A stretch of DNA of 63,880 nucleotides, from IMG/VR virus record IMGVR_UViG_3300022833_000010, positions 1 through 63,880 of that record. One strand, 5' to 3'. The position numbers were made by a program, and so were the translations under genes. Under the pieces are notes generated by a model. The model was not told the DNA's origin. It was given only the letters and a program-made list of their open reading frames with translations, and did no database searches. The DNA comes from a virus. Lineage: Duplodnaviria; Caudoviricetes. Below are positions 1 to 63,880 of the stretch, piece after piece. Positions within the stretch are counted from its first letter, which is position 1, and each line of letters begins with the position of its first letter.

Positions 1-145
1 ATAGTCGCGTCATTTCTTCAATTGGATCAAAACCAAGAGCTTCAAGTTTCTTAACAGAAGCCATAGCGTTAATGTTCTTAGATCCTTTTGGACGACCTGA
101 TCCGGGTTTGCGACCGCCTACTAGATTTTTTCCTCGATTACTCAT
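1..145 (-). CDS. Putative terminase small subunit, 5' part (truncated by window start)
   Basis: Not in ORF track. AGGAGG SD then ATG at 145; reads MSNRGKNLVGGRKPGSGRPKGSKNINAMASVKKLEALGFDPIEEMTRL off the edge. The GRPKGSKN motif is typical of small terminases, and the gene would precede terL if the genome is circularised. Confidence 0.65.
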   Translation of the reverse strand, partial: MSNRGKNLVGGRKPGSGRPKGSKNINAMASVKKLEALGFDPIEEMTRL

Positions 146-504
146 TGTAACCTCCTATATTCTTTTTAGTTTGTTTTTGGACTTCTGTGAAATAGTTTAC
201 AACTGTACACTTTAAATATCAAAAATATTTCCTTACTTATCATCAAGATATAACAATAAAAATATAACCCAAAGAAAAGTAAAGGTTTATAGTAAACAGT
301 GAAGTTCAAATAGTTCGTTTCAGGGATGGTCTGCGTATAATTCTTACGTCATGGTTAGTGTACTATTAAGGGTATGACTCAGAATGATAACTCAGAATAA
401 AAACTGTAGCACATAGTGTAACACAAAAGGGATAGTAGAAATAGCAATTCCCCATTTTATTCCAGAAGTAATGTTTTGTTTTGCTAACTGTTTATGTTCC
501 TCGT

Positions 505-759
505 TCATGACAACAAACCACCCTTTAAGATAAAGGTCATAGCAGCACCAATAACGGCAGCAGCAGAAAGCTTAACAACCCAACCAATGAGGCTATCAAA
601 GGACTGTAGTTTAGCTTTGACAATACCTAAGTGAGTAGTCAGACTAGCCACTTCTAGCTTAATAGTTTGTAGTTGTTCTTTTAGTTTGTCAATATCTTGT
701 TTGAGATCTTCTTGCTCTTTGTATAGTTGTGTAAGAGCAAAGTTTCCATTATCTTGCAT
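505..759 (-). CDS. Coiled-coil protein with C-terminal TM helix (XhlA/holin-like)
   Basis: Heptad coiled coil followed by hydrophobic WVVKLSAAAVIGAAMTFIL. Confidence 0.5.
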   Translation of the reverse strand: MQDNGNFALTQLYKEQEDLKQDIDKLKEQLQTIKLEVASLTTHLGIVKAKLQSFDSLIGWVVKLSAAAVIGAAMTFILKGGLLS

Positions 760-1054
760 TAGGGTGACACCTTTTGTATGTTCTTGTTATTGTTAAGTTT
801 AGAAAGCTAGTTTAATACTGTTATAAACTTCGGTTGAGAAGTCACTACTCTTGTAGTATACTTTAATTACATTTAAATGAAATTTAATGACATTTAGAAA
901 GAAAGACGTAGTTAAAGCTTTTATTTTATTAACTAGAATTTCTTACTCTAACAAAACTAGACTATAGCTTTTATCTGGATAAGAATACTGGAAGTTTATT
1001 TATACTAAAATATTTAAAGACACTACCCCCACAGGTACCTTCTCATCTCATCCT

Positions 1055-1074
1055 ATCATTATTTGCGGGTATTT
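1055..1074 (-). promoter_or_regulatory. Phage RNAP promoter, class M/L, copy 1 (AAATACCCGCAAATAATGAT)
   Basis: Perfect 20-bp repeat with 5 intergenic copies, all co-oriented with genes; this copy precedes the packaging/late genes. Confidence 0.8.
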
Positions 1075-1117
1075 ATTATTTGATAAAACTAAGGAGTTTT
1101 GTTGTGGTTATAATTTC

Positions 1118-1215
1118 AAAAAAAAAAAAAGATTACTACAGTCACCCTTCAACCACTCCCCTCAACTACCCCGAAGGGTGGTCAAAAGAAATGATCAAAG
1201 GGTGACTGTAGTAAT
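1118..1215 (-). terminator. Extra-long intrinsic terminator (40-bp stem, UUCG loop, U13 tail)
   Basis: Arms 1132-1171 and 1176-1215; 30 Watson-Crick pairs, 9 G-U, 1 mismatch on minus-strand RNA; A13 at 1118-1130. Confidence 0.85.
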
Positions 1216-1225
1216 AGTAGTAGAC

Positions 1226-1675
1226 TTATTTTTTCTTCCAAGCACTGAGACATACAAGTTCAGTACCATAAGGGTTAGGTAGCTTACTAAGCTCTTCCCA
1301 GTACTGTTCTGCAACAACAATAACTTCGAACATGCCACCCTCAACCCAGTTAATGTGGTTGATGATTTCAAAGCGATAGAGAGAGTAAGGGAGTCCTCCG
1401 ATTTTACGGTTCATAGTTGCCGCACGTTGTTCTACTGGGTCTGCTAATACAAAGTTTTTATTCATGTCTGACCAGAAGTATCGAATAAGCTCTTCAGAGA
1501 AATCATCTACACCGTAAATAGCAATTGTATCTAGGTTAGGGTATTTCTTCTTGAAGTCTTCTTTGGCGTTCTTGGGTGTAGGCTTAAGTTTAATTTTGGT
1601 TGTCTTAACGTCAGTACTACCTTTAGGGCGACCACGGTTTTGTTTAGGTGCTTCGTCTACTGGTTTAAGAGTCAT
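1226..1675 (-). CDS. Hypothetical protein, N-terminal AT-hook-like RGRPKGS plus possible Rossmann-like domain
   Basis: ORF track; RGRPKGS and IAIYGVDDF...FVLAD. Confidence 0.5.
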   Translation of the reverse strand: MTLKPVDEAPKQNRGRPKGSTDVKTTKIKLKPTPKNAKEDFKKKYPNLDTIAIYGVDDFSEELIRYFWSDMNKNFVLADPVEQRAATMNRKIGGLPYSLYRFEIINHINWVEGGMFEVIVVAEQYWEELSKLPNPYGTELVCLSAWKKK

Positions 1676-1901
1676 TATTTAGTTCACTTTCTAGGTCTGT
1701 AAACCCGCCGATTAATTTAAAGATTTGTGGTACTGTTTTTACCTTAAGTTTTTCTACAAGAATAGACTTCCATAGGGCGTTACTAAGAGCATCAACTGAG
1801 TCTAGATCAACGTAGATATATTCGAGATTTTCTTTTTCTAACTTAATCACTGCTTTAGTACAAAATGTACAATTAGCTTTACCTATCACTAAGTATGTCA
1901 T
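1665..1901 (-). CDS. Glutaredoxin-like protein
   Basis: CTFC (CxxC) and TVPQIF motifs, 78 aa. Confidence 0.85.
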   Translation of the reverse strand: MTYLVIGKANCTFCTKAVIKLEKENLEYIYVDLDSVDALSNALWKSILVEKLKVKTVPQIFKLIGGFTDLESELNNDS

Positions 1902-1951
1902 TCAATTAATCCTTTTAGCGTTTGTTTATTTTATAGTAATTTAAGTAGTAT

Positions 1952-2146
1952 TTAAAGACGATCACCCTCTTCATCTTCTTCCTCATCATCCAACATAGTC
2001 TCAACGCCACCTACAAAGAACTCAAAAAGAATGTCTCGCATAGGCAGTTCGATATCCATTTCGTATTCCAAGATAAATTCATCAAACGCTGCTTCTAGCA
2101 GTTCATCCATGTCAGTTAAGTCTTGGTTTTCAACTTGATCAGTCAT
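1952..2146 (-). CDS. Small, very acidic hypothetical protein
   Basis: ORF track; D/E-rich, possible nucleic-acid mimic. Confidence 0.55.
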   Translation of the reverse strand: MTDQVENQDLTDMDELLEAAFDEFILEYEMDIELPMRDILFEFFVGGVETMLDDEEEDEEGDRL

Positions 2147-2189
2147 CGCTCAGTATCCCTGTTTTTAAATTTGTTTTGTTGTTAGTATG

Positions 2190-2717
2190 TTATTCTGCTA
2201 CTTCTTTTACGTGGATAACTTCATCCCAAATTCCTGCAGGATAATAGTTTAGTTTTGTGTATTCACACTCATGTAAGTCTTTAACAAACCAGTATTCTTT
2301 TGGTTCAGGACGTTCGTAAACCTTAAACACTCGGAAAGCTACAATGTTTTGTTTATCAAGTTGACTCCAGTTTAAGCTATCAGATAAGACTCCTTTCCCG
2401 TGTGTATAACCTCCTATTAATGTGATTTGTACTTCAGACTTAGGGTGAACAGGGTTATCTTCCCCAAACCATTCATGCCACTTACCATCATTATAATTAA
2501 CAGTCTCAACTTCTTGGCGATCGATCTTTAAAACACAGTCGTCGTCGTCGAAACACCAAGAGACACCATGTGTAAAGTCTTCGGGGCCATAGTAAAGTGA
2601 ATTATTTTTGTCAATACGAACAATAACTAATGCTTCACCAATGGTATACCCGTGTTCAATCGTATTACTTGTAATAACAACTGTATCACCTACCTTATAC
2701 TTTAGTCCAATAGTCAT
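2190..2717 (-). CDS. Hypothetical two-module protein (KVGDxV module plus WxxW-G-PVH module)
   Basis: SD AGGAGA; modules shared with ORFs 2778, 3630, 4380 and 27468. Confidence 0.7.
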   Translation of the reverse strand: MTIGLKYKVGDTVVITSNTIEHGYTIGEALVIVRIDKNNSLYYGPEDFTHGVSWCFDDDDCVLKIDRQEVETVNYNDGKWHEWFGEDNPVHPKSEVQITLIGGYTHGKGVLSDSLNWSQLDKQNIVAFRVFKVYERPEPKEYWFVKDLHECEYTKLNYYPAGIWDEVIHVKEVAE

Positions 2718-2777
2718 ACTGTCTCTCCTATTCCATTTATTATCATCGTATAAAACGAAGTCTTCTTCATCAAGGTA

Positions 2778-2930
2778 CTAGCTCTGATTGTCGGAGTCTA
2801 CTGCACCAATATACTTACTGTATTCGTCTTCGATTTCGGTAATGATTGTTGTATCACCAATATTATACCCGTGGCCAGATACATTACCAGTAATAGTAAC
2901 CGTATCACCTACTTTTAGTTCAGTAGTCAT
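2778..2930 (-). pseudogene. KVGD-module ORF interrupted by TAG at a Trp-equivalent position
   Basis: MTTELKVGDTVTITGNVSGHGYNIGD...QS*YLDEEDFVL versus paralog VSWCFDDDDCVL; the frame continues into ORF 2190-2717. Confidence 0.55.
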
Positions 2931-3301
2931 TTGACTTCTCCCATGTAATCTTCTGCTAAACGCCAGTCTACTACACCAAATGTAATCAAGTGACGTACAA
3001 CCTTAGCTGCTGCTTGTGGTGTGATATTTTCCCAGAGTATACTAATGTCACGAGGGTGACACAATTGATCAGCCTTTGTTCCTTCTACGAAGGCCTCACC
3101 TAAACCTAATGAATCAGCCTTATGACCACCAAAGAAAGTATCTGCTGCACCACCAATGCACATTGCAGTACCGCATTTGCTCCCTGTGTAATCGGTTACA
3201 CCTTCAGTAAGCCAATGTTCCATGTTAAAACCATAGCCATCTTTATTGTCACCACCAGCTTCAAGCCAGTCAGCAATGATACTCAAGCGTTCTTTATTCA
3301 T
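2927..3301 (-). CDS. Hypothetical protein, CGTAxCIGG family (paralog of 21225-21584)
   Basis: Shared motifs GF(N/D)ME, CGTA(M/A)CIGG and AA..R.L...G.V.W. Confidence 0.7.
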   Translation of the reverse strand: MNKERLSIIADWLEAGGDNKDGYGFNMEHWLTEGVTDYTGSKCGTAMCIGGAADTFFGGHKADSLGLGEAFVEGTKADQLCHPRDISILWENITPQAAAKVVRHLITFGVVDWRLAEDYMGEVK

Positions 3302-3351
3302 AGGTGTTCTCCAGTTTAATTAAACACAATATATTAGAAGTTATAAGTGAG

Positions 3352-3585
3352 TTATTCGTTTTGTTCTTTCTCAAAACACCTCCACAGAGACCATAATAAA
3401 ACTATTACAGGGGCTAAGGAAATAAAGAGTGGTATTGCATTTCCCGTGGCAAATAATGCTACTGTTGAAAATACAATGCTAAGGATTACAAACGTCCAAA
3501 ACAAAGCTGTTATAATATAGAATACAAACTCAGTTCCATCGTCTTGACTACGCCCCCAATTGTAGAATTTGATAATCTTATTCAT
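3352..3585 (-). CDS. Small membrane protein
   Basis: Two hydrophobic segments; SD GGAG. Confidence 0.6.
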   Translation of the reverse strand: MNKIIKFYNWGRSQDDGTEFVFYIITALFWTFVILSIVFSTVALFATGNAIPLFISLAPVIVLLWSLWRCFEKEQNE

Positions 3586-3629
3586 TTGATGTCTCCATTT
3601 TAATTAAAGCAGTTAGGGTTGTTTGCGGG

Positions 3630-4151
3630 TTATTGTGGTAACTTCAGCATTTTAACTGACGCACAATCAATCACACCGTCAATCGTATTATAGCTCATCT
3701 TGTGTGTGTCACTTTTGGCCTGGGGACCGCGCCAAAAAGATTTTTGCTGTCCAAAAAGTTCATGCGTCACAACAACAGGTTCCGCAGGCTTTACACGGTA
3801 TTTATCATCACTGTAAAAAATAGGATCATCAACATTAACCCATTTATCGTGGCAAAATAGCTCAATATTCTTACCATTGTGTTTAGCCAGCAACAAAGCT
3901 CCTTGCTCCTCTGGTTTCATGTCACCCCAGATTGGGTATTTGTCATCTGCGGCAACTGGTGATACAGCGCGTGATAACAGTTCCCATGTTGCGCTGAAGC
4001 CGTTTTGATCACCTTTTATTGTTGGTCTCGAATCGACACTACCTTCAAGCACATATTTTTTGCCAGTCGTGTAAAACCGACAGCTTTTATTATCAACACA
4101 GCGCACCGTGTCGCCTACTTTGTAACCTAGTTCTGCGAATGTCTCATTCAT
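3630..4151 (-). CDS. Hypothetical protein with N-terminal KVGDTV module
   Basis: ORF track; ATGA overlap with upstream gene. Confidence 0.65.
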   Translation of the reverse strand: MNETFAELGYKVGDTVRCVDNKSCRFYTTGKKYVLEGSVDSRPTIKGDQNGFSATWELLSRAVSPVAADDKYPIWGDMKPEEQGALLLAKHNGKNIELFCHDKWVNVDDPIFYSDDKYRVKPAEPVVVTHELFGQQKSFWRGPQAKSDTHKMSYNTIDGVIDCASVKMLKLPQ

Positions 4152-4378
4152 TGTTCAGTTTCCTTTGTTAAGGGTTTATCCTTAAGGGCAGCTTCAAAAA
4201 CAGCATAAGTAGTAGAAGCGTAAGCATCCGACTCATAAGCAGCATCAAAGGCAGTATAAGCAGTATTAGCCGCTGCTTCAAAGGCAATATCATAAGTATC
4301 CTTTGCTTTATCAAGAGCCTCACAAGCATCTTTATAAGCAGCCGCAGTGGCCAACTTTAGTTTCTCTAGTTCAGTCAT
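4148..4378 (-). CDS. Ala-rich helical protein, MTELEKLK family
   Basis: Same N-terminus as 5361-5591 and 5584-5784. Confidence 0.65.
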   Translation of the reverse strand: MTELEKLKLATAAAYKDACEALDKAKDTYDIAFEAAANTAYTAFDAAYESDAYASTTYAVFEAALKDKPLTKETEQ

Positions 4379-4379
4379 T

Positions 4380-4697
4380 TTATGTTACTTCTCTTACGTG
4401 TGTTACTGTGATGTAGTAACCATCTTTATCTGGTCGCAATATTCGCACCTCGGGGGCATCTGACATAAAACGATAGCACAACCAATACTCCTGTGGTTCC
4501 TTATGCTCCTTAGTTACTTTGAAGGCTACTATATTAGCTGACGTATGGTCCCAGTCGTAAACTTTAGCTTCTTTATCCTCCCTTCCAAGAGTGCCACAGG
4601 ATAGCATTACGTTAACCCAAGAGAGGTGATGCACAGGACACTCCCCGCCGTTCCACCCGTGCCATAGCCCGTTGTTATATTCTGGTGTGTTAGTCAT
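4380..4697 (-). CDS. Hypothetical protein, WxGWNGGECPV family
   Basis: Paralogous to the C-terminal half of 2190-2717 (NIVAF(K/R)V, EP.EYW, HV(R/K)EV). Confidence 0.7.
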   Translation of the reverse strand: MTNTPEYNNGLWHGWNGGECPVHHLSWVNVMLSCGTLGREDKEAKVYDWDHTSANIVAFKVTKEHKEPQEYWLCYRFMSDAPEVRILRPDKDGYYITVTHVREVT

Positions 4698-4718
4698 TGT
4701 TCAATTTCCTTTATAAAA

Positions 4719-4910
4719 TTAATTGAAGTTAGTAGGGGGTATGTACGCCTCGCAACTACCTGAGAAGTCCATGAAGGCTACAGGTGCATTATCTAGGTCA
4801 TGTGACCACCACTTACGTGAGCTTTTTTCCATTTCCGTTGTGAACTGTCTATGACAGATCTTATTAAGACACTCAGCTGAACAGAAAGATTTGTCTTTGT
4901 AACACATCAT
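4719..4910 (-). CDS. Small Cys-rich hypothetical protein
   Basis: CYKDKSFC..C.N..C.R pattern. Confidence 0.6.
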   Translation of the reverse strand: MMCYKDKSFCSAECLNKICHRQFTTEMEKSSRKWWSHDLDNAPVAFMDFSGSCEAYIPPTNFN

Positions 4911-5218
4911 TAGTCAAGTTCTCCATGTAATTTATTGAAAGATTCTTCCAGCAACATAATACGTTTTTCTTTATTTTTATATTTATTTATACTGTAGTAT
5001 CTGGCAAGAATAATAGCCGCCTTGGCTACTTGTATATTTTCCCAGAAGTCTTTTGCCCTGTGTGGCGCAGGTTCTTCATAAGAGATAACCTCTAAACAAT
5101 CTTTAATAGCACGGTCAATAGTTTCCTCCAGTGATGCTACAACTAAGATTTCAACCGTACAGGAATTGATTAGCTCATTGGCTAAATTTTTAGCGGCTTT
5201 CTCTAGTTTCTTAGTCAT
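4910..5218 (-). CDS. Hypothetical protein
   Basis: ORF track; TAATG coupling. Confidence 0.6.
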   Translation of the reverse strand: MTKKLEKAAKNLANELINSCTVEILVVASLEETIDRAIKDCLEVISYEEPAPHRAKDFWENIQVAKAAIILARYYSINKYKNKEKRIMLLEESFNKLHGELD

Positions 5219-5364
5219 TAGTTAGCCTCCCAGAATTCTAGTTTTTCCATAAGTTCATAGAGAGTCATTTCGTTAATATGCTCTTCAAAGGTTTTCTCGT
5301 CAGCCCCACAAGAGCTGCCATAAATATCCCACCATGCCTTATAGCTTTTCCATGCTTGTATCAT
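5218..5364 (-). CDS. Small hypothetical protein (48 aa)
   Basis: Not in track; MIQAWKSYKAWWDIYGSSCGADEKTFEEHINEMTLYELMEKLEFWEAN fills the gap and is stop/start coupled on both sides. Confidence 0.55.
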   Translation of the reverse strand: MIQAWKSYKAWWDIYGSSCGADEKTFEEHINEMTLYELMEKLEFWEAN

Positions 5365-5591
5365 TGTTTAGTTTCCTTCTGAGCTTCAATGTAGGCACGA
5401 TAAGCATTATAAGTAACTACATAAGCAGCAGCAAAAGCATTATTAGCATAATAAGCATTATCAGCAGCGGCATAAGCATTATAAGCAACTACATAAGCAT
5501 CAGCAAAAGCATTATCAGCAGCATCATAAGCATCATCAGCGGCATTATTAGCAGCATCAAGTGCAGCCTTTAGTTTCTCAAGTTCAGTCAT
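5361..5591 (-). CDS. Ala/Tyr/Asp-rich protein, MTELEKLK family (start revised to 5591)
   Basis: MTELEKLKAALDAA...; internal ~48-bp direct repeat at 5401 and 5473. Confidence 0.65.
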   Translation of the reverse strand: MTELEKLKAALDAANNAADDAYDAADNAFADAYVVAYNAYAAADNAYYANNAFAAAYVVTYNAYRAYIEAQKETKQ

Positions 5592-5784
5592 TAGCACAAC
5601 CCTCCTTAGCTTCAATGTAGGTACGATACGCAACAGCATAAGCATCATAGGCATCATTAAAAGCATCATGGGCATTACGAGTAGCAACATGAGCATTACG
5701 AGTAGCAACATAAGAATTATGGGCAGCTTCAACTTCAGCACCAGCAACCTTATAGGCGTCTTTAAGTTTCTCTAAGTTAGTCAT
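5584..5784 (-). CDS. Ala-rich protein, MTNLEKLK family
   Basis: Tandem VATRNAH repeat; SD GAGGA. Confidence 0.65.
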   Translation of the reverse strand: MTNLEKLKDAYKVAGAEVEAAHNSYVATRNAHVATRNAHDAFNDAYDAYAVAYRTYIEAKEGCAND

Positions 5785-5811
5785 TTGTCAGTCCTCTTTT
5801 GCTTTATGTAA

Positions 5812-6165
5812 TTAAAACTCACCTTTATATTTTTTCATTAGGATTTTAAGTTTTTCAAGCTCTCGTACTTTATTACTGTTTAAAAGATTATTCTTTCGAT
5901 TGATTTCATCAACGCGCTCATCTTCGGTAATTGAACGCCACTCTTGAATTACGATAGAGTAGTGACTGTCATATTCATCAGGTAAAAGGGACAAAGTACA
6001 GTGGGTAACTTGGTATGATTTCCCGTAAGTAGGTTCGTAATTGTAAGGGTACTTCTCTAGCAATTTTTCTAAATTCAAAATCAGATCTTCTGGGCTTTCG
6101 TTATCAATATCAAAGCTACGATAAGAAGGTACTGCTACGTAGTTACCACAATTTGAAATTCTCAT
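5812..6165 (-). CDS. Hypothetical protein
   Basis: ORF track. Confidence 0.55.
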   Translation of the reverse strand: MRISNCGNYVAVPSYRSFDIDNESPEDLILNLEKLLEKYPYNYEPTYGKSYQVTHCTLSLLPDEYDSHYSIVIQEWRSITEDERVDEINRKNNLLNSNKVRELEKLKILMKKYKGEF

Positions 6166-6254
6166 AAGTTATCCATTCATCAATTTAAGTTATTACAGTA
6201 CGTATAGATTAGAGAGCAACCCTACGATTACTTCGAATAGGAATAATAAAGTCA

Positions 6255-6491
6255 TCATTTAGAATTACCTGTTACTGACATTAAGCTTGATTTTACAATA
6301 TTAATAAGGATTAAAAAACCCCAAGATTTCCAAAAAGTAATTTCAGGAAGCGTAAACATACCTACAATAACTGAATTCCAAAGCAACATAAAAATCCAAG
6401 CGATTAAGGCACTAATTGCTAAACTGGCGACGAGCGCACCAACAACCATGCCAGCAGAAGAAGTGAAAGTGGTTTTATTTGATTTATACAT
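6255..6491 (-). CDS. Small membrane protein
   Basis: Hydrophobic; LWN..I..MF.LPEITFW motif; start revised to MYKSN. Confidence 0.6.
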   Translation of the reverse strand: MYKSNKTTFTSSAGMVVGALVASLAISALIAWIFMLLWNSVIVGMFTLPEITFWKSWGFLILINIVKSSLMSVTGNSK

Positions 6492-7110
6492 TTGTTTTAT
6501 TCTCCACAAGAACGTTTTGATAGGGGTTTACAATTTCATCGATGATGTTAAACTTCAAGGCTTCTTCAGCATTAAGCCAAACATCAGTAGGACATAGTAG
6601 ATTTTTACGAATCTTTTTTACAGACATTCCTGTAAAGATACGGTAGTGTTCTTCCATCCAAGAAGAAGTATGCTCAAAGCTCCGCATAGAACCGTAGATT
6701 TCATGTTCTTTACCGATTACTCCTCCTGAGTATTGGTGAGACATGATCTTAGCGGTAATAGAAGCTGATCGGTTTTTACCAGCCATTAGGACAACAGTGG
6801 CACAGGAAGCTGCAAGGCCCGTACAAAAGGTATCTACAGGGATACTAGACATTAACATTGTGTCAACGAGACTCAGACAAGAATCTACACGACCACCGGG
6901 GCTGTTAATAATAAGGGTGATTCTTTCTGGTTGAAGTTCCTTTTCCATTAAGTTATACTCAAGAATGTCTTGTATTACTGGGAAGATACTTTCAGGTTTA
7001 AAAGGTTGAGCGATCATAAGAATACCGCTTTTAAACAAATACTCGCCTGACTTTTGAAGAACAGGTTTTTCTTCTACTTTTGATTTAATCTTTTTAGATT
7101 TTTTAGTCAT
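6484..7110 (-). CDS. clpP: ClpP-family serine protease
   Basis: LIINSPGG, GLAASCA (Ser), IMSHQ (His), DVWLNAEEAL (Asp). Confidence 0.9.
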   Translation of the reverse strand: MTKKSKKIKSKVEEKPVLQKSGEYLFKSGILMIAQPFKPESIFPVIQDILEYNLMEKELQPERITLIINSPGGRVDSCLSLVDTMLMSSIPVDTFCTGLAASCATVVLMAGKNRSASITAKIMSHQYSGGVIGKEHEIYGSMRSFEHTSSWMEEHYRIFTGMSVKKIRKNLLCPTDVWLNAEEALKFNIIDEIVNPYQNVLVENKTNV

Positions 7111-7307
7111 TATTCATAATGTCCTGTTGTTGAAAGGTTAAATCCTAGAGAGTGATTTGTGTAGTAGACTTGCTTCCCCAGAGGACTATCTGGTTTTGGG
7201 ATAATTATATTTAAAGGGTGTAGTGCTTTATCCATACCTATTACTGAAACTTCAATTAAAATAGCGTCTTCATTGTGGTCTTCATAGTTTGTTATTTCTA
7301 CTGACAT
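7110..7307 (-). CDS. Hypothetical protein
   Basis: ORF track. Confidence 0.5.
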   Translation of the reverse strand: MSVEITNYEDHNEDAILIEVSVIGMDKALHPLNIIIPKPDSPLGKQVYYTNHSLGFNLSTTGHYE

Positions 7308-7320
7308 ATTTATTTACCTT

Positions 7321-7542
7321 TCATATTAATTGGTTAGTGTCCCATTCGAAATTGTAACTCAAACATTCTTTTCTTTCTACAGGAAACTTAGGATGTCTCA
7401 AAGATACAATATGATACTCTGGATATGGCACTAGAAGCATTAAGTCTTTATCTGATCGACCATAAGGTACTTCTAGATAAACCCAAAAACCGTCATCGTT
7501 TGGTTTGTTGTTAGGTATTAGCTTTACTGATATTACTTTCAC
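7321..7542 (-). CDS. Hypothetical protein
   Basis: GTG start with GAGG SD. Confidence 0.5.
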   Translation of the reverse strand: MKVISVKLIPNNKPNDDGFWVYLEVPYGRSDKDLMLLVPYPEYHIVSLRHPKFPVERKECLSYNFEWDTNQLI

Positions 7543-7563
7543 ATGAACCTCTTTTCGATAAAA

Positions 7564-7591
7564 TAAGCAGTTTATACACTTACTCAGGTGT
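7564..7591 (-). ncRNA. 28-nt H-type pseudoknot motif, copy B
   Basis: ACAC-C-UGAGUA-A-GUGU-AUAAAC-UGCUUA; covaries with copy A at 29805-29832. Confidence 0.6.
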
Positions 7592-7596
7592 TGCTA

Positions 7597-7779
7597 TTAG
7601 AAGATATCTTTTCGTAAACTCTCGGCCTCTTCAAGACCCTCTACAAGAAACATTCCAATGTATAGAATACTAAATCCAAGGATTACGACAGGGACAAACA
7701 AGAGAGTTCTTAGAATACCATGCCAAGGTTTCCAAGACTTTTCATAATAGTTTGCTGGCCAGTTATACCATTTTTTCAT
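7597..7779 (-). CDS. Small membrane protein
   Basis: One TM segment. Confidence 0.55.
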   Translation of the reverse strand: MKKWYNWPANYYEKSWKPWHGILRTLLFVPVVILGFSILYIGMFLVEGLEEAESLRKDIF

Positions 7780-7791
7780 TATAGTATTCCT

Positions 7792-7941
7792 TTAATAATC
7801 ATTTTCTTCTTCAAGAGCAACGGCATAATGATAACCTGACCAGTTATCTACACCTGCATTTTCAAGACAACTTAAAAACTTACTATTTTCTAACAAAGAT
7901 AAGTATTCTTTTTTAGTAATAGTTACAGTTTCATTTTCCAT
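7792..7941 (-). CDS. Small acidic protein, GVDNWxGY family (49 aa)
   Basis: Not in track; SD AGGAGG; MENETVTITKKEYLSLLENSKFLSCLENAGVDNWSGYHYAVALEEENDY. Confidence 0.7.
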   Translation of the reverse strand: MENETVTITKKEYLSLLENSKFLSCLENAGVDNWSGYHYAVALEEENDY

Positions 7942-7954
7942 GTTTACCTCCTTT

Positions 7955-8149
7955 TTAAGTATTACTAGACCACGATGTTTTTAATTTTTCATAAGTAACA
8001 ATAACAGTAGTAGTCTTTAGCATAACTCTTTCGCCTTTGCATTTATCACAAACTACATCTGCACCGGAAGTTTCTCTTGTTGCGTCATTCGTAGTGTAGC
8101 CACGACCTTGACATTTGTTACAAAAACAGACTTCTGTTAAAACTGACAT
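7955..8149 (-). CDS. Small zinc-finger protein (DnaJ-like CxxCxGxG)
   Basis: CNKCQGRG ... CDKCKGER. Confidence 0.65.
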   Translation of the reverse strand: MSVLTEVCFCNKCQGRGYTTNDATRETSGADVVCDKCKGERVMLKTTTVIVTYEKLKTSWSSNT

Positions 8150-8166
8150 ATTATCTCCTATTTAAG

Positions 8167-10038
8167 TTAAAGGATATCGCAACCTCCAGCACTACAAGCC
8201 AAAGTCTGAGATCCACTTGTGTTATCTTCTGACTCATACTCTTGAAGACGAGAGAAGTCAATGTCTGGCATTGCTAGTTCTGCAGCATCAAATTCTTCTT
8301 TAGTACAAGGCGTGTAAGGAGCTTGTTGGTAAGTGTGTTCAGAGTAAGGCAAGAAAGACACACCTGTGATGTAGTTAAAGTTCTCGTAAACCCAAGCTCC
8401 AACCTTCATCCACTCATTTTCTTTAACGTACACGGTAACAGACACAGAATGTTCTGACCAGTGCATTTGGAAGAGCTTCCAGTTTTCAAGTTGTTCGATT
8501 GCAGTCTGTTCATTAGCTAGAGTTGCACCTTCAGGAGACTTGATAGGGAAGTAGAAGACAGTTGTCTTAAGAGGGTTCATAACGTCTGCCTCGTTTGGCA
8601 CACCCATGTCTTTCAAGAAGGTAGTAATTGGGTCGTTGTTTGCTTGGCGTACCGCACGAATATAGTAGGGTGAGAAACGACCGTGAATACCTGAAGACGC
8701 GTCTGCAAGTTGACTTACAGTGCCGCTTGGTTTGATTGTTGTAACAGCTGTTGCAGGGTTGATACCAAGACGATCAGCATACTCTGCGTTAACGATGACA
8801 GCACTATCACGCAAACGCTCAAGCATAGCCGGATCAGGCTTGCGAAGGATTTTACAATCTTGAATACCTGTTAAGGAAACACCTAACAAACGTTCTTCTT
8901 CACAGTTCTTCTGCCAGATTTTACGTACATACTTAAAGTTAGTCAAGGAAGACTGTAACGTACCGAGAACAGTAGCTAAGTTAATCTTACGCTGAAGATC
9001 AGCTTCGGTGTCATCTACACGACACACTACTTCAGACAAATTACAAAGCTGACCAGAACGAAGCTGGATCTCGGCGCAAGGGTTTGTACCTCTAAGTTGA
9101 GTAGAATCTCGGCGCTTTGGTGCAAGAGCTTTGGCACCAGAACGGTTAAAGATACCGCGCTCACCAGAGCCTGATTTCATTAGAGCAGTCCATTCATCCA
9201 TAAACACTGCCATAGAGGGTTTATTATCGTAAGCGGCAGAGTTGTTAGCTAAAGCACGGTGTGCTGCTGTTTCCCACCAACGTCCAGACTTACAATCTCG
9301 TAGTTCTGGATCACCAAGGTCTGACAAAGAAATAAGAGCAGAACGGCGAACACCACCTACAACTACAACTTCAGCAATTTTACATACAATATCGTGAACT
9401 TCTTGAGAAGTCAACTTACGGCCAGCAGAACCACGGAAGATGTTTGTTACAAAGATCATTAAGTCTTTGAGAGGGCCGGGTCCGGAGGCGCGACCCCCCA
9501 TTGTTTTAAGACGAGCGCCTTCTGGTCGAACTTTTGTGTAATCCCAGTGGTGCATGTTACCGAGGTAAAGTTCTGCAATAAGTTTACGCAGTGCTTTAGC
9601 CCAACCTTCGGCAGAGTCTTCAACTGTAATAATACGATCTGAAAGATTAAAGGTATCATTTACAATTGGAAGGCCTGAAGTTGAAATCTTTTCACAACCA
9701 AATCCAGCGCCTGTACCAGACATCAGAATGTAAAGAATTTCATCAAACACACGAATGTGATCAACGTCAATGTAACTACAGTTGTAGCCACGGAAAGGGT
9801 TTTTACGAAGTGCATCACCAGCCGCCCAAAGCGCACGCATAGAGGGCATTACTTCACGATTATAGATAGCATCACGTAGTAATTGTAGTTCAGCGTCTGT
9901 AATGACGTTCGAGTCTACTTCTTCTCGCCAGAAGCCAACGAGACGATCTACTGTTTCATCCCAGCTTTCGCGTCGGTTTAGATTTTCCAAAAAGCGGGAG
10001 TAACGGCTCATGTGGATAAAGGATTCGTAATTGTTCAT
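8167..10038 (-). CDS. nrdJ: Class II (adenosylcobalamin-dependent) ribonucleotide reductase
   Basis: VMPSMR, GGVRRSA, TNPCAEI, CNLSE, TTIKPSGT, C-terminal CSAGGC; no small-subunit gene present. Confidence 0.92.
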   Translation of the reverse strand: MNNYESFIHMSRYSRFLENLNRRESWDETVDRLVGFWREEVDSNVITDAELQLLRDAIYNREVMPSMRALWAAGDALRKNPFRGYNCSYIDVDHIRVFDEILYILMSGTGAGFGCEKISTSGLPIVNDTFNLSDRIITVEDSAEGWAKALRKLIAELYLGNMHHWDYTKVRPEGARLKTMGGRASGPGPLKDLMIFVTNIFRGSAGRKLTSQEVHDIVCKIAEVVVVGGVRRSALISLSDLGDPELRDCKSGRWWETAAHRALANNSAAYDNKPSMAVFMDEWTALMKSGSGERGIFNRSGAKALAPKRRDSTQLRGTNPCAEIQLRSGQLCNLSEVVCRVDDTEADLQRKINLATVLGTLQSSLTNFKYVRKIWQKNCEEERLLGVSLTGIQDCKILRKPDPAMLERLRDSAVIVNAEYADRLGINPATAVTTIKPSGTVSQLADASSGIHGRFSPYYIRAVRQANNDPITTFLKDMGVPNEADVMNPLKTTVFYFPIKSPEGATLANEQTAIEQLENWKLFQMHWSEHSVSVTVYVKENEWMKVGAWVYENFNYITGVSFLPYSEHTYQQAPYTPCTKEEFDAAELAMPDIDFSRLQEYESEDNTSGSQTLACSAGGCDIL

Positions 10039-10134
10039 TTTGTTTTGTGCTTTCTTGCTCTACAAGTATTAGAAGATCAGCGGGTAGAATACCTGAACTA
10101 TAACTTCTTATTATGTATGCGGGTTTTAATTTTA

Positions 10135-10458
10135 TTAGTCTTCTTGATTATATTTCTTAAAATTAGGACGAGGTCGTGGTTTTGCCTTTAGTTCCTTTAC
10201 TCTTGTTTGTTCTACTTCAAAAGAGGGTTCGGAATAGACTTCATTAAAAGAGTACACAGGGTCGCTGTCAACCCCTGTTTTAACTAAAACCCAAGCCCAA
10301 CTAAGAAATTCTTTTTCTTCGTTAGACCATTTAACACTCTGTTTTAAAAATTGACTACAATGTTCTTCACTTTTAATAGCGCTGTACATAAAGTCATTAG
10401 CGTAGTGCCAAGCTTTTTGAAACTCTGGTTTGATACCACTGATAGCAAAGTTGTTCAT
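10135..10458 (-). CDS. Hypothetical protein
   Basis: ORF track. Confidence 0.55.
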   Translation of the reverse strand: MNNFAISGIKPEFQKAWHYANDFMYSAIKSEEHCSQFLKQSVKWSNEEKEFLSWAWVLVKTGVDSDPVYSFNEVYSEPSFEVEQTRVKELKAKPRPRPNFKKYNQED

Positions 10459-10459
10459 T

Positions 10460-10828
10460 TTAGTTTTCCTTTGTTTGATTGAAGGTTTTTACTAGGTTAC
10501 TGGGGTAAGTGTTGTATTCATAACTTTCATTTAAACCTTTGACTCTAATAGTTTTGGAGTTAAGTTTTAAAATCTTATGACTACCTCTAAAATATTGACT
10601 AGCATTTATAACATTATCACCTACTTCGAGAATACAGCCAGCTGCGTCTTTAAAGACTTCATAGTTGTTATACTCGTTTTCTAGAGAAATTGCTTTTTCT
10701 TTTGCTTGTTTTTGAGTCAAATTAAAGAAAATATCTGCTCCTGTTGTTCCAATAGTTGCGTCAATCACACACCACTCCCAAGGCAAATCATTATTGTCTC
10801 CACCTCGATACTCTGCTGTGTACCTCAA
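10460..10828 (-). CDS. Hypothetical protein
   Basis: ORF track; ATGA coupling. Confidence 0.55.
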   Translation of the reverse strand: MRYTAEYRGGDNNDLPWEWCVIDATIGTTGADIFFNLTQKQAKEKAISLENEYNNYEVFKDAAGCILEVGDNVINASQYFRGSHKILKLNSKTIRVKGLNESYEYNTYPSNLVKTFNQTKEN

Positions 10829-11034
10829 TTCATTTTATCCTTATCAAATTCCAACATAGTGTTAGCTGCGTAGTAAAGCTCTTTAGTATAGGGGTCGTCT
10901 GGATCTAGGTTAAATTCATCTACAATCCCTTCTACAAAGCTTTTTACTGCGGGTGATAACTCTCCAAGTTTAGCTTCTCCATCAAAAATAAGTTGAAGGA
11001 TAACTGATACGTAAACACATTCATTCTCTGTCAT
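10825..11034 (-). CDS. Hypothetical protein
   Basis: SD AAGGAG. Confidence 0.55.
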   Translation of the reverse strand: MTENECVYVSVILQLIFDGEAKLGELSPAVKSFVEGIVDEFNLDPDDPYTKELYYAANTMLEFDKDKMN

Positions 11035-11050
11035 AGGTACTCCTTAATGA

Positions 11051-12724
11051 TTAGATTCTTTGGAACTGCCCTGAACCTTCTTGATCTCCGTCGTCGGGGT
11101 ATTCAGTTCCCTTATCGAGTCTTCCAGTAGAAAAGTTATAAAGCAATGCTCCTGATGGGCCTGTAAGACCAGTATAACGACATTTGAGGACTTTTGTGTT
11201 AATCGTGTTTCTTTTAGATTCATTAGCATTGCCTACGTCTCTTGCAAAAGCAATAATATCATTGCTAATTTGTTTAATTGAGCCGGAGCCGCGAATGTCG
11301 TCCATAGAAGGAAGCTTACCCTCTTCAAAGGATTTGCCTTTATTGTCTGTCTTACGAAGGTGGCTAATTAGGCCAATCCACACGTTATGCTTTTTAGCCA
11401 TACGTAGAAGCTGATTCATAATTAAATCAATAGCTTCGTTGCCAGTAAGACCTTCAGCACCTTCTGAGGCAAGAATAGTAATGTGATCTACAAAAAGATA
11501 TTTAGCACCACTGAGGCACATGTACTCAAGAAAATCCATAATAGAACCGTCAGAAATACTTCCTTGATGATCAAGCACAAGGACTCGGTCACTTCCAAAT
11601 ACTCGATCATATCCTTCTTTAAGTTCTTCAACAGGAATCTCCTCTGCTGCTGTGTTACGGTTCAGAGCCATTCCAGACATTTTTCTGGCTGTTTCTGCAG
11701 GACTTTCTTCTAGAGAAATAATACCAATTTTATCCTTTGTTATATCAAGAAGATGAAAGGCAATTTCTCGTAGTAGCGTAGACTTACCGGAACCTGTCCC
11801 AGAAGTCCAAAGAGTGATTTCGCCAAATCGCATACCCTTTAACTTTTCGTTCAAGCCTCCCATGAAAGGGGGGTAAGGTACAGACTCTAACTCGTTATAA
11901 GATACTAGTTGGTTCCACAACTCATCTTTGTTAAGAATACCAGCAGGTGTGTATTCTACAGCATCGTAAATTGCTTTTAAAACTTTATCAGGGTCTTTGA
12001 TCCAAGTATCACTAGCGTCTTTTTCTGGTGTTTTAGCAATTTTGATTTTATCATAACCGATAATCTTAGCGGCTTCTTTAGTAGCATTTTTACCAGAGTC
12101 ATCATTATCAAACCAGATAACTACTTCATCAAAGTTACGGATCCACTCTCGTTCTTCAACTAGGTCTTTCAAAGTAGTTGAGGATCTAATTGACACAACA
12201 GGGTAGAATGTTCCCCAACGTTTGTACAAAGCACAAGCGATCGCTAGCGTGTCAAGTTCACCTTCAGTGATTACTAGCCGTTTACCTCCACTAAATAGAT
12301 GTTGGCCGAACAAACCACCTTTAACTTTACCTACATTTGCTTTGAAGGTCTTTGGTAGTTCACGTACTTTATATCCAGTGAGGGCTTCTCCTTTATGGTA
12401 GGGGTAGTAGTGAGTATCAATAGAACCATCAAGATCATAAGATACTTTAACACCATAATATTCTGCCACATTTTTGTTAATGTTCCTTTCTCGGAAACCT
12501 CGTGTTGGGTAGTCTTCAGACACTTCCTTAACAGTTGGACCCCAATCATTATCTACTGAATCAAAGTCTTCGTTGTTGTTGTTGCTCATGTTTTTATTAC
12601 CCTCTTTATTACCGTGTGACTTTCTGCAAGAAAAACAAAAAGTTGAACCGTCTTCATATATTTGCAAAGGGTCTGAACCGCCGCAATCTTCGCAGGGTTG
12701 ATTTTTAGTAACAATTCTACCCAT
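11051..12724 (-). CDS. T7 gp4-like primase-helicase
   Basis: CEDC...CFSC zinc finger, ITEGELD TOPRIM, GTGSGKST Walker A, FVDH, SHLRK, DIRGSGSIKQ, KCRYTG. Confidence 0.95.
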   Translation of the reverse strand: MGRIVTKNQPCEDCGGSDPLQIYEDGSTFCFSCRKSHGNKEGNKNMSNNNNEDFDSVDNDWGPTVKEVSEDYPTRGFRERNINKNVAEYYGVKVSYDLDGSIDTHYYPYHKGEALTGYKVRELPKTFKANVGKVKGGLFGQHLFSGGKRLVITEGELDTLAIACALYKRWGTFYPVVSIRSSTTLKDLVEEREWIRNFDEVVIWFDNDDSGKNATKEAAKIIGYDKIKIAKTPEKDASDTWIKDPDKVLKAIYDAVEYTPAGILNKDELWNQLVSYNELESVPYPPFMGGLNEKLKGMRFGEITLWTSGTGSGKSTLLREIAFHLLDITKDKIGIISLEESPAETARKMSGMALNRNTAAEEIPVEELKEGYDRVFGSDRVLVLDHQGSISDGSIMDFLEYMCLSGAKYLFVDHITILASEGAEGLTGNEAIDLIMNQLLRMAKKHNVWIGLISHLRKTDNKGKSFEEGKLPSMDDIRGSGSIKQISNDIIAFARDVGNANESKRNTINTKVLKCRYTGLTGPSGALLYNFSTGRLDKGTEYPDDGDQEGSGQFQRI

Positions 12725-12911
12725 TCTTATTACTATCTATAACGTTATTTAGGTGGGAAGCCATGAAAAGTTCTGAGAAATTATGACACGCTAAATAAGC
12801 AAATAAGCAACCCATGATATTAAAATCAAAAATATTAAAAGCTGCAAGAAATCCTGTAAACAAGATTATTACTTTTACTAAATATAGTGCAATAGCTACG
12901 TCTTTCAACAT
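12717..12911 (-). CDS. Small membrane protein
   Basis: Hydrophobic; coupled to neighbours. Confidence 0.5.
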   Translation of the reverse strand: MLKDVAIALYLVKVIILFTGFLAAFNIFDFNIMGCLFAYLACHNFSELFMASHLNNVIDSNKNG

Positions 12912-13408
12912 TAGTATTTTCCTTTTATAGTTTTTAAATAAGACCTTGTACGAACGCTAATTGATTCTTTAGGTACAAACCTGATAGCTGCAATCTGTCT
13001 ATTATAAAAGCGAGGTGTTTTATTATCTTCTAACTTTTCTGTCATAGATTCTGAAACCATCTGACAGTAAGCCTCAGCGTAATATAAACCTCCTTTTGTA
13101 TTATAAACATCGACAATTTCAAATACAAAATCAGATTTCTTTTGGTTTTTGAGGTCTAGTTTTAAGTGTTCAGAGGATCCAACATAAACTCGCCAAGGCA
13201 TTTCTTTACCGTAAGTAGAAGACTTTTTGAGACCTCCTCGCCAGAATTGTTTTTTACCCCAGTAGATCTGTCTTGTAATCTTGTTTTGAATGCAATACAA
13301 GAAACCAAAGTGGTCGCTAGGGTTGAAGCTGACTTTTGACTTCCAATGTCCGATTTCGTTCTTCAATAGTTTTGTCGTATACTTCTTTGTTGAGGGTGAA
13401 GTGGTCAT
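12911..13408 (-). CDS. GIY-YIG-like endonuclease (T4 endonuclease II-like); start uncertain
   Basis: FGFLYCI..KIT..IYWGKKQF, WRVYVGSS, FYN.QI. Confidence 0.75.
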   Translation of the reverse strand: MTTSPSTKKYTTKLLKNEIGHWKSKVSFNPSDHFGFLYCIQNKITRQIYWGKKQFWRGGLKKSSTYGKEMPWRVYVGSSEHLKLDLKNQKKSDFVFEIVDVYNTKGGLYYAEAYCQMVSESMTEKLEDNKTPRFYNRQIAAIRFVPKESISVRTRSYLKTIKGKY

Positions 13409-14087
13409 CTAATTTTCTCCAGATGTGCAAGAGTTTTCCATTTAATAACATGTGATCAAAACCTGCTTCACCATAGACTTTGAAGTACTCAATAGAGATA
13501 CGCTTCTTGTGTTCATCATTACCGACAGACCCTTCTAAAACTTTTTCAGCTTTTTTAGGACCAATGCCCTTAATTCCCGGAATATTGTCAACACTGTCAC
13601 CCATAAGAAGTTGTTTCCAATAAAAGTAGTTAGCCCACTCCTCACTAATTTGTTCAATAGCTTTTGTTTTAGGGTTAAAATGGGTTCCGGGAATACAATG
13701 CAAGTCTTTGTCGATTGAAACTACAACAGAATTAATATCTGCTTTTTTTGCTTCTAATGCCCATACTCGTAACATGTCATCAGCTTCACAGTTATCGGTC
13801 ATAATACAACCATCGTAATACTTTGTAGTCCACAACTTCAGGTCGTTAAACCACTCTGGTTTAGTTGAACTAGAATTTAAACGACTCTTTGAACGCTTAT
13901 AACCTTCATAAAGATCTACTCGAAAGTTATCCGGACCTCCCATGGCCATTACATAGTCTTCAGTGAACAGACTATTCAACACTGTATTAAAGTGTTCTTT
14001 AAATTTCTTTTTAGCTTTAGGTAATGTCTCTACTTTCCATATACTCATATACAGAAGAACATCGCCATCGATAATTGCTAGGTTCAT
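13317..14087 (-). CDS. 5'-3' exonuclease (T7 gp6 / FEN-like)
   Basis: IIDGD, EADD, SIDKDL, GDSVDNIPGIKGIGPKKA. Confidence 0.93.
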   Translation of the reverse strand: MNLAIIDGDVLLYMSIWKVETLPKAKKKFKEHFNTVLNSLFTEDYVMAMGGPDNFRVDLYEGYKRSKSRLNSSSTKPEWFNDLKLWTTKYYDGCIMTDNCEADDMLRVWALEAKKADINSVVVSIDKDLHCIPGTHFNPKTKAIEQISEEWANYFYWKQLLMGDSVDNIPGIKGIGPKKAEKVLEGSVGNDEHKKRISIEYFKVYGEAGFDHMLLNGKLLHIWRKLDDHFTLNKEVYDKTIEERNRTLEVKSQLQP

Positions 14088-14123
14088 TTATACTTCCTTA
14101 AATTATAATTAAGTCAACCTTTG

Positions 14124-14143
14124 ATCATTATTTGCGGGTATTT
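14124..14143 (-). promoter_or_regulatory. Phage RNAP promoter, class M/L, copy 2
   Basis: Perfect AAATACCCGCAAATAATGAT upstream of exonuclease and primase genes. Confidence 0.8.
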
Positions 14144-14533
14144 TTAGCCCTTATTTTTATAGCTCTTTTTACCGTTCAAGGCTCGGTCTTCTAACTTGAT
14201 TAAATTCCGGCGCATAAGTTCTTCTAAATTAGAACCAAGACGATCAGAAATTCGAGCAACATACCACAAGATATCTGATAGCTCATTTAGGCTTTCTTCA
14301 GTACGATTACTATCGTCACGATCTGTACGTTTTTCTTCCAGTCTTTCACTAAGAAGTTCTCCAACTTCAGAACTTAATCCCATAAACAGAGTGTCTATGC
14401 AAGTATCCTCTACTTCGAAAGCGGCGGCTTGTGTTTCATATACTTTGGTTTTGATAGACATGTTATTTTCAACCCTGCTTGCTTCAAATTTCTTAAATTG
14501 AGCCTGAGACTTTTCCCACATTTCATTTGTCAT
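14144..14533 (-). CDS. mazG: MazG-like nucleotide pyrophosphohydrolase
   Basis: GLSSEVGEL ... ELSDILWYVA ... N..KL.DR. Confidence 0.85.
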   Translation of the reverse strand: MTNEMWEKSQAQFKKFEASRVENNMSIKTKVYETQAAAFEVEDTCIDTLFMGLSSEVGELLSERLEEKRTDRDDSNRTEESLNELSDILWYVARISDRLGSNLEELMRRNLIKLEDRALNGKKSYKNKG

Positions 14534-14563
14534 AGTAACACTATCCTTGTTGTAGTTATAAAA

Positions 14564-14797
14564 TTATTTAACCTTTGCTCGATAAGTGCCAGAAGGAAGA
14601 TCCATAGCGCACAACATATCTTTAAGTTGGTTGTTAGTTAGACAAATTAAGTTTACTCCTTCAAAGTCGTCAACTTGTCGGAAAAATACAACATCATCAA
14701 ATAAAAGAACTTCCAAGTCGTCTTGCTGACCTGTTTCGTCTAGTACTGTGATTGTAGTACCGTGGCCGTTTTCAGTATCCATTTCGATTGTAAACAT
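14564..14797 (-). CDS. Hypothetical protein
   Basis: ORF track. Confidence 0.6.
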   Translation of the reverse strand: MFTIEMDTENGHGTTITVLDETGQQDDLEVLLFDDVVFFRQVDDFEGVNLICLTNNQLKDMLCAMDLPSGTYRAKVK

Positions 14798-14798
14798 T

Positions 14799-15014
14799 TT
14801 AATAGCTCTTTCTAAGAACCCACTTCAACCAAGAGTCTTGGCAGTGATCCTTTCCTAAGATTTTATCTATGATTTTACATAGGTTGATTTTGTTTTTAAT
14901 TTCTCTTTGATACTGTCTAGCAGAGAAAGTTTGACCTGCAACACCTCCAAAGATAGCGTTTATTAGAATTGAGATTGAAATTGCAATAGATCTAAAGTAT
15001 TGTTTAACTTGCAT
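14799..15014 (-). CDS. Hypothetical phage protein (NA.FGG...TFSAR...DHC family)
   Basis: Motif pattern. Confidence 0.6.
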   Translation of the reverse strand: MQVKQYFRSIAISISILINAIFGGVAGQTFSARQYQREIKNKINLCKIIDKILGKDHCQDSWLKWVLRKSY

Positions 15015-15028
15015 AGAGTTTCCTATTT

Positions 15029-15421
15029 CTAATCTGCAGTCCAGTAAGTGTTTTCTTCAATCACATAAGTCCAAGCTTTACTTTTGATTGCAGTTTCCGG
15101 TTTTATCTTTCGCATAGGGCTTAAAACATCTGATGGTATATTTTGGTATATCAACATACAAGGTTGCCGCGTATCTCCGGGAACCTGTAGTACACTTTCT
15201 TGTTTTACTGTGAACCCTAGTTTAGCTACAAAACGGACGTAGTCTTTTTCATCCATAATGAAAGAGCTTTTAAGTTTACCCCCATAATAGCTAATACACT
15301 GTATAAACCCTCCCTCTAGTTTACCCATTGCTTTAACGGTGTCAATGTGACGCAAGAACTTGGCCATAGTGTGAAGATCATGTCCGTTGTCAATTGAGAA
15401 TATGATTTTTTCTTTAAACAT
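15029..15421 (-). CDS. Hypothetical protein, possibly SAM-lyase-like (start revised to MFKEK)
   Basis: SD AGGAG; YYGGKLKSSFIM ... F..KQESVL motif. Confidence 0.45.
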   Translation of the reverse strand: MFKEKIIFSIDNGHDLHTMAKFLRHIDTVKAMGKLEGGFIQCISYYGGKLKSSFIMDEKDYVRFVAKLGFTVKQESVLQVPGDTRQPCMLIYQNIPSDVLSPMRKIKPETAIKSKAWTYVIEENTYWTAD

Positions 15422-15423
15422 TT

Positions 15424-15696
15424 TTACTCCTTTTCTTTCCAATATCTGTAGTATATGTTCTCTAACCCAGCTTTGTCGGGGTGCTTCCGTATCCACATGC
15501 CAGTACTCGGTTGGAAGTGCTTCTTGAAAAAGTTATCTAGCTTCCTGTTGCCTGTGACTACAGAAAGATCTACTTTAAGAGAAAGCGCATCAAACTCGTG
15601 ATCTGTCATAATAGACATGTTTCTGTATTCGTAGGTGTAAGCTGCTACGGATAACCGAATCCTATTACGGATTTCTGTTGATACAGCTTCTATCAA
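15424..15696 (-). CDS. Stand-alone NAD-ligase subdomain Ia-like protein
   Basis: RLSVAAYTYEY...MTDHEFDAL resembles the LigA N-terminal YY...ISDAEYD.L motif. Confidence 0.6.
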   Translation of the reverse strand: MIEAVSTEIRNRIRLSVAAYTYEYRNMSIMTDHEFDALSLKVDLSVVTGNRKLDNFFKKHFQPSTGMWIRKHPDKAGLENIYYRYWKEKE

Positions 15697-15705
15697 AGGT
15701 GTTCA

Positions 15706-15813
15706 CTAAACATCTTCAGAGTACTCTAGATTTGAATACTTTTCGTACAAATCAATAGCAGTGCTAGATAATTGATAACCTCCAAACCCTGCGTTATAAA
15801 CTACTTTAATCAT
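15706..15813 (-). pseudogene. Truncated KVV.N..FGG..LS family gene
   Basis: MIKVVYNAGFGGYQLSSTAIDLY...EDV, then TAG TGA, in frame with the downstream ORF. Confidence 0.4.
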
Positions 15814-16151
15814 TATTTGTTTTCTCCTGTAAACGCTGCCATGATCTGGGCTACGTGGTGGGCGTTGGCTGCTGCCTGCGCCTGTAGGTGACACGAAAAC
15901 GAGGGGCTTATCATTTTCTGCCCATAATAGACGTTCCATCCTGTGTTGTTCGTGCCTTTTAAGGCGTAGGTGTCACTATAAATTACGGGTGCAGCCTGTT
16001 GATATACTTGCTCGCTTGAGAAAGCAGGCCAAACCAACGGCGCAATCATATCGGGCAAGGCGGCGATTATGGCGTCTGCTGCTGGCTGGCATTGTGTGTC
16101 AATATAGCCCATGTCTAACTTATAGAGTATATCCGTGATTTTATTTCGCAT
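15813..16151 (-). CDS. Hypothetical protein (start revised)
   Basis: MRNKITDILY...; locally more GC-rich codons. Confidence 0.55.
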   Translation of the reverse strand: MRNKITDILYKLDMGYIDTQCQPAADAIIAALPDMIAPLVWPAFSSEQVYQQAAPVIYSDTYALKGTNNTGWNVYYGQKMISPSFSCHLQAQAAANAHHVAQIMAAFTGENK

Positions 16152-16563
16152 AGTCATTTGTGTTCTCCGGTGGTTTAGGTAAGGGCATCCAGTGGGTGAC
16201 TTCTGCAATGTACGACATCGCGCCACACCCTGTACTCCAATGCTTGTATATGTTATTCCAGTAAGCAACAGCAATAATCCCATTGCGAGACTGACACACT
16301 AAAATTCTATTATACCTCTTCTGCGCGGTTTCAATCGGTTGCCACATAGGGGGTGATTCATCAGCATTAGTCATTATTTTGCCCCCTGTAATAGTGTCAC
16401 CTTTAGCTGCTTCCCAACCAGACTCAAAAGCTATTCCAGCTAGGTTTTTGATATCCCGTGCCTTAGCATAGTCTCCATCGTAAATAGCCTCCTGTATTGT
16501 GCAGTCTCCTCCGTCAATATCTACACACATGAAATTATGTAGTGCTTTTTCAAGTTCAGTCAT
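16141..16563 (-). CDS. DUF551-domain protein
   Basis: WQPIETA ... VTHWMPLPKPP in the C-terminal half. Confidence 0.75.
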   Translation of the reverse strand: MTELEKALHNFMCVDIDGGDCTIQEAIYDGDYAKARDIKNLAGIAFESGWEAAKGDTITGGKIMTNADESPPMWQPIETAQKRYNRILVCQSRNGIIAVAYWNNIYKHWSTGCGAMSYIAEVTHWMPLPKPPENTNDYAK

Positions 16564-16763
16564 TTAATAACCTTTCCGTTATTATTGTCACGTACAACTC
16601 GGTGAATATCAATAAGACCACGAGCCACTACCTCAATGTTGGCCCGTGCAATTCCAATATCGTTTAGCTCTAAATCTGACAAGCTATGTAGCTCTTTGAT
16701 TGTATTGTTAATGTTACGACGACGACGAAGTGCTTCAGTAATAGCTTTAACCATGTTAGTCAT
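16560..16763 (-). CDS. DUF1127 (YjiS-like) small protein
   Basis: RRRR...T..EL..LSD.EL.DIGI.R..I signature. Confidence 0.85.
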   Translation of the reverse strand: MTNMVKAITEALRRRRNINNTIKELHSLSDLELNDIGIARANIEVVARGLIDIHRVVRDNNNGKVIK

Positions 16764-16785
16764 TCTGTATCCTTTGATTTATAAT

Positions 16786-17043
16786 TTAATCTTCTTTAGA
16801 AAACGTCGGCCAAGCTTTCCAGCAGAGAGGTCCGTGTTCTTTAGTAAACATACACCAACGGTTTTCCCGTGGCAACCAGTAAGAAATTGTTACAGTCGAA
16901 CTATCTGGGATTACTGCAAAGATACGCTCTACGATAAATCCGGGTTTAGTGATAGGCTCCCCTTCTTTATTAAATCGACCTGTTTTTACTTCGGTGTAGT
17001 AACTCTTAGGTGCTTCTTCTAAGTTGTAGTTCCATTTTTTCAT
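16786..17043 (-). CDS. Hypothetical protein
   Basis: W..N...AP ... SYWLP.E.RW.MF ... P..W..WP. Confidence 0.6.
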   Translation of the reverse strand: MKKWNYNLEEAPKSYYTEVKTGRFNKEGEPITKPGFIVERIFAVIPDSSTVTISYWLPRENRWCMFTKEHGPLCWKAWPTFSKED

Positions 17044-17072
17044 TTTAGTGTCCTGCTTTTGAGTTTAAATTT

Positions 17073-17621
17073 TTAGCTAAGTTTGTCAATTGATTTAGTT
17101 TCACTATTATAGCACCAAGAGGTAACTTTATTTGAGATAGCGTACTCTTTAGGGTTTAGGTGAATAAAGTGTGGAAACTTATCCTGCATACGAACTTGAC
17201 GCTCTGGTACTGTATCTCGACAAAGAGTTAACTGTTTAAACTGCATATCTTGGTTATACTGCTCAGAACGGTAAGTTCGATCGATCCGAGGACACCAACC
17301 TGCTTGACAAATACCGTAGTCGCAACGATCTGCAGTGCGCTCTAGGTTCCACTCACCACGTAAGAATACTAAGTTAAGCTCAAACCCCATCCAAGGGATT
17401 ACTTGCGCTCGCATTAGATAAGCGTTACGGGAACCATCATCAGTGGACATTTCTGGCAAAGGATCTGTACTGTATCCGGAGATAAAAATATCGATGTCTT
17501 TAACAGGAAGACCCATGTCAGTGTCTCGGATAAGGCCACCAACAATAAACCAATCACGATCGGGGTAAGCACCTGTCATAAAACTTACAGCAGCAGATTT
17601 AGCGTTTTGGATATAACTCAT
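17073..17621 (-). CDS. Nucleotidyltransferase (CCA/poly(A)-polymerase head-like)
   Basis: FIVGGLIRD ... VKDIDIF ... D(Y)GICQ. Confidence 0.75.
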   Translation of the reverse strand: MSYIQNAKSAAVSFMTGAYPDRDWFIVGGLIRDTDMGLPVKDIDIFISGYSTDPLPEMSTDDGSRNAYLMRAQVIPWMGFELNLVFLRGEWNLERTADRCDYGICQAGWCPRIDRTYRSEQYNQDMQFKQLTLCRDTVPERQVRMQDKFPHFIHLNPKEYAISNKVTSWCYNSETKSIDKLS

Positions 17622-17637
17622 TGTTTAGAACTCCTAT

Positions 17638-17973
17638 TTAATCAATAAATATTTTTAGTGTTTTGCCACTATCTTGTAAAGATACTCGAACGTTTTCTAC
17701 ACTAGATAAATGATTAGTGTAGCTACGACCACAATCATCAATAACTTCTACTCTTATCACATCTGGGTGTGTATAAAGAGTGTCTTTCTCTGGTTTTGAA
17801 AAAGACAAGTTAAGGATAGAGTTCACTAAAGAAATTTCCGACGGGGATTGCACATCTTTTTTATCGACTTCTACAGCCCAGTCATAAAGGGAACTAGTTA
17901 AGTCTTTGAACTCCGCAATGTCCATAATCTTGATTTCTACTTTTATCTTTGAGTCTTCTGATTTTTGTATCAT
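17638..17973 (-). CDS. Hypothetical protein
   Basis: C-terminal RVEVID..GR.Y...SLQD.GKTLKIFI motif. Confidence 0.6.
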   Translation of the reverse strand: MIQKSEDSKIKVEIKIMDIAEFKDLTSSLYDWAVEVDKKDVQSPSEISLVNSILNLSFSKPEKDTLYTHPDVIRVEVIDDCGRSYTNHLSSVENVRVSLQDSGKTLKIFID

Positions 17974-17992
17974 TTATAGCTCCAATTCCTTA

Positions 17993-19930
17993 TTAGTGTA
18001 CTTCAAAGTAGTTGTCACCGATTTTACAATCGCCGCATGTCATAATATTAACACCATACTCTTTAGGAGCATCAATAAAACATTGCATAATGATGTCACG
18101 AGCTTCTTCAGCTTGATCTTCACGTACTTCTACAGAGTGTTCATCGTGATAGAACAACAAGTGCGAAAAATCAATCTTCGCTTCAGTTAGCCTTTTATCA
18201 ATCATAACAACAGTAGCTTTCATCACTACTGCTTCAGCACCTTGAATCAAGTAGTTTAGTGCTTTATAACACTCTTTAATAGGTAGCATAATAGGGCGAT
18301 CATCAAGGCCAGTAATAGCGCTACCTTCTTCAACAATTGACGTAATACGCTCAATTAGAGCAGTAAGTTTTGGAAGTGCTTTCTTGAAAGCTTTAATTGA
18401 ATTCTTAGTCTCAGCTAAAGACTTGCCGATGTAGCTACTAAGCTTTTGAGGACCAGCACCGTAAAGGAAAGCAAAAATAAATCGTTTTGCTTGAGAGCGA
18501 GTACAACCTAGAATATCAGCATTTCGTTGATGAACATCACCGTTTAGAATTAGATCTAGATACTCTGCATCTTTCATGTAGTGAGCAAGTAATCGCAACT
18601 GACAGGCAGCAGAGTCGGCTGATACAATCTTGTAGCCTTTCTTTGCAACAAACAACTCTCGAATTTCTTTACCTAGTGTTGCGCCACCGCTAGGTAAGTT
18701 AGCGATGATTTTGTGAGTTTGTCGGAATGTTGGAGTGCCAATGTTAAAGACATCACCGTGAAGCCTTGACTCTTTATCCACGTGTTCAAACCAACCTTTA
18801 ATGATAGAGTGTCTAGAGCGCAAAGTGTAGTATTTCATTAAAGCTGCGCCAACTTCTCCTAGTGGTTCCAAGGAACTGTCAGAGAGTTTAGCTGATGTTT
18901 TCGTGAGCTTACCGTCGATTTTCTTCCAGTTCCACTCGTCCGGTTTCCAGCCCAAGCTAGTGATAAGACCTTTAACCGTATCAGTATTACCGATATCACC
19001 AACAGTAAAATCAACACGACAGTAACTACCCCAAATGGGGCTAGAATTAACATCGGTGTCCAGAGGAAGCTTAAACCAATTGACAGTTGTCTTGACAAGT
19101 TTTCCTGCTTTTGTGTAAGTTGGTTTTTTCGGTACTGCATAACGTTTCCCTGTAACTTCTTCATGCTTTCGTTGAGTATCGGGGTCTACTACAATAGTAT
19201 TACCAGAAAGCATTGGATTGATGAAATCTTGCATTTCTACCATTTGATCTTCAACAACTTTTACAAGCATCTTAGCACCGTTAAGATCAAACTTCCAACC
19301 ATTAAGGTTTTGTTTTACCATTATAGCGTCCATTTCCATTTCTGAACGCAGTGCTTTTAAGATAGTTTTTGAGCCGCTAGCCTTGATATAGTTACGTAGT
19401 TCCTGCATAAGAAACTTGTAAACTTTAACACCCAAGCGGATATCTTGTTTCATGTACTCAAACATTTCCTCATTAAAGGTTTCAAATCCGCCGCTATAGT
19501 CTCCTTTTAACAAACTTTCTTTTTGCTTACTTAGCTTTACGTATTCTTTTCTTTCGGTAATACCTCCTCGTAAGTTTAGTCTTTCTGATTCTATGCGCGA
19601 TTTTTCAAAAGACTGACCAAATAGTTTTAAAGAGTGACCAAAACCAAATCGACGGTAGTTTAAAACCTGTGACATAACTTTTGTACAAATCACAGTACAC
19701 TTTGGTGTGTAGCCCCAGACTTTAAACATAGCAGCAACGTCATAACCAAAGGCATTATGGAATACAACTTTGTCTGCGGTGTCCATACGATCTCGGTAAG
19801 CTTGTTGTTCGTGAGGCCGATAAAAGAACTCTTCTCCAGTGTCTACATCCACAAGACCCGTACAATGGATTTTAGTAATTCCCGGTAGCAGGTTGTTGGC
19901 TTCAATATCTGATACGTAGGTTGTTGTCAT
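17993..19930 (-). CDS. Family A DNA polymerase (T7 gp5-like)
   Basis: SDIEAN, FHNAFGYD, ADSAACQLR, RSQAKRFIFAFLYG, LNYLIQG, YHDE. Confidence 0.95.
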   Translation of the reverse strand: MTTTYVSDIEANNLLPGITKIHCTGLVDVDTGEEFFYRPHEQQAYRDRMDTADKVVFHNAFGYDVAAMFKVWGYTPKCTVICTKVMSQVLNYRRFGFGHSLKLFGQSFEKSRIESERLNLRGGITERKEYVKLSKQKESLLKGDYSGGFETFNEEMFEYMKQDIRLGVKVYKFLMQELRNYIKASGSKTILKALRSEMEMDAIMVKQNLNGWKFDLNGAKMLVKVVEDQMVEMQDFINPMLSGNTIVVDPDTQRKHEEVTGKRYAVPKKPTYTKAGKLVKTTVNWFKLPLDTDVNSSPIWGSYCRVDFTVGDIGNTDTVKGLITSLGWKPDEWNWKKIDGKLTKTSAKLSDSSLEPLGEVGAALMKYYTLRSRHSIIKGWFEHVDKESRLHGDVFNIGTPTFRQTHKIIANLPSGGATLGKEIRELFVAKKGYKIVSADSAACQLRLLAHYMKDAEYLDLILNGDVHQRNADILGCTRSQAKRFIFAFLYGAGPQKLSSYIGKSLAETKNSIKAFKKALPKLTALIERITSIVEEGSAITGLDDRPIMLPIKECYKALNYLIQGAEAVVMKATVVMIDKRLTEAKIDFSHLLFYHDEHSVEVREDQAEEARDIIMQCFIDAPKEYGVNIMTCGDCKIGDNYFEVH

Positions 19931-19968
19931 CTAATTACTCTCCTTTTCTATTTAAACCATACTTTGAG

Positions 19969-20427
19969 TTAGCTTTCTTCTTTAACTATTTTAGCCATGT
20001 AATTTGCATACCAACAGATCTTCTCTGCGTCTTGTAGTTTGTGATCTTTTTTACCAATACGAAGAGAGTACTTGAACACTTGACTCATAACAGTGGCTTC
20101 ATGTGGACTCAAGTGTGCTACTGCATACTCCATGATATCCATGTACTGCATACCATTTGGATACTTTAGATAAGCTTCTTTTGGAATAATTTTGTAGTGA
20201 GTTGGGTTGATGATTAGGTTTTTCTCTTTTTCATCTAGAGAACCGAAGTCTCCATGAAAATCTGTTTCCTTTTTAACTTCTTTGTTATTGTGGTCATCAA
20301 GCAAGTCGAAGAATTCTTTATCCGAAGCATCTATATTTGCGTAAGGGTTCTGTGAGTCAAATATTTTCATTCCGTCTTCCTCTTGAGCGTTAAATTCAGT
20401 TGCAATTCGCTTTAATACACGGTTCAT
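19969..20427 (-). CDS. DUF3310 / T7 gp1.7-like nucleotide kinase
   Basis: INPTHY ... FKYSLRIGKKD..QDAEK..WY. Confidence 0.75.
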   Translation of the reverse strand: MNRVLKRIATEFNAQEEDGMKIFDSQNPYANIDASDKEFFDLLDDHNNKEVKKETDFHGDFGSLDEKEKNLIINPTHYKIIPKEAYLKYPNGMQYMDIMEYAVAHLSPHEATVMSQVFKYSLRIGKKDHKLQDAEKICWYANYMAKIVKEES

Positions 20428-20648
20428 ACGTTATCCCAACCTTCATAGTTTTCTGGATTAATTTGAAAAAGAACTAGGTTTTGTTCAGAGAAAGAAATTA
20501 CTCCTACTCCCACGTAACCTAAAAGTTTAGCTTGTTTTTCAGCTGCAATATAAAATTTCAAAAGTTCAGTTGCTCGATCTGAATTGATTTCTTTACTTAC
20601 AGTTGCCATTGCAACTTCGTTTAAGTTTTTATAGGTCATAAGGTACAT
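20424..20648 (-). CDS. Hypothetical protein
   Basis: ORF track. Confidence 0.5.
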   Translation of the reverse strand: MYLMTYKNLNEVAMATVSKEINSDRATELLKFYIAAEKQAKLLGYVGVGVISFSEQNLVLFQINPENYEGWDNV

Positions 20649-20898
20649 AATCTCCTAGTTTGTTAAATTTAGTAATAGTTTTTATTCTGTTACCTACTTT
20701 ACTAATAGAGTGTTCTATCATAGTCATTTTTGTTAATTCTTCAGACATACAGGATGAAATTTGTTTCCAAGCAATACCATCTTGCTCCCCGTTTGTCATT
20801 GTTTTTTCTGAGTAGAATAGCTGAAAATTACCACTGTACTTTTCTACTATCTTGTACTCTCCAGCCTTTTCTAAAACTTGGTTTGAATCGGTGTTCAT
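20629..20898 (-). CDS. Hypothetical protein
   Basis: ORF track. Confidence 0.5.
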   Translation of the reverse strand: MNTDSNQVLEKAGEYKIVEKYSGNFQLFYSEKTMTNGEQDGIAWKQISSCMSEELTKMTMIEHSISKVGNRIKTITKFNKLGDYVPYDL

Positions 20899-20919
20899 TT
20901 CCTAATCCTTTGTTTTTTG

Positions 20920-21105
20920 TTAAGTAGACAACCAGCCTTTATCTAGGCTCTCTCTGTAGCATTCTTTTAGGTATTCAAGCTCTTTTGCTTTTTTGATTAC
21001 TCGCCTTTTACGACATTCTTCGCTATAAGTAATACCGTGTAACTTGAAGTAATCATCATCTATCTTTTTATCATGTCTCTCTCTTGCGTCATCATAGTGG
21101 CCCAT
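20920..21105 (-). CDS. Hypothetical protein
   Basis: SD GGAG. Confidence 0.5.
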   Translation of the reverse strand: MGHYDDARERHDKKIDDDYFKLHGITYSEECRKRRVIKKAKELEYLKECYRESLDKGWLST

Positions 21106-21224
21106 AGATATTCTCCAATAAGTTATTTATAAAACAAACTTAATCGTAATTCCACTTACCATCTTGATTTGCATAAGTGTAATTTAGATAAGACTTGCTT
21201 GCGTGGGAATAAACAATTAAGCCT

Positions 21225-21584
21225 TCAGGTGTGTAGTTTTTTCCAATTCACTTCTCCAGTTTTTACTAAGTCTCTTAGCATAGCTGCGGCTTCTAACGAA
21301 GTAGCTCCCCAAGCCCAGTCATTATCAGAATTTGGTTCTCCAATTTTTGATGCTGTTTCTGAATCTAGCTCAAAGTGGTTTTCAATAGCTAAATCATAAT
21401 GAGTACCTGAGTATGGGTATAGATACCTAATGTGTCCACCAATACAGGCAGCTGTTCCACAAGAATGTGAATCAACAGGGAGATCACGTTCCATGTCAAA
21501 CCCTAGAAGAAGGTTTCTTTTATTTTCTAGATCGTTTAAGTTTTCAAGGTATTCGGCAAACTCAATAATATTTTCAACGTTCAT
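21225..21584 (-). CDS. Hypothetical protein, CGTAACIGGH family
   Basis: Paralog of 2927-3301. Confidence 0.7.
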   Translation of the reverse strand: MNVENIIEFAEYLENLNDLENKRNLLLGFDMERDLPVDSHSCGTAACIGGHIRYLYPYSGTHYDLAIENHFELDSETASKIGEPNSDNDWAWGATSLEAAAMLRDLVKTGEVNWKKLHT

Positions 21585-22024
21585 GTAGTATACTCCATAA
21601 TTGCATAGATTGCATCATCTAGTGAGTTGTGTACTTCAGTAGCCATAGCGGCCATAAAAGGATTTAGATCATCACTTGGTCGCTTAAACATAATAATGAT
21701 TTTATTTTCGGTATGAGCAAACATTACTTCTGCCGCAGTACCTTGCCCCTTAGCTTTTTCGTGATGTCTCATATCAACCAACATAGCATCACAGACAGAA
21801 ATATCTCGGAGGTCTTGTTTGAAAATTCTCTTAGAAATATTTAGTTCGTGACCTTTATCGTCTAACACTTGTTGATGGTAAGTGACTCTTCGCGCTGGGT
21901 CTAAAGACATAATATCTGCTGCAATAAGGTCGATTCTTGCGCGATTTCTCCAACCTTTCATTTCTTCTGAAGATAGACCAGCCATAGGACCAGCCAAGTA
22001 AACACCGTTAAGTAAATCTGCCAT
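21581..22024 (-). CDS. Nucleoside 2-deoxyribosyltransferase-like protein
   Basis: VYLAGPM, IFKQDL..I..CD.MLV, GTAAE. Confidence 0.85.
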   Translation of the reverse strand: MADLLNGVYLAGPMAGLSSEEMKGWRNRARIDLIAADIMSLDPARRVTYHQQVLDDKGHELNISKRIFKQDLRDISVCDAMLVDMRHHEKAKGQGTAAEVMFAHTENKIIIMFKRPSDDLNPFMAAMATEVHNSLDDAIYAIMEYTT

Positions 22025-22296
22025 TACAATACCTTCCTAATCCACAAGTTTTCTTTAGCTTCTACTGCTGCACCCAACAAAGCAAGCTTCTTATTAGGTT
22101 TTGAAGAGGGATAACGCGTCTTGTGACTGCTACGGTAGATCTCATCGTGTTTGTTTTTACGTACACCTTCAATACTAAGTATAGTTGTATGTCCAGAAAG
22201 ATAAACTTCGCCAGTGTCTTTGTTATAAATATCGTACTTGAAAGGATTACATTCACGTTCTTTTGTGTAAATACCGTTTGTGTTAGTAGTTTTCAT
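22024..22296 (-). CDS. Hypothetical protein
   Basis: ORF track; TAATG coupling. Confidence 0.5.
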   Translation of the reverse strand: MKTTNTNGIYTKERECNPFKYDIYNKDTGEVYLSGHTTILSIEGVRKNKHDEIYRSSHKTRYPSSKPNKKLALLGAAVEAKENLWIRKVL

Positions 22297-22298
22297 GT

Positions 22299-22862
22299 TT
22301 ACTTTCCTTTGATAGCTGTTACGTGAAACTTAGAAACTTCTTCAACAGTGTTAAAGTGTTTACCTTTGTCTTTTTCAAAGATGAACTGACACCAAGTATC
22401 CCACCAATACTCTGAACCTTCTTTTTGTACAAGATCAACATATTCTGCTGTACGTTTAGAATTAGAAAAGTAGGAGCTAGAAATGCCTAAACGATTGAGA
22501 TTGTGTACGTCTAAACATGCACAATTGTAGCCTAACATTTGTAATAGAAAACCTGATTTGGCAAGACCAATACCTTTAGTTTTTGCTATAAGAGTAATCG
22601 CATCGCTTACTTCCATTTTGTTTGAAACTAGGCTGTTATACCACTGGTACTTGTTAGCTTGGACTGCATCATAAGCATCGTTTTTATGACCCCAGATGTG
22701 CTTAGAAGCAGCCCCTTCTTCTTTAATACTCTTTGTAATTGTGTCTAAGTGATAGAATTTAGTTCTGATAGAACCGATAACACAGTAGGCCACTTCAGCA
22801 AGAGCAGATGGGCCTTCTTTTTGTACATATTGTTGAATTTGTTTTACATCATTCTTATACAT
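22299..22862 (-). CDS. HhH-GPD DNA glycosylase-like protein
   Basis: KGIGLAKSGFLLQMLG..CACLDVH resembles Ogg2-type GIG.K.A..FL...G....ID.H. Confidence 0.65.
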   Translation of the reverse strand: MYKNDVKQIQQYVQKEGPSALAEVAYCVIGSIRTKFYHLDTITKSIKEEGAASKHIWGHKNDAYDAVQANKYQWYNSLVSNKMEVSDAITLIAKTKGIGLAKSGFLLQMLGYNCACLDVHNLNRLGISSSYFSNSKRTAEYVDLVQKEGSEYWWDTWCQFIFEKDKGKHFNTVEEVSKFHVTAIKGK

Positions 22863-23250
22863 TTAGGTTTTCTCCGCCTTTTACTTCGTTCCAGTTGTAA
22901 GGTGAAAAGTTATCACCTCTGTTATCTTCAGGTCTCAAACTCTCTTCTAACATGTAAGCATGCTTTTTTAAAAGGCCTTTGCCGATGATAGAGATTGTAA
23001 CGCTATTTGAATACCTAGACATTTGATGGTGTACTGTTCGCCAACCCTTCTCACCTCCTTCATAAAATGCTAACTCAGCAGCATAACGCATACCTAGACC
23101 TACCTCTGTTAGACCTGTTACGCCGATGTAACCTTGATGTATTCCTTTGTGTTGAGGTACGCTGATCCAGTAAAGCAAAAATGTCTTATCTAAAGGTTTG
23201 TTGTTATACGCTCTTTTCATATTATCAGGCAGCAATTCATAAGAATTCAT
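22855..23250 (-). CDS. GIY-YIG-like nuclease
   Basis: LYWI......GYIGVT ... AY.LE..LRP ... WN...GG. Confidence 0.6.
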   Translation of the reverse strand: MNSYELLPDNMKRAYNNKPLDKTFLLYWISVPQHKGIHQGYIGVTGLTEVGLGMRYAAELAFYEGGEKGWRTVHHQMSRYSNSVTISIIGKGLLKKHAYMLEESLRPEDNRGDNFSPYNWNEVKGGENLNV

Positions 23251-23268
23251 AATACTCTCCAATTTGGT

Positions 23269-23297
23269 AAAAAGGCCACCCTAGTTAAAGGATGACC
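23269..23297 (-). terminator. Intrinsic terminator after ssb
   Basis: GGTCATCCT-TTAACT-AGGGTGGCC-TTTTT; near-identical to 30498-30527. Confidence 0.8.
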
Positions 23298-23325
23298 GTA
23301 ATTTTAGGATTGCAGTCCAAGACGT

Positions 23326-23877
23326 TTAAAAGTTTATGTCGTCGTCAAGATCGTCGTTTTTACCCGATACCATGTCGTCGTCGGCATCGTGATTATCTTC
23401 AATCTTGTTAACCTTATATTCAGTAGGTGCGAAACCACCGTCCATAGGTTTTGGAGTGTATTCATTATGAAGTGTAACTTGGATACCCATTAACATGGAT
23501 GCCCGACCTTCTTTATTATTTACTTTATAATCATATTGAAAAATTGACAGATTGCCACGAGAACCATTACCAATTGTTTTTGGGTCAATAGGTGAAAGAT
23601 CACCAGCAACCACATTAACAGGTTTAGTATTAGTACCATCTGCCTTCTTAGATCGCTTTTTCAAGTTAACACGATAAAACACACCGTCATCGTTATCGTC
23701 TGTAGTTACACGAAGATCTTTTGCTTTCCAATCTTTAGCAACTGCCTTGTCTTTAGTTCGGATTTGAATCTCCCAAGTAGGGCGATCTTTATCAAAGCGA
23801 GAGTTAGGGCGTTCAGGGTCCAGTTTAGCAAAGTAAATTTCTACGTCCATAAGTACGATTGTTGCGTTATCAGTCAT
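23326..23877 (-). CDS. Single-stranded DNA-binding protein (T7 gp2.5-like)
   Basis: IGNGSRGN, GIQV, acidic tail ending in F; start revised to MTDNAT. Confidence 0.8.
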   Translation of the reverse strand: MTDNATIVLMDVEIYFAKLDPERPNSRFDKDRPTWEIQIRTKDKAVAKDWKAKDLRVTTDDNDDGVFYRVNLKKRSKKADGTNTKPVNVVAGDLSPIDPKTIGNGSRGNLSIFQYDYKVNNKEGRASMLMGIQVTLHNEYTPKPMDGGFAPTEYKVNKIEDNHDADDDMVSGKNDDLDDDINF

Positions 23878-23936
23878 GTTATTTCTTCCTAATAGGTTTT
23901 GTGTTTGGATTATGTGATCGGAATTGAACACTTATA

Positions 23937-23956
23937 ATCATTATTTGCGGGTATTT
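23937..23956 (-). promoter_or_regulatory. Phage RNAP promoter, class M/L, copy 3
   Basis: Perfect 20-mer upstream of ssb; first copy downstream of the stand-alone RNAP gene. Confidence 0.8.
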
Positions 23957-24214
23957 TTATTCCTTGTAATCAAGGTACTTTTGGTATTGCTCGTCAGTAA
24001 TTTCTACTAAATAGTCTCCGTAATCTTCCTCGTAAAGCTCTGAATAAAATTCAGTTTCATCTTTTGAAACCATAGTACACACTCCTTCGAAACCTTTTTC
24101 TCCTAGAAGTACTCCTATCACTTTGGCTTCGTTAACTTCATCTTCATAGTGTATTTTTACATAAACATTTTTTTCAAGCAAAAGCGAAATCTGATTCAAT
24201 GACTTTAGAAACAT
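23957..24214 (-). CDS. Hypothetical acidic protein
   Basis: ORF track; overlaps the RNAP 3' end. Confidence 0.5.
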   Translation of the reverse strand: MFLKSLNQISLLLEKNVYVKIHYEDEVNEAKVIGVLLGEKGFEGVCTMVSKDETEFYSELYEEDYGDYLVEITDEQYQKYLDYKE

Positions 24215-26510
24215 CTAAGTTTCCTTTCTCTGGGATTAAATGTAGAGCGTCCATCTGACTAAAGATATGCTCTAAGGGTTCTTGTTCGTAAAGTTCAACG
24301 AACTTGTATCTAACATTCATAAACAAGTGGTTCATGTTACCAGCATGGCAACCGAAAGAGTCGTGTACAACTGTAACTTGATAATCAGAATCGTGTACAA
24401 CCATAGTTACGTGAACAGCATCAACACTGTGTACAACATTTGGAGCAGTTGATTGCTTTTGTTTAACTTTGTTTAGTTCTTCTGTTTTCCTTAAACTTAC
24501 ACTAATACGGTACATAGTTTCACCGCGATACAGCTCTACCTGTTTTGTCTTAGTCTCTACATAGAGTTGTACCATAGGGAAGCCTGTGATAACCTGATCA
24601 TAAGATACATGCTTCCCTTTTTGATTTTCAGATACACCGAGCTTCTCAAACATTTCTAACATGTCTGATGGTCCTTTTAGTTCTTTCTTACAAGTGCTGT
24701 AGATTAAGTGGCCTAAGAAAACCGACCAAGAGTAGTCCTTATCACGCAAGTAATCAGAAAGACCACGAGTGTCGTCTTCTACCATATCTACCATACCGTG
24801 TTGAGTACCGCCATAACCGAGTGTCATAACGGGTCTTTTTACACCTTTACGCCAGATTTTACGGTCTTTTACGTTATGCCAAAAAACAGCACCCATTTGT
24901 TTCTTTAAGTCGTAAGTTTGGTTTTTGTATTCTCTTAAGCGAGCTACTGCGTTACGGTAAAGTTCAGAATTACTATTATTACTAAGTTTAGAAATTTCTA
25001 ACTTTAAACTTACTAACGTTTTGAAAACCTTATCAAACTGGTCTGATACTTTCTTTGGTGTCTCTTTTGCTTTTTCAGCAACTACTTCAATTACCTTATC
25101 TGCAATAAACATGTAGACATCCCCCGGAAGTTCTTGAGGTACTAAGTTTACAAGCGGAGCTACATTTTCATCCTTAGACATGGCAGCTAGGTGCTGAACG
25201 CCGTTATTGCTACCGTCGATGTAGATCGGCAGGTTAGAGGGGAAGTCCTCTATGTCTAAGCCTTTGTCGTTTACCCAGACGTTTATTAGAGAAAGTTCGT
25301 AACAGCAAGCCAAGAAGCACAAAGGTTTGTCCGCGTCCATCCAACCATCATTCTCAAGAGGATCTTCTACATAACTTAAATACGTGGACCAGTTTTCTAT
25401 TACAAACTCTGAGCGATCAGCTAGAGTAACTTTGTCGTTACCTAGCATGTTAGCGGTGTGAACTGTGAGCCAGAACATACCATCTTCACCTAGCGTTACA
25501 CTTTCATCTAACAAGAGTAAACCTTTTGCGTTGTCAGAAGATTGTTCGTGCAAGAAGGCAGTGTTAGGATAAATTCTACCGCGAAAGTCGCAGTTGTACA
25601 AGTGGTAGAAAGGATCAAACTGATTTCTTTCTGCTAACCTTTCAATAGCAGCAAGTTCAATTAACAAAGAAGCCTTCTTTTCTGGATCAACTTCTTTCAT
25701 AGCCTTAAAAGGTGTTTTACCTTGGTGTGTCTTTGCCTTCTTAAACACATCGAAAATAAAAGGATTGATCCTCCAACCTACATCACCTAGCTTATTTAAG
25801 GCTTTTACGACGTAATCCATTTGACCTTGTTTTACTTTCTTGATTGCGTCTTGATGAGGTTTTTTCTTGATAATCGGAAAACCAGTGTTGTGAAAGAACT
25901 TTCCACTTTCCCAGTGATCTGGTTTACTACGCATTGGAAATAACTCAACACTATCAATGTCGATTGTTTCCATAATAGAATGAAGTGCTTCAATGTTTTT
26001 TACATTTACATGGTAAGAAGTGTGCTTTTTCTTTCGACCTCCTTTGTTACTACCTACTTTTAAACGTAATGACAGTATCTCTAAATCGAGATAAGCTTGA
26101 AACAAAAACCATGCAAGATGCACTTCTTTGATTTCTACTTTGTTTGATTCTTCTTCTAGTTTTAACTTGCAGTTAGGCAGACCTAGTTTATTGTGAGTTC
26201 CAATAAAGAACCTTAGTTCTTTTAGTTCTGTGTTATCATCATTAACACTTTCTCGCTCAAGCACCTTTACTTTTTTACGTAAGTTCCTAAACATAGCACC
26301 CCCAACGCTTGATAAGGTGTTAGCTAACTCACTTTGCCTTTCTAAGTTTGTAAGAACATGTCCGTAGGTTAGAGTGATGAGTTCTTCTGGATCAAACTGA
26401 TAAAGGATCCAAGCTTTGTTTCTCGTATCTACCTCACTTGATTTGTTTGTTTTCATTAATTGGAGTTGTTGTTGTGTGAGGTTTTCACAGAGCAGCCCCA
26501 TAGTGTTCAT
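24174..26510 (-). CDS. Single-subunit T7-like DNA-directed RNA polymerase (stand-alone)
   Basis: DFRGRIY, IDGSNNGVQHL (motif A), RKGVKRPVMTLGYG (B), PNVVHSVDA, VHDSFG (C), C-terminal FAFA. Confidence 0.97.
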   Translation of the reverse strand: MNTMGLLCENLTQQQLQLMKTNKSSEVDTRNKAWILYQFDPEELITLTYGHVLTNLERQSELANTLSSVGGAMFRNLRKKVKVLERESVNDDNTELKELRFFIGTHNKLGLPNCKLKLEEESNKVEIKEVHLAWFLFQAYLDLEILSLRLKVGSNKGGRKKKHTSYHVNVKNIEALHSIMETIDIDSVELFPMRSKPDHWESGKFFHNTGFPIIKKKPHQDAIKKVKQGQMDYVVKALNKLGDVGWRINPFIFDVFKKAKTHQGKTPFKAMKEVDPEKKASLLIELAAIERLAERNQFDPFYHLYNCDFRGRIYPNTAFLHEQSSDNAKGLLLLDESVTLGEDGMFWLTVHTANMLGNDKVTLADRSEFVIENWSTYLSYVEDPLENDGWMDADKPLCFLACCYELSLINVWVNDKGLDIEDFPSNLPIYIDGSNNGVQHLAAMSKDENVAPLVNLVPQELPGDVYMFIADKVIEVVAEKAKETPKKVSDQFDKVFKTLVSLKLEISKLSNNSNSELYRNAVARLREYKNQTYDLKKQMGAVFWHNVKDRKIWRKGVKRPVMTLGYGGTQHGMVDMVEDDTRGLSDYLRDKDYSWSVFLGHLIYSTCKKELKGPSDMLEMFEKLGVSENQKGKHVSYDQVITGFPMVQLYVETKTKQVELYRGETMYRISVSLRKTEELNKVKQKQSTAPNVVHSVDAVHVTMVVHDSDYQVTVVHDSFGCHAGNMNHLFMNVRYKFVELYEQEPLEHIFSQMDALHLIPEKGNLDVSKVIESDFAFA

Positions 26511-26625
26511 AAGTTATTCCTTTTAGTTAGTGGACGAAGTGTATTCTTAAACACTCCACTTTATTTAAGGACTTTATAACTCTTAGTCTTCCTGAATTAA
26601 TCCTGTTTTAAGACAGATTAATACA

Positions 26626-26634
26626 ATTATAACA
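26626..26634 (-). promoter_or_regulatory. Possible host sigma70 extended -10 (TGTTATAAT) for the RNAP gene
   Basis: TGnTATAAT ~115 nt upstream of the RNAP start, just after a terminator; AT-rich context lowers certainty. Confidence 0.35.
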
Positions 26635-26663
26635 AAAAGAGTCATTTAAAATAGTTCTCCGAG

Positions 26664-26721
26664 AAAAAAAAATTGTTTATAACTCCCCCGCCACCACTCC
26701 GAAGAGCAGCAGCGAGGGGTT
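26664..26721 (-). terminator. Terminator ending the early region
   Basis: CCCTCGCTGCTGCTC-TTCG-GAGTGGTGGCGGGGG (15 bp, several G-U), then a U9 tract about 10 nt downstream. Confidence 0.75.
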
Positions 26722-26732
26722 TTGTTTTATGA

Positions 26733-26975
26733 TTACCCGTCTAGGCGAGGTGTGTTATCCGAGAAGGTTTTAACCCAGTTACGAACCGATAGTTTACAGC
26801 AGTTAAACTCTACTGCTACTTCTTGGATAGGCTTACCAGCAAGAATCATACCGACTGCTTGAAGACGATCTGAGTGAATACGTTTTCCATAAGGGCGGTT
26901 TTGAACAAGAGAGTAGTTAGCACCTTTGGAAAGTTCTTTTGCTGTTGGGAAGTTCCGGCGTACAAAATTAGTCAT
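26733..26975 (-). CDS. Small helix-turn-helix DNA-binding protein
   Basis: RLQAV..IL.G.PIQEVA.EFNC...SVRNWVK; start revised to MTNF. Confidence 0.7.
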   Translation of the reverse strand: MTNFVRRNFPTAKELSKGANYSLVQNRPYGKRIHSDRLQAVGMILAGKPIQEVAVEFNCCKLSVRNWVKTFSDNTPRLDG

Positions 26976-27165
26976 AAAAGCTTTCCTTATTGTTTGTTTT
27001 GGCGTTATCGCCGATAGCTTTAAGTTCTGCAAAAATATCTTCAATTGACTTTTCAACACTATTGTCAACGTAAGTATGAGACCACTGTTTATCAATGTCT
27101 TTTACAAGGTTAGAAAACTTGATTTCTTCTAGGTATTCAGAAGTACCTCTTTTAGCAATTGTCAT
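26968..27165 (-). CDS. Hypothetical protein
   Basis: ORF track. Confidence 0.55.
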   Translation of the reverse strand: MTIAKRGTSEYLEEIKFSNLVKDIDKQWSHTYVDNSVEKSIEDIFAELKAIGDNAKTNNKESFYD

Positions 27166-27194
27166 AGCACACCTTTCTAAGTTTAGTTCAGTCT

Positions 27195-27413
27195 TTACAG
27201 TCGCAACTTCATTTTACTTAACTGTTCTTTGAATTCTTCGTCTACTTTTTCTTCAGTTTTTCCGATTACAAGAAGAATCAACATTACAATTAGTGGACTA
27301 ACTAACAAAGCTGCGATAGTCCAACCTGCTGCGTTACGCCCACGGGATTCGGACATGATATATACAACCCAACACGTGAATGCCAAGACTGCAATAATAA
27401 TAAGAGTTTCCAT
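27195..27413 (-). CDS. Small membrane protein (..RGR...GW.. family)
   Basis: Two TM helices. Confidence 0.65.
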   Translation of the reverse strand: METLIIIAVLAFTCWVVYIMSESRGRNAAGWTIAALLVSPLIVMLILLVIGKTEEKVDEEFKEQLSKMKLRL

Positions 27414-27433
27414 AGTTTTATTCCTTTGTTTAT

Positions 27434-27447
27434 TTCATTATAGAGGG
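27434..27447 (-). promoter_or_regulatory. Class E (early) promoter-like motif, copy 1
   Basis: CCCTCTATAATGAA, intergenic, ~20 nt before ATG. Confidence 0.65.
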
Positions 27448-27467
27448 TGATAATTTCTCAGTTATCT

Positions 27468-28034
27468 TTAAGACTTTTTTAAGGTTTCCCAATCTGGTAC
27501 GCCGTCTTCTGTCTTTACTGTTGCGAGTTGCATTGGAAGGTCGTCAGAGTAAATACGTAAATCAACAACTTCATAAACAGGGACTTTCTTACGATATGCA
27601 ACGCCAAACCCATTGAAACAAGCAATATCATTTGTATAACTACAAACAGCATCTTTATCTGTGAAGAGAATCCAAGGGTTATCTTCTGTTTCAGCGCGCG
27701 ATATCAGTGTGTAAGTACCACAACAGCGTTCAATCTTAAAATCTCCGACTGAGTCATCTTTAATGGTGTAGTAATTAGTAAACCCCTTAACAACATCTCC
27801 AGTCTTTAGGTTCATAGTTTTTGGGAGACCCCTGAAACCAGTCGGAACGTCTTCTTTGACTAGCTCTAGATCAAGGTTGCAAGACCAGTTTCCAAAGTCT
27901 TTACCTCCTGATACTTGTACTGCTGACTGGTTTCCATCAAGATATGTAATAATACCGACGTCCCCTACCTTGTTACAGCTAAGAGCTGCATTACCAATGA
28001 TCTTTACTTTGTCGCCTACTTTGAAATTAGTCAT
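27468..28034 (-). CDS. Hypothetical protein with KVGD modules
   Basis: FKVGDKVKI, NKVGDVG, LKTGDVV. Confidence 0.65.
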   Translation of the reverse strand: MTNFKVGDKVKIIGNAALSCNKVGDVGIITYLDGNQSAVQVSGGKDFGNWSCNLDLELVKEDVPTGFRGLPKTMNLKTGDVVKGFTNYYTIKDDSVGDFKIERCCGTYTLISRAETEDNPWILFTDKDAVCSYTNDIACFNGFGVAYRKKVPVYEVVDLRIYSDDLPMQLATVKTEDGVPDWETLKKS

Positions 28035-28049
28035 TTAGTTATCCTTGGA

Positions 28050-28439
28050 TTATTTGTAAAAGATGTGAGTTCCGACAATAGCTACAATATCATAGCTAGA
28101 AGTCCAGTATGGGCTAACGTAGTCTGCGTGATACATAATAGCGCCGGAAGAAGGCATGTCAATGTTTCCTGATACGTATCCTTCAACAACAGCTTGAGAG
28201 TGTTCCCAAGCTAACTGATCGAGATAAGACATACGTGTTGGGTCGTCATGTTTACCGTCATTTGTCCAAGAGAATTGAGAGTCTTGGAAAACAACAGCAC
28301 ACACTTTGTCTGGGTATTTGTTAGAGACTACTCGGTTCATTGTTACTTCTATGACTGCGAGTTGGCCCATTAAAGGTTCGTTTCTTGCTTCAAAGAACAC
28401 ATTTAAAGAAAGACATAGTGCTGCTGCTGCGGTAATCAT
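28050..28439 (-). CDS. SleB/CwlJ-like cell wall hydrolase (Hydrolase_2)
   Basis: CL..NVFFEARNE...GQ.AV..V..NRV, QFSW, YHADYV.PYW, HIFY. Confidence 0.9.
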   Translation of the reverse strand: MITAAAALCLSLNVFFEARNEPLMGQLAVIEVTMNRVVSNKYPDKVCAVVFQDSQFSWTNDGKHDDPTRMSYLDQLAWEHSQAVVEGYVSGNIDMPSSGAIMYHADYVSPYWTSSYDIVAIVGTHIFYK

Positions 28440-28455
28440 AAGTTATACTCCTGTT

Positions 28456-28815
28456 TTATGTTGGCATTTTTAAGTCGTTATTTTTAGCGTACCTTTCACA
28501 ACGTTCTATAAAAAGAGGTAGATCTGAGTCTAGTTCTAGCCCATCATGTAAGCATTGCAATGACACTAGAAACTCGAGATTACTCCCTAAGTAACTAGGT
28601 AAAACCTCTCTTCCATAGAGATTTGCGACATCAGAACCACCGTTTACTGTATGGTCATCCATTTCCTTTAAGTAGTCTTTATCTTCAATTAAGTGACCGA
28701 TACCACACTTACGACCATTAGGTCCACGATAGAGACAACTCTCTTCAAACCTAGAAGGGCCACCTTGAGCAATTACACCAGATACCGATTTCGAGAACAT
28801 TTCTTGACGTGTCAT
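28456..28815 (-). CDS. Hypothetical protein (C.YRG..G.KC.IG.LI family)
   Basis: Motifs CLYRGPNGRKCGIGHLI and LQ.LHD. Confidence 0.65.
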   Translation of the reverse strand: MTRQEMFSKSVSGVIAQGGPSRFEESCLYRGPNGRKCGIGHLIEDKDYLKEMDDHTVNGGSDVANLYGREVLPSYLGSNLEFLVSLQCLHDGLELDSDLPLFIERCERYAKNNDLKMPT

Positions 28816-28817
28816 AG

Positions 28818-29012
28818 TTATACTCCTGTGTAAATGTTAGGGTTAATCTGAAAACTATCAGATACTTTGATAATCTCAATTTTGCTTAAGAAGTCCTCAC
28901 TCCATTTCATTTGATGTTGATGCACGAAAAATGCTGCATCTGTAATCTTTTCAAAAGGTCCGAAATCACAAACAGTGTTTTCTACGGAAGTTTCTTTTAC
29001 GTACCATTTCAT
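28818..29012 (-). CDS. Hypothetical protein
   Basis: ORF track. Confidence 0.5.
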   Translation of the reverse strand: MKWYVKETSVENTVCDFGPFEKITDAAFFVHQHQMKWSEDFLSKIEIIKVSDSFQINPNIYTGV

Positions 29013-29163
29013 AATGATTTCCTTGTTTTTTCTGATCCATCTTTTGAGATCAACGTGTTAAAACCCATCATACAACAGGCCGCGTAGTATTCTTCAGTTT
29101 CCTTTAAAACATCACAACAGTGAGGTTGTGGGAATACTACTAGTACTTGCATAGTGTTATTTT

Positions 29164-29457
29164 TCATGCTTTAGCCTTACTTTCTTTTGAAGGTTTACTT
29201 TTAGAAATAGCGAACAATCCAAAGTAGTCTATAATGAAAATTCCGAATACCGTTAAAGTTCCGAGAGAGTGGTCGTTTAGCATCATACCTATAGACACAG
29301 GTATTCCGATTAAAGGAAGAGATTTAGCAAAAATAGTTATCTTAAAAAAACTTTCAAAAAAGCTTGCCAAAATCATTCTCAAGGTAAATCCAATAAAAAT
29401 GTCAAGGAAGGGTACTCCAATGTAATCTAACAAAGGAGTTGAAGATAGGGTTTCCAT
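29164..29457 (-). CDS. Membrane protein
   Basis: Hydrophobic segments. Confidence 0.55.
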   Translation of the reverse strand: METLSSTPLLDYIGVPFLDIFIGFTLRMILASFFESFFKITIFAKSLPLIGIPVSIGMMLNDHSLGTLTVFGIFIIDYFGLFAISKSKPSKESKAKA

Positions 29458-29467
29458 AGTTTTATCC

Positions 29468-29761
29468 TTAATTGCTATAAATAGAATATTCTTCTATAAA
29501 GCAAGAAGCTGTGTTTTCGAAGTATTCACGTGGTAAGATCCACTGTTTAAAACTTCCATGTTTATTGTCACCTACACATACAGAGGAGTGCAAGTTGAAG
29601 TGGGGAGGGAGTGTGTCTAACACCACCTCAATAACAACCCCCTTGTTGTACATTGCGGCTTTCTCGTAGTTGTCTGTCCAATGTGTTAAGTTGCGAGTTT
29701 GAATATCTTTGCTCAACTCTTGAGCTTCACGTTGAGTAGTGCCTCTAAAGAATTTGTGCAT
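29468..29761 (-). CDS. Hypothetical protein, possible ADP-ribosyltransferase fold
   Basis: FFRGT ... THWTD....A..Y ... QWIL; start revised to MHKF. Confidence 0.45.
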   Translation of the reverse strand: MHKFFRGTTQREAQELSKDIQTRNLTHWTDNYEKAAMYNKGVVIEVVLDTLPPHFNLHSSVCVGDNKHGSFKQWILPREYFENTASCFIEEYSIYSN

Positions 29762-29804
29762 AGTGTTTCCTATTTGTTTTGTGTACAAAGCCCGTACAAT
29801 TAAG

Positions 29805-29832
29805 TGAACAGTTTTAAACCATGTTCAGGGTC
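29805..29832 (-). ncRNA. 28-nt H-type pseudoknot motif, copy A
   Basis: GACC-C-UGAACA-U-GGUU-UAAAAC-UGUUCA. Confidence 0.6.
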
Positions 29833-29841
29833 GTTAAAATT

Positions 29842-30018
29842 TTACCGATACTTATCTATTATCCAGATATTGAGTAACAATACTGGAGCGCCGAGTAGTA
29901 GTACTGAAATACACATACAGATACGAATAAACATAGGCTCGTCTTGGGAGTAATTCCACATTAAAAATACTAGTGAGAAGATTCCGGCAAGCACGTACAA
30001 TAGCATGAAAGTAGACAT
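29842..30018 (-). CDS. Small membrane protein (58 aa)
   Basis: Not in track; MSTFMLLYVLAGIFSLVFLMWNYSQDEPMFIRICMCISVLLLGAPVLLLNIWIIDKYR; SD GGAG. Confidence 0.6.
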   Translation of the reverse strand: MSTFMLLYVLAGIFSLVFLMWNYSQDEPMFIRICMCISVLLLGAPVLLLNIWIIDKYR

Positions 30019-30020
30019 AG

Positions 30021-30083
30021 GTTGTTCTCCATTTGGGTTATTTGATGTTTCTTCATTATAGAGGGGCGTTTTTCCCCACTTTT
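30021..30083 (-). promoter_or_regulatory. Class E promoter plus leader/RBS cassette, copy 2
   Basis: AAAAGTGGGG-N8-CCCTCTATAATGAAGAAACATCA...GGAGAACAAC; the 45-bp block is 44/45 identical to 30398-30442. Confidence 0.75.
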
Positions 30084-30093
30084 ATCAACATTT

Positions 30094-30396
30094 TTACTTG
30101 TTAATTTTGAGTAACATTTTCAACGCCATGTTTTCTGCACGAAGCTCTGATTGTTTTATAGTCCAGTTTTTGTGAGTTTCCCTGTTACGATCGTTAATTT
30201 CAACAACTGCCAGATACTCTTTATACCAAAAATTCCCGTTAAAAACACGATTAGAAATTTTCTCAACTCTGGAAAGCTTTTCAAATTGGTTTGAATTGCT
30301 TGAGTCAATAATACCGTCCAGTAAAATTTTTCCTTTGGCGGCGAGTCTACGGTTTTCCCATTTCACTTTTTTAGCTTTGAGTTTTGAAAAGATCAT
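30094..30396 (-). CDS. Hypothetical basic protein, first gene of the early region
   Basis: Directly after class E cassette copy 3. Confidence 0.6.
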   Translation of the reverse strand: MIFSKLKAKKVKWENRRLAAKGKILLDGIIDSSNSNQFEKLSRVEKISNRVFNGNFWYKEYLAVVEINDRNRETHKNWTIKQSELRAENMALKMLLKINK

Positions 30397-30397
30397 T

Positions 30398-30460
30398 GTT
30401 GTTCTCCATTTGGGTTATATGATGTTTCTTCATTATAGAGGGCCAAAAACCCCCACTTTT
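30398..30460 (-). promoter_or_regulatory. Class E promoter plus leader/RBS cassette, copy 3
   Basis: Same as copy 2, offset 377 bp. Confidence 0.75.
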
Positions 30461-30465
30461 TTAGC

Positions 30466-30483
30466 ACAAAGCCCGTACAATTA
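30466..30483. repeat. Dispersed motif ACAAAGCCCGTACAATTA
   Basis: Identical 18-mer at 29785-29802; related copies at 6813, 19851, 50637 (+) and 39806, 57669 (-). Confidence 0.7.
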
Positions 30484-30497
30484 CCCAACAATTTGAT

Positions 30498-30527
30498 AAA
30501 AAAGGCCACCCCAATTAAGGGATGACC
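30498..30527 (-). terminator. Intrinsic terminator ending the late operon
   Basis: GGTCATCCC-TTAATT-GGGGTGGCC-TTTTTT. Confidence 0.85.
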
Positions 30528-30533
30528 ATTAGT

Positions 30534-30884
30534 TTATTTTTTAGCAGGTCTTGGTTTAGGTTTAACTTTCGCTACAGTAGGTTTTTTCTTAGCCCACGAT
30601 TTCCTATTCAAGTTATTTTGAGACCGTGTGGCAGGCTTCAAATTAGAAGCTTTGTTGTCAGAACGATCTCTGTTTTTGTGATCTAGCTCAGTAGTAACTT
30701 TTTTACCAGTTGTCATTTCTTTAACAACACGGTGTACGTAATGAGCTTTTCCGTTTACACGAACGGTCTTATACCCGTCTCCATGACTCGTGCCAGCCTC
30801 GGAACCCGCAGCCTTTCGACCGCGAGCCTCCTTCCAGTATAGTTTTCCATCTTTCTGCTTAAAAAGCTTTTTCCACTTTTGCAT
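30534..30884 (-). CDS. HNH endonuclease
   Basis: VHRVV ... LDHKNRDRSDN...NL..AT.SQN..N. Confidence 0.85.
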   Translation of the reverse strand: MQKWKKLFKQKDGKLYWKEARGRKAAGSEAGTSHGDGYKTVRVNGKAHYVHRVVKEMTTGKKVTTELDHKNRDRSDNKASNLKPATRSQNNLNRKSWAKKKPTVAKVKPKPRPAKK

Positions 30885-33800
30885 TAGCGACCACCTCTCT
30901 CACGGTTAGTTGCGTTTACACCACCAGTAATTTGAGGAATCATCTTGACAATCTCTTTACGAGTTTGACGACTGACGTCACCAGTAACATTAATGTTGTA
31001 AACTTGCTGTTGTGATTCTTTTTGGCCGTTGTTCATGTTAGCAACTGCATTTTTAGAAAGAACCATTTCTCCGGGCATTAGCATAGCTGGTACGGAGTCT
31101 TTACCTGCTTGTGAGAAAGACGTACTTGGTACAGTACCACCTTGAGCCATACCGACTCCACCGAAGAAGCCAAGTATAGAGCTAAATATACCACCTCCTG
31201 CACCGGAGCCTCCTCCGCCACCTAGATTAGAAAAGAAGCCTGATATGCTTTCACCTAATCCAGAGAAAAGACCTGAGAGGGTCGACCCGAGAGATTCAGT
31301 TATCCCACCTTCTCCGCCGTTACCAGCAAGACCTTTTGTAATACCACCTTCAACAGTTTCACCAACTTTTGAACCGAAGCCAAGAACACCTTCAAATATA
31401 CCACCCAGAGATTTACCTAACCCACCTTCGGGGCTAAACAAAGCAGTAGTAAAACTTTCAGAAAAAGCGTTGATAATATTTGAGCTGAAACTATCTGCTA
31501 AGTCAAGTAAGAAACCTTTAGCATCACCTGTCATTAAGAATGTTGAGAATGCGTTTTGAAAATCTCCTTGGAAATTCTCTGCGTAACTTTCTGCGATCTC
31601 TTCAGGTGTTTTTGCAGTATCCTTTTTCTTACTCTTGCTTTTATCATCACTTATACTACTTGAAGTGTTAGAACTTTCTGTAGAAATGTCACTAATGCTA
31701 CTAGTAGACGATAGTCTCGCCCTAGCGAGTAAAGCATCAATTGTGGCAACATCGCCGTACTCGTTCCTACTTACGGCTCTTGCACGGGCGGATTCTAGAT
31801 CAGCAATATCTCCTGATAGTCCACCTCCAGCCAACATTTTAGGCATAATACCTGCATTGACTTTGGCCATAAAGTCTGGGCCGAATTTGCTGACAGCGGA
31901 CGCCTTCATTACAAACTCACCATTAGAGAGCATAGCAGGGATTTCGTCCGAAGTACCTGTTCCCTTGCCATTCACAGCACCACCAGAGTTGAAGCCACCA
32001 ACATCTAAAGGTAGTAGGCTATTACTAGGGGTAAAAGTAGGAGCAGCGACTACACTAGATTTTTGTACTTGAAGTATACCTGAAGACAAGTTATCTAATC
32101 TGTTAGTAATTTTCCGAATGGCTTCTTCAAACTCGCCAATTGCAGAGCTGTTTAACATACGACCAAGTAGACCCAGATCTGAAAGTCTATCCAACTCGTC
32201 TTGCCAAGATTCTAAAGCTGCTTCAGATTGAGCAATTGTCATAGAATTTAAGGAAGAAGTTTCAAGGTTAGCAATAAGTGCTGAGTTCAGAGGGTCGTTG
32301 TTTATATCTCTGTTGATAGCGTTGGTATTACGATCACTAACTGTACCTGTGGAACCTGTCAGTAAATTTACCGGTAAGTTGATTACTTTCTCAACAGTTC
32401 CCGCAATTAAATCTCTTAGTTTTTCTGATAACTCACTTTCAGAAGTTAGTAGAAATACACTGAGACCTATTGCCGCAGCAGCTAATACTGCAGGATTTGA
32501 AATTAGAGCGAAGATACCGCTCCTAAGCTGTTTCAAAGCTTCCGGACCTTTTAATCCTTTAAAGATCCTTTTAATTAATCCAGAGCCTAGCCTAAGTAGA
32601 CTAGCGGATAACCCCGGTGTAATTAAAAAAGCACCTGCAATTAATACGAGGGCTGTTGCCAGTTTATCGGAGAATTCACTATTAAAATCTTTTCCGAAGA
32701 AACCATCAACAAAACCACTTCCGATAGAAGATGCTATGTTTTTAATACCTTCTATTACGTTAGCAACAATATCACCTTCACCAGAAAGAGCATCTTTTAA
32801 TGCCTTACCAAAACCTCTTGCAACTTTATTGATAGCAGCTAAGAATTCCTTATCATTGCCAAGCACGTTTGCTGCACTTAAGAACGCACCAGCTAATGCC
32901 CCTTTAAGTACAAGCTCTCTTATTGAACGCTTTAGTGCAATACCTAGAGCAACCGATATCGCAGCTGCTAACTGATCGCTATTGGCATTAAAATATTCCT
33001 CTGTATTTGCTATAATATTGTCGAAGGATTCTGTGACACTTTCAGCTATTGCTATAGCACCAATAACAAGAGGTGTCTTCTTTAATAAGTCTAAGAAAGT
33101 ATTATAGTAATCGGAAGAAAAGTCAATTGCTCTCTGGAAACTATTTCTTATTTCTTCAGAAAATGGGAGGTCAATTCTGCCACCAGATTTCAAATAAGTA
33201 TAGTCTCCAAAATAATCCCAAGCTTCAGTCATCGAAGATAAAGTGGAAGACCAAGCCTCTGCTAGACCGTCAGTGATTGTTGTTTTCAAACCACCTCTAG
33301 ATTCTATTTCGACAAGCATGTCTTTATATTCTGATACAACTTTTTTGTTTAAGTTGTTAAAGACTTCAATTATCTTAGCACCCCACGCTTTTAATTGGTC
33401 TAAGGGTTTATCTAAGAATGTCTTTAAGCTAGACCCGACTGATAAGGATTGTCCTGCTTCCATGTGAGAAGGGTCAAAAATACCAGTCCACAAAGAACGA
33501 CCAACAACACGATCCCAGATTTCGTAAAAGATTGCAACAACGTTATCTTTAAACCTTGTCAACCCTGAAATAGCACTAGAGAAGCCAGTGAATATCTTGT
33601 CTGACAGATCAACTTGAGTTATAGCAGTATCCATAGGGATATAGCCAGACTCGCGTCTCCACATGTTTTTAACTACGTCTTTTATTTCTTCTACAGTAGC
33701 GATTACGTTATTCTTAGAATTAGCCATAGCAGACTGTATACCATCTAAGAACTTAGAAGCATCTATCTCGTCTGTAAACAATCCGGATATATCATCCATA

Positions 33801-34699
33801 ACATCTTGGGCAAAGTACTTTACATCAAGTCTAAGAAGTGTTAACCCAATTCTTGCTCTTAATGCCCATTCTTCTATGTTTTGTCCTAAGAAGTTTACAG
33901 CCTTAGTTGAAGATATAATTGCTTTCTTTACTAAGTCAGAAACCCCAATAACCTTATCCATGTTGGCTAAAGCACGAGTCCAAGCATCACCGAATACAGT
34001 AGCTAATCCTGCTACAGTCGCGTCAAGTGTGCCAAACTCGGAATTCATCTCATCAGCACCATCACGGATAGCATCAAAGACAGCTTCTGCAGTTAGTAAA
34101 CCGTCTTCAGCCGCTTCTCTCAGTTTCCCAAAAGGGATACCCATACCATCTGCAATAGCTTGGGCTAAACGAGGCATACCTTCTAGTACTGAATTTAGTT
34201 CTTGCCCTCGTAACTGGCCAGAGGCCAAACCCTGTCCAAGTTGGATAATAGCAGACTTAGCAGTTTCGGCAGCAGAACCTGAGAGTACGGCGGCTTGTTG
34301 TACAGCTTCAGTTACTCTTAGCAACTCTTTGGTTGAACGCCCTGATCCTTTTAGGGCTAAACCAAATCTGTTAAAGGTTTCAGCCGCTGCATCTACACTA
34401 CCACGAGATCTTGCGGAAATAGCAAATAGTTCTTTTAAGACTGCGTTAGTTTTAGTAATGTCTCTAGTTACTAGATTAACACGGTTGCTGAAGTTAGTCA
34501 TAGAGTCAGCGGCTCTTGTAATACCTTTTACTACGATTGTTGCAGAAAAAGCAGCTGTCAATCCAATAGCCATTTTTTGAAAGCTATTAGTTAACCTACT
34601 TGTTCTTACGTCTAGATTAGTTATGGAGCGTTCTAGTTTGCTCATTTCTCTTGTGGCTTGGCTAGCGTTAGCCTTTACCCGAATTTCTACTCCACTCAT
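30884..34699 (-). CDS. Tail tape measure protein (start revised to MSGVEIRV)
   Basis: QLGQGLASGQLRGQELNSV tape-measure motif; C-terminal GTSDEIPAMLSNGEFV and DSVPAMLMPGE. Confidence 0.92.
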   Translation of the reverse strand: MSGVEIRVKANASQATREMSKLERSITNLDVRTSRLTNSFQKMAIGLTAAFSATIVVKGITRAADSMTNFSNRVNLVTRDITKTNAVLKELFAISARSRGSVDAAAETFNRFGLALKGSGRSTKELLRVTEAVQQAAVLSGSAAETAKSAIIQLGQGLASGQLRGQELNSVLEGMPRLAQAIADGMGIPFGKLREAAEDGLLTAEAVFDAIRDGADEMNSEFGTLDATVAGLATVFGDAWTRALANMDKVIGVSDLVKKAIISSTKAVNFLGQNIEEWALRARIGLTLLRLDVKYFAQDVMDDISGLFTDEIDASKFLDGIQSAMANSKNNVIATVEEIKDVVKNMWRRESGYIPMDTAITQVDLSDKIFTGFSSAISGLTRFKDNVVAIFYEIWDRVVGRSLWTGIFDPSHMEAGQSLSVGSSLKTFLDKPLDQLKAWGAKIIEVFNNLNKKVVSEYKDMLVEIESRGGLKTTITDGLAEAWSSTLSSMTEAWDYFGDYTYLKSGGRIDLPFSEEIRNSFQRAIDFSSDYYNTFLDLLKKTPLVIGAIAIAESVTESFDNIIANTEEYFNANSDQLAAAISVALGIALKRSIRELVLKGALAGAFLSAANVLGNDKEFLAAINKVARGFGKALKDALSGEGDIVANVIEGIKNIASSIGSGFVDGFFGKDFNSEFSDKLATALVLIAGAFLITPGLSASLLRLGSGLIKRIFKGLKGPEALKQLRSGIFALISNPAVLAAAAIGLSVFLLTSESELSEKLRDLIAGTVEKVINLPVNLLTGSTGTVSDRNTNAINRDINNDPLNSALIANLETSSLNSMTIAQSEAALESWQDELDRLSDLGLLGRMLNSSAIGEFEEAIRKITNRLDNLSSGILQVQKSSVVAAPTFTPSNSLLPLDVGGFNSGGAVNGKGTGTSDEIPAMLSNGEFVMKASAVSKFGPDFMAKVNAGIMPKMLAGGGLSGDIADLESARARAVSRNEYGDVATIDALLARARLSSTSSISDISTESSNTSSSISDDKSKSKKKDTAKTPEEIAESYAENFQGDFQNAFSTFLMTGDAKGFLLDLADSFSSNIINAFSESFTTALFSPEGGLGKSLGGIFEGVLGFGSKVGETVEGGITKGLAGNGGEGGITESLGSTLSGLFSGLGESISGFFSNLGGGGGSGAGGGIFSSILGFFGGVGMAQGGTVPSTSFSQAGKDSVPAMLMPGEMVLSKNAVANMNNGQKESQQQVYNINVTGDVSRQTRKEIVKMIPQITGGVNATNRERGGR

Positions 34700-34718
34700 A
34701 GTGGTTCTCCTATATAAT

Positions 34719-34766
34719 AAAAAAGCCCCCGATAGTATCCTACATGTTGAGGAAGCCATCAGGGGC
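34719..34766 (-). terminator. Terminator/attenuator upstream of the tape measure gene
   Basis: GCCCCTGATGG...CTATCGGGGGC followed by TTTTTT. Confidence 0.7.
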
Positions 34767-34776
34767 AATTTAACTA

Positions 34777-35112
34777 TTAGTCTGGGGTTATTAAGCCAAT
34801 AGTTGTTAGCACTTGTTCGATAAAGTATTTCGGAGCTTGCTGACTGTGTCCATTATTTAATGTGCTTACGTGTTCGACATCATTTATAATAGCACCACCA
34901 GTGAAACCACCAATCTTATTTCTATCTATTTCATTTTCCCAGCCGAGTCTTGCTTCACCAGTATCAACTGGGGTAACAATTTTAAGCTGTTCTGTCCCGT
35001 AATTGATTAGAACTTCAATTTCCTTGTTAGCAAGGTCTTTAAATTCTGTTTCAATACGTTCTATTTCTTGTCGGAAGTTAACTACCTCCAAAGAGACTAA
35101 ACCTTTTTTCAT
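34777..35112 (-). CDS. HK97 gp10-like tail completion protein
   Basis: TPVDTG.AR.GW ... LN.GHSQQAP..F. Confidence 0.8.
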   Translation of the reverse strand: MKKGLVSLEVVNFRQEIERIETEFKDLANKEIEVLINYGTEQLKIVTPVDTGEARLGWENEIDRNKIGGFTGGAIINDVEHVSTLNNGHSQQAPKYFIEQVLTTIGLITPD

Positions 35113-35446
35113 TTTTTTCCAAGCCAAGGTGGTGTCCAGTTAGAACTATCCCCGCCTTTAGCCGAGAGCATCATGTTTAAGAATTTGCCTTTCGGTAACG
35201 CGGTGGTTTCTACTGGAGTGTTTTCTTTCATAGTTCTTAAGGTCACAAATAAATCTTCTGGTTTACCTTTGTAACCTTGAGACTGAAGCATTAAGAAAGT
35301 TCTTTGATCTTCTCTCCAACCAATAGGTCTTCTCTTAAAATACTTTACCCAGTTTAACAACTCAGTATAGGGCATTTCTTCTTGAATTTTGTAAACAGGT
35401 AAATTCAAAGCTTCTGCAATTTCAAAAATAGTCTCTTCGGATTGCG
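35109..35446 (-). CDS. Tail assembly chaperone, C-terminal (GT) extension reached by -1 frameshift
   Basis: -1 frame is open from the slippery site: LTQSEETIFEIAEALNLPVYKIQEEMPYTELLNW. Confidence 0.8.
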
Positions 35447-35746
35447 TTAGTTTCCCTCAGACCCTCCAAGACCAGAAACTCGCATAATTTCTTCAGACAA
35501 AATGTTGAGTTCCGACATAGGGAAACTCTCAAACTCTTCGTCTGTCAAATCTTCAGACCCTATAACAGAGAGCTTGATAATATCGCGCAGAAGCTTAATT
35601 TGTGCGTCCGAGGCATTACTTTTACCAGACTTATTAATCATAGCTTGCATTGCAAGAATCTGACCCACTGTCAACTTTTTAACTTCAACTTCGTCGCCCA
35701 TAAAGGCTACTTTTTCGGTTAGTGTCTTACCTACGAGATGTTTCAT
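35447..35746 (-). CDS. Tail assembly chaperone (G)
   Basis: Between tail tube and tape measure genes; ends in slippery sequence. Confidence 0.8.
   Translation of the reverse strand: MKHLVGKTLTEKVAFMGDEVEVKKLTVGQILAMQAMINKSGKSNASDAQIKLLRDIIKLSVIGSEDLTDEEFESFPMSELNILSEEIMRVSGLGGSEGN
35450..35456 (-). other. Programmed -1 frameshift slippery site G GGA AAC
   Basis: XXXYYYZ heptamer immediately before the chaperone stop, as in lambda G/GT. Confidence 0.85.
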
Positions 35747-35781
35747 ATTATATTCCTTACTGATTCTATTAATTAGATAAA

Positions 35782-36006
35782 TTATTTTTCTGAGAAGAGT
35801 TCTTGGTTTTGTTCTTGAAAATCATCAAGCAACTTTCTCACTGTGTGTAGTAGAGACAGGGTTTCCATAATTTCCCTACCAATCTCTGAGTCGTTATCAA
35901 AGTCTTTAAAACGTTCAAAAGATTTACGAATACTAATATCAACGCTTCGGCGCATATGACGGAAAGTCGTACGCATGACGAAACCCTTACTGAATGGCTT
36001 ATCCAT
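35782..36006 (-). CDS. Hypothetical protein in the tail module
   Basis: ORF track. Confidence 0.55.
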   Translation of the reverse strand: MDKPFSKGFVMRTTFRHMRRSVDISIRKSFERFKDFDNDSEIGREIMETLSLLHTVRKLLDDFQEQNQELFSEK

Positions 36007-36027
36007 TTAAATATATTCCAATTTGTT

Positions 36028-36053
36028 AGAGACCCCCCCGTAGAGGAGCCTCT
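36028..36053 (-). terminator. Stable hairpin after the major tail gene (UACG loop, weak U tract)
   Basis: AGAGGCTCCTC-TACG-GGGGGGTCTCT. Confidence 0.55.
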
Positions 36054-36061
36054 TAGATTAA

Positions 36062-36601
36062 TTAAGCAGCAGCAATTGTAGCTGGTCCAAAGAAATCAGA
36101 TTGTGTTGAGAGGGTAACTGTTGCAGTAACAGCGTCAGTCAATGCTGGGTTTACCAAAATTGCTTCAATCTTACCCAAAAAGTAAAACTCCGTGTTCTCA
36201 ATAGCTAACGTAGCGTCAGCGCCTTGGTCTTCAGTGACAGCAGAAGCGGCCATCATAAAGCGAACTGCAAGGTTAGTACCGATAAGGTCGTGAATATCAG
36301 TCATATCTGCAGCTACATAGTTTACAGTAACTTCGAGACTTGGGGAGTCAGACTGGCCTTGTACTTGCGAAGAAGTCTTTTGACCATAAACAGGTACGTT
36401 TACGATATTTGCTGGTGTACCGACAGAAGGAAATTCGCGTACGGAAGGCATACGAATGTGAGTTGCGTCTGCGGTTCCAGGAGTTCCGCCTACAAACAAT
36501 GCGGCAATTTCAGCTGCCGTGTCAGTGTCATTAGGGATAGTGCCTGTAAAGACGTCAAGGTATGTAAATACACCTGCGCCCAATGAGGAAATGTGTGCCA
36601 T
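36062..36601 (-). CDS. Major tail (tube) protein
   Basis: Size and position; VREFPS.G...V.V..YG....Q.QGQ.D...LE.T.NY. Confidence 0.8.
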   Translation of the reverse strand: MAHISSLGAGVFTYLDVFTGTIPNDTDTAAEIAALFVGGTPGTADATHIRMPSVREFPSVGTPANIVNVPVYGQKTSSQVQGQSDSPSLEVTVNYVAADMTDIHDLIGTNLAVRFMMAASAVTEDQGADATLAIENTEFYFLGKIEAILVNPALTDAVTATVTLSTQSDFFGPATIAAA

Positions 36602-36606
36602 TTGTG

Positions 36607-37008
36607 TTATTCTCCGTATTTGGTAAATGGGATTAAGTAAGATGCGCTGTATAGCGACTTGTTTAAAGGGTCTAGTCCCTCAGTGTTTAAGTAAGAAGTT
36701 CCTAAAATAGTACCTGAAGTTAATCTTTTATTCTCAAGGACAATATCGAGAAGATTTGAGATAAACATGGTTTTACTTTGACCTTCTCCTGCTTTTACAA
36801 ATATTTTTACAGCTAACAAACCGCCTAATTGTTTAATAGCACCGTGTGCAATATTATCACTCTTAGAAGGCATCACAGTAACTATGACATACTCTTTAGA
36901 GTTTCCTTTAGAGCCTTGATAGTTTGCGGGAAAAGTTTCTATATTGTTGGCTTCCCAAACATCAGAAGCAAAAACTTCTTCAATATCTGATAGAATATCT
37001 ACAAACAT
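36607..37008 (-). CDS. Putative tail terminator protein
   Basis: Position; G.L.V.IFV.AG.G motif. Confidence 0.65.
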   Translation of the reverse strand: MFVDILSDIEEVFASDVWEANNIETFPANYQGSKGNSKEYVIVTVMPSKSDNIAHGAIKQLGGLLAVKIFVKAGEGQSKTMFISNLLDIVLENKRLTSGTILGTSYLNTEGLDPLNKSLYSASYLIPFTKYGE

Positions 37009-37346
37009 TAAGACTTCTCCTTAGTCAACTGCATTGTAATAACAAAACTATCGTCAGTAAAGTCAGTAATGCTATAAACATTTTCTCCAACTGTCAAAGT
37101 ATCGTAACCGTCAATTGCTATACCAGACTTCATAATTGCGCTTTGATTGAAAGCACTATCAGAAGGTTTTTTAGATGCTTCTAAGAATACAGTAACACTG
37201 TAGTTTTTAGTACTACCTACGGTTTTCCCAGTAGAAAAGTCATACTCTGTAACGTTACGATTTGAAATAGTAGCAGGTTGTGCTAGGTCTCCAATAGCTG
37301 CAAAAGCCTTGTCTACACCAGCAATTATTTTTGATCTAAGAGACAT
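37008..37346 (-). CDS. Putative head closure/head-tail joining protein
   Basis: Position; YD..TG motif; start revised to MSLRSK. Confidence 0.6.
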   Translation of the reverse strand: MSLRSKIIAGVDKAFAAIGDLAQPATISNRNVTEYDFSTGKTVGSTKNYSVTVFLEASKKPSDSAFNQSAIMKSGIAIDGYDTLTVGENVYSITDFTDDSFVITMQLTKEKS

Positions 37347-37852
37347 TAGTTTGCCCTCCACCAAGTCCTACCTACACCCATTGAGCCTTTTACTAAAAGA
37401 GGTTTAAGTAGCTTATAAGTTGTTGGTGAAGTAATTGGTGTTTTTCCAACATCATTATTACTATCAGAAAGACTAATTGATCCTACAGAAATACTCTCAA
37501 AAGTTTGAGTAGTACCTGCAAGTAAATCCTCATTAGCAACTAGATGTAATGCTTGTTCGTAGACTGCTACCTTCACACGGGCCGGAACCTCGTTCTCAAG
37601 AAACGTTACAGTCATACCTAAACGGGTATCATAGTAAGTTGCATAAGAACGAGGCCAAGCAAGAGCCTGAGATCCACTGATAGCAGAACCAATCCAAGCG
37701 TTATCATCAGTCAATTGAGTTGATGTAACAAGGGCTTGGTCTTTGACTTCATCAGAGATAGTTAACCATTCGGCACTATCAATACGAGTCTCAAAGTAAC
37801 TATCAGCTTCTGCAATAGTGACATAGCTGTTTTCATTTAGAACTAATGTCAT
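37346..37852 (-). CDS. Head-tail adaptor
   Basis: NSYVT.AEAD.YF ... QALAWPR ... P..VK.A..E.A. Confidence 0.8.
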   Translation of the reverse strand: MTLVLNENSYVTIAEADSYFETRIDSAEWLTISDEVKDQALVTSTQLTDDNAWIGSAISGSQALAWPRSYATYYDTRLGMTVTFLENEVPARVKVAVYEQALHLVANEDLLAGTTQTFESISVGSISLSDSNNDVGKTPITSPTTYKLLKPLLVKGSMGVGRTWWRAN

Positions 37853-37870
37853 TAGTGCGCTCTCTTTCTA

Positions 37871-38989
37871 TTATGTGTGGAAGATTGGCAGAATGCCGAG
37901 GTTCAGTGCGTCCATCTTACGGTCGTAAGAAGCAGCTGCGCCCATTGTTGCGTTGGTTGCGAAAGCAGAAGTCGAACCTGCCCAGTCGTAACCCATTGGG
38001 TGGTTTACATAGCCCCAACGATACCAAACGTTAGTCGAACCGCCACCAGTGTAGGAAGCCGCATTGCGGTCAACTTCAACAGGTGTAGGCATTACGAGTG
38101 CTGTTGCAGCAACCGAACCGGGTTTAATAACAAAAGAACACTGTGTTGATTGTGCGTTCAGGTCGCCGGACGCGAAGCCCGATGCCATTTGGTTAGCACG
38201 TGTCATAACGAGGCGGAACTTGCCACCAAAGATTGTTGAGAACTCAAGGTTCCCATCTTTGATACGGTCTTGGTCAACCAAGTTTGCCGCGCGCATTTCA
38301 GCCATGATTTCTGGGCTTGTTGCCAAGTACATGAAATCTGGTTCGTAGTCTTTGAAAGCTGCGCCAATCGAACGGAACAAACGCTCACCACGAGCAGCGG
38401 CAATACCAGACGCGTCGAAGAGTTTACGTGCGTCGTTAGCACCAGTTGCAGCAGCGCCGTGAAGACCTTCTGCGTTTACGTCAACAAAGAAGCCAGTTGC
38501 GGCTACGTCTGCGTCTGTATCAAAAGCGATCATGCCGCCGTTGCCGGAGCCACCTTTGTCACCGAGAGTAACTTCGCTAAGTGCGACACCTTTGAGAACT
38601 GCCAACAGAGCGTCATGCTCATCTTGGGCGCGGACTTCAGCAAAATCACGGGCAATCTTGGCCAGACCGTCTTGCTTCGAAACAACTTCTTGCATGTTGA
38701 CTTGCTCTGCACCGAAGGTACGAACAGTCTTAACGAAGTTGGCAACGTCTGTTGCAACGCTTGTATAGGTACCATCAGTAGCCGAAGACAAAGACGCAAC
38801 GTTTACTGTGGCGCTCAGTGGCTTGTACCAGCGGAACTGACCAACAAACGATTCACCAGAAACGTCGATCTTTTGATCGGAAGTGACAATGCCTGTACCA
38901 TTCAGCTTTTTAGCAGAGGTATAAGCTTCATCGGAGTAAGCAGAAATTGCGAGTGCAATGTTCTGGAAGTCTGTATTTGTAATAGGCAT
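37871..38989 (-). CDS. Major capsid protein
   Basis: 372 aa after scaffold; strongly biased codon usage; EVDRNA...GGG....WYRWGYV.HP.GY.W. Confidence 0.85.
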   Translation of the reverse strand: MPITNTDFQNIALAISAYSDEAYTSAKKLNGTGIVTSDQKIDVSGESFVGQFRWYKPLSATVNVASLSSATDGTYTSVATDVANFVKTVRTFGAEQVNMQEVVSKQDGLAKIARDFAEVRAQDEHDALLAVLKGVALSEVTLGDKGGSGNGGMIAFDTDADVAATGFFVDVNAEGLHGAAATGANDARKLFDASGIAAARGERLFRSIGAAFKDYEPDFMYLATSPEIMAEMRAANLVDQDRIKDGNLEFSTIFGGKFRLVMTRANQMASGFASGDLNAQSTQCSFVIKPGSVAATALVMPTPVEVDRNAASYTGGGSTNVWYRWGYVNHPMGYDWAGSTSAFATNATMGAAASYDRKMDALNLGILPIFHT

Positions 38990-39024
38990 AGTTTTTTATT
39001 CCTTGGAGTTTTTTAGTCTAATGA

Positions 39025-39732
39025 TTAGACATTAAAGTTACCTAGCTGGCCTTTTGCGGCTTGAGCTAGAATTTCTTGCGTAGACATTTCCATAATGGAC
39101 TTGCTTACATCGGTGTTAATTTTACCGTCATTGTTATTTGTCCCGCCGCCAGTATTAGACTTAGTACGGAACAAGAAAGAGTTGCCTTCTTCTTTTGCAT
39201 AGGCGGCAGTGTAGTCACGAATACTAGTACCGCCAGTGTGTGACCAAGAACCATCTTCGTTTTGAACGAGTTGGTCTACAATCTCACGTCGAGCCATATC
39301 TCTTGACTTATCGTTTCGGAAATCCATTCCTGAGAGTGCATCGTTGAGGACACCGTCCCGTTTGAGTTGTGTAGTTTCAGTAGCGTATTCTGCAAGACGG
39401 GTACGAGCTTCAGATAGCTCAAGTTCGAGTGCTTCTTGTACTTTACCTTCTTCTTTCATACGGGCAATAGTCGCTTCTTTGGCTGCTTTCTCAGCAGTCA
39501 CCTTATCTTTCAAAAGACCATCGCGTTCAGTAGCCATTTTATCCATGTTAGCTTTCATCTTAGCAAGACGTTCTTCAACGATTGCTTCGAGTTCTTCTTC
39601 AGGTGTTTTTGGTGTCTTGTCGCTTTCGTCTTCCTCATCTTTAATTCGTTGCGCTTCAACTTCTGCAGCGAGTCGTTCGACTTCTTTTTCAGCAGCGAGT
39701 TTGTCGTTAGCAGCAATTTCTTCAGGTGTCAT
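39025..39732 (-). CDS. Capsid scaffolding protein
   Basis: Charged coiled coil directly upstream of the capsid gene; LF.....GGG. Confidence 0.8.
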   Translation of the reverse strand: MTPEEIAANDKLAAEKEVERLAAEVEAQRIKDEEDESDKTPKTPEEELEAIVEERLAKMKANMDKMATERDGLLKDKVTAEKAAKEATIARMKEEGKVQEALELELSEARTRLAEYATETTQLKRDGVLNDALSGMDFRNDKSRDMARREIVDQLVQNEDGSWSHTGGTSIRDYTAAYAKEEGNSFLFRTKSNTGGGTNNNDGKINTDVSKSIMEMSTQEILAQAAKGQLGNFNV

Positions 39733-39745
39733 AGTATTTCCTTCT

Positions 39746-39793
39746 CAAGCACAGCTTGGATTAATAATTTGTTATGTTTCGAGTCACAGACTC
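39746..39793 (-). promoter_or_regulatory. Two hairpins with identical loops in the scaffold leader
   Basis: GAGTC-TGT-GACTC (39781-39793) and CAAGC-TGT-GCTTG (39746-39758, abutting the SD). Confidence 0.55.
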
Positions 39794-39836
39794 TTTTGTT
39801 TTTAGTAATTGTACGGGCCTTGCCTATTACAAATAT

Positions 39837-42800
39837 TCAGGGGCCGATGCCGTACCAGTCATTTCCGGGACGGATAGCTTCAACAATTTCAGAAGGAGTA
39901 ATCTTATTAACAGGGTCAATAAGTCCGTCATCTTTTGCGCGTTGTAAGTATAGTTTATAAGTCTTGTTTGAAAGACCAGCCTTGCGCATTGCTGCGAGGG
40001 TTTGTTTAATAGTACCTTGTTCTAGAGCATTTGCATAGATCTGTCTCAAGGCAAATTTAGCGGGAACCGCCTTACCTAAGTTTGTGAAGAAAGCATCGTG
40101 GATAGTTCCAGTTTCCACGTTATTCTTCGCGCCCCATAAGTGAAATTGTCGGACAATTACAGCATCGTTACTGTGATTACCGTTAACACCTAGCCCAATG
40201 GAAGCTTCTTGAATGGACTGTTGGGATGCAAACTTGTCATCCTTACTCGGTGCTTCGTATATGTTGAAGACTTTTTGATCTGTAATTGGATCTTTAAAGT
40301 CTATTCTTACTTGTTCCTTTACACGGTAACGTTGTAACATGGTTTTACCATCGAACGTAACCCAAGGAATATCTACTGATCCCGACTCTTTTACAAAGTC
40401 TTTCGCAATATCTTTCCAGAAGTTAATAAACTTACCAGTAACAGGAACTTCCTTTTCCAACTGACGTGACATAATTGCTGAAATCTTAGCGAATAAACGA
40501 GTACCTACAAGGTCTCCTGTTTCATCGGTTAGCTTCATTAAAAATGTGTGCATGTCTTCGGAGTTCTTCATACCTTCTCTAAACTCTGACCTTGCGGTTT
40601 CATAAAGAGAGTCGGTTATAGAGTTACCTTCTTTCGAGGCAGCTACTACTTGTTTCTTGATGTCTCGTAATTCATCAATACGAGTCCAGTTTTTTCTGTC
40701 CATTTCGAAGCTAATCTTAGCATCGATAGCGGCTTTAAACTTATCAACTTCTTTTGTTGAAATTGCAATCTTACCTTTCTTTGCTAGAACATCGGCAAAC
40801 TTATTAGCTACGTTTGCAGCTTTAGTTGCGTCTCCGGCACCATAAAAGGCAACCATGTTTTGATTCTTGGCAGCTTTCATAAGGTCTGTCCAGTTAAGAT
40901 CGAGATCAGCCAACTCAGGGATAGCTAGAAACTCAGGATCGTCAACTGTACGTTTTGCAATTTCATCATAAAGTCTTTGTTTCTTAGAAGTCTGAAGTAC
41001 ATTAGATAGTTCACCTGCAGCACGATCTCCTGTAGACAAGGAAATGATTTGAGCGCCAGAAGAACTAGCATCATTTTCAATCATCATCTTTGTTTTGTAT
41101 TCAGAGATTAGTTTTAAATCATCAGGTGTCCACTTAGACTTGTCAATTAACATTTTACCACCCATATGTCTATGTATACGGGTGTATTCTAATGCTAGTC
41201 GAGCGAGTTTACCTACTTCTTTTTCTTCAGTAGCTGCTACTAGTGGGTTAGAAAGAAATTCTTTGACTCTTCGATCAGGCTGAGTTGAACTCAACATATA
41301 ATCTCCGATTTTTAACAGGTTGTCTTCTTGCTCTTTAAAGGCATTAAGTCTTCCTTTTAGTGTCAAAGTGTCTAAAGGACTCCCCACCAAGGCACCAATC
41401 TGAACTTGAAGTTCTTCTAAGGCGTCCGCATCAATATTGTAAGCTTTGGCAGTGTTCAAGAAAGGACGTACAGCTTCACCCTTTGTAGGTGTTAGTAGCC
41501 CACGGTGATACACTCGACCACGAAAGTCAATAGAGGCGTCTACAGAGAAAGCTTGGTTACGTTGACGATGATACTTAGCTGTTGCTAAAACACCACGACC
41601 ATCATTACCACGAGACATAAAGAGTTTCTTCCACTCGTTCATATCATCCCACTTTTTAGCTTCACCACGTTTGTCGTTGAAGTAAATAACTCTTTCTGCG
41701 AAGTCAAAATACTCACTATCAACTTCATACTTAACTGAAGTAGCGTGGTTCAACATTGTAGAAATATCTCTGTCAATTTGATTTACATCGTAATCGGCAT
41801 AAACCTTTTCAGAAACAACAGGCATAGTGGTCTTACGGCCTCTGGCATCAAAGTACTCTTTACTTCCAGCCCTAGCATAAATCTTATCTCTAGGATGATA
41901 AATGCCAAAACGTCTAGCTGTTCGTGCTTTTTCAGCAGCAATTTGTAACTGACGCATAGGGCCGTTTACAATAGTAAGTTGCCGAGATACACTAATACCG
42001 CGTAATGCCTTATCACTAACTGGTCTACCTGTTTCTAAGTCAATAGGCGAAGAAGTACCAATATCTCTAAGAGTTGTTGTCCGTATCATTCCTTGCTTCT
42101 CAAGAGAGTTTATAACTCGGCTTCCGTCCTTGTGGAAGTCTTTAAGAGATTTAGAGCGTAACGGGTTCAGAGAACCTAACTCTTTATCAAACATTTGTCC
42201 AATCTTAATAGCAAGAAGATCATAATCGGCACCATCTGCTGTAGCAATAGCTTCCATTGCTTTTGCAGTAGCCTTGATAGTCTTCTCTTTTAAGTTGTCT
42301 AAAGCAAGTTTACGGTCTCTATTGTATAAAAACTCTAAGTCTAGAAATTCTCTAGCTTTGCCTCTAACATTTGAAATCTGCGAAGTGATCCAGCTGTCTG
42401 TTGGAGGTTTTGTTTTAAACAATTCTTTTATGTTTTTGCGTTTTGTTTCACTTACAAACAAATCTAAAAGCTTTTTAACAAGCTCCTTACGATTTGGGTA
42501 CAACTTGATAATTGGTTGAGTGTAAGCTGCTAAAGGCGCTTTACCATTAAAATAAGATTTCTTTGCTAACTTAGCTCCGTACTTACCTCTCCAAGTTTCA
42601 ATATAGCGATTATCTGCAATTTGACTATCTACAAGTTCAGAAATGGTATACTTTTTACCAAACAAAAATACTTCAGGATCATCTGCTAGTTTTGCAGTCA
42701 AGTTCCCAAATAGCTTACCGCGATCTGTTGATCGGTTAAACATTAAAGTACCTAAGTCTTGCACAGCATTGATAGTGAACTTTCTCATTACAGAAGTTGG

Positions 42801-44276
42801 TTTACCCCAAGGCTCACCACTAACGTTAGAACGAGTAAATGTTTGTCGAAGAACGTCAGTAATAACCGATCGTTGATTAATAGAAACGTCTCTGCCTAGA
42901 TCTGAAACAAAGTCTTTAATAAATTTCTTTTGAGCAAGTTCTAAACCTTCGCTATCCTGAACTCTTGCGAGCCTTTCAGTAAGAATGTCTGGTTCTTGTA
43001 CTTGAAGGTGACGACCTGCATTACTTGTGTAGTCTGTACCACTAGCAGACATAACCGAGCCTTCTCGACTGTTCTTAAAAGAACGTCTGCTACCTTGCTT
43101 TTGTGAAAGAGAGTTGCCTTTAAAATCAGTCAAAGCCAAAGCTTGAGCATTTTCTGCTGCGTCATTCTTAAAGTGATCTAGCAAGGCGGATCTATTTGCT
43201 TTAGACTCCATTAGTTCTTTAGGGTTAGAAAATCTTAAAGTCGTATTGCTATCGTTGGTCGAAGTAGGGCGCTTAATAGTTTGATTTGCTCTACGCATTA
43301 ACCCCATAATAGAAAGTGCTTTGCCTTCTGGAGAAACAAACTCTGAAGCTTCTAACTTACCGTCTTGGAATAGTTTAGCTTGACGCTCACCACCTAACAT
43401 TTTAATCTGTACGTTAGATCCTTGTGTACGCAGCCAAGCGGAGTAAGTTCGAATAGCTGGCATTATACCCGTTAGTTCTGAAGGGTGTATTTTTTCTAAG
43501 TTCCTAGGTTTTACGTTAGCTAAAGGAAGACTTAATAGTTCCTCTTGACTCTTGATTACAGGAACCATTGTTGATCGGCACTGCCAGTGCAAAGGAGGTT
43601 TGAACCTCTCGTCACCAATATCATAAACTTTACCGTTGTGATAAGAGCATACAGCGCTTGTTCTACCATCTAGGATCGCAGTAAACATAAACCCACTGAT
43701 CAAGTCAGAGTTTGCAGACATAACGCTATTCAAGGCGTTCGTTTGTGTTGCTGTAATAGAGGTTCTAGTTAAAGTACGTGCCTGATGTTCTGTAATCTTA
43801 GTTGTTTTTAAAACATCATCGATAATTTCATCAGGTGTTAACCCTTTAGCAAGTCCACCTTTTACTTTAGTTTGAATACGGACTAGTTCACCAGAAGCAA
43901 TGTTTTTAACATTACCAGAAAGAGACTTAACACCTTTAATCTGAGGGCCAGTAATCTCAAGGAGAAGGTCTTTAGTCTTTGGTTTTTGAAGTCTATAGAA
44001 GTTTTTCACTTCTGCGTTTAAGTTATTTGTGTGGAAAACAGTCTGGGAGTTGCTAAAGTCTAGCATACTCTTAACGTTGTGATCATTTAATTCTTTAGCA
44101 AAACGAGTTACCTCGGGTTTGACATTAGACCTCAAGTTTCCTTTTAGAAGGTCTCTAAGGTTAAACCTGTGTTTTTTAAGAATTGTATTATTCTTCGCTT
44201 GGACTCCGTTTTCGTATAAACGTACATCACCGCTATGGTCAACAATACGGTCAAAGATCTTTTCGTTAATAGACAT
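39837..44276 (-). CDS. MuF/SPP1 gp7 head morphogenesis domain fused to a T7-like RNA polymerase (putative virion RNAP)
   Basis: N-terminal ARTLTRT, FTAILDGRTSAVC, PPLHWQCRST; C-terminal DFRGRVY, NDASSSGAQI, K-x7-YG (AKNQNMVAFYG), NHSNDA, IHDAF; lies between portal and scaffold. Confidence 0.92.
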   Translation of the reverse strand: MSINEKIFDRIVDHSGDVRLYENGVQAKNNTILKKHRFNLRDLLKGNLRSNVKPEVTRFAKELNDHNVKSMLDFSNSQTVFHTNNLNAEVKNFYRLQKPKTKDLLLEITGPQIKGVKSLSGNVKNIASGELVRIQTKVKGGLAKGLTPDEIIDDVLKTTKITEHQARTLTRTSITATQTNALNSVMSANSDLISGFMFTAILDGRTSAVCSYHNGKVYDIGDERFKPPLHWQCRSTMVPVIKSQEELLSLPLANVKPRNLEKIHPSELTGIMPAIRTYSAWLRTQGSNVQIKMLGGERQAKLFQDGKLEASEFVSPEGKALSIMGLMRRANQTIKRPTSTNDSNTTLRFSNPKELMESKANRSALLDHFKNDAAENAQALALTDFKGNSLSQKQGSRRSFKNSREGSVMSASGTDYTSNAGRHLQVQEPDILTERLARVQDSEGLELAQKKFIKDFVSDLGRDVSINQRSVITDVLRQTFTRSNVSGEPWGKPTSVMRKFTINAVQDLGTLMFNRSTDRGKLFGNLTAKLADDPEVFLFGKKYTISELVDSQIADNRYIETWRGKYGAKLAKKSYFNGKAPLAAYTQPIIKLYPNRKELVKKLLDLFVSETKRKNIKELFKTKPPTDSWITSQISNVRGKAREFLDLEFLYNRDRKLALDNLKEKTIKATAKAMEAIATADGADYDLLAIKIGQMFDKELGSLNPLRSKSLKDFHKDGSRVINSLEKQGMIRTTTLRDIGTSSPIDLETGRPVSDKALRGISVSRQLTIVNGPMRQLQIAAEKARTARRFGIYHPRDKIYARAGSKEYFDARGRKTTMPVVSEKVYADYDVNQIDRDISTMLNHATSVKYEVDSEYFDFAERVIYFNDKRGEAKKWDDMNEWKKLFMSRGNDGRGVLATAKYHRQRNQAFSVDASIDFRGRVYHRGLLTPTKGEAVRPFLNTAKAYNIDADALEELQVQIGALVGSPLDTLTLKGRLNAFKEQEDNLLKIGDYMLSSTQPDRRVKEFLSNPLVAATEEKEVGKLARLALEYTRIHRHMGGKMLIDKSKWTPDDLKLISEYKTKMMIENDASSSGAQIISLSTGDRAAGELSNVLQTSKKQRLYDEIAKRTVDDPEFLAIPELADLDLNWTDLMKAAKNQNMVAFYGAGDATKAANVANKFADVLAKKGKIAISTKEVDKFKAAIDAKISFEMDRKNWTRIDELRDIKKQVVAASKEGNSITDSLYETARSEFREGMKNSEDMHTFLMKLTDETGDLVGTRLFAKISAIMSRQLEKEVPVTGKFINFWKDIAKDFVKESGSVDIPWVTFDGKTMLQRYRVKEQVRIDFKDPITDQKVFNIYEAPSKDDKFASQQSIQEASIGLGVNGNHSNDAVIVRQFHLWGAKNNVETGTIHDAFFTNLGKAVPAKFALRQIYANALEQGTIKQTLAAMRKAGLSNKTYKLYLQRAKDDGLIDPVNKITPSEIVEAIRPGNDWYGIGP

Positions 44277-44379
44277 AAGTTTTCCCCATTACTTCATTCG
44301 TGAGATTGATTTATAAGTCTGGACGCCAAACCTCATTGAGGTCGTTTTACAGGCTTTACCTATCCAGCTAGGTTAATAT

Positions 44380-44454
44380 TGGCTCTCTGTCTTGGAATCG
44401 AACCAAGCAACAGCTGATTAACAGTCAGACCGCACACCTTGTGCGCTACAGAGA
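44380..44454 (-). tRNA. tRNA-Asn (GTT)
   Basis: Acceptor TCTCTGT/ACAGAGA, loop CT-GTT-AA, GGTTCGATTCC T-arm, encoded CCA. Confidence 0.85.
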
Positions 44455-44475
44455 ATATTTTATTAATGTAATAAT

Positions 44476-44552
44476 TGGACCGCGCAGTAGGACTCGAACC
44501 TACAACCTAGACTGTAGAAGAATCTTGCTCTATCCATTTGAGCTATGCGCGG
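44476..44552 (-). tRNA. tRNA-Arg (TCT)
   Basis: Full cloverleaf CCGCGCA/TGCGCGG, D-loop GGATA, loop CT-TCT-AC, CCA. Confidence 0.9.
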
Positions 44553-44556
44553 TTAG

Positions 44557-44632
44557 TGGTTCTGCAACGAAGGTTCGAACTCCGGACATCTTCATTACAA
44601 GTGAAGTACTCTACCAACTGAGTTATTGCAGC
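44557..44632 (-). tRNA. tRNA-Thr (TGT)
   Basis: Cloverleaf, loop CT-TGT-AA, CCA; G1-A72 mismatch. Confidence 0.88.
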
Positions 44633-44675
44633 GTAAGACACCCTTGTAAAATTATATCAAGGGTGCCTTTTATTT

Positions 44676-44756
44676 TGGTGTTAGTTATGGAATCGAACCA
44701 AGCTTCTCATTGATGTGACGCCTGTGACATCGTTTGAGACCGCGACCTGCTCTAAC
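44676..44756 (-). ncRNA. tRNA-like RNA lacking canonical D and anticodon arms
   Basis: GTTAG/CTAAC acceptor plus ACCA, GGTTCGATTCC T-loop, long interrupted hairpin in place of an anticodon arm. Confidence 0.55.
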
Positions 44757-46331
44757 TTACATATCTTCCATTGTGACCTGTGATTCCTGTGAGTTAGGAT
44801 TTGCTACTAAAGGATCAGTTTGAATTGACTTTGTAGCTTCTTCATCATTATAGTCAGCTGGAAGAAAATCATTAAACTTAGCAATTGTAACGAAAGTATT
44901 ACGATCAATAACGCCGGACTGATACCACTCAGCTACCAAGCGCATTGCGCCTTCACCACCAACAGTAGCAGCAAAGTCAGAAGAAAGTTGAAACTCAACA
45001 TCATTACCTGTCAAGTCAGTATCATACTTCCAGTTTATCATAAAAGCAATAATCTCTTGCATAGTACCGGAAATCTTAGCGTTAAGAGTACCTAGCTGTG
45101 CAGTTTGAGAAGCGTTACGAATCTCTAAAGCAATACCTGAAGCAGCTTGTTCTGGGGACAACATTCGAATACCCATCTTAGCCATTTCACCAACTGTAGC
45201 TTCGATAGCCCGATCCATGTCTGCAAGCGCACCAGTAGGTGTTTCTAAAACAGTAATAGATTCATCTTTACGAACTCGTAGCCAAGAACCTAGACCTGCA
45301 TCACAGAGCTTGTCAAATTCTTCATCTGTCATATCAGATTGAACAATTGGTGTGTAAGTGGCAGCGCCCATCAAAAGGTGATTACGGCGAGATACTTTAT
45401 TGTAAAGAGCAACTTCTCTGTCAATCAAAGGCATAAGTACAGGCTCTACGGCATCTAGTTGACCATTAAGCGGCCAAGCTGGAATTCGAGTTAATCGTTT
45501 ACCAAACTTCATAGGAAACTTGGTGTCATACTTAGAAAAACCACCATCAGCAGAGTCAGCATATTCTTGAGAAATTTCTCCGTTGAGTGCTTCTACTTGC
45601 TGACCGCCTCCTGATTTTTTGTAATAATCAAGAACTAAAAGACCTTCTTTGTCAAGATAGTGATCACAAACAGTATCAACATAATTAGGGTGCCAAGGGT
45701 TATCAGAATTATATTCTTCAGAAATGTATCTAGTGACTATTCGACTGAGAGTTTTGACTCTTGTAACAGGATGAGTATTTAACTGTACGTTAATGACATT
45801 CTCTGCTTTAATCAAAACAGGATAAGGTGCAATCATGTTTCTAACTTCAGGATCCATGTTTTCTAATTCTTCATCAGATACCGTTGGTCGGTCAACATAA
45901 ACCCAAGCACGAGAAGTTTGAAGCTCTTCCCAAATAGCAGCATCTAAGAAGTTAAACAAAGAAGCACCGTCTAAAGTAATGTCTTTTGTCAACCAGTTTT
46001 TTGCACTATCATCAATAAAATCAGGAAGTTCTAAAGAAGAAGGTTTACGCAGTAATGCGCTAATCAAAACCCTTGCATACTGAGTAGTCAAACCCGGAAG
46101 TTCAGCTTCAGCTTTATAAAAGTCATACTGTGCAGTAGTCATACTTGGAGAGAAGGGTAGAAGCAAGTTACTGTAATCGTGCTTTAGCAAGTCATCATGT
46201 GCTTTAGCATTAGCTTCTCCTTGGAGAATTGCGCGTGCCTTCTTCCAAAGTGGTTTCATAGACAAGTAAGCTGCAGAAGGCGTTTCTACTCCACGTTTAG
46301 TTGTATTAGCTGCTGTTTTAATTAGAGCCAT
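44757..46331 (-). CDS. Portal protein (DUF4055-like)
   Basis: 524 aa; Y..Y.AEA..PG.T, L.LDG.SL..F, RAWVYVD.P, PY...AENVIN. Confidence 0.88.
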   Translation of the reverse strand: MALIKTAANTTKRGVETPSAAYLSMKPLWKKARAILQGEANAKAHDDLLKHDYSNLLLPFSPSMTTAQYDFYKAEAELPGLTTQYARVLISALLRKPSSLELPDFIDDSAKNWLTKDITLDGASLFNFLDAAIWEELQTSRAWVYVDRPTVSDEELENMDPEVRNMIAPYPVLIKAENVINVQLNTHPVTRVKTLSRIVTRYISEEYNSDNPWHPNYVDTVCDHYLDKEGLLVLDYYKKSGGGQQVEALNGEISQEYADSADGGFSKYDTKFPMKFGKRLTRIPAWPLNGQLDAVEPVLMPLIDREVALYNKVSRRNHLLMGAATYTPIVQSDMTDEEFDKLCDAGLGSWLRVRKDESITVLETPTGALADMDRAIEATVGEMAKMGIRMLSPEQAASGIALEIRNASQTAQLGTLNAKISGTMQEIIAFMINWKYDTDLTGNDVEFQLSSDFAATVGGEGAMRLVAEWYQSGVIDRNTFVTIAKFNDFLPADYNDEEATKSIQTDPLVANPNSQESQVTMEDM

Positions 46332-46388
46332 TATTTACCTCATTATCTGGTTAACAGGCAATAAAGCCCTTCTAGTTGTTTTGTTTTG

Positions 46389-46470
46389 TTAAGTATATTT
46401 AAAGACAAACATAATCACTATTATACCTTTAGATATACTTAAACTATATCTTTAGATATACTTAAACTAT
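46389..46470. repeat. AT-rich iteron-like repeats
   Basis: CTTTAGATATACTTAAACTAT at 46427-46447 and 46450-46470; inverted 16-bp copy (1 mismatch) at 46389-46404. Confidence 0.7.
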
Positions 46471-46493
46471 CCCTTTAATTAGGGACACCTACT

Positions 46494-46513
46494 ATCATTA
46501 TTTGCGGGTATTT
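46494..46513 (-). promoter_or_regulatory. Phage RNAP promoter, class M/L, copy 4
   Basis: Perfect 20-mer upstream of the portal. Confidence 0.8.
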
Positions 46514-46625
46514 ATTCTTGATAGAAATAAGGTCGTCAGGGTGAGAATTAACCCACCCTAACTAGATGTATTCCGGTCATCTTGAAGACAGAGAAGCTGT
46601 CAGACTTGAGAGCCTGCTTCACTGT

Positions 46626-46645
46626 ATCATTATTTGCGGGTATTT
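46626..46645 (-). promoter_or_regulatory. Phage RNAP promoter, class M/L, copy 5
   Basis: Perfect 20-mer right after the endolysin stop, 132 bp upstream of copy 4. Confidence 0.8.
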
Positions 46646-46646
46646 A

Positions 46647-47162
46647 TTATTTAGGGATTTCGTAGTGAGGTCCGTCAATAAATGCTCGTCTACCCTGCTG
46701 CCTTTTCATTTCAATATAGGCGTCATGAGACTCTTTACCTGTATGTTCATCAAGGTAGAACGGCCAACCACCACCCCAACGAACACCTAGCTTTGTCTGC
46801 TTACAAGCCTTAGCGAAAGCGTCCGCAATAGTAATGTAGTGTTCAAGATCCCAAGACACCTTACCATTCTCATACGCAACAACGTCAATCGCCATGCCAT
46901 CTTGATGGCGAGAGCGACGAACTTGTGTTTTACCTTGTGCAAGTAACTGGTTTTGTTCGTGTTGAGAACGTAGACCACAAGTAATACCAAAGTCAATAGG
47001 GCTAAGCGGTAAGGCAAGACGTGCAACTTCAATAAGACGTGCATCTACGTCTAGCATTTTCATTTCAGAACGATTACCAAAATGCCAATCATAAGTTTTC
47101 AATTTAGCCTCCTTCTTAGCTTTTACTTCAGGTTTATCCTTAAACATTTTAGTTGTCTTCAT
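46647..47162 (-). CDS. Endolysin, M15 L-Ala-D-Glu peptidase family
   Basis: DFGITCGLRS..EQ, SRH.DG.AID, VRWGG.W, DGPHYE. Confidence 0.9.
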   Translation of the reverse strand: MKTTKMFKDKPEVKAKKEAKLKTYDWHFGNRSEMKMLDVDARLIEVARLALPLSPIDFGITCGLRSQHEQNQLLAQGKTQVRRSRHQDGMAIDVVAYENGKVSWDLEHYITIADAFAKACKQTKLGVRWGGGWPFYLDEHTGKESHDAYIEMKRQQGRRAFIDGPHYEIPK

Positions 47163-47560
47163 TTAGGATTACTCCATTTCTCTATCATTTTCTCACCAGA
47201 GCGACCTACAACATAACCACCCACGCCGATTTGAAGTAGACTCCAAAGTTCTTCGGGAAGGTCAATCATAAGTTCAACTCCGAACATCAGCCCCATTAGT
47301 GGGAAGATGAGATAATTCATTGCTACAATAGAAACAATAACCATCATAAGTAGTGGACGCCATGTGGCAGTCAACCAGCTGTCTGATTTTGTTTCGCTAA
47401 GTACAATACTACCTCGAATAGATTCAAGAGAGTCTGTGTGATCTAGCAGAGCTAGTTTTACTTCTTTGTCAATGTCTTTAGCCTTGTCTGCGTCAGGGAT
47501 TATCTTCTTAACTAAATCCCCAACGATAGGTGCTAAAAGAGTAATAATTGATACTGACAT
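47159..47560 (-). CDS. Holin, GTA 3TM family
   Basis: E.KS.SWL.ATWRPLL ... LW.LL.IG.GGY..GRS.EK. Confidence 0.85.
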   Translation of the reverse strand: MSVSIITLLAPIVGDLVKKIIPDADKAKDIDKEVKLALLDHTDSLESIRGSIVLSETKSDSWLTATWRPLLMMVIVSIVAMNYLIFPLMGLMFGVELMIDLPEELWSLLQIGVGGYVVGRSGEKMIEKWSNPK

Positions 47561-47561
47561 T

Positions 47562-48119
47562 TTATTTCTCCAATAATTCTTTTAATTCATTAATTTGGTC
47601 TTGTTGTTCTTTTAAAGCCTCAATAAGAAGGCCGACGATGTTACCATAAGATACAGATTTTATACCTTGAGCGTCCGTTGAAACAACCTCTGGAATAACT
47701 TCTTCCACTTCTTGCGCAACTACACCGATCTTACGAACACCCTCCATAGTGTAAGACACACCACGTAGGTTAATAACCTTTTCAAGAGGGTTCAAGATTG
47801 TTTTAATGTTTTCTTTTAAACGTTCATCTGAAGTTGTGTTAACATTTGTAGCTGTTACCAGATTAGCAGCAATGTTATCTACTGACATGTCCACGCTACC
47901 TGCTTTCAAGGTAAACAAAGACTTCCAGCCAGTACGATAGATCTTCAAAATAGGATTAGAACCTGCAGTGTCTAGCCAGAACTTACCTGCAAACAAATCT
48001 TCTGTTGGTGCAGTATTACCAGAGTGGCAAGTATTAATTGCAGCTAAACCTGCATTTAGATCAGCTGTGTAGGCGGTACCTGTTTGGTCCGCGCTAATAG
48101 TTAGTGTTGTCGTTGACAT
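47562..48119 (-). CDS. Short tail fibre protein with peptidase S74 chaperone domain
   Basis: SDERLKENI, G.VAQEVE...PE.V, V.YG....LLIEALKE. Confidence 0.85.
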   Translation of the reverse strand: MSTTTLTISADQTGTAYTADLNAGLAAINTCHSGNTAPTEDLFAGKFWLDTAGSNPILKIYRTGWKSLFTLKAGSVDMSVDNIAANLVTATNVNTTSDERLKENIKTILNPLEKVINLRGVSYTMEGVRKIGVVAQEVEEVIPEVVSTDAQGIKSVSYGNIVGLLIEALKEQQDQINELKELLEK

Positions 48120-48129
48120 TTAAGACTCC

Positions 48130-51100
48130 TTATTGTCCAATTGCTTGCCAGTCTATATCTCTAGAGACCCTGCTTCCAGAATTATAAATCGAGTAAACAA
48201 ACCCAACTTTGTTTCTAGAAATTATGATGATTTCATCACCTTGAGAACCTCCAATAACCATCATGCCGATACTAGGGGAGTTTGTTCCGCCAGAACCTCC
48301 ATAAAACGGAGTACCAAATGTAACTGTAACATCTTCAGATACGCTGCTGTTTGAAGAACCTACCTTAACAATATCCTTCTTATCAACAATTATTGATAGC
48401 TCGGAAAGAGTAATCTTGATGTTTGAGTTTCTAGCAACACCTACAAAATTAAATCTTAAGGCTCTGCAAGTAAAACTACCTACTGTCAATAACTCGTAAC
48501 TAGTCCAAACTGGACTTCCAGAAGGGTCATCTTTTGTAGTAGATACTTGAACACGTAAGTCTGCATCTTGCAACGTACCACCAAAGTTAGGGGTATTTTG
48601 TACAGAATCATAACCTGAAACAAAATCAGTTCTAGATATAACAGAAGCCACTACAGAAGGGTATATCCTAACAGTAACTATCTCGCCCAAGTCAACATAG
48701 TTGTTGAATTCGTAGGTCATCTCTGTTTCATTTTCATCTAAAGTCAACAAAGTACCGTCAGTAGAACAGTTAGACTTTGCACCTAAAAATCCCGGACCGC
48801 TTTCGTCAGAAGTTTCAATTTGATTAAAACTTGAATCTTGGAAAGTGCTAGTAAATACTGCAGCGTTAGTAGAATAAATACCAGAAGAATCTTTAAACTT
48901 GATAAAGAAAGTCCCTTTTAATGTAGGTACTGTTTTGTTGTTAGTATTACCTGATAAAGAATCTACAAGCACAGAAGAAGTATCCCAAGAAGCAGAAGAG
49001 TCTGTAGCAATGTGAAAACGAATTTCACAACTACCACCATAAACAACATCTAAGTCTGGAGACAACTTCCAAGCTAAGTTAATTTGCCCCTCATTAATGT
49101 TACCATTAAAATTTTCAGGAGTAGAAGGTGGGGAAGATAACCCGACCATTAACTTTTGGAAGTTGAAAGAGGAACCTGCAAAACCATAAGTACTATAGGG
49201 TGTTACTCTTAAGTCATACAACGCATGTCTTACATCTGGTATAGTCACCTTTTGGCTAGCTGTCGTACCTAACGTTTCATACTCACTATCTGATGCCAGC
49301 TTGTACTCTACTAGATAGTAAGCAGAATTAATACCGCTGTTGTCTGGAACCCAATTAAGCAAAGCTCTAGATTTTACACCTGATGCGTTGTTAGTAATAT
49401 AAATTTCTTCGAATACTCCTAAACTCAGAAGAGCTTCTGGTGACTTTACTAGGGTTTGAGCTAGTAAGAACACGGAAGAAACCTCTTCACCTAGCGGCGT
49501 CTTTGCCCTAACTTTAAAATCGTAAACAGCGTGACTACTCAAAGAATTCAACTTTTGAAAACTAACAGACTTGTTCGTGGTAGTAGCCAGTGCAGTATAA
49601 TCACTATCAGTATCTTTTTTGTAAAATACTTCATAAGTATAATTACCATTACCCGCGTCGTCTTCATAGTCCCAAGTTAATTTACCTAAATCTAATACTT
49701 CTAGATCTTCTATACTAATTGAAAAGTTAGTAATCGGGTTTACAACTTCAGTAGAAACATTTGAAGCAGGGTAAGGCACTTCATCGTTAATATTCCAAGC
49801 GAGAGTTCTAAAGTCAAAGTAATAAGCATCTACTGATACTGACAAGTCCGAATTGATCTGAATACTTTCTATTCTATAAACAGTAGGGTCAACGTCCAGA
49901 GCTTCCGAAGAAAGAATAAAGAAATCTCCCGGCTCCATAAGGATAGCCGCCCTAGAGAGAGTAACAGATATTTGATGTAAAGATCTACTTAGACGAACTA
50001 AACCTTCAGCCTTTGCCATTGCATGGTAAGGGTCGGTAACACCAATAGGTGTAATAGAAGACTTCAAGTCTTGATAGTTATCTTCTTCAATATAAATATT
50101 GTAAGCATCACTACCTACACGGGGCCAACTTACCGAGTCAGATTTAAAGTCATTAAACGAGTTTGGAAATTGAACTGTTACCTGATTAAACTTATCTTCG
50201 GCGTTAGGCCAGCTCATTGAAAAATCAGATTTAATAATATGGTCATCCGAAAATACGTGAGAAGCATCTACTAAGCCGTTTTCTACAGAAGGTTGTTCAG
50301 AAGGATAAGCAAGATTAAGCTTGTAAGACCCACCAGACCAGATTAGAGTAGCTTGCCCCATTGTTTCAAGTATTTGAGTAACGTTGTCTCTAACTGGGTT
50401 TGCAGTATCTACAATATGGTTTATCTCATAAAGTCTAATATCTGTCACACCAGAACCACCTGATACTTTTCCGTCTTTAGTAGCACCCTTCATAACAATT
50501 GTATCACAAGCTACCTTAGCTTTGTAGAAAGAAGGCAGGTCAATGCTTTGTACAGTTAGACCTCTACCGTAAGAAGAACTCATAAGGTAATCTAAAAGAA
50601 CTCTGGCAGGGTTGTTACTGTAAGTCTTTGTAGCAGAAAGCCCGTACAAACCGTTGTTTTCTTCAATATCGTATACTTTTTGACCTTCAACGAAGAATTC
50701 TAAATTAGGAATACCTGCACCATATTGAGGATCGTCTCTGTTTACTTTAAACACACAAGAAGCCATAAACGTTTCTGTAAAGATGTTTGTAGACTTAGTG
50801 AAGTTAGCAGTAGACGCTTTGTCTTCACCACCGTTCTGATAAGTGTTTATCCGAAGACTGCTATTGTAATCACTATCTGACCAGCGTTTACCGTCGACGT
50901 TAATATCAATTACGCGAGAAACACCTGCAAAGGCAATAGCATGTTGTGTAAACAAGAATTCATTCTTACTACCGCTTTGACTAGAACCCAAACCTTTGGC
51001 AAACACTTGCGTGCTAACATCAATGTTACTTTGCCTGCGAACTGCAAACCTGTAACTACTATTGCTAATTCTATGTTCATCGCCTACAAAGTAAGTAGAA

Positions 51101-51663
51101 GTGCCTTCTTCGAAAGCATTAGTACTATCTCTTAAGGATTCAAAGCTAGTAGACAAAAAGGAGCCTGACGATAGTGTCAAGTTTTCAACATCTTTAGTAA
51201 TCGTTTGAATAACAACACCGGAGAATACAACTTTTGTGATTACTTTAGTTATATTCACAATGTCTTTTCCTGATTGACCTTCTTCAGAAAGATCTTGGCC
51301 TGTGGTACCTTCTACAACAATCTCTACATAGTTTGCCCCATCGTATGCAAACCCAGAGGCAGGAGAGTAGTTACTTGCCACGTAACCGCTTGCGGCTTTG
51401 TATTTGTAACTGTCTTTTGTTTTGTAGTCAGTTATAACAGAGCCGATTTTATTTCTACCATAAATAACAGGTAAGTTAGCTGCTGTGTCTTTCTTAGTTC
51501 CTTCAAAACCCTTTCGAGCTTCTGCCGCTTTAGCTGCTGCTTTCTTTTGTTTGTTAGCAGAGTATAGTTGGTAGCCGATTGAAAGTACAGTTGTTACTAT
51601 TGTAAAAGTGCTTGCTGCGGCAATCGCTGTACCAATCGCTATAGCTGCGGTTACAAGTACCAT
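48130..51663 (-). CDS. Tail tip / host-specificity (central fibre, lambda J-like) protein with FN3 domains
   Basis: LPVIYG, V.GQKVYD, SNNPA..LLDY...YG.G, FN3-like repeats; start revised to 51663. Confidence 0.85.
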   Translation of the reverse strand: MVLVTAAIAIGTAIAAASTFTIVTTVLSIGYQLYSANKQKKAAAKAAEARKGFEGTKKDTAANLPVIYGRNKIGSVITDYKTKDSYKYKAASGYVASNYSPASGFAYDGANYVEIVVEGTTGQDLSEEGQSGKDIVNITKVITKVVFSGVVIQTITKDVENLTLSSGSFLSTSFESLRDSTNAFEEGTSTYFVGDEHRISNSSYRFAVRRQSNIDVSTQVFAKGLGSSQSGSKNEFLFTQHAIAFAGVSRVIDINVDGKRWSDSDYNSSLRINTYQNGGEDKASTANFTKSTNIFTETFMASCVFKVNRDDPQYGAGIPNLEFFVEGQKVYDIEENNGLYGLSATKTYSNNPARVLLDYLMSSSYGRGLTVQSIDLPSFYKAKVACDTIVMKGATKDGKVSGGSGVTDIRLYEINHIVDTANPVRDNVTQILETMGQATLIWSGGSYKLNLAYPSEQPSVENGLVDASHVFSDDHIIKSDFSMSWPNAEDKFNQVTVQFPNSFNDFKSDSVSWPRVGSDAYNIYIEEDNYQDLKSSITPIGVTDPYHAMAKAEGLVRLSRSLHQISVTLSRAAILMEPGDFFILSSEALDVDPTVYRIESIQINSDLSVSVDAYYFDFRTLAWNINDEVPYPASNVSTEVVNPITNFSISIEDLEVLDLGKLTWDYEDDAGNGNYTYEVFYKKDTDSDYTALATTTNKSVSFQKLNSLSSHAVYDFKVRAKTPLGEEVSSVFLLAQTLVKSPEALLSLGVFEEIYITNNASGVKSRALLNWVPDNSGINSAYYLVEYKLASDSEYETLGTTASQKVTIPDVRHALYDLRVTPYSTYGFAGSSFNFQKLMVGLSSPPSTPENFNGNINEGQINLAWKLSPDLDVVYGGSCEIRFHIATDSSASWDTSSVLVDSLSGNTNNKTVPTLKGTFFIKFKDSSGIYSTNAAVFTSTFQDSSFNQIETSDESGPGFLGAKSNCSTDGTLLTLDENETEMTYEFNNYVDLGEIVTVRIYPSVVASVISRTDFVSGYDSVQNTPNFGGTLQDADLRVQVSTTKDDPSGSPVWTSYELLTVGSFTCRALRFNFVGVARNSNIKITLSELSIIVDKKDIVKVGSSNSSVSEDVTVTFGTPFYGGSGGTNSPSIGMMVIGGSQGDEIIIISRNKVGFVYSIYNSGSRVSRDIDWQAIGQ

Positions 51664-52226
51664 TAGGATTTCCCCCACTTAAATTTAGATTCATTATTCT
51701 CAATTACTCTATCAAAAGAAGTATCTTCGGTGTTATACTGATTCATACCGTCTTCAGAAGTAAATAAAGTTTTAGTCAAACCGAGGTCAGCCATAGGCGA
51801 AGCACAGGAGATATTCACTGTTGATTCTTCAAAGTCAGAGCTAAAGGAGGTTTCGTCGATGTACCCTTGATAGGCAGTAATCATATTTTCTGCTTCTAAG
51901 TTAGGTGTATTGTCTGAATTAAAAAATCCGTTTCTAACCCTAACATAGCTGGAAGCAGAACCAGATTGTAACTTTTTCTTCAAAAAACCAGAAGGATCTG
52001 CAAAAGAAAAGGCAAACTTTTCCTTATCTACTACTGAGGATTGTGCTGGCGGTGAGTAGTCTACAATACCAACGTCCGACACAAAGACCTTACTACCAAT
52101 AGTCACGGAAAAAGGTAGAGTAGTTACGTACAAAGAAAACCCATCTAGCTCTATTTCAATTAAAGCGTAATAGTTTAGTACGTCTGAAAGAATCTTACTT
52201 TCTACGAAAGCGTTAACATTTCTCAT
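51663..52226 (-). CDS. Minor tail (hub) protein
   Basis: Position; Y.GYID ... I.C.SP..DL ... D.SF ... KWG. Confidence 0.65.
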   Translation of the reverse strand: MRNVNAFVESKILSDVLNYYALIEIELDGFSLYVTTLPFSVTIGSKVFVSDVGIVDYSPPAQSSVVDKEKFAFSFADPSGFLKKKLQSGSASSYVRVRNGFFNSDNTPNLEAENMITAYQGYIDETSFSSDFEESTVNISCASPMADLGLTKTLFTSEDGMNQYNTEDTSFDRVIENNESKFKWGKS

Positions 52227-52690
52227 TGATTTACCCTCGCACAAAATTTGAGATTTTTCTTTATAAATTTAGTAGTAAGAACTTCATATTTTTCTAAATT
52301 AGAAGAAGACTTCCACTGATTATGGGCAACTTTAATAGCTACGGACCAGTAATTAGAATTATTATCATAAGTAAATACAGCAACATCGCCAAGAACAGTA
52401 TCTTCAATTTCTAAACTATTCCAGCCGTTATCATTAAATAAGACTAAAGGAGAAGACAGTTTTAACTTATTATGTAAAGTGTCCATCCAATCTTCTTGGG
52501 AGTTGTACCCTTTGAATAAGTTCTTAAGTGTATAGTCGTTGTTTCTTAAAAAGTTATCGTACTCACAGAACAAGGTCCAACAATCAGAAATACCATAAGC
52601 ATATCCAATCCTAGTTCTTTTAATTCTGTTTATCTTTTTGACTGCTTTAATAATAGCAGTAGTTTTTTCTTCTTGATTAAAACTATTCAT
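52223..52690 (-). CDS. NlpC/P60-like tail assembly protein
   Basis: Y.YG.SDC..L ... GD.AV. Confidence 0.6.
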   Translation of the reverse strand: MNSFNQEEKTTAIIKAVKKINRIKRTRIGYAYGISDCWTLFCEYDNFLRNNDYTLKNLFKGYNSQEDWMDTLHNKLKLSSPLVLFNDNGWNSLEIEDTVLGDVAVFTYDNNSNYWSVAIKVAHNQWKSSSNLEKYEVLTTKFIKKNLKFCARVNQ

Positions 52691-52695
52691 TATGA

Positions 52696-53304
52696 TTAAA
52701 CAACCTCTTTTACTGTTAAAGAACCAATACTAGCAAGGATACCGTCATTGTAAGTAATCCCTGTTAAAGAGTCTCCATCACGACGATAGTTCAGAATAGG
52801 CTTTGGGTCGCTGTTTAGAGGACTTGCAAATCTTACTACGGTGTTGCTATTGACTGTTACTCTTAAATTAGGATAAAAAACTAAATCTTCTTCTTCAGAA
52901 GACCAGTCTTGCTTTGTAATGTATATTTTTGTGTGGTTGGAGAACTGAATAAAAGAACCTTTCGGAAGAAGACCACCAGAGGAATTAGTGACTCTAACTT
53001 CTGAAGAACCTTTGTTTAAGTTTTGGCTCGTGTTTAAAGGCCCGCTTAGAGTAGTAGCATCTTCAACACTTTTCAATTGCGGCATAATCATAGTTTTAAC
53101 TGTAAACTCATTCTCGATCATAGCAAGAAAAATATCAGCTTCGTTATTGTTAGCTACAATTCCAAAAGTTAAATCCCAACGATGCGCATCTGTTTTATGA
53201 ATTAACATTTTTAAATTTGCTGTTTCCGAGGAAATAACAACATCGTTGGAAGTGAAAGTAAGTGGGGCGAGGATAGGGCTTCCCTCAAAATAATATTTAG
53301 ACAT
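52696..53304 (-). CDS. Putative distal tail protein
   Basis: Position; RW.L.F, G.FIQF.NH.K.Y, FYP.LR. Confidence 0.55.
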   Translation of the reverse strand: MSKYYFEGSPILAPLTFTSNDVVISSETANLKMLIHKTDAHRWDLTFGIVANNNEADIFLAMIENEFTVKTMIMPQLKSVEDATTLSGPLNTSQNLNKGSSEVRVTNSSGGLLPKGSFIQFSNHTKIYITKQDWSSEEEDLVFYPNLRVTVNSNTVVRFASPLNSDPKPILNYRRDGDSLTGITYNDGILASIGSLTVKEVV

Positions 53305-53315
53305 AGTAGTCTCCT

Positions 53316-53340
53316 TTATAAAGACGGGGAAGCCCCAGTC
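53316..53340 (-). terminator. Hairpin after phoH
   Basis: GACTGGGG-CTT-CCCCGTC-TTTATA. Confidence 0.5.
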
Positions 53341-53347
53341 ACTCTGA

Positions 53348-54073
53348 TTAGATTTTTTCTTCGATAAACATTCGAACTAGATCTGCGACAATATCTGAAC
53401 GAACAATGTCTTCTACTTCAAACTCAATAACAGGAACTTTTAAGTTGTGCTTGTTACACAAACGTGCGAATTGAAGAAGGTCTCGACCATTACGCACATC
53501 GGATTGAGCAGGATCACCCATGAACACAAGTTTAGAGTTTTCTCCAATACGAGTACTAACTGCTTTCAACTCGTCCATGTCAAGGTTTTGAGACTCATCG
53601 ACAAGCACCAAGGCATTCTCGTAAGAACGTCCACGGATTGTTTCAATAGGCTGAATCTCAATTTGCTCTTTGTTTAGCATGTACTCGTACTTCCCGCTAC
53701 CAAAAGCCTTTTTCAAGACATCTAGCATTGGCATAAGCCACGGTGTCATCTTCTCACCTACATTTCCGGGGAAACTTCCGAGAGACTTACCTGTTGGGAC
53801 GTTAGCACGAGTGATTACAATTTTCTTGTAACCGCCTTTTAAAAACAACTTAGCTGCAGTACCTACAGAACAGTAAGTCTTACCTGTACCCGCACAACCA
53901 ATAGCAACAGTAATCACTGAGCTTTCAATTGAGTGTATAAGGAAGTCTTGTTTTTCGTTCTTCGGTAGCACGTTAAAGTTGCTAACCTTAGTATCTTGAT
54001 ACATATTATTATTCTGCTGATCACGTTCATAAATAGGTTTTTGACGTGACTTGCGAAGTTTTTGCTTAGACAT
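53348..54073 (-). CDS. phoH: PhoH-family ATPase
   Basis: G.AGTGKT, LG.FPG...EK..PW, RGRS..N...VDESQN, GDP.QSD, DIVRS. Confidence 0.95.
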   Translation of the reverse strand: MSKQKLRKSRQKPIYERDQQNNNMYQDTKVSNFNVLPKNEKQDFLIHSIESSVITVAIGCAGTGKTYCSVGTAAKLFLKGGYKKIVITRANVPTGKSLGSFPGNVGEKMTPWLMPMLDVLKKAFGSGKYEYMLNKEQIEIQPIETIRGRSYENALVLVDESQNLDMDELKAVSTRIGENSKLVFMGDPAQSDVRNGRDLLQFARLCNKHNLKVPVIEFEVEDIVRSDIVADLVRMFIEEKI

Positions 54074-54143
54074 AGGTTAAGTTTTCCTTAGAAAAGGTTT
54101 AAGTTTATGATAAGTTGTTGTAGTGAAATCTTTAAAATAGTTA

Positions 54144-54503
54144 CTAGTAATGACCAGCGTCTTGGCTGTTCAAGAATCCACCCATTAAATCGGCTAACTC
54201 ACGCTTAGATGGGTCAGGGTTGTTCTTCATACGTCTTAGTCGTGTAGTCGTTTGAAACTCTCTAGGAAACTCACAGAATAGGATTGTACAGACTGTCCAG
54301 TTGTGTAAAGTGTTGATTACTACAAAGGCTGCAACTGGTAAAGCAATGACGTACCAACGCCAACCTGTGTGCCAATTGTTTCGCTTGAGCCAGTAGACAC
54401 CACTGTACAGGATGAACACTGGGAGAACTACAATTGCTAGGGATAGGAATACACAGAGGCGTTTGAAGCCAATGACACGGGTTTCTGAGTAGTTGCTGTT
54501 CAT
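54144..54503 (-). CDS. Membrane protein
   Basis: Two hydrophobic segments. Confidence 0.55.
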   Translation of the reverse strand: MNSNYSETRVIGFKRLCVFLSLAIVVLPVFILYSGVYWLKRNNWHTGWRWYVIALPVAAFVVINTLHNWTVCTILFCEFPREFQTTTRLRRMKNNPDPSKRELADLMGGFLNSQDAGHY

Positions 54504-54514
54504 TAAATTATACC

Positions 54515-55516
54515 TTATTTCATTCTGTCTATCGCGGCTTCAAGTGCATCAATGCGGACCAGCGCCTCTTGTAAAGACGCAACCAAGATAGGCGTAAGTT
54601 TTGAATAATCAACCGACTGCATTTTAGGAATAGACCTTGTTCCCATAACTGCTTCTTCAGTTTTAGTGGCAGGAGTTATTTCATACTCTTCGTCAACCAT
54701 AGCATCTTTGGTGCCATTGACAGCACGGGGTAAAACATCCTGTAGTTCGTGAGCAAGAAAACCGTCGTACCATAGTCCATCTGATATAGCTGTGTAGGTG
54801 CAAGGTCTCATAACCTTCACAATGTCAGAAGCGCCTTGGACGGGAGTTACGTTTTCTTTTAGGCGATAGTCAGAGGACGTATTGTAAGATGTATTTGAGG
54901 AATTAACGGCTATTTCACCAACGACACTCCCGCTGTAATAAAACTTAGCAACCTCACCCGTCCCTGAGTGTCGACCAATGTTTAGCGCAGTATCGTTATC
55001 GCATAGGGCCGATAGTCTCCCATCATGCCTTAAAACTGTACCGCTTCCCGATGTGTTGTTAGCTGTGAATGAGTCATCAAGAATACCACCGGCATAAAAA
55101 CCATTATCGTTTAGCCTAACATAAGCCTGCCTCCCAACTCCAAAATAGATATCAGAGTCTGACAGTGTCCCTACTACCAGAGAATTAAGGCGCGTGCCCG
55201 CGAATGTGCCGCCTAAACCATCGCCGTTCTCATTTTGAGTAAGAGAAACAACAGCACTCGTGAGGCCAGCGTCAACGCTAAAGTTCACCGCTGCGCCTCC
55301 GGTTTCTCCACCAGTGTCTGATATATCTCCATTGATATTTATAACAGCGTAACCTTCGCTCTCAACAAAGAAGGTACGGGTGTCTGTTGTACTATTTACA
55401 GCGGGGACTCTTACGTCCCCGTTGGCATCTATTGTTACAACACCGGTTAGACCAGAACCATCACCTGTTGGAGTAAGCACCCCAGATGGAGCTACTTTAT
55501 CTGATAGATTTGCCAT
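54515..55516 (-). CDS. Tail fibre/RBP with peptidase S74 chaperone
   Basis: YNTSSDYRLKENV, GFLAHELQ, VDYSKL.P.LV..LQE. Confidence 0.88.
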   Translation of the reverse strand: MANLSDKVAPSGVLTPTGDGSGLTGVVTIDANGDVRVPAVNSTTDTRTFFVESEGYAVININGDISDTGGETGGAAVNFSVDAGLTSAVVSLTQNENGDGLGGTFAGTRLNSLVVGTLSDSDIYFGVGRQAYVRLNDNGFYAGGILDDSFTANNTSGSGTVLRHDGRLSALCDNDTALNIGRHSGTGEVAKFYYSGSVVGEIAVNSSNTSYNTSSDYRLKENVTPVQGASDIVKVMRPCTYTAISDGLWYDGFLAHELQDVLPRAVNGTKDAMVDEEYEITPATKTEEAVMGTRSIPKMQSVDYSKLTPILVASLQEALVRIDALEAAIDRMK

Positions 55517-55860
55517 TAGACTTCTCCTCCGTTAATATTCATTGCTTTAACAAACAGTTCATCCATTTGTTCATCCGTGTAGTCTAAAGCCCAACCAATA
55601 AGGGAAATATCTTGGCTAAGACGTTTCCACGTAGGACTATCGTCAATAGTCACCTTAACAGAGAAGGGTGTCTCAGGTCCGTCACGGTATGCAAGTACCT
55701 TAGCCCAAGCATCTGAACCCAATGCAATCTTACCTTGTAGAGACGTGCAGGCCATCTGTTGACGGGTTTGCTCAATAGTTAGCGCGCGCCCTAACATTTC
55801 AGACTCTGTCATAGCTACTCTTGTTCTGTTCCCAAGGCCGTCTACAATAATCTTAAACAT
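55516..55860 (-). CDS. Fibre-associated accessory protein
   Basis: Position; Q...AL ... W.R ... L..TDEQMD.LF..A. Confidence 0.55.
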   Translation of the reverse strand: MFKIIVDGLGNRTRVAMTESEMLGRALTIEQTRQQMACTSLQGKIALGSDAWAKVLAYRDGPETPFSVKVTIDDSPTWKRLSQDISLIGWALDYTDEQMDELFVKAMNINGGEV

Positions 55861-56893
55861 AATTAATTCTCCGCTTCATCAATTTAATTAAACCGAGGTC
55901 AAACTCAGCACTGCCACTTGCATAAAAAAGTACGTTTTTTATTTTATCTGGGTTAGATCTTGTATTAGTAACCGAGAAAACAGCTATTGATCCGTTAGAC
56001 GAAGCAGTAAATCCAGACGAGTCTGCATTAGCTTGACCCCCAATCAAACAACTAAGCACACGACCGGACATAGCAACACGAGCAAGTTTTAAGTCAAGAA
56101 GAAAGTTGTTTTCGTTAGCGCCAGCACTCGTAAACGTTACGTCAAACACAGTAGTGCGGGAAGACTGGGCATCCATCTGTATTTCAAGACCAAGACCACC
56201 GGCTTCGTTCATCCCCAAACCGTCACCAAGTAACATATACTCAAAACCGTCAACAAAAGTAACTGAAACACTATTTATGTCACCATCTGTCACGCTGTCG
56301 TAAATAGTGGTTGTAGTCCACTCAACTTCGTTAGTTACAAAGTCTGTAGTAGCAACTTGTGTTGTACTAGTGCCAGCGATCGCTGTTGGTGCTACGGGGG
56401 TTCCTGACAACGTAGGTGAGGTTAGAGTCTTGTTAGTAAGTGTCTGAGTACCAGTTTCAGTTACAGCAGTGCCGCTGAATACACCTACTTGAGCATAAAG
56501 CTGCCAAGTGACACCATCATAAACTAAATCTACAGAAGCACCTCCAATATTAAGGAGCATGTTTTCAGCATCACCTTCAATAGTAGACCCATTGCGAGCT
56601 ACTGTCAAGTTGTTAGCTGACCAGTCACCACCATCACGGATAACAACGTTGTCACCTGTTTCGGGGTTTTGAGGTAAAGTGAGAGTCCAAGCTCCACCGT
56701 CAGTGTCTGCAATAATGCCTTCGCCTGCTACTGCAGTGTAAGTTGTAATCTTCCGTGTAAACTCAATACCACCACCACCGAAGCCAGCGTCAATTAGTGT
56801 TGTAGCTGTAGTAGCGTCTACTGCTGTAATGTTGTTTAGGCTTCGAGCGTTACTAAGAACCTCTGTACCTGCTACTTGAATTGCCATTGTCAT
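55853..56893 (-). CDS. Tail fibre protein
   Basis: DT.GGA.T.TLP..P..GD.V.I.D...W..NNLTV.RNG.TI.G, QTLTNKTL, TTQVATT.FV. Confidence 0.8.
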   Translation of the reverse strand: MTMAIQVAGTEVLSNARSLNNITAVDATTATTLIDAGFGGGGIEFTRKITTYTAVAGEGIIADTDGGAWTLTLPQNPETGDNVVIRDGGDWSANNLTVARNGSTIEGDAENMLLNIGGASVDLVYDGVTWQLYAQVGVFSGTAVTETGTQTLTNKTLTSPTLSGTPVAPTAIAGTSTTQVATTDFVTNEVEWTTTTIYDSVTDGDINSVSVTFVDGFEYMLLGDGLGMNEAGGLGLEIQMDAQSSRTTVFDVTFTSAGANENNFLLDLKLARVAMSGRVLSCLIGGQANADSSGFTASSNGSIAVFSVTNTRSNPDKIKNVLFYASGSAEFDLGLIKLMKRRINYV

Positions 56894-56926
56894 TCTCCTT
56901 TTGAACTAGGCTCGTTTGTTTATTAT

Positions 56927-57220
56927 TTAAGAAATAGTTGCGTTAGTGTTAATATTTCCCTTAACATCTAAATTACCCGCTGCGTCTAGTTTCATTTTAT
57001 TATCGCCGTCTTTAGCAAAGTAAAGAGAGCCTCCTGACTCACTCACAGACCAACCATTATCAGAAAAACTAGAAGACAACTCAATGATTGTACCGCCAGT
57101 TGTCTTAGAGTAGATCTTTTTGTCAGCTAAGTTTACGGCTAACTCTCCCGGTTGAAGGTCTCCAGCTACAGGTACAGAACCTGCCGAAGATGATTTTTTA
57201 TGAATTAATTTAGTTGCCAT
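56927..57220 (-). CDS. Short fibre/adaptor protein
   Basis: N-terminus paralogous to 57689-58687 (P.AGD...GELA.NLAD.KIY.K). Confidence 0.65.
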   Translation of the reverse strand: MATKLIHKKSSSAGSVPVAGDLQPGELAVNLADKKIYSKTTGGTIIELSSSFSDNGWSVSESGGSLYFAKDGDNKMKLDAAGNLDVKGNINTNATIS

Positions 57221-57256
57221 TGGGCTGTTTTCCTGTGTGTTTGAGGAGGGTAAATA

Positions 57257-57613
57257 TTATTGAATATCTACCTTGGGTCCAAATTCTTTTTTAACTTTGG
57301 TCTTTAAACGGTGACAGTTCGCGCATAAGGTTTGTAGATTAACTAAGCTGTTGTTATTATGATCACCATCTATATGGTCAACATCTAGCTGACAACTATC
57401 TATAGCAAGGAAATTACAAGAAACACAAACTTCAGCTTTAATATAAATTCCGTACTTGTTGGTTCTCATCTTTTCACTTCGTCTCTTTAACTTTTCTTTG
57501 TAAAAAGGACTACATTTTTCGCACTTTCGCTTATAACGAGGTAAGCCGTTCTTGTTGTAATCGGCAATACTTACCTTAGTTTTATTACATATAATGCAAA
57601 CTGGCCTATCCAT
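57257..57613 (-). CDS. HNH endonuclease
   Basis: CxxC pairs; QLDVDHIDGDHNNN...NLQTLCANCHRLKT. Confidence 0.9.
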   Translation of the reverse strand: MDRPVCIICNKTKVSIADYNKNGLPRYKRKCEKCSPFYKEKLKRRSEKMRTNKYGIYIKAEVCVSCNFLAIDSCQLDVDHIDGDHNNNSLVNLQTLCANCHRLKTKVKKEFGPKVDIQ

Positions 57614-57688
57614 GTTATAGATACCTTATGATTGTAAGGGGGAGGTCAACCCCCTCACTTTATTTCTTATTGTACGGGCCTTGTGGAA

Positions 57689-58687
57689 TTAATAAGTACC
57701 ACCATCAAGGGTTACGTTTTGAAGGGTCTCGCCGGAGAGATCCCAAGCATCGTCTGTCTCGTTCCAAACGAAAGATACGTTAGCAGAAGTACCACGCTCA
57801 ATTTCAAAACCACCATTCTCAGAAGGTGTTCCAGTTTCATCAGAATTAAGCACAATGATAGAATCACCAATGTTTACTTCGTTAGAGTTGACAGAAGTAG
57901 TAGTACCATTTACAGTCAAGTTACCAGCAAGAACCAAGTTATTAAAAGCAACGTTAGAAGTTGTTGTTAGACCTTGATTGATAGCCTTAACCGCAGACAG
58001 GTTTGTTAGCTCGCTATCCATCAGAGCGCCAGCACTATTAACGTTGGCTGTGTCTGTTACATCTGCTGAAGCTTCAATGCCATTCAGTTTAGTATGATCT
58101 GAATCAGTAAAGGCTTGAGTGTTAGAATTACTTTCATACGCTGATTTAATTTGAGCAGCGGTTTGATCAGCAGTAGCGTTAGACTCAATACCAGTAAGCT
58201 TAGCAGTGTTAGCTGTTACAGTAGAGTTGTTTGCAACTTCAGTGTCAAAGTTACTAACTTGAGAAGCTGCAATAGTGATAGCGGCCTCGTGTTGTGTAAT
58301 CATAGCTTGAGAAACATCACTAGTTTGAATAGTAGAGTCTACCCAAGCTGTACCGTTATAGCGCAAGAACTCACCAGTAGCAGCGGAAGTAATAGTTACA
58401 TCTTCCAAGGCAGATAGTGTTGCGTAACCAGCAGACTTGAAGGTAGAACCGTCGTGGGCCTTTAATACGTTGTTTGTAGTATCGTACCACAAGTCACCTT
58501 CGGCGGGGTTTGCAGGGGCGCTAGAGTCAACATAAGCGCCGTCCAAAAGTACAATAGCGCCGCTATTATCTTTAGCATAGATCTTACGGTCTGCAAGGTT
58601 AATTGCGAGTTCGCCGACATCAATGTCACCAGCTACAGGAGCAGAGCCACTAGTGACGGATTTTTTAAGAATAAGTTTAGTAGCCAT
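57689..58687 (-). CDS. Fibre protein
   Basis: GDLWYDT, KL.GIE..A repeats, GNLTVNGTTT.VN, G.EIERG. Confidence 0.75.
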   Translation of the reverse strand: MATKLILKKSVTSGSAPVAGDIDVGELAINLADRKIYAKDNSGAIVLLDGAYVDSSAPANPAEGDLWYDTTNNVLKAHDGSTFKSAGYATLSALEDVTITSAATGEFLRYNGTAWVDSTIQTSDVSQAMITQHEAAITIAASQVSNFDTEVANNSTVTANTAKLTGIESNATADQTAAQIKSAYESNSNTQAFTDSDHTKLNGIEASADVTDTANVNSAGALMDSELTNLSAVKAINQGLTTTSNVAFNNLVLAGNLTVNGTTTSVNSNEVNIGDSIIVLNSDETGTPSENGGFEIERGTSANVSFVWNETDDAWDLSGETLQNVTLDGGTY

Positions 58688-59145
58688 TAGAATGACCCTC
58701 CAATCAAGTATAGGTTTGAATTAGTTATTTGTGTAGTAGCTTTGTACTTAGAAGAAGAACCATCATACAATAGAATAGACCCATCTGTTTTGTTAGTACT
58801 ATCAATATCAGAGATACTAGCAGTAGTAAGAGTATGAGCTTTGTTTTCCCAGTTAGTTGTGGCTGCGTTATAATACAGCATGTCACCATCTTGTGCAGAA
58901 GTAATCTGAATGTTAGTTAGAGAAGTTGAGTTTGTAGAGACATCTCCAACATTCAAAGAGGTTTCAACTCCTGCATTAAGTATTACTAAGATCAGCTCGT
59001 TGCCACTATTAAGGTAAGCGTCACTGATCGTAGCACCTTGAGAACCTTGCCCACCTACTCTACTAAGAGAAAGGTTTGTTTTATTCTCGCTAATTTCTAG
59101 GTTGTATTCATTAGGTGAAAGCGTTAGGCTATACTTAGTAGTCAT
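58687..59145 (-). CDS. Structural/fibre-associated protein
   Basis: DG..L.Y......W/Y repeats. Confidence 0.6.
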   Translation of the reverse strand: MTTKYSLTLSPNEYNLEISENKTNLSLSRVGGQGSQGATISDAYLNSGNELILVILNAGVETSLNVGDVSTNSTSLTNIQITSAQDGDMLYYNAATTNWENKAHTLTTASISDIDSTNKTDGSILLYDGSSSKYKATTQITNSNLYLIGGSF

Positions 59146-59149
59146 GTTA

Positions 59150-59623
59150 TTAAGCCTCCGAAGGGCTATACAAGACTTCTACGAGTCCACGTAATGGCTT
59201 CCAGATTTGTCTTGCTGATCCAGCACCACCATCATCAATCTCAAGGCCGATAAAACCATAAACGGGTTTATTAGGGGTTGCTTTCTGTGACCAAGAAGCG
59301 GTAAGGTCTTCTGGTAAAACAATCTTAAATACGTTATCAGTTGCGTCTTGATCTAGAATAACTAGTGTTGTAACAATAGGGTTTGTAGCTGTACCGTCAG
59401 GTAACTCACCATCGCCCAAGTTATTGCCTTCAACTACTTTCGCTAAAATGTTAGCATTTGAAAGGTTAGTCATCCAACCTACTGTGAGTTGTATTTGAAT
59501 TTGTTCACCGTCAACAACAGATACCAGAGTAGTACCATCGTCATTAATCGTGTCCTTAGAAGGCGACGATAAACGACTACGACCCATTGGTTGTGCTGTT
59601 GTTGGATTCTTTAGTCTTGCCAT
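59150..59623 (-). CDS. Putative structural protein (BppU-like adaptor)
   Basis: Position; beta-rich, C-terminal P.RG.VE...SP. Confidence 0.45.
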   Translation of the reverse strand: MARLKNPTTAQPMGRSRLSSPSKDTINDDGTTLVSVVDGEQIQIQLTVGWMTNLSNANILAKVVEGNNLGDGELPDGTATNPIVTTLVILDQDATDNVFKIVLPEDLTASWSQKATPNKPVYGFIGLEIDDGGAGSARQIWKPLRGLVEVLYSPSEA

Positions 59624-59672
59624 GTTATTTCCTCTCTCGAACCTCAGTTGGAGTAGTTTGCGTTAGGTTATT

Positions 59673-61007
59673 TTATTTCTCAATTACTTCGAATTGGCCA
59701 CCAGCCTTTAAGGTAATGTTATCAGTGTTAGTTTTATTCTTTACCCAGATTTCAATGCGATCATTTTTAACCATATCGGTAGTACCAGAGAAAGAAACGT
59801 TACTTGCCAAAGTTCCGAGTACCGCTGAAGTGGAAAATGCAGTTACATACTCAGGTCCAACGTTAACGTAACTAGAATCAGAAGACTTAAACTTCCTGAT
59901 CTGTATACCAATCGCGGTGTTAGACCCACCCGAGAAAGACATAGTACCATTAACTCTAGCTCTTATGTTTTGAGTGCTGTCCAACTGTAAGCCATTAGTA
60001 TTAGCAGTACTGAACCAGTAAGGCTCATTTAAGTCCATAACCCCCGTGACCTGTATAAGAGTGTCAATAGTATCTACAACAACAACACTATCAGCTTGTG
60101 GTTGATGGGTAGCCCCTACGTAAGTGTTATCAATGCCCACACAGTCGCGGATTAAAGACTTAATAGAGGTAGCTGGCATGTTGGGTAGAGAGTCAATATT
60201 AGGGTCCGACCTAACGTTGAGCAAAGAGAACCCAGCATCTAGCGTAATGTTACTCGGTGAGAAGTCACAGAAGGAACCGCCGGAAGCATTCAATTTTAAT
60301 ATATTAGCGTTAGAACGGAAAGAGCCGTTGATGGTTAAGTTTGAACCTTCTTTAAACAAAGATCCCGACATAGCAGAACCAACACCAACACTGTTAACTA
60401 AGGCCCAGCCTCCTTCCCAAGTACCATTCATAGTAAGACCATCTACACAGCTTATGAAGCTTGTTGAGTCAGAAAAACCTTGACGATAGTTAGAGACGTC
60501 TCCTAGTTTAGTACAGTTTAAGAAGGCAACACTAACAAAGGTCAAGTTGTCAAGATTCCTTTGATTATCTAGAACCATAACGTTGGAGTTTGCACCAGTA
60601 ATGTTTACAGTAATTTTATTTAAGAAAAGTTCACCAGCGTAGTCTCCTGTGCCTGTAACAAACAAGTCAAAGTCATCTTCTGTGCTTTTTAAAGAAGATG
60701 CACTCTGGCCACTACCAGATATATTTAAACCACCTTCAGGAACTACAATAGAAGTAGCACCCATGTCGATGTTACCGTCAATGTAGTATAACACGTCACT
60801 GCTTAAAGTTCCAGCTAACTGTGATGCTGCCTTAACGTAAATAATAGTATCAGCTACGTCTGGCACGTTAGGTTTATAAGCAATAGATCCTGTTGTGTCA
60901 GTAAGGTATTCTTGGTATCCTTCACCACTACGCACAAAGTAAAGTGTGTCAGCTACGAGTGGAGAAGGTAGTCCTGATATTGCTTTCTCTGTGCGAAAAT
61001 AACTCAT
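59673..61007 (-). CDS. Putative spike/beta-helix structural protein (start revised to MSYF)
   Basis: Y.IDG.ID.G...I.VP.GGL...G.G...S.L pectate-lyase-like start; TAATG coupling. Confidence 0.55.
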   Translation of the reverse strand: MSYFRTEKAISGLPSPLVADTLYFVRSGEGYQEYLTDTTGSIAYKPNVPDVADTIIYVKAASQLAGTLSSDVLYYIDGNIDMGATSIVVPEGGLNISGSGQSASSLKSTEDDFDLFVTGTGDYAGELFLNKITVNITGANSNVMVLDNQRNLDNLTFVSVAFLNCTKLGDVSNYRQGFSDSTSFISCVDGLTMNGTWEGGWALVNSVGVGSAMSGSLFKEGSNLTINGSFRSNANILKLNASGGSFCDFSPSNITLDAGFSLLNVRSDPNIDSLPNMPATSIKSLIRDCVGIDNTYVGATHQPQADSVVVVDTIDTLIQVTGVMDLNEPYWFSTANTNGLQLDSTQNIRARVNGTMSFSGGSNTAIGIQIRKFKSSDSSYVNVGPEYVTAFSTSAVLGTLASNVSFSGTTDMVKNDRIEIWVKNKTNTDNITLKAGGQFEVIEK

Positions 61008-61576
61008 TACCAATCCACACTATCCCAAGCGATTGAAGGGAGTGCGCCGTTATACAGCATTTCACCATCATCGTTTTCAGTAATAAGGTCTAGTTGTGTC
61101 TTGTTAGCATGGCTATGTTTACGAGCTACAGCATCATCAATATCTGCAACAGAGCTAGAAGGACGTCCAACAACATCAGTCCAATTGATAATTACATCAA
61201 GGCTCTCATGTTCAGTGATCTTAGTGTAAGTAGAGTTATCGTTATTCCAGACGTAAGTAGCAGCGCCTGCATCAACAGTACTATCGTCAGTAGCATCAAT
61301 TACGAGTACTTGGGCGTTAGCTGTCAGAGACAAAGCATCACGAGCAGTAATGTCAGCAACAACTTCAAGAGCATTGAGAGTGCTTACTGCAGTATCAATA
61401 AGAGCTTGTACGTCGGACTCATCAATAACACGTTTAACGACGGAAGTATTAGCGCCTGTAATGTATACCTCAACGTAGCTAGGTGTACTAGAGGGGGCGA
61501 CTAAGTAAATAGAGTGTGGTGTTAGCTCTGCTTCTACAGGTAGGGTTAGTTCTTTGAAGATTTTGTATTGTGCCAT
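61007..61576 (-). CDS. Putative structural protein
   Basis: VVADI.ARDAL ... V.V.DAT.D.TV..GAA.Y. Confidence 0.6.
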   Translation of the reverse strand: MAQYKIFKELTLPVEAELTPHSIYLVAPSSTPSYVEVYITGANTSVVKRVIDESDVQALIDTAVSTLNALEVVADITARDALSLTANAQVLVIDATDDSTVDAGAATYVWNNDNSTYTKITEHESLDVIINWTDVVGRPSSSVADIDDAVARKHSHANKTQLDLITENDDGEMLYNGALPSIAWDSVDW

Positions 61577-61588
61577 TAGTAGGTATCC

Positions 61589-61768
61589 TTACCATTTGCT
61601 TGAGGCTAGTAGTGGGTCTGGCAGATAACTATGGGGAATCTTACCTTCTTGGAGTTGTATTTCTGGCGGTGGTCGATAATCACCTGTAGAACCTTGAGCG
61701 CCAACCCCTGATAGTACGAGAGTAAAAGCTAGAGAGTCGTTATCGAGTTTGTATTCAATTAAAGCCAT
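61589..61768 (-). CDS. Small hypothetical protein (59 aa)
   Basis: Not in track; SD GGGAG; MALIEYKLDNDSLAFTLVLSGVGAQGSTGD...SSKW. Confidence 0.6.
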   Translation of the reverse strand: MALIEYKLDNDSLAFTLVLSGVGAQGSTGDYRPPPEIQLQEGKIPHSYLPDPLLASSKW

Positions 61769-61789
61769 AACGACTCCCTTCTTTGTTTG

Positions 61790-61861
61790 TTATTTCTTAA
61801 CGGGTTTCTTTTTAGTAGGTCGCCCTACCTTTTTCCCGTAAGTACCTTTTCCGCTTGGCAT
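61790..61861 (-). CDS. 23-aa basic micro-protein MPSGKGTYGKKVGRPTKKKPVKK
   Basis: SD AAGGA; fills the gap right after terL. Confidence 0.6.
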   Translation of the reverse strand: MPSGKGTYGKKVGRPTKKKPVKK

Positions 61862-61877
61862 AGTAGTATTCCTTAAG

Positions 61878-62381
61878 TTAGAAGCCGAAGCCTCTTGTTA
61901 CGAGTTTAGAACCACCACGAACAGGGAACAAGTATTCTACAGCATAACGTAAACCATCGCTCCAGTGTTCAACACCTTCTTTCTTGCAAATAGTAGCTGT
62001 GTCGGGATTGCTCTCTACCCAAGTAGTTCGTTCAATAGATTTGATAGTATTAACACATCGGGGGTGTATATACATGTCGATATCACCATTGGCGTTCTTA
62101 AATTTCTTATTTACAGCAGCTACACTATCAATAATAGGAGGTGCTTTCTGGTGTGCTTTAGTAATGATCTTATTAGCAGTAAGGATCGAGAAGTCAGTAC
62201 TACCAACAGCAGCAGAAGACTTCCTAGCACGACCACTAGGATCAGGATAAGAAATAATCCGGTGTCCTTTGTAATTGTCTGCTAGCTTACGCGCTAGAGT
62301 TTCTGTATCGGGGTGGCCACTGTATTCATCTAAGATGTGGATTTGGTTGCCTCGTAGTGCAAATACTACGGAAGCCATTAT
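61878..62381 (-). CDS. terL: Terminase large subunit, exon 2 (nuclease domain)
   Basis: IMASVVF ... YPDPSG.ARK ... EH.SD.LRY. Confidence 0.9.
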   Translation of the reverse strand: MMASVVFALRGNQIHILDEYSGHPDTETLARKLADNYKGHRIISYPDPSGRARKSSAAVGSTDFSILTANKIITKAHQKAPPIIDSVAAVNKKFKNANGDIDMYIHPRCVNTIKSIERTTWVESNPDTATICKKEGVEHWSDGLRYAVEYLFPVRGGSKLVTRGFGF

Positions 62382-63065
62382 CGTTCGTGTTCACTAAAGT
62401 TCGTTAGGCTTTAGCCGTTATTTTCTGAGTTTATTGTTGATCTATTCATTTGAGTATTGGTTAACATAACCATCCTCGTAGGTCTCTACTGCGTGGCAAT
62501 TAGCACACAGCACCCTACATCGAGCTAGTTCCTCATCAATCCTTTTGTAGGACCAACTACTGTCGTAGGCGGAGCCTCCCTTAAGACGATCTGTTTTGCT
62601 AGATCCTACGTGGGCTAGTTGAAGTGCTGCAGGGTGTTTGTTATAACTACACTCTTCACAGCCTATAACTTGTTTGTAGTCTCTGATGTAGCTTACTTTA
62701 GCCTTGCGCCTAGCGTTCTGCGTGATATTGAAACAGGGTTGGCATACCTTGCGCTTTATCATTATTTCGTTTTCTTTACACAATAAACATTTTTCCATTT
62801 TAATCTCCTTGTGAGACTCAGAAAGTAACTGCTCATAGTTTCCTATGAGACCAGACTATATCTTACACAGCAAATAATAACTGTGTCCTCGCGCTTCCAC
62901 TCACTTGAGTGTACTTCCTAGTAGACTTGCTACCGTAACGGAATAGTCGTTGCACGTTCAACTTAGTATAATAACTAAGAGGCTTCGCTCAGGGTTGCCT
63001 TGCACTGTAATAGTGTTTAGGGTTTCTCTGAATTCACGAGATTTAGAGTCGGCTAATATAAAATC
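62382..63065 (-). mobile_element. Group I self-splicing intron in terL
   Basis: P1 GUCGGU/GCCGAC with U-G at the 5' splice site; P AATTCAGAGAAACCCT, Q GGCAACCCTGAGCGAAGC, R GTGCAACGACTA, S AAGATATAGTCT; P9 GAAA loop; terminal G at 62382; splicing restores IDFNVG-IMASVV in frame. Confidence 0.92.
62442..62798 (-). CDS. Intron-encoded HNH homing endonuclease
   Basis: CxxC...CxxC, GCEEC...ALQLAH, C.VLCANCH; looped out by GTTACTTTCTGAGT/ACTCAGAAAATAAC. Confidence 0.85.
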   Translation of the reverse strand: MEKCLLCKENEIMIKRKVCQPCFNITQNARRKAKVSYIRDYKQVIGCEECSYNKHPAALQLAHVGSSKTDRLKGGSAYDSSWSYKRIDEELARCRVLCANCHAVETYEDGYVNQYSNE

Positions 63066-63880
63066 ACCGACGTTGAAGTCAATAGCTACATGGATATCTT
63101 CTTTAGCATCAAAGTAAGGAAGGTCTTTATCAATATGCTCTGCACGATTAAAGGTGTAGAATACAGTGTTACCGGAGTCCTCAAAGGACGCTGAATACTC
63201 TCTGGCAAACTTAAGAGGATCAAGTGTTAGTTTTACTCTCTCAATTTCTTCTGGGTCTAAGTAAGGAGAGTCTGTGTAAGTATAAGTATAGGACTTCCAC
63301 TGATCATCACTATCTTGGCGGTTATACATTTCATGGAAGTAGTTATATCCCATTGGAGTGCTAATGATTAAAGCGCGTCCGGGTTTTGCACCCCAACGGT
63401 CTGCGTTCTTCTTAGACCAACGTGTAGAGATACAGGGCTGAATAACAGACTCCCAAGATTCCTTTAAGTTGGAACCTGCACCTTTCCAAGAGCAGACCTC
63501 ATCGGCTACAACAAAGTACTGACCACTACCACGCATACGCTCAATGGCCTCATAAGACCAAATCTTAAGGGTTACATTGTTAGGGAACCAAAACATACCT
63601 GCTACCCTGCTGGACTTAATAGCGGATTCTTCTCCACCTAGCATGTAGGCTACAATAGGGTAGTAGATGTCTACAGCCTGTGCATAGGTAGGTGCAATGA
63701 TAGCTACATTCTTGTTAGGCACTTCTGCTGGAAGGTCAATAAGTTCTTGTACCGCTAACATAGCAGCAGTGGCCCCTAAGACTGACTTACCGAAACCACG
63801 GGAAGCGTTGACAACCATATAGCGTACAACATTGTCAACAAACATATCAGAGATAACCGCTGACTGTCCTTCATGTAGTA
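63066..63880 (-). CDS. terL: Terminase large subunit, exon 1 (ATPase domain; start beyond window)
   Basis: LHEGQ, ASRGFGKS Walker A, APTYAQA, VVADE, ISTPMG.N.F, F.REY.ASF. Confidence 0.93.

What the first reader, a model, noticed from the sequence alone, without database searches (positions are those of the whole stretch)
39837..44276. MuF (SPP1 gp7) head protein fused to a T7-like RNA polymerase: candidate new type of virion-delivered RNAP
Seen: one uninterrupted 1479-aa ORF in the canonical MuF slot between portal and scaffold. The first ~330 aa carry MuF motifs (A.LD.RTS..C, PP.H..CRS). The last ~620 aa carry DFRGR.Y, motif A Asp, K-x7-YG, HS.DA and HD.F. About 500 aa in the middle are unassigned. 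The motif B Arg is replaced (MKAAK versus T7 RSVTK) while both catalytic Asp remain. Established: gp7/MuF proteins bind portal and DNA and are packaged at low copy, and MuF fusions to toxin domains are known. Inference: MuF serves as a packaging/ejection tag that delivers a transcriptase with the genome, a route different from N4, phiKZ or crAss virion RNAPs. I do not know of a characterised example.
Basis: partly seen in the sequence, partly recalled or inferred. Interest (0 to 1): 0.95.

Follow-up and report, generated by a model that had tools for sequence, protein, structure and literature searches.

The report
Head-protein tag fused to RNA polymerase
A phage head-assembly protein of the kind that is packed into virus particles is fused to a complete, apparently active T7-type RNA polymerase, and the fusion is conserved across a large group of uncultured phages and two cultured ones, so these phages may inject their own transcription enzyme by a route not described before.

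Summary
One uninterrupted 1479-aa ORF lies on the minus strand at 39837-44276, between portal and scaffold.

- **Architecture:** a MuF/SPP1-gp7 domain (about 1-350), a conserved helical segment of unknown fold (about 350-545), then a complete T7-like RNA polymerase (about 545-1479). The "unassigned middle" is largely the polymerase's N-terminal domain.
- **Active site:** both catalytic Asp and the motif B Lys, Tyr and Gly are invariant in 27 members down to 20% identity. The T7 Arg627 position is never Arg; an invariant Lys sits one residue later.
- **Not a chimera:** 50 of 80 viral loci hold it full length, and independent runs bridge the junctions. Roseophages DSS3_VP1 and DSS3_PM1 have it, annotated only as a head protein.
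- **Second polymerase:** the genome also encodes a canonical T7-like RNAP.
- **Two promoter-like motif classes:** one co-varies with the standalone enzyme's specificity loop. The other is conserved, like the fused enzyme's loop, and heads the small-gene cluster upstream of the standalone RNAP gene.

Virion packaging, injection and activity remain inferred. I found no published description.

The parts
39837..44276 (-). MuF-RNAP fusion gene, 1479 aa (P0001)
   Evidence: ORF list and translation. Pfam PF04233 and PF00940 both above their cut-offs.
43227..44276 (-). MuF / SPP1-gp7-type head morphogenesis domain, residues about 1-350
   Evidence: phrog_241, residues 1-354, E 1.2e-49. PF04233, residues 134-237. 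Invariant T175 N189 L202 D203 T206 C210 P227 P228 H230 C233 R234 S235 P239. The model of residues 1-560 matches 76 phage minor-capsid or head-morphogenesis models in BFVD at E<=0.001.
42645..43226 (-). Conserved helical segment of unknown fold, residues about 351-544, between MuF and the polymerase
   Evidence: High pLDDT helices in both models. Present in all full-length relatives, whose matches start at target residue about 390-440. No specific fold match: Foldseek PDB E>0.4; VIA wide gave only generic helical bundles, Z<=8.6, and mostly over residues 12-188.
41697..42644 (-). RNAP N-terminal (promoter-binding type) domain, residues about 545-860
   Evidence: Structural alignment of model 209..1138 to T7 RNAP 42..882, Z 30.5. 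The domain limits are approximate.
39840..41696 (-). RNAP thumb, palm and fingers with the catalytic motifs, residues about 861-1479
   Evidence: PF00940. Profile against PDB: T7 RNAP E 4.7e-21, in three colinear stretches. Foldseek: T7 RNAP E 1.4e-19.
41070..41072 (-). Motif A catalytic Asp, D1069
   Evidence: Invariant in 27 of 27 members. Aligns with the D of T7 FDGSCSG.
40839..40877 (-). Motif B: K1134-x2-K1137-x7-Y1145-G1146
   Evidence: K1134, K1137, Y1145 and G1146 are invariant in 27 of 27 members. T7 R (TRSVTK) aligns with M1133. This is also the site of the HNH insertion in EBPR siphovirus 1. A group I intron lies at the same place in L075: its frame closes where the P0001 match ends, at residue 1141. 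L068 has an intron of identical score; its place in the protein was not mapped.
40095..40100 (-). Motif C: H1393-D1394 (second catalytic Asp)
   Evidence: D1394 is invariant. Aligns with T7 IHDSFG.
44380..44632 (-). Three tRNA genes (Asn-GTT, Arg-TCT, Thr-TGT) between portal and the fusion gene
   Evidence: ARAGORN. Rfam confirms two of them. DSS3_VP1 has a tRNA-Asn at the same place.
44757..46331 (-). Portal protein gene, directly upstream
   Evidence: phrog_145, E 3.8e-47. Portal lies upstream of the fusion gene in 66 of the 66 loci in which both were found, and within 500 nt in 62 of them.
46494..46645 (-). Two tandem class-1 promoter-like sites (AAATACCCGCAAATAATGAT) ahead of the portal to MuF-RNAP to head and tail operon
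   Evidence: Five exact 20-mers in the window against 0 expected. The same tandem arrangement, with a different 8-9 nt core, is seen in L041, L005, L004, L007, L009 and DSS3_VP1.
23937..23956 (-). Class-1 site ahead of the Gp2.5-like SSB gene (23326-23931)
   Evidence: DSS3_VP1 has its own class-1 site ahead of the homologous gene.
14124..14143 (-). Class-1 site ahead of the exonuclease gene
1055..1074 (-). Class-1 site in the long non-coding stretch 760-1225, after a hairpin and a T13 run
30430..30459 (-). Class-2 promoter-like site (AAAGTG-N-CTATAATGA) directly after the terminator that ends the tail operon
   Evidence: Two matches in the window against 0 expected. The terminator is at 30504-30527. 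The same motif is at the same relative place in DSS3_VP1, L005, L013, L020 and G003.
30053..30082 (-). Second class-2 site, inside the small-gene cluster
27435..27447 (-). Partial third class-2 site (CCCTCTATAATGA, without the upstream AAAGTG)
24174..26510 (-). Standalone canonical T7-like RNAP, 778 aa (P0002)
   Evidence: phrog_414, E 8.3e-131. It ends in SDFAFA like T7 and keeps the motif B Arg. Only about 21% identical to the fused polymerase. Homologues are present in 4 of 5 larger relatives' records and in DSS3_VP1.
39025..39732 (-). Scaffold protein gene, directly downstream
   Evidence: phrog_206.
6484..7110 (-). ClpP-family head maturation protease candidate. It could process the fusion in the prohead (inference).
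   Evidence: PF00574, E 2.7e-31. phrog_94 'head maturation protease', E 3.6e-33.

Best explanation
The gene encodes a three-part protein:
1. An N-terminal MuF (SPP1 gp7-type) head-morphogenesis domain.
2. A conserved helical segment of unknown fold.
3. A complete, catalytically competent T7-like single-subunit RNA polymerase.

Proposed mechanism:
- The protein is made late, from the portal to head operon. That operon is driven by class-1 promoters, which the phage's standalone T7-like RNAP reads.
- The MuF domain brings a few copies into the prohead at the portal (inferred from what is known of SPP1 gp7; recalled).
- At the next infection the protein leaves the capsid with the DNA.
- Without any new protein synthesis, it transcribes from a conserved second class of promoters (AAAAAGTG-N-CTATAATGA). 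These head the cluster of small genes that lies just upstream of the standalone RNAP gene.
- The standalone RNAP then takes over middle and late genes.

This is an N4-like two-polymerase programme reached by a different packaging device.

Shown here: the architecture, fold, active-site conservation, gene position, family size, second polymerase, and the two motif classes with their co-variation.

Inferred: packaging, ejection, activity, and which enzyme reads which motif.
For: **Architecture and fold**
- Pfam MuF and RNA_pol are both above their cut-offs. PHROG matches: head morphogenesis, E 1.2e-49; RNAP, E 5.2e-25.
- The model of residues 340-1479 (pLDDT 85.4) matches T7 RNAP over T7 residues 42-882: Z 30.5, rmsd 3.5 A, 515 aligned. 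Foldseek gives E 1.4e-19. The family profile against PDB gives E 4.7e-21.

**Active site**
- R921, D1069, K1134, K1137, Y1145, G1146, D1371 and D1394 are invariant in 27 members that fall to 20% identity. The 50-residue blocks holding motifs A, B and C are the best conserved of the polymerase part.
- Homing elements target motif B in relatives. EBPR siphovirus 1 has an HNH gene between residues 1142 and 1144. L075 has a group I intron where the P0001 match ends, at residue 1141. L068 has an intron of identical score whose place I did not map. L081 has two further introns.

**Not a chimera; a large family**
- 406 hits at E<=0.001 among 8000 candidates scored. Of the 120 best, 98 carry both Pfam domains.
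- 125 clusters at 50% identity.
- 513 of 600 IMG/VR stretches were confirmed. 50 of the 80 kept loci match from residue 1-3 to residue 1479.
- DSS3_VP1 and DSS3_PM1 match at 43.7% identity over 100% of the length.
- Contigs of independent runs X2 and X3 bridge the MuF/linker boundary.

**Gene position**
- Portal lies directly upstream in 66 of the 66 loci with both genes. This is the usual place of MuF genes.
- The N-terminal model matches phage minor-capsid (MuF) models, including a MuF-ADP-ribosyltransferase fusion of phage Xp12. So MuF-tagged enzymes occur in other lytic phages.

**Division of labour**
- A second, canonical RNAP is present. It is conserved in 4 of 5 larger relatives' records and in DSS3_VP1.
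- The class-1 motif keeps its positions but changes its 8-9 nt core between close relatives.
- The standalone RNAP's specificity loop is 16-29% identical against 45-56% overall.
- The fused RNAP's equivalent loop is 91-92% identical among L004, L005 and L041, although their class-1 cores differ.
- The class-2 motif is conserved from the window to DSS3_VP1. It always lies just after the tail-operon terminator, about 9-9.6 kb downstream of the fusion gene.
- One copy, in G003, reads TATAAC. It thus lacks the final T that sigma-70 -10 elements need (recalled). None of the printed copies has a -35-like hexamer at a usable spacing (my reading of the sequences).
Against: - No experimental datum bears on packaging, ejection or activity. 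The main texts of the two DSS3_VP1 papers do not mention an RNA polymerase or virion proteomics.
- The T7 Arg627 position is never Arg in this family. The C-terminus (YGIGP) also differs from the T7 FAFA end, so activity is inferred from conservation only.
- Most class-2 copies hold a perfect TATAAT and could be host-RNAP promoters.
- The cluster they head includes a cell-wall hydrolase (28050-28439), which is not a typical early gene.
- A strong hairpin with a T-run lies between that cluster and the standalone RNAP gene in all four phages examined. Read-through would be needed to reach the RNAP gene.
- The class-2 motif was not found in the 4.8 kb of G001 that I examined. It is present in only 6 of the 95 loci held, one of them on the opposite strand. 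Most loci do not reach the region.
- The assignment of motifs to enzymes rests on co-variation in a handful of genomes.
- A protein of about 165 kDa would have to pass through a long tail. I know of no precedent in a tape-measure phage (recalled).
Confidence: 0.58

Rival explanations
1. The fusion is made late and its polymerase works inside the producing cell, as a late or 'late-late' transcriptase. It might first be cut from the MuF part by the head protease. Only the MuF part, if anything, stays in the virion, and early genes are read by host RNAP.
For: - The gene lies in the late structural operon.
- The genome has a ClpP-type head protease candidate.
- Class-2 sites carry TATAAT, which could serve host RNAP.
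- The class-2 cluster holds a cell-wall hydrolase.
Against: - A polymerase needed only in the cell has no evident reason to be fused to a portal-associated head protein in every full-length family member. All full-length matches start at target residue about 390-440, and 27 of 27 carry MuF.
- A canonical RNAP for middle and late genes already exists, with promoters ahead of the late operon.
- Class-2 sites have no usable -35 element, and one copy is TATAAC.
Confidence: 0.17
2. The protein is packaged and ejected, but its main job is not gene expression. It would pull the genome into the cell by transcribing, or make primers for replication.
For: - T7 and N4 use transcription to internalise DNA, and T7-type RNAPs prime replication (both recalled).
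- All genes of the window lie on one strand, as expected if entry is coupled to transcription.
Against: Nothing here separates this reading from the main explanation, with which it is compatible. The conserved class-2 sites stand ahead of genes, not at an identifiable genome end.
Confidence: 0.12
3. The polymerase module is a degenerate, inactive relic kept as a DNA-binding or structural part of a minor head protein.
For: - The T7 Arg627 position is lost and the C-terminus differs from T7.
- The Pfam score is modest, at 28.8 bits.
Against: - Both catalytic Asp, the motif B Lys, Tyr and Gly, and the DxRGR Arg are invariant down to 20% identity, and the motif blocks are the best conserved parts of the polymerase.
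- The full T7 fold is retained, at Z 30.5.
- Homing introns sit at motif B in some relatives.
Confidence: 0.05
4. The single ORF is an assembly or gene-calling artefact that joins two genes.
For: None found.
Against: - The same uninterrupted architecture is seen in 50 of 80 IMG/VR loci from many samples and in two cultured phages.
- Contigs of independent runs cross the domain boundaries.
- Uninterrupted frames of 1452-1519 aa (plus one of 1603 and one of 1821) were read in relatives.
Confidence: 0.01

Closest known systems
Coliphage N4 virion RNA polymerase gp50 (Schitoviridae)
   Same: Both are single-subunit, T7-superfamily RNAPs encoded among late genes. N4 gp50 is carried in the virion to read early promoters and is followed by a second phage RNAP; that is the same logic as proposed here. 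There is a structural match to the N4 mini-vRNAP (Z 17.1) and to full gp50 (Z 15.0).
   Different: - N4 gp50 is about 3500 aa and sits in a short-tailed phage.
- According to Iyer et al. 2017 (passages read), the N4-type module occurs only in N4-like phages and is almost always fused to a metallopeptidase domain.
- Here the protein is 1479 aa, the tag is MuF, the phage has a tape-measure protein, and the polymerase is much closer to T7 and mitochondrial RNAPs (Z 30.5 and 27.6) than to N4.
T7 RNA polymerase (gene 1) and the phage's own standalone RNAP (P0002)
   Same: The same fold over T7 residues 42-882. The same catalytic Asp pair, motif B Lys, Tyr and Gly, and the HxxD and HD motifs.
   Different: - T7 RNAP is a free early or middle enzyme that is not packaged.
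- The fused enzyme is only about 21% identical to P0002.
- It has Lys one residue after the Arg627 position in place of Arg.
- It ends in YGIGP, not FAFA.
- It carries about 545 extra N-terminal residues.
SPP1 gp7 / Mu gpF (MuF) minor head proteins and their enzyme or toxin fusions
   Same: The same N-terminal family and the same gene position after portal. MuF is known to be fused to many effector domains that are thought to be delivered with the DNA (Iyer 2017, passages read; Jamet 2017, abstract and term search). BFVD lists a 1192-aa MuF-ADP-ribosyltransferase of phage Xp12 among the structural matches.
   Different: None of the passages I read lists an RNA polymerase among MuF partners. 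Jamet 2017 has 0 occurrences of 'polymerase' in its main text. Iyer 2017 treats RNAP modules only in N4-type proteins. The cargo here is a 935-aa polymerase rather than a small toxin or modifying enzyme.
Orthologue in roseophages DSS3_VP1 / DSS3_PM1 (Naomviridae)
   Same: 43.7% identity over the whole length. The same neighbours (portal, tRNA-Asn, scaffold, capsid). A separate annotated RNAP. 32 shared ORFs in the same order.
   Different: - It is annotated only as 'minor head protein-like' or 'head morphogenesis'.
- Those phages make dU-DNA (abstracts). The window has no match to PF00383 and no homologue of their deaminase, so the fusion is not tied to dU-DNA.

Membership tests
Phage_Mu_F / SPP1 gp7 head morphogenesis family (PF04233) | Sequence match to the family model above the curated cut-off | tested here: met
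   40.6 bits against 29.6, E 4.8e-10. 27 of 27 family members match.
Phage_Mu_F / SPP1 gp7 head morphogenesis family (PF04233) | Gene directly downstream of the portal gene in the head module | tested here: met
   True in the window and in 66 of the 66 loci in which both genes were found.
Phage_Mu_F / SPP1 gp7 head morphogenesis family (PF04233) | Binds the portal and is present in proheads and virions at low copy | not testable with these tools
   Needs virion mass spectrometry or pull-downs.
T7-like single-subunit DNA-dependent RNA polymerase (PF00940) | Sequence match above the curated cut-off | tested here: met
   28.8 bits against 22. 22 of 27 members match. Family profile against T7 RNAP chains: E 4.7e-21.
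T7-like single-subunit DNA-dependent RNA polymerase (PF00940) | Whole fold: N-terminal domain, thumb, palm and fingers | tested here: met
   Z 30.5, rmsd 3.5 A, 515 residues aligned, spanning T7 42-882. Foldseek E 1.4e-19.
T7-like single-subunit DNA-dependent RNA polymerase (PF00940) | Two catalytic Asp (T7 D537 and D812; numbering recalled) | tested here: met
   D1069 and D1394 are invariant and align with the T7 FDGS and IHDS motifs.
T7-like single-subunit DNA-dependent RNA polymerase (PF00940) | Motif B Lys, Tyr and Gly (T7 K631, Y639, G640; recalled). The Tyr selects ribonucleotides. | tested here: met
   K1137, Y1145 and G1146 are invariant in 27 of 27 members.
T7-like single-subunit DNA-dependent RNA polymerase (PF00940) | Motif B Arg (T7 R627; recalled) | tested here: not met
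   The aligned position is M1133 and is never Arg in 27 members. An invariant K1134 follows it. The standalone P0002 keeps the Arg.
T7-like single-subunit DNA-dependent RNA polymerase (PF00940) | DNA-dependent RNA synthesis | not testable with these tools
   Needs an enzyme assay.
N4-type virion RNAP (Schitoviridae gp50) | Giant protein of about 3500 aa, with the N4-type polymerase module and a metallopeptidase-containing C-terminal region (as described in Iyer 2017) | tested here: not met
   The protein is 1479 aa. No peptidase family appears among the Pfam matches. The polymerase is closer to T7 (Z 30.5) than to N4 (Z 15-17). The family profile does not hit N4 gp50 chains at E<=1.
N4-type virion RNAP (Schitoviridae gp50) | Packaged in the virion and injected to read early promoters | not testable with these tools
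   This is the functional likeness proposed here. It needs experiments.

The most novel reading that the evidence does not exclude
A globally distributed group of long-tailed phages (Naomviridae and many uncultured relatives) uses the MuF head protein as a covalent packaging and ejection tag for a complete T7-type RNA polymerase.

The injected enzyme reads a conserved promoter class of its own (AAAAAGTG-N-CTATAATGA) and starts an infection that never needs host RNA polymerase. The phage's second, fast-evolving T7-like RNAP then takes over.

This would be an origin of virion-borne transcription independent of N4, the phiKZ/AR9 group and crAss-like phages, and the first in a tape-measure phage.
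Probability: 0.45. Interest if true: 0.88.

Novelty: new variant of a known kind. Interest (0 to 1): 0.8.

Why it matters
- **Rarity.** Virion-carried RNA polymerases are known from few phage lineages, and each has taught something about how phages escape dependence on the host. Here a known packaging tag (MuF) and a known enzyme (T7-type RNAP) are joined in a way that I could not find described.
- **Scale.** The family is large: 125 clusters at 50% identity, and hundreds of viral contigs.
- **Testability.** It includes two cultured phages of the model marine bacterium Ruegeria pomeroyi DSS-3, so the hypothesis can be tested at the bench at once.
- **If true.** It would show that MuF can carry a cargo of about 1000 residues through a long tail. 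It would define a new compact single-subunit RNAP with its own promoter, which could serve as an orthogonal transcription tool. It would also explain how these phages, some with dU-DNA, start transcription.
- **Annotation.** Hundreds of database entries called 'minor head protein' hide an RNA polymerase.

Tried and rejected
**Searches and models that gave nothing useful**
- Single-sequence search of the PDB with the whole protein: no hit at E<=1. The family profile was needed.
- Megablast of 16 kb around the gene against the phage collection: no match.
- Complex prediction of the portal (A4) with MuF residues 1-360 (A5): verdict 'no answer', score 0.00 in two runs, controls not folded. This is neither for nor against binding.
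- Fold of residues 1-560. Foldseek PDB gave nothing at E<=0.001. VIA wide gave only generic helical-bundle matches (best Z 8.6), which span mainly residues 12-188. The 350-545 segment was therefore barely tested, and I do not claim a new fold.

**Ideas tested and dropped**
- Link to dU-DNA. The window has no PF00383 match and no blastp homologue of the DSS3_VP1 deaminase, so I dropped the idea that the fused RNAP is an adaptation to uracil DNA.
- Sigma-70 and terminator consensus scan of 20-36 kb: counts equal to shuffles (37 against 36.0; 10 against 9.1). It was used only to place two terminators.
- Motif TTGTACGGGC (three or four copies, both orientations, some inside coding sequence): not conserved in relatives in any clear way. 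Left unexplained.
- The class-1 17-mer of the window is absent from all 83 loci then held. This turned out to reflect core divergence, not absence of the element.
- An extended -10-like TGTTATAAT ahead of the standalone RNAP gene in the window is not conserved in G003, G001 or DSS3_VP1. Not pursued.
- IMG/VR 'direct terminal repeats' of G002. I considered using them to place physical genome ends, but such repeats usually mark a circular assembly, so no inference was drawn.

**Read and contig evidence**
- RNA-library contigs cover 27 of 30 and 25 of 30 bins of 39000-47000. All four runs were laid as contigs, so they show neither transcription timing nor 5' ends.
- Parts without cover mean nothing.
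- The labels of the runs (salt lake and marine metagenomes) are only the records' own words.

**Literature**
- The searches found no description of a MuF-RNAP fusion.
- The only papers holding 'Phage_Mu_F' with 'RNA polymerase' mention them in unrelated contexts. I read passages of PMC9769972; the other two I saw as listings only.
Those of PMC8323127 might hold annotation tables or virion data that bear on this.

- The look-up of encoding contigs is marked closed and was not called.

Full report
**1. What is in the sequence**

The window is a whole IMG/VR viral contig: 63,880 bp, linear, with completeness estimated at 93%. In the list of ORFs of 100 aa or more, the long non-nested frames are all on the minus strand.

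The finding's coordinates hold one ATG-started, uninterrupted ORF of 1479 aa on the minus strand. Upstream lies the portal gene (44757-46331). Downstream lie scaffold, major head protein, adaptor, tail genes and a 1294-aa tape-measure protein. Three tRNA genes fill the 480-nt gap between the portal gene and the ORF.

Pfam finds Phage_Mu_F (residues 134-237, 40.6 bits, cut-off 29.6) and RNA_pol PF00940 (residues 1057-1429, 28.8 bits, cut-off 22). PHROGs finds head morphogenesis over residues 1-354 (E 1.2e-49) and RNA polymerase (E 5.2e-25).

**2. Domain map**

I modelled residues 340-1479 on an alignment of 71 relatives (A2). The model has mean pLDDT 85.4 and pTM 0.82.

- Foldseek puts T7 RNAP first (3e2e_A, E 1.4e-19), followed by mitochondrial RNAPs.
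- VIA-align gives T7 RNAP Z 30.5 (rmsd 3.5 A, 515 aligned), covering model 209-1138 against T7 42-882.
- Other VIA-align scores are yeast mitochondrial RNAP Z 27.6, N4 mini-vRNAP Z 17.1, N4 RNAPII Z 15.9 and full N4 gp50 Z 15.0.

Adding 339 to model numbers, the polymerase spans about residues 545-1478 and includes a T7-type N-terminal domain. Most of the 'unassigned 500 aa' is therefore polymerase.

Residues 1-560, modelled on A3, have pLDDT 85.7. That model matches 76 phage minor-capsid or head-morphogenesis models in BFVD at E<=0.001. The first is a 1463-aa protein. The third is a 1192-aa MuF-ADP-ribosyltransferase of Xanthomonas phage Xp12. Nothing specific was found in the PDB. The helical segment at about 350-545 is conserved in all full-length relatives but has no assigned fold.

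**3. Is the polymerase alive?**

I aligned 27 members chosen to span the family, with identity to the window protein running from 77% down to 20% (A1).

- The invariant columns of the C-terminal part include R921 (DxRGR), D1069 (motif A), K1134, K1137, Y1145, G1146 (motif B), D1371 (HxxDA) and D1394 (motif C).
- The 50-residue blocks holding these motifs are the best conserved of the polymerase part.
- Against T7 RNAP taken from NC_001604, the T7 Arg of TRSVTK aligns with M1133. That position is never Arg in the family, and the next residue is always Lys. I read this as a shifted basic residue on the same helix face (inference).
- The family ends in a conserved YGIGP, whereas T7 and the window's standalone RNAP end in SDFAFA.

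Independent support comes from homing elements inserted at motif B in relatives:

- In EBPR siphovirus 1 the gene is split by an HNH endonuclease gene between residues 1142 and 1144.
- In L075 a group I intron lies where the frame closes, at residue 1141. L068 has an intron of identical score whose place in the protein I did not map, and L081 has two more.
- Many database fragments begin or end at residues about 1142-1146 and about 1042.

Such elements typically settle in conserved sites of needed genes (general knowledge).

**4. Is the fusion real, and how widespread is it?**

- *Cultured phages.* tblastn against 50,697 phage records gives full-length matches (100% cover, 43.7% identity) only in DSS3_VP1 (two records) and DSS3_PM1. 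There they are annotated as minor head or head morphogenesis protein. EBPR siphovirus 1 holds the split form.
- *5.8-billion-protein collection.* The search was scored on residues 800-1479, with candidate lengths of 813-2589. There were 406 hits at E<=0.001 among the 8000 candidates scored. Of the 120 best, 98 carry both precomputed Pfam domains. Sixteen carry only PF04233, although their C-terminal parts match at E<=1e-186. Six, of 817-1180 aa, carry only PF00940.
- *Exhaustive search of 50% representatives with residues 400-1479.* It gives 125 clusters at E<=0.001. Every hit that covers the start of the query begins at its own residue about 390-440, so it has the MuF-sized N-terminus. Shorter hits look like fragments. 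I saw no complete unfused orthologue.
Of the 80 kept loci, 50 match from residue 1-3 to 1479. Most of the other 30 abut an end of their locus.
- *Gene order.* In the 66 loci where I could find both genes, portal is upstream in all 66, and within 500 nt in 62.
- *Independent runs.* X2 and X3 cover all 30 bins of 39000-47000, and their contigs cross the MuF/linker boundary.

**5. Genome context**

The window shares 32 ORFs in the same order with DSS3_VP1 (Naomviridae). Among them are:

- a large terminase in two ORFs;
- PhoH;
- portal (50% identity);
- the fusion (44%);
- the capsid protein (60%);
- a standalone RNAP (43%);
- the DNA polymerase (46%);
- the primase-helicase (50%).

The standalone RNAP (24174-26510, 778 aa) is a canonical T7-like enzyme (phrog_414, E 8.3e-131). 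It is about 21% identical to the fused polymerase. Four of five larger relatives' records carry a homologue. The one without it is estimated at 65% complete.

DSS3_VP1 replaces dT by dU (abstracts; section 2.2 of PMC12697855). The window has no dCMP-deaminase family match and no homologue of that phage's deaminase. So the two-polymerase arrangement is a property of the group, not of dU-DNA.

**6. Two promoter-like motif classes**

*Class 1.* The 20-mer AAATACCCGCAAATAATGAT occurs five times on the coding strand, against 0 expected:

- twice in tandem ahead of portal;
- ahead of the Gp2.5-like SSB gene;
- ahead of the exonuclease gene;
- in the non-coding stretch 760-1225.

Relatives have the same tandem pair ahead of portal, with conserved flanks (AAATA ... 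TAATGA or TTATGA) and a different 8-9 nt core. The cores are GGGCGGAAT (L041, L005), GGGTCCCCT (L004, and the second copy in L007), CTTGACCCT (L009) and GGGTGCGTT (DSS3_VP1, seven copies). This is the pattern of T7-group promoters, whose specificity region changes with the polymerase (general knowledge).

- The standalone RNAP's specificity-loop equivalent is 16-29% identical between the window and G003, G001 and DSS3_VP1, against 45-56% overall.
- The fused polymerase's equivalent loop is 91-92% identical among L004, L005 and L041, although their class-1 cores differ.

I therefore assign class 1 to the standalone enzyme (inference).

*Class 2.* AAAGTG-N12-17-CTATAAYGA occurs twice in the window, against 0 expected, with a partial third copy at about 27440. 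The first copy follows directly after the terminator that ends the tail operon (30504-30527). All three lie in the cluster of small, mostly unassignable genes between the tape-measure region and the standalone RNAP gene.

- The same motif stands at the same relative place in DSS3_VP1 (two full copies and one partial), L005, L013, L020 and G003.
- It was absent from the 4.8 kb of G001 that I examined. One locus (L061) has it on the opposite strand.
- It is conserved across phages whose class-1 cores have nothing in common.
- The G003 copy reads TATAAC, and no copy has a -35-like hexamer at a workable distance (my reading of the printed sequences).

This fits a conserved phage polymerase better than host sigma-70, but it does not exclude the host enzyme.

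**7. Model, and how sure I am**

- The fusion gene is in the late operon, under class-1 sites.
- Its product carries the domain that, in SPP1, brings gp7 to the portal and into the capsid (recalled; cited as background in Iyer 2017).
- A late-made polymerase with its own conserved promoter class, placed at the head of a probable early cluster upstream of the other polymerase's gene, is what a virion-delivered early transcriptase would look like.

My estimates:

| Claim | Probability |
|---|---|
| Real, active polymerase fusion | about 0.9 |
| Incorporated into virions | about 0.75 |
| Injected and reads early genes (the full model) | just under 0.6 |

Points against the model:

- a cell-wall hydrolase in the class-2 cluster;
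- a conserved hairpin with a T-run just ahead of the standalone RNAP gene in four phages;
- the perfect TATAAT in most class-2 copies;
- the complete lack of experimental data.

**8. Novelty**

The literature searches are listed by call number under Tried and rejected. None returned a paper describing a MuF-RNAP fusion.

- The DSS3_VP1 paper (PMC8323127) and the dU-enzyme paper (PMC12697855) have no occurrence of 'RNA polymerase', 'RNAP' or 'MuF' in their main texts.
- Iyer et al. [quoted passage not shown] They list many MuF partners, but no polymerase in the passages I read.
- Jamet et al. 2017 has no 'polymerase' in its main text.
- Supplements were closed, and subscription-journal papers are outside the library.

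I file this as a new variant of a known kind. Virion RNAPs and MuF-cargo fusions are each known; the combination, and its use in a tape-measure phage, is not.

Noticed in passing
window 62832-63099 (-), with ORFs 62958-63878, 62442-62798 and 61878-62378: A group I intron (Rfam RF00028, 76.8 bits) interrupts the large terminase gene. The two terminase pieces match the two terminase ORFs of DSS3_VP1 at 69% and 62% identity. A 118-aa ORF lies between them. The DSS3_VP1 paper mentions a self-splicing intron in that phage.
   Followed up: partly
L075 13392-13621; L068 4021-4250; L081 3157-3476 and 5039-5259; L084 (EBPR siphovirus 1) 7190-8042: Group I introns, and in EBPR siphovirus 1 an HNH endonuclease gene, interrupt the MuF-RNAP gene of relatives. 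The L075 intron and the EBPR insertion lie at motif B of the polymerase. I did not map the places of the L068 and L081 introns in the protein. Database fragments also break at residue about 1042, just before motif A.
   Followed up: partly
window 26690-26732 (-) and the equivalent places in G003, G001 and DSS3_VP1: A GC-rich hairpin followed by a run of 7-12 T stands just ahead of the standalone RNAP gene in all four phages; in three of them the loop is CTTCGG. A small gene precedes it, with a conserved ...NW(V/I/L)K(T/A)... segment. It could be a terminator that gates RNAP expression, or something else.
   Followed up: partly
window 30534-30884 (-) and 12911-13408 (-): More homing-type endonuclease genes. 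An HNH endonuclease (phrog_99, E 2e-29) lies right after the tape-measure gene, and a SegE-like GIY-YIG endonuclease (PF19835, E 1.8e-23) lies next to the exonuclease gene.
   Followed up: no
window 6484-7110 (-): A ClpP-family protease (candidate head maturation protease) lies far from the head module. No homologue turned up in the DSS3_VP1 comparison.
   Followed up: no
window 21581-22024 (-), 14144-14533 (-), 15029-15496 (-): Nucleotide-related small genes: a nucleoside 2-deoxyribosyltransferase-like protein (PF05014, 36 bits), and weak MazG-like and SAM-lyase-like matches that fall below their cut-offs. There is no dCMP/dCTP deaminase, so this phage may not make dU-DNA as its cultured relatives do.
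   Followed up: partly
window 4205-5739 (+ coordinates): A family of 72-nt imperfect direct repeats (11 copies, 61-85% identity) lies inside several small neighbouring ORFs that also share start regions (repeat families D1, D3, D14). They look like a cluster of paralogous repeat-rich small genes.
   Followed up: no
window 46420-46470 (-): A tandem duplication (GATAGTTTAAGTATATCTAAAG, then ATATAGTTTAAGTATATCTAAAGG) lies between the second class-1 site and the portal start. Relatives have similar AT-rich repeats at this place.
   Followed up: no
window 30479, 29798 (-) and 39818, 57679 (opposite orientation): The motif ATTGTACGGGC(T/C)TTG is found in four intergenic places, two in each orientation, and twice inside genes. 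It is not clearly conserved in relatives and remains unexplained.
   Followed up: partly
window 28050-28439 (-) against 46647-47162 (-): There are two cell-wall hydrolase genes. An endolysin sits next to the holin upstream of portal. A second, Hydrolase_2 (SleB-type) domain protein sits in the small-gene cluster headed by class-2 sites; it is conserved in DSS3_VP1 (gp091).
   Followed up: no
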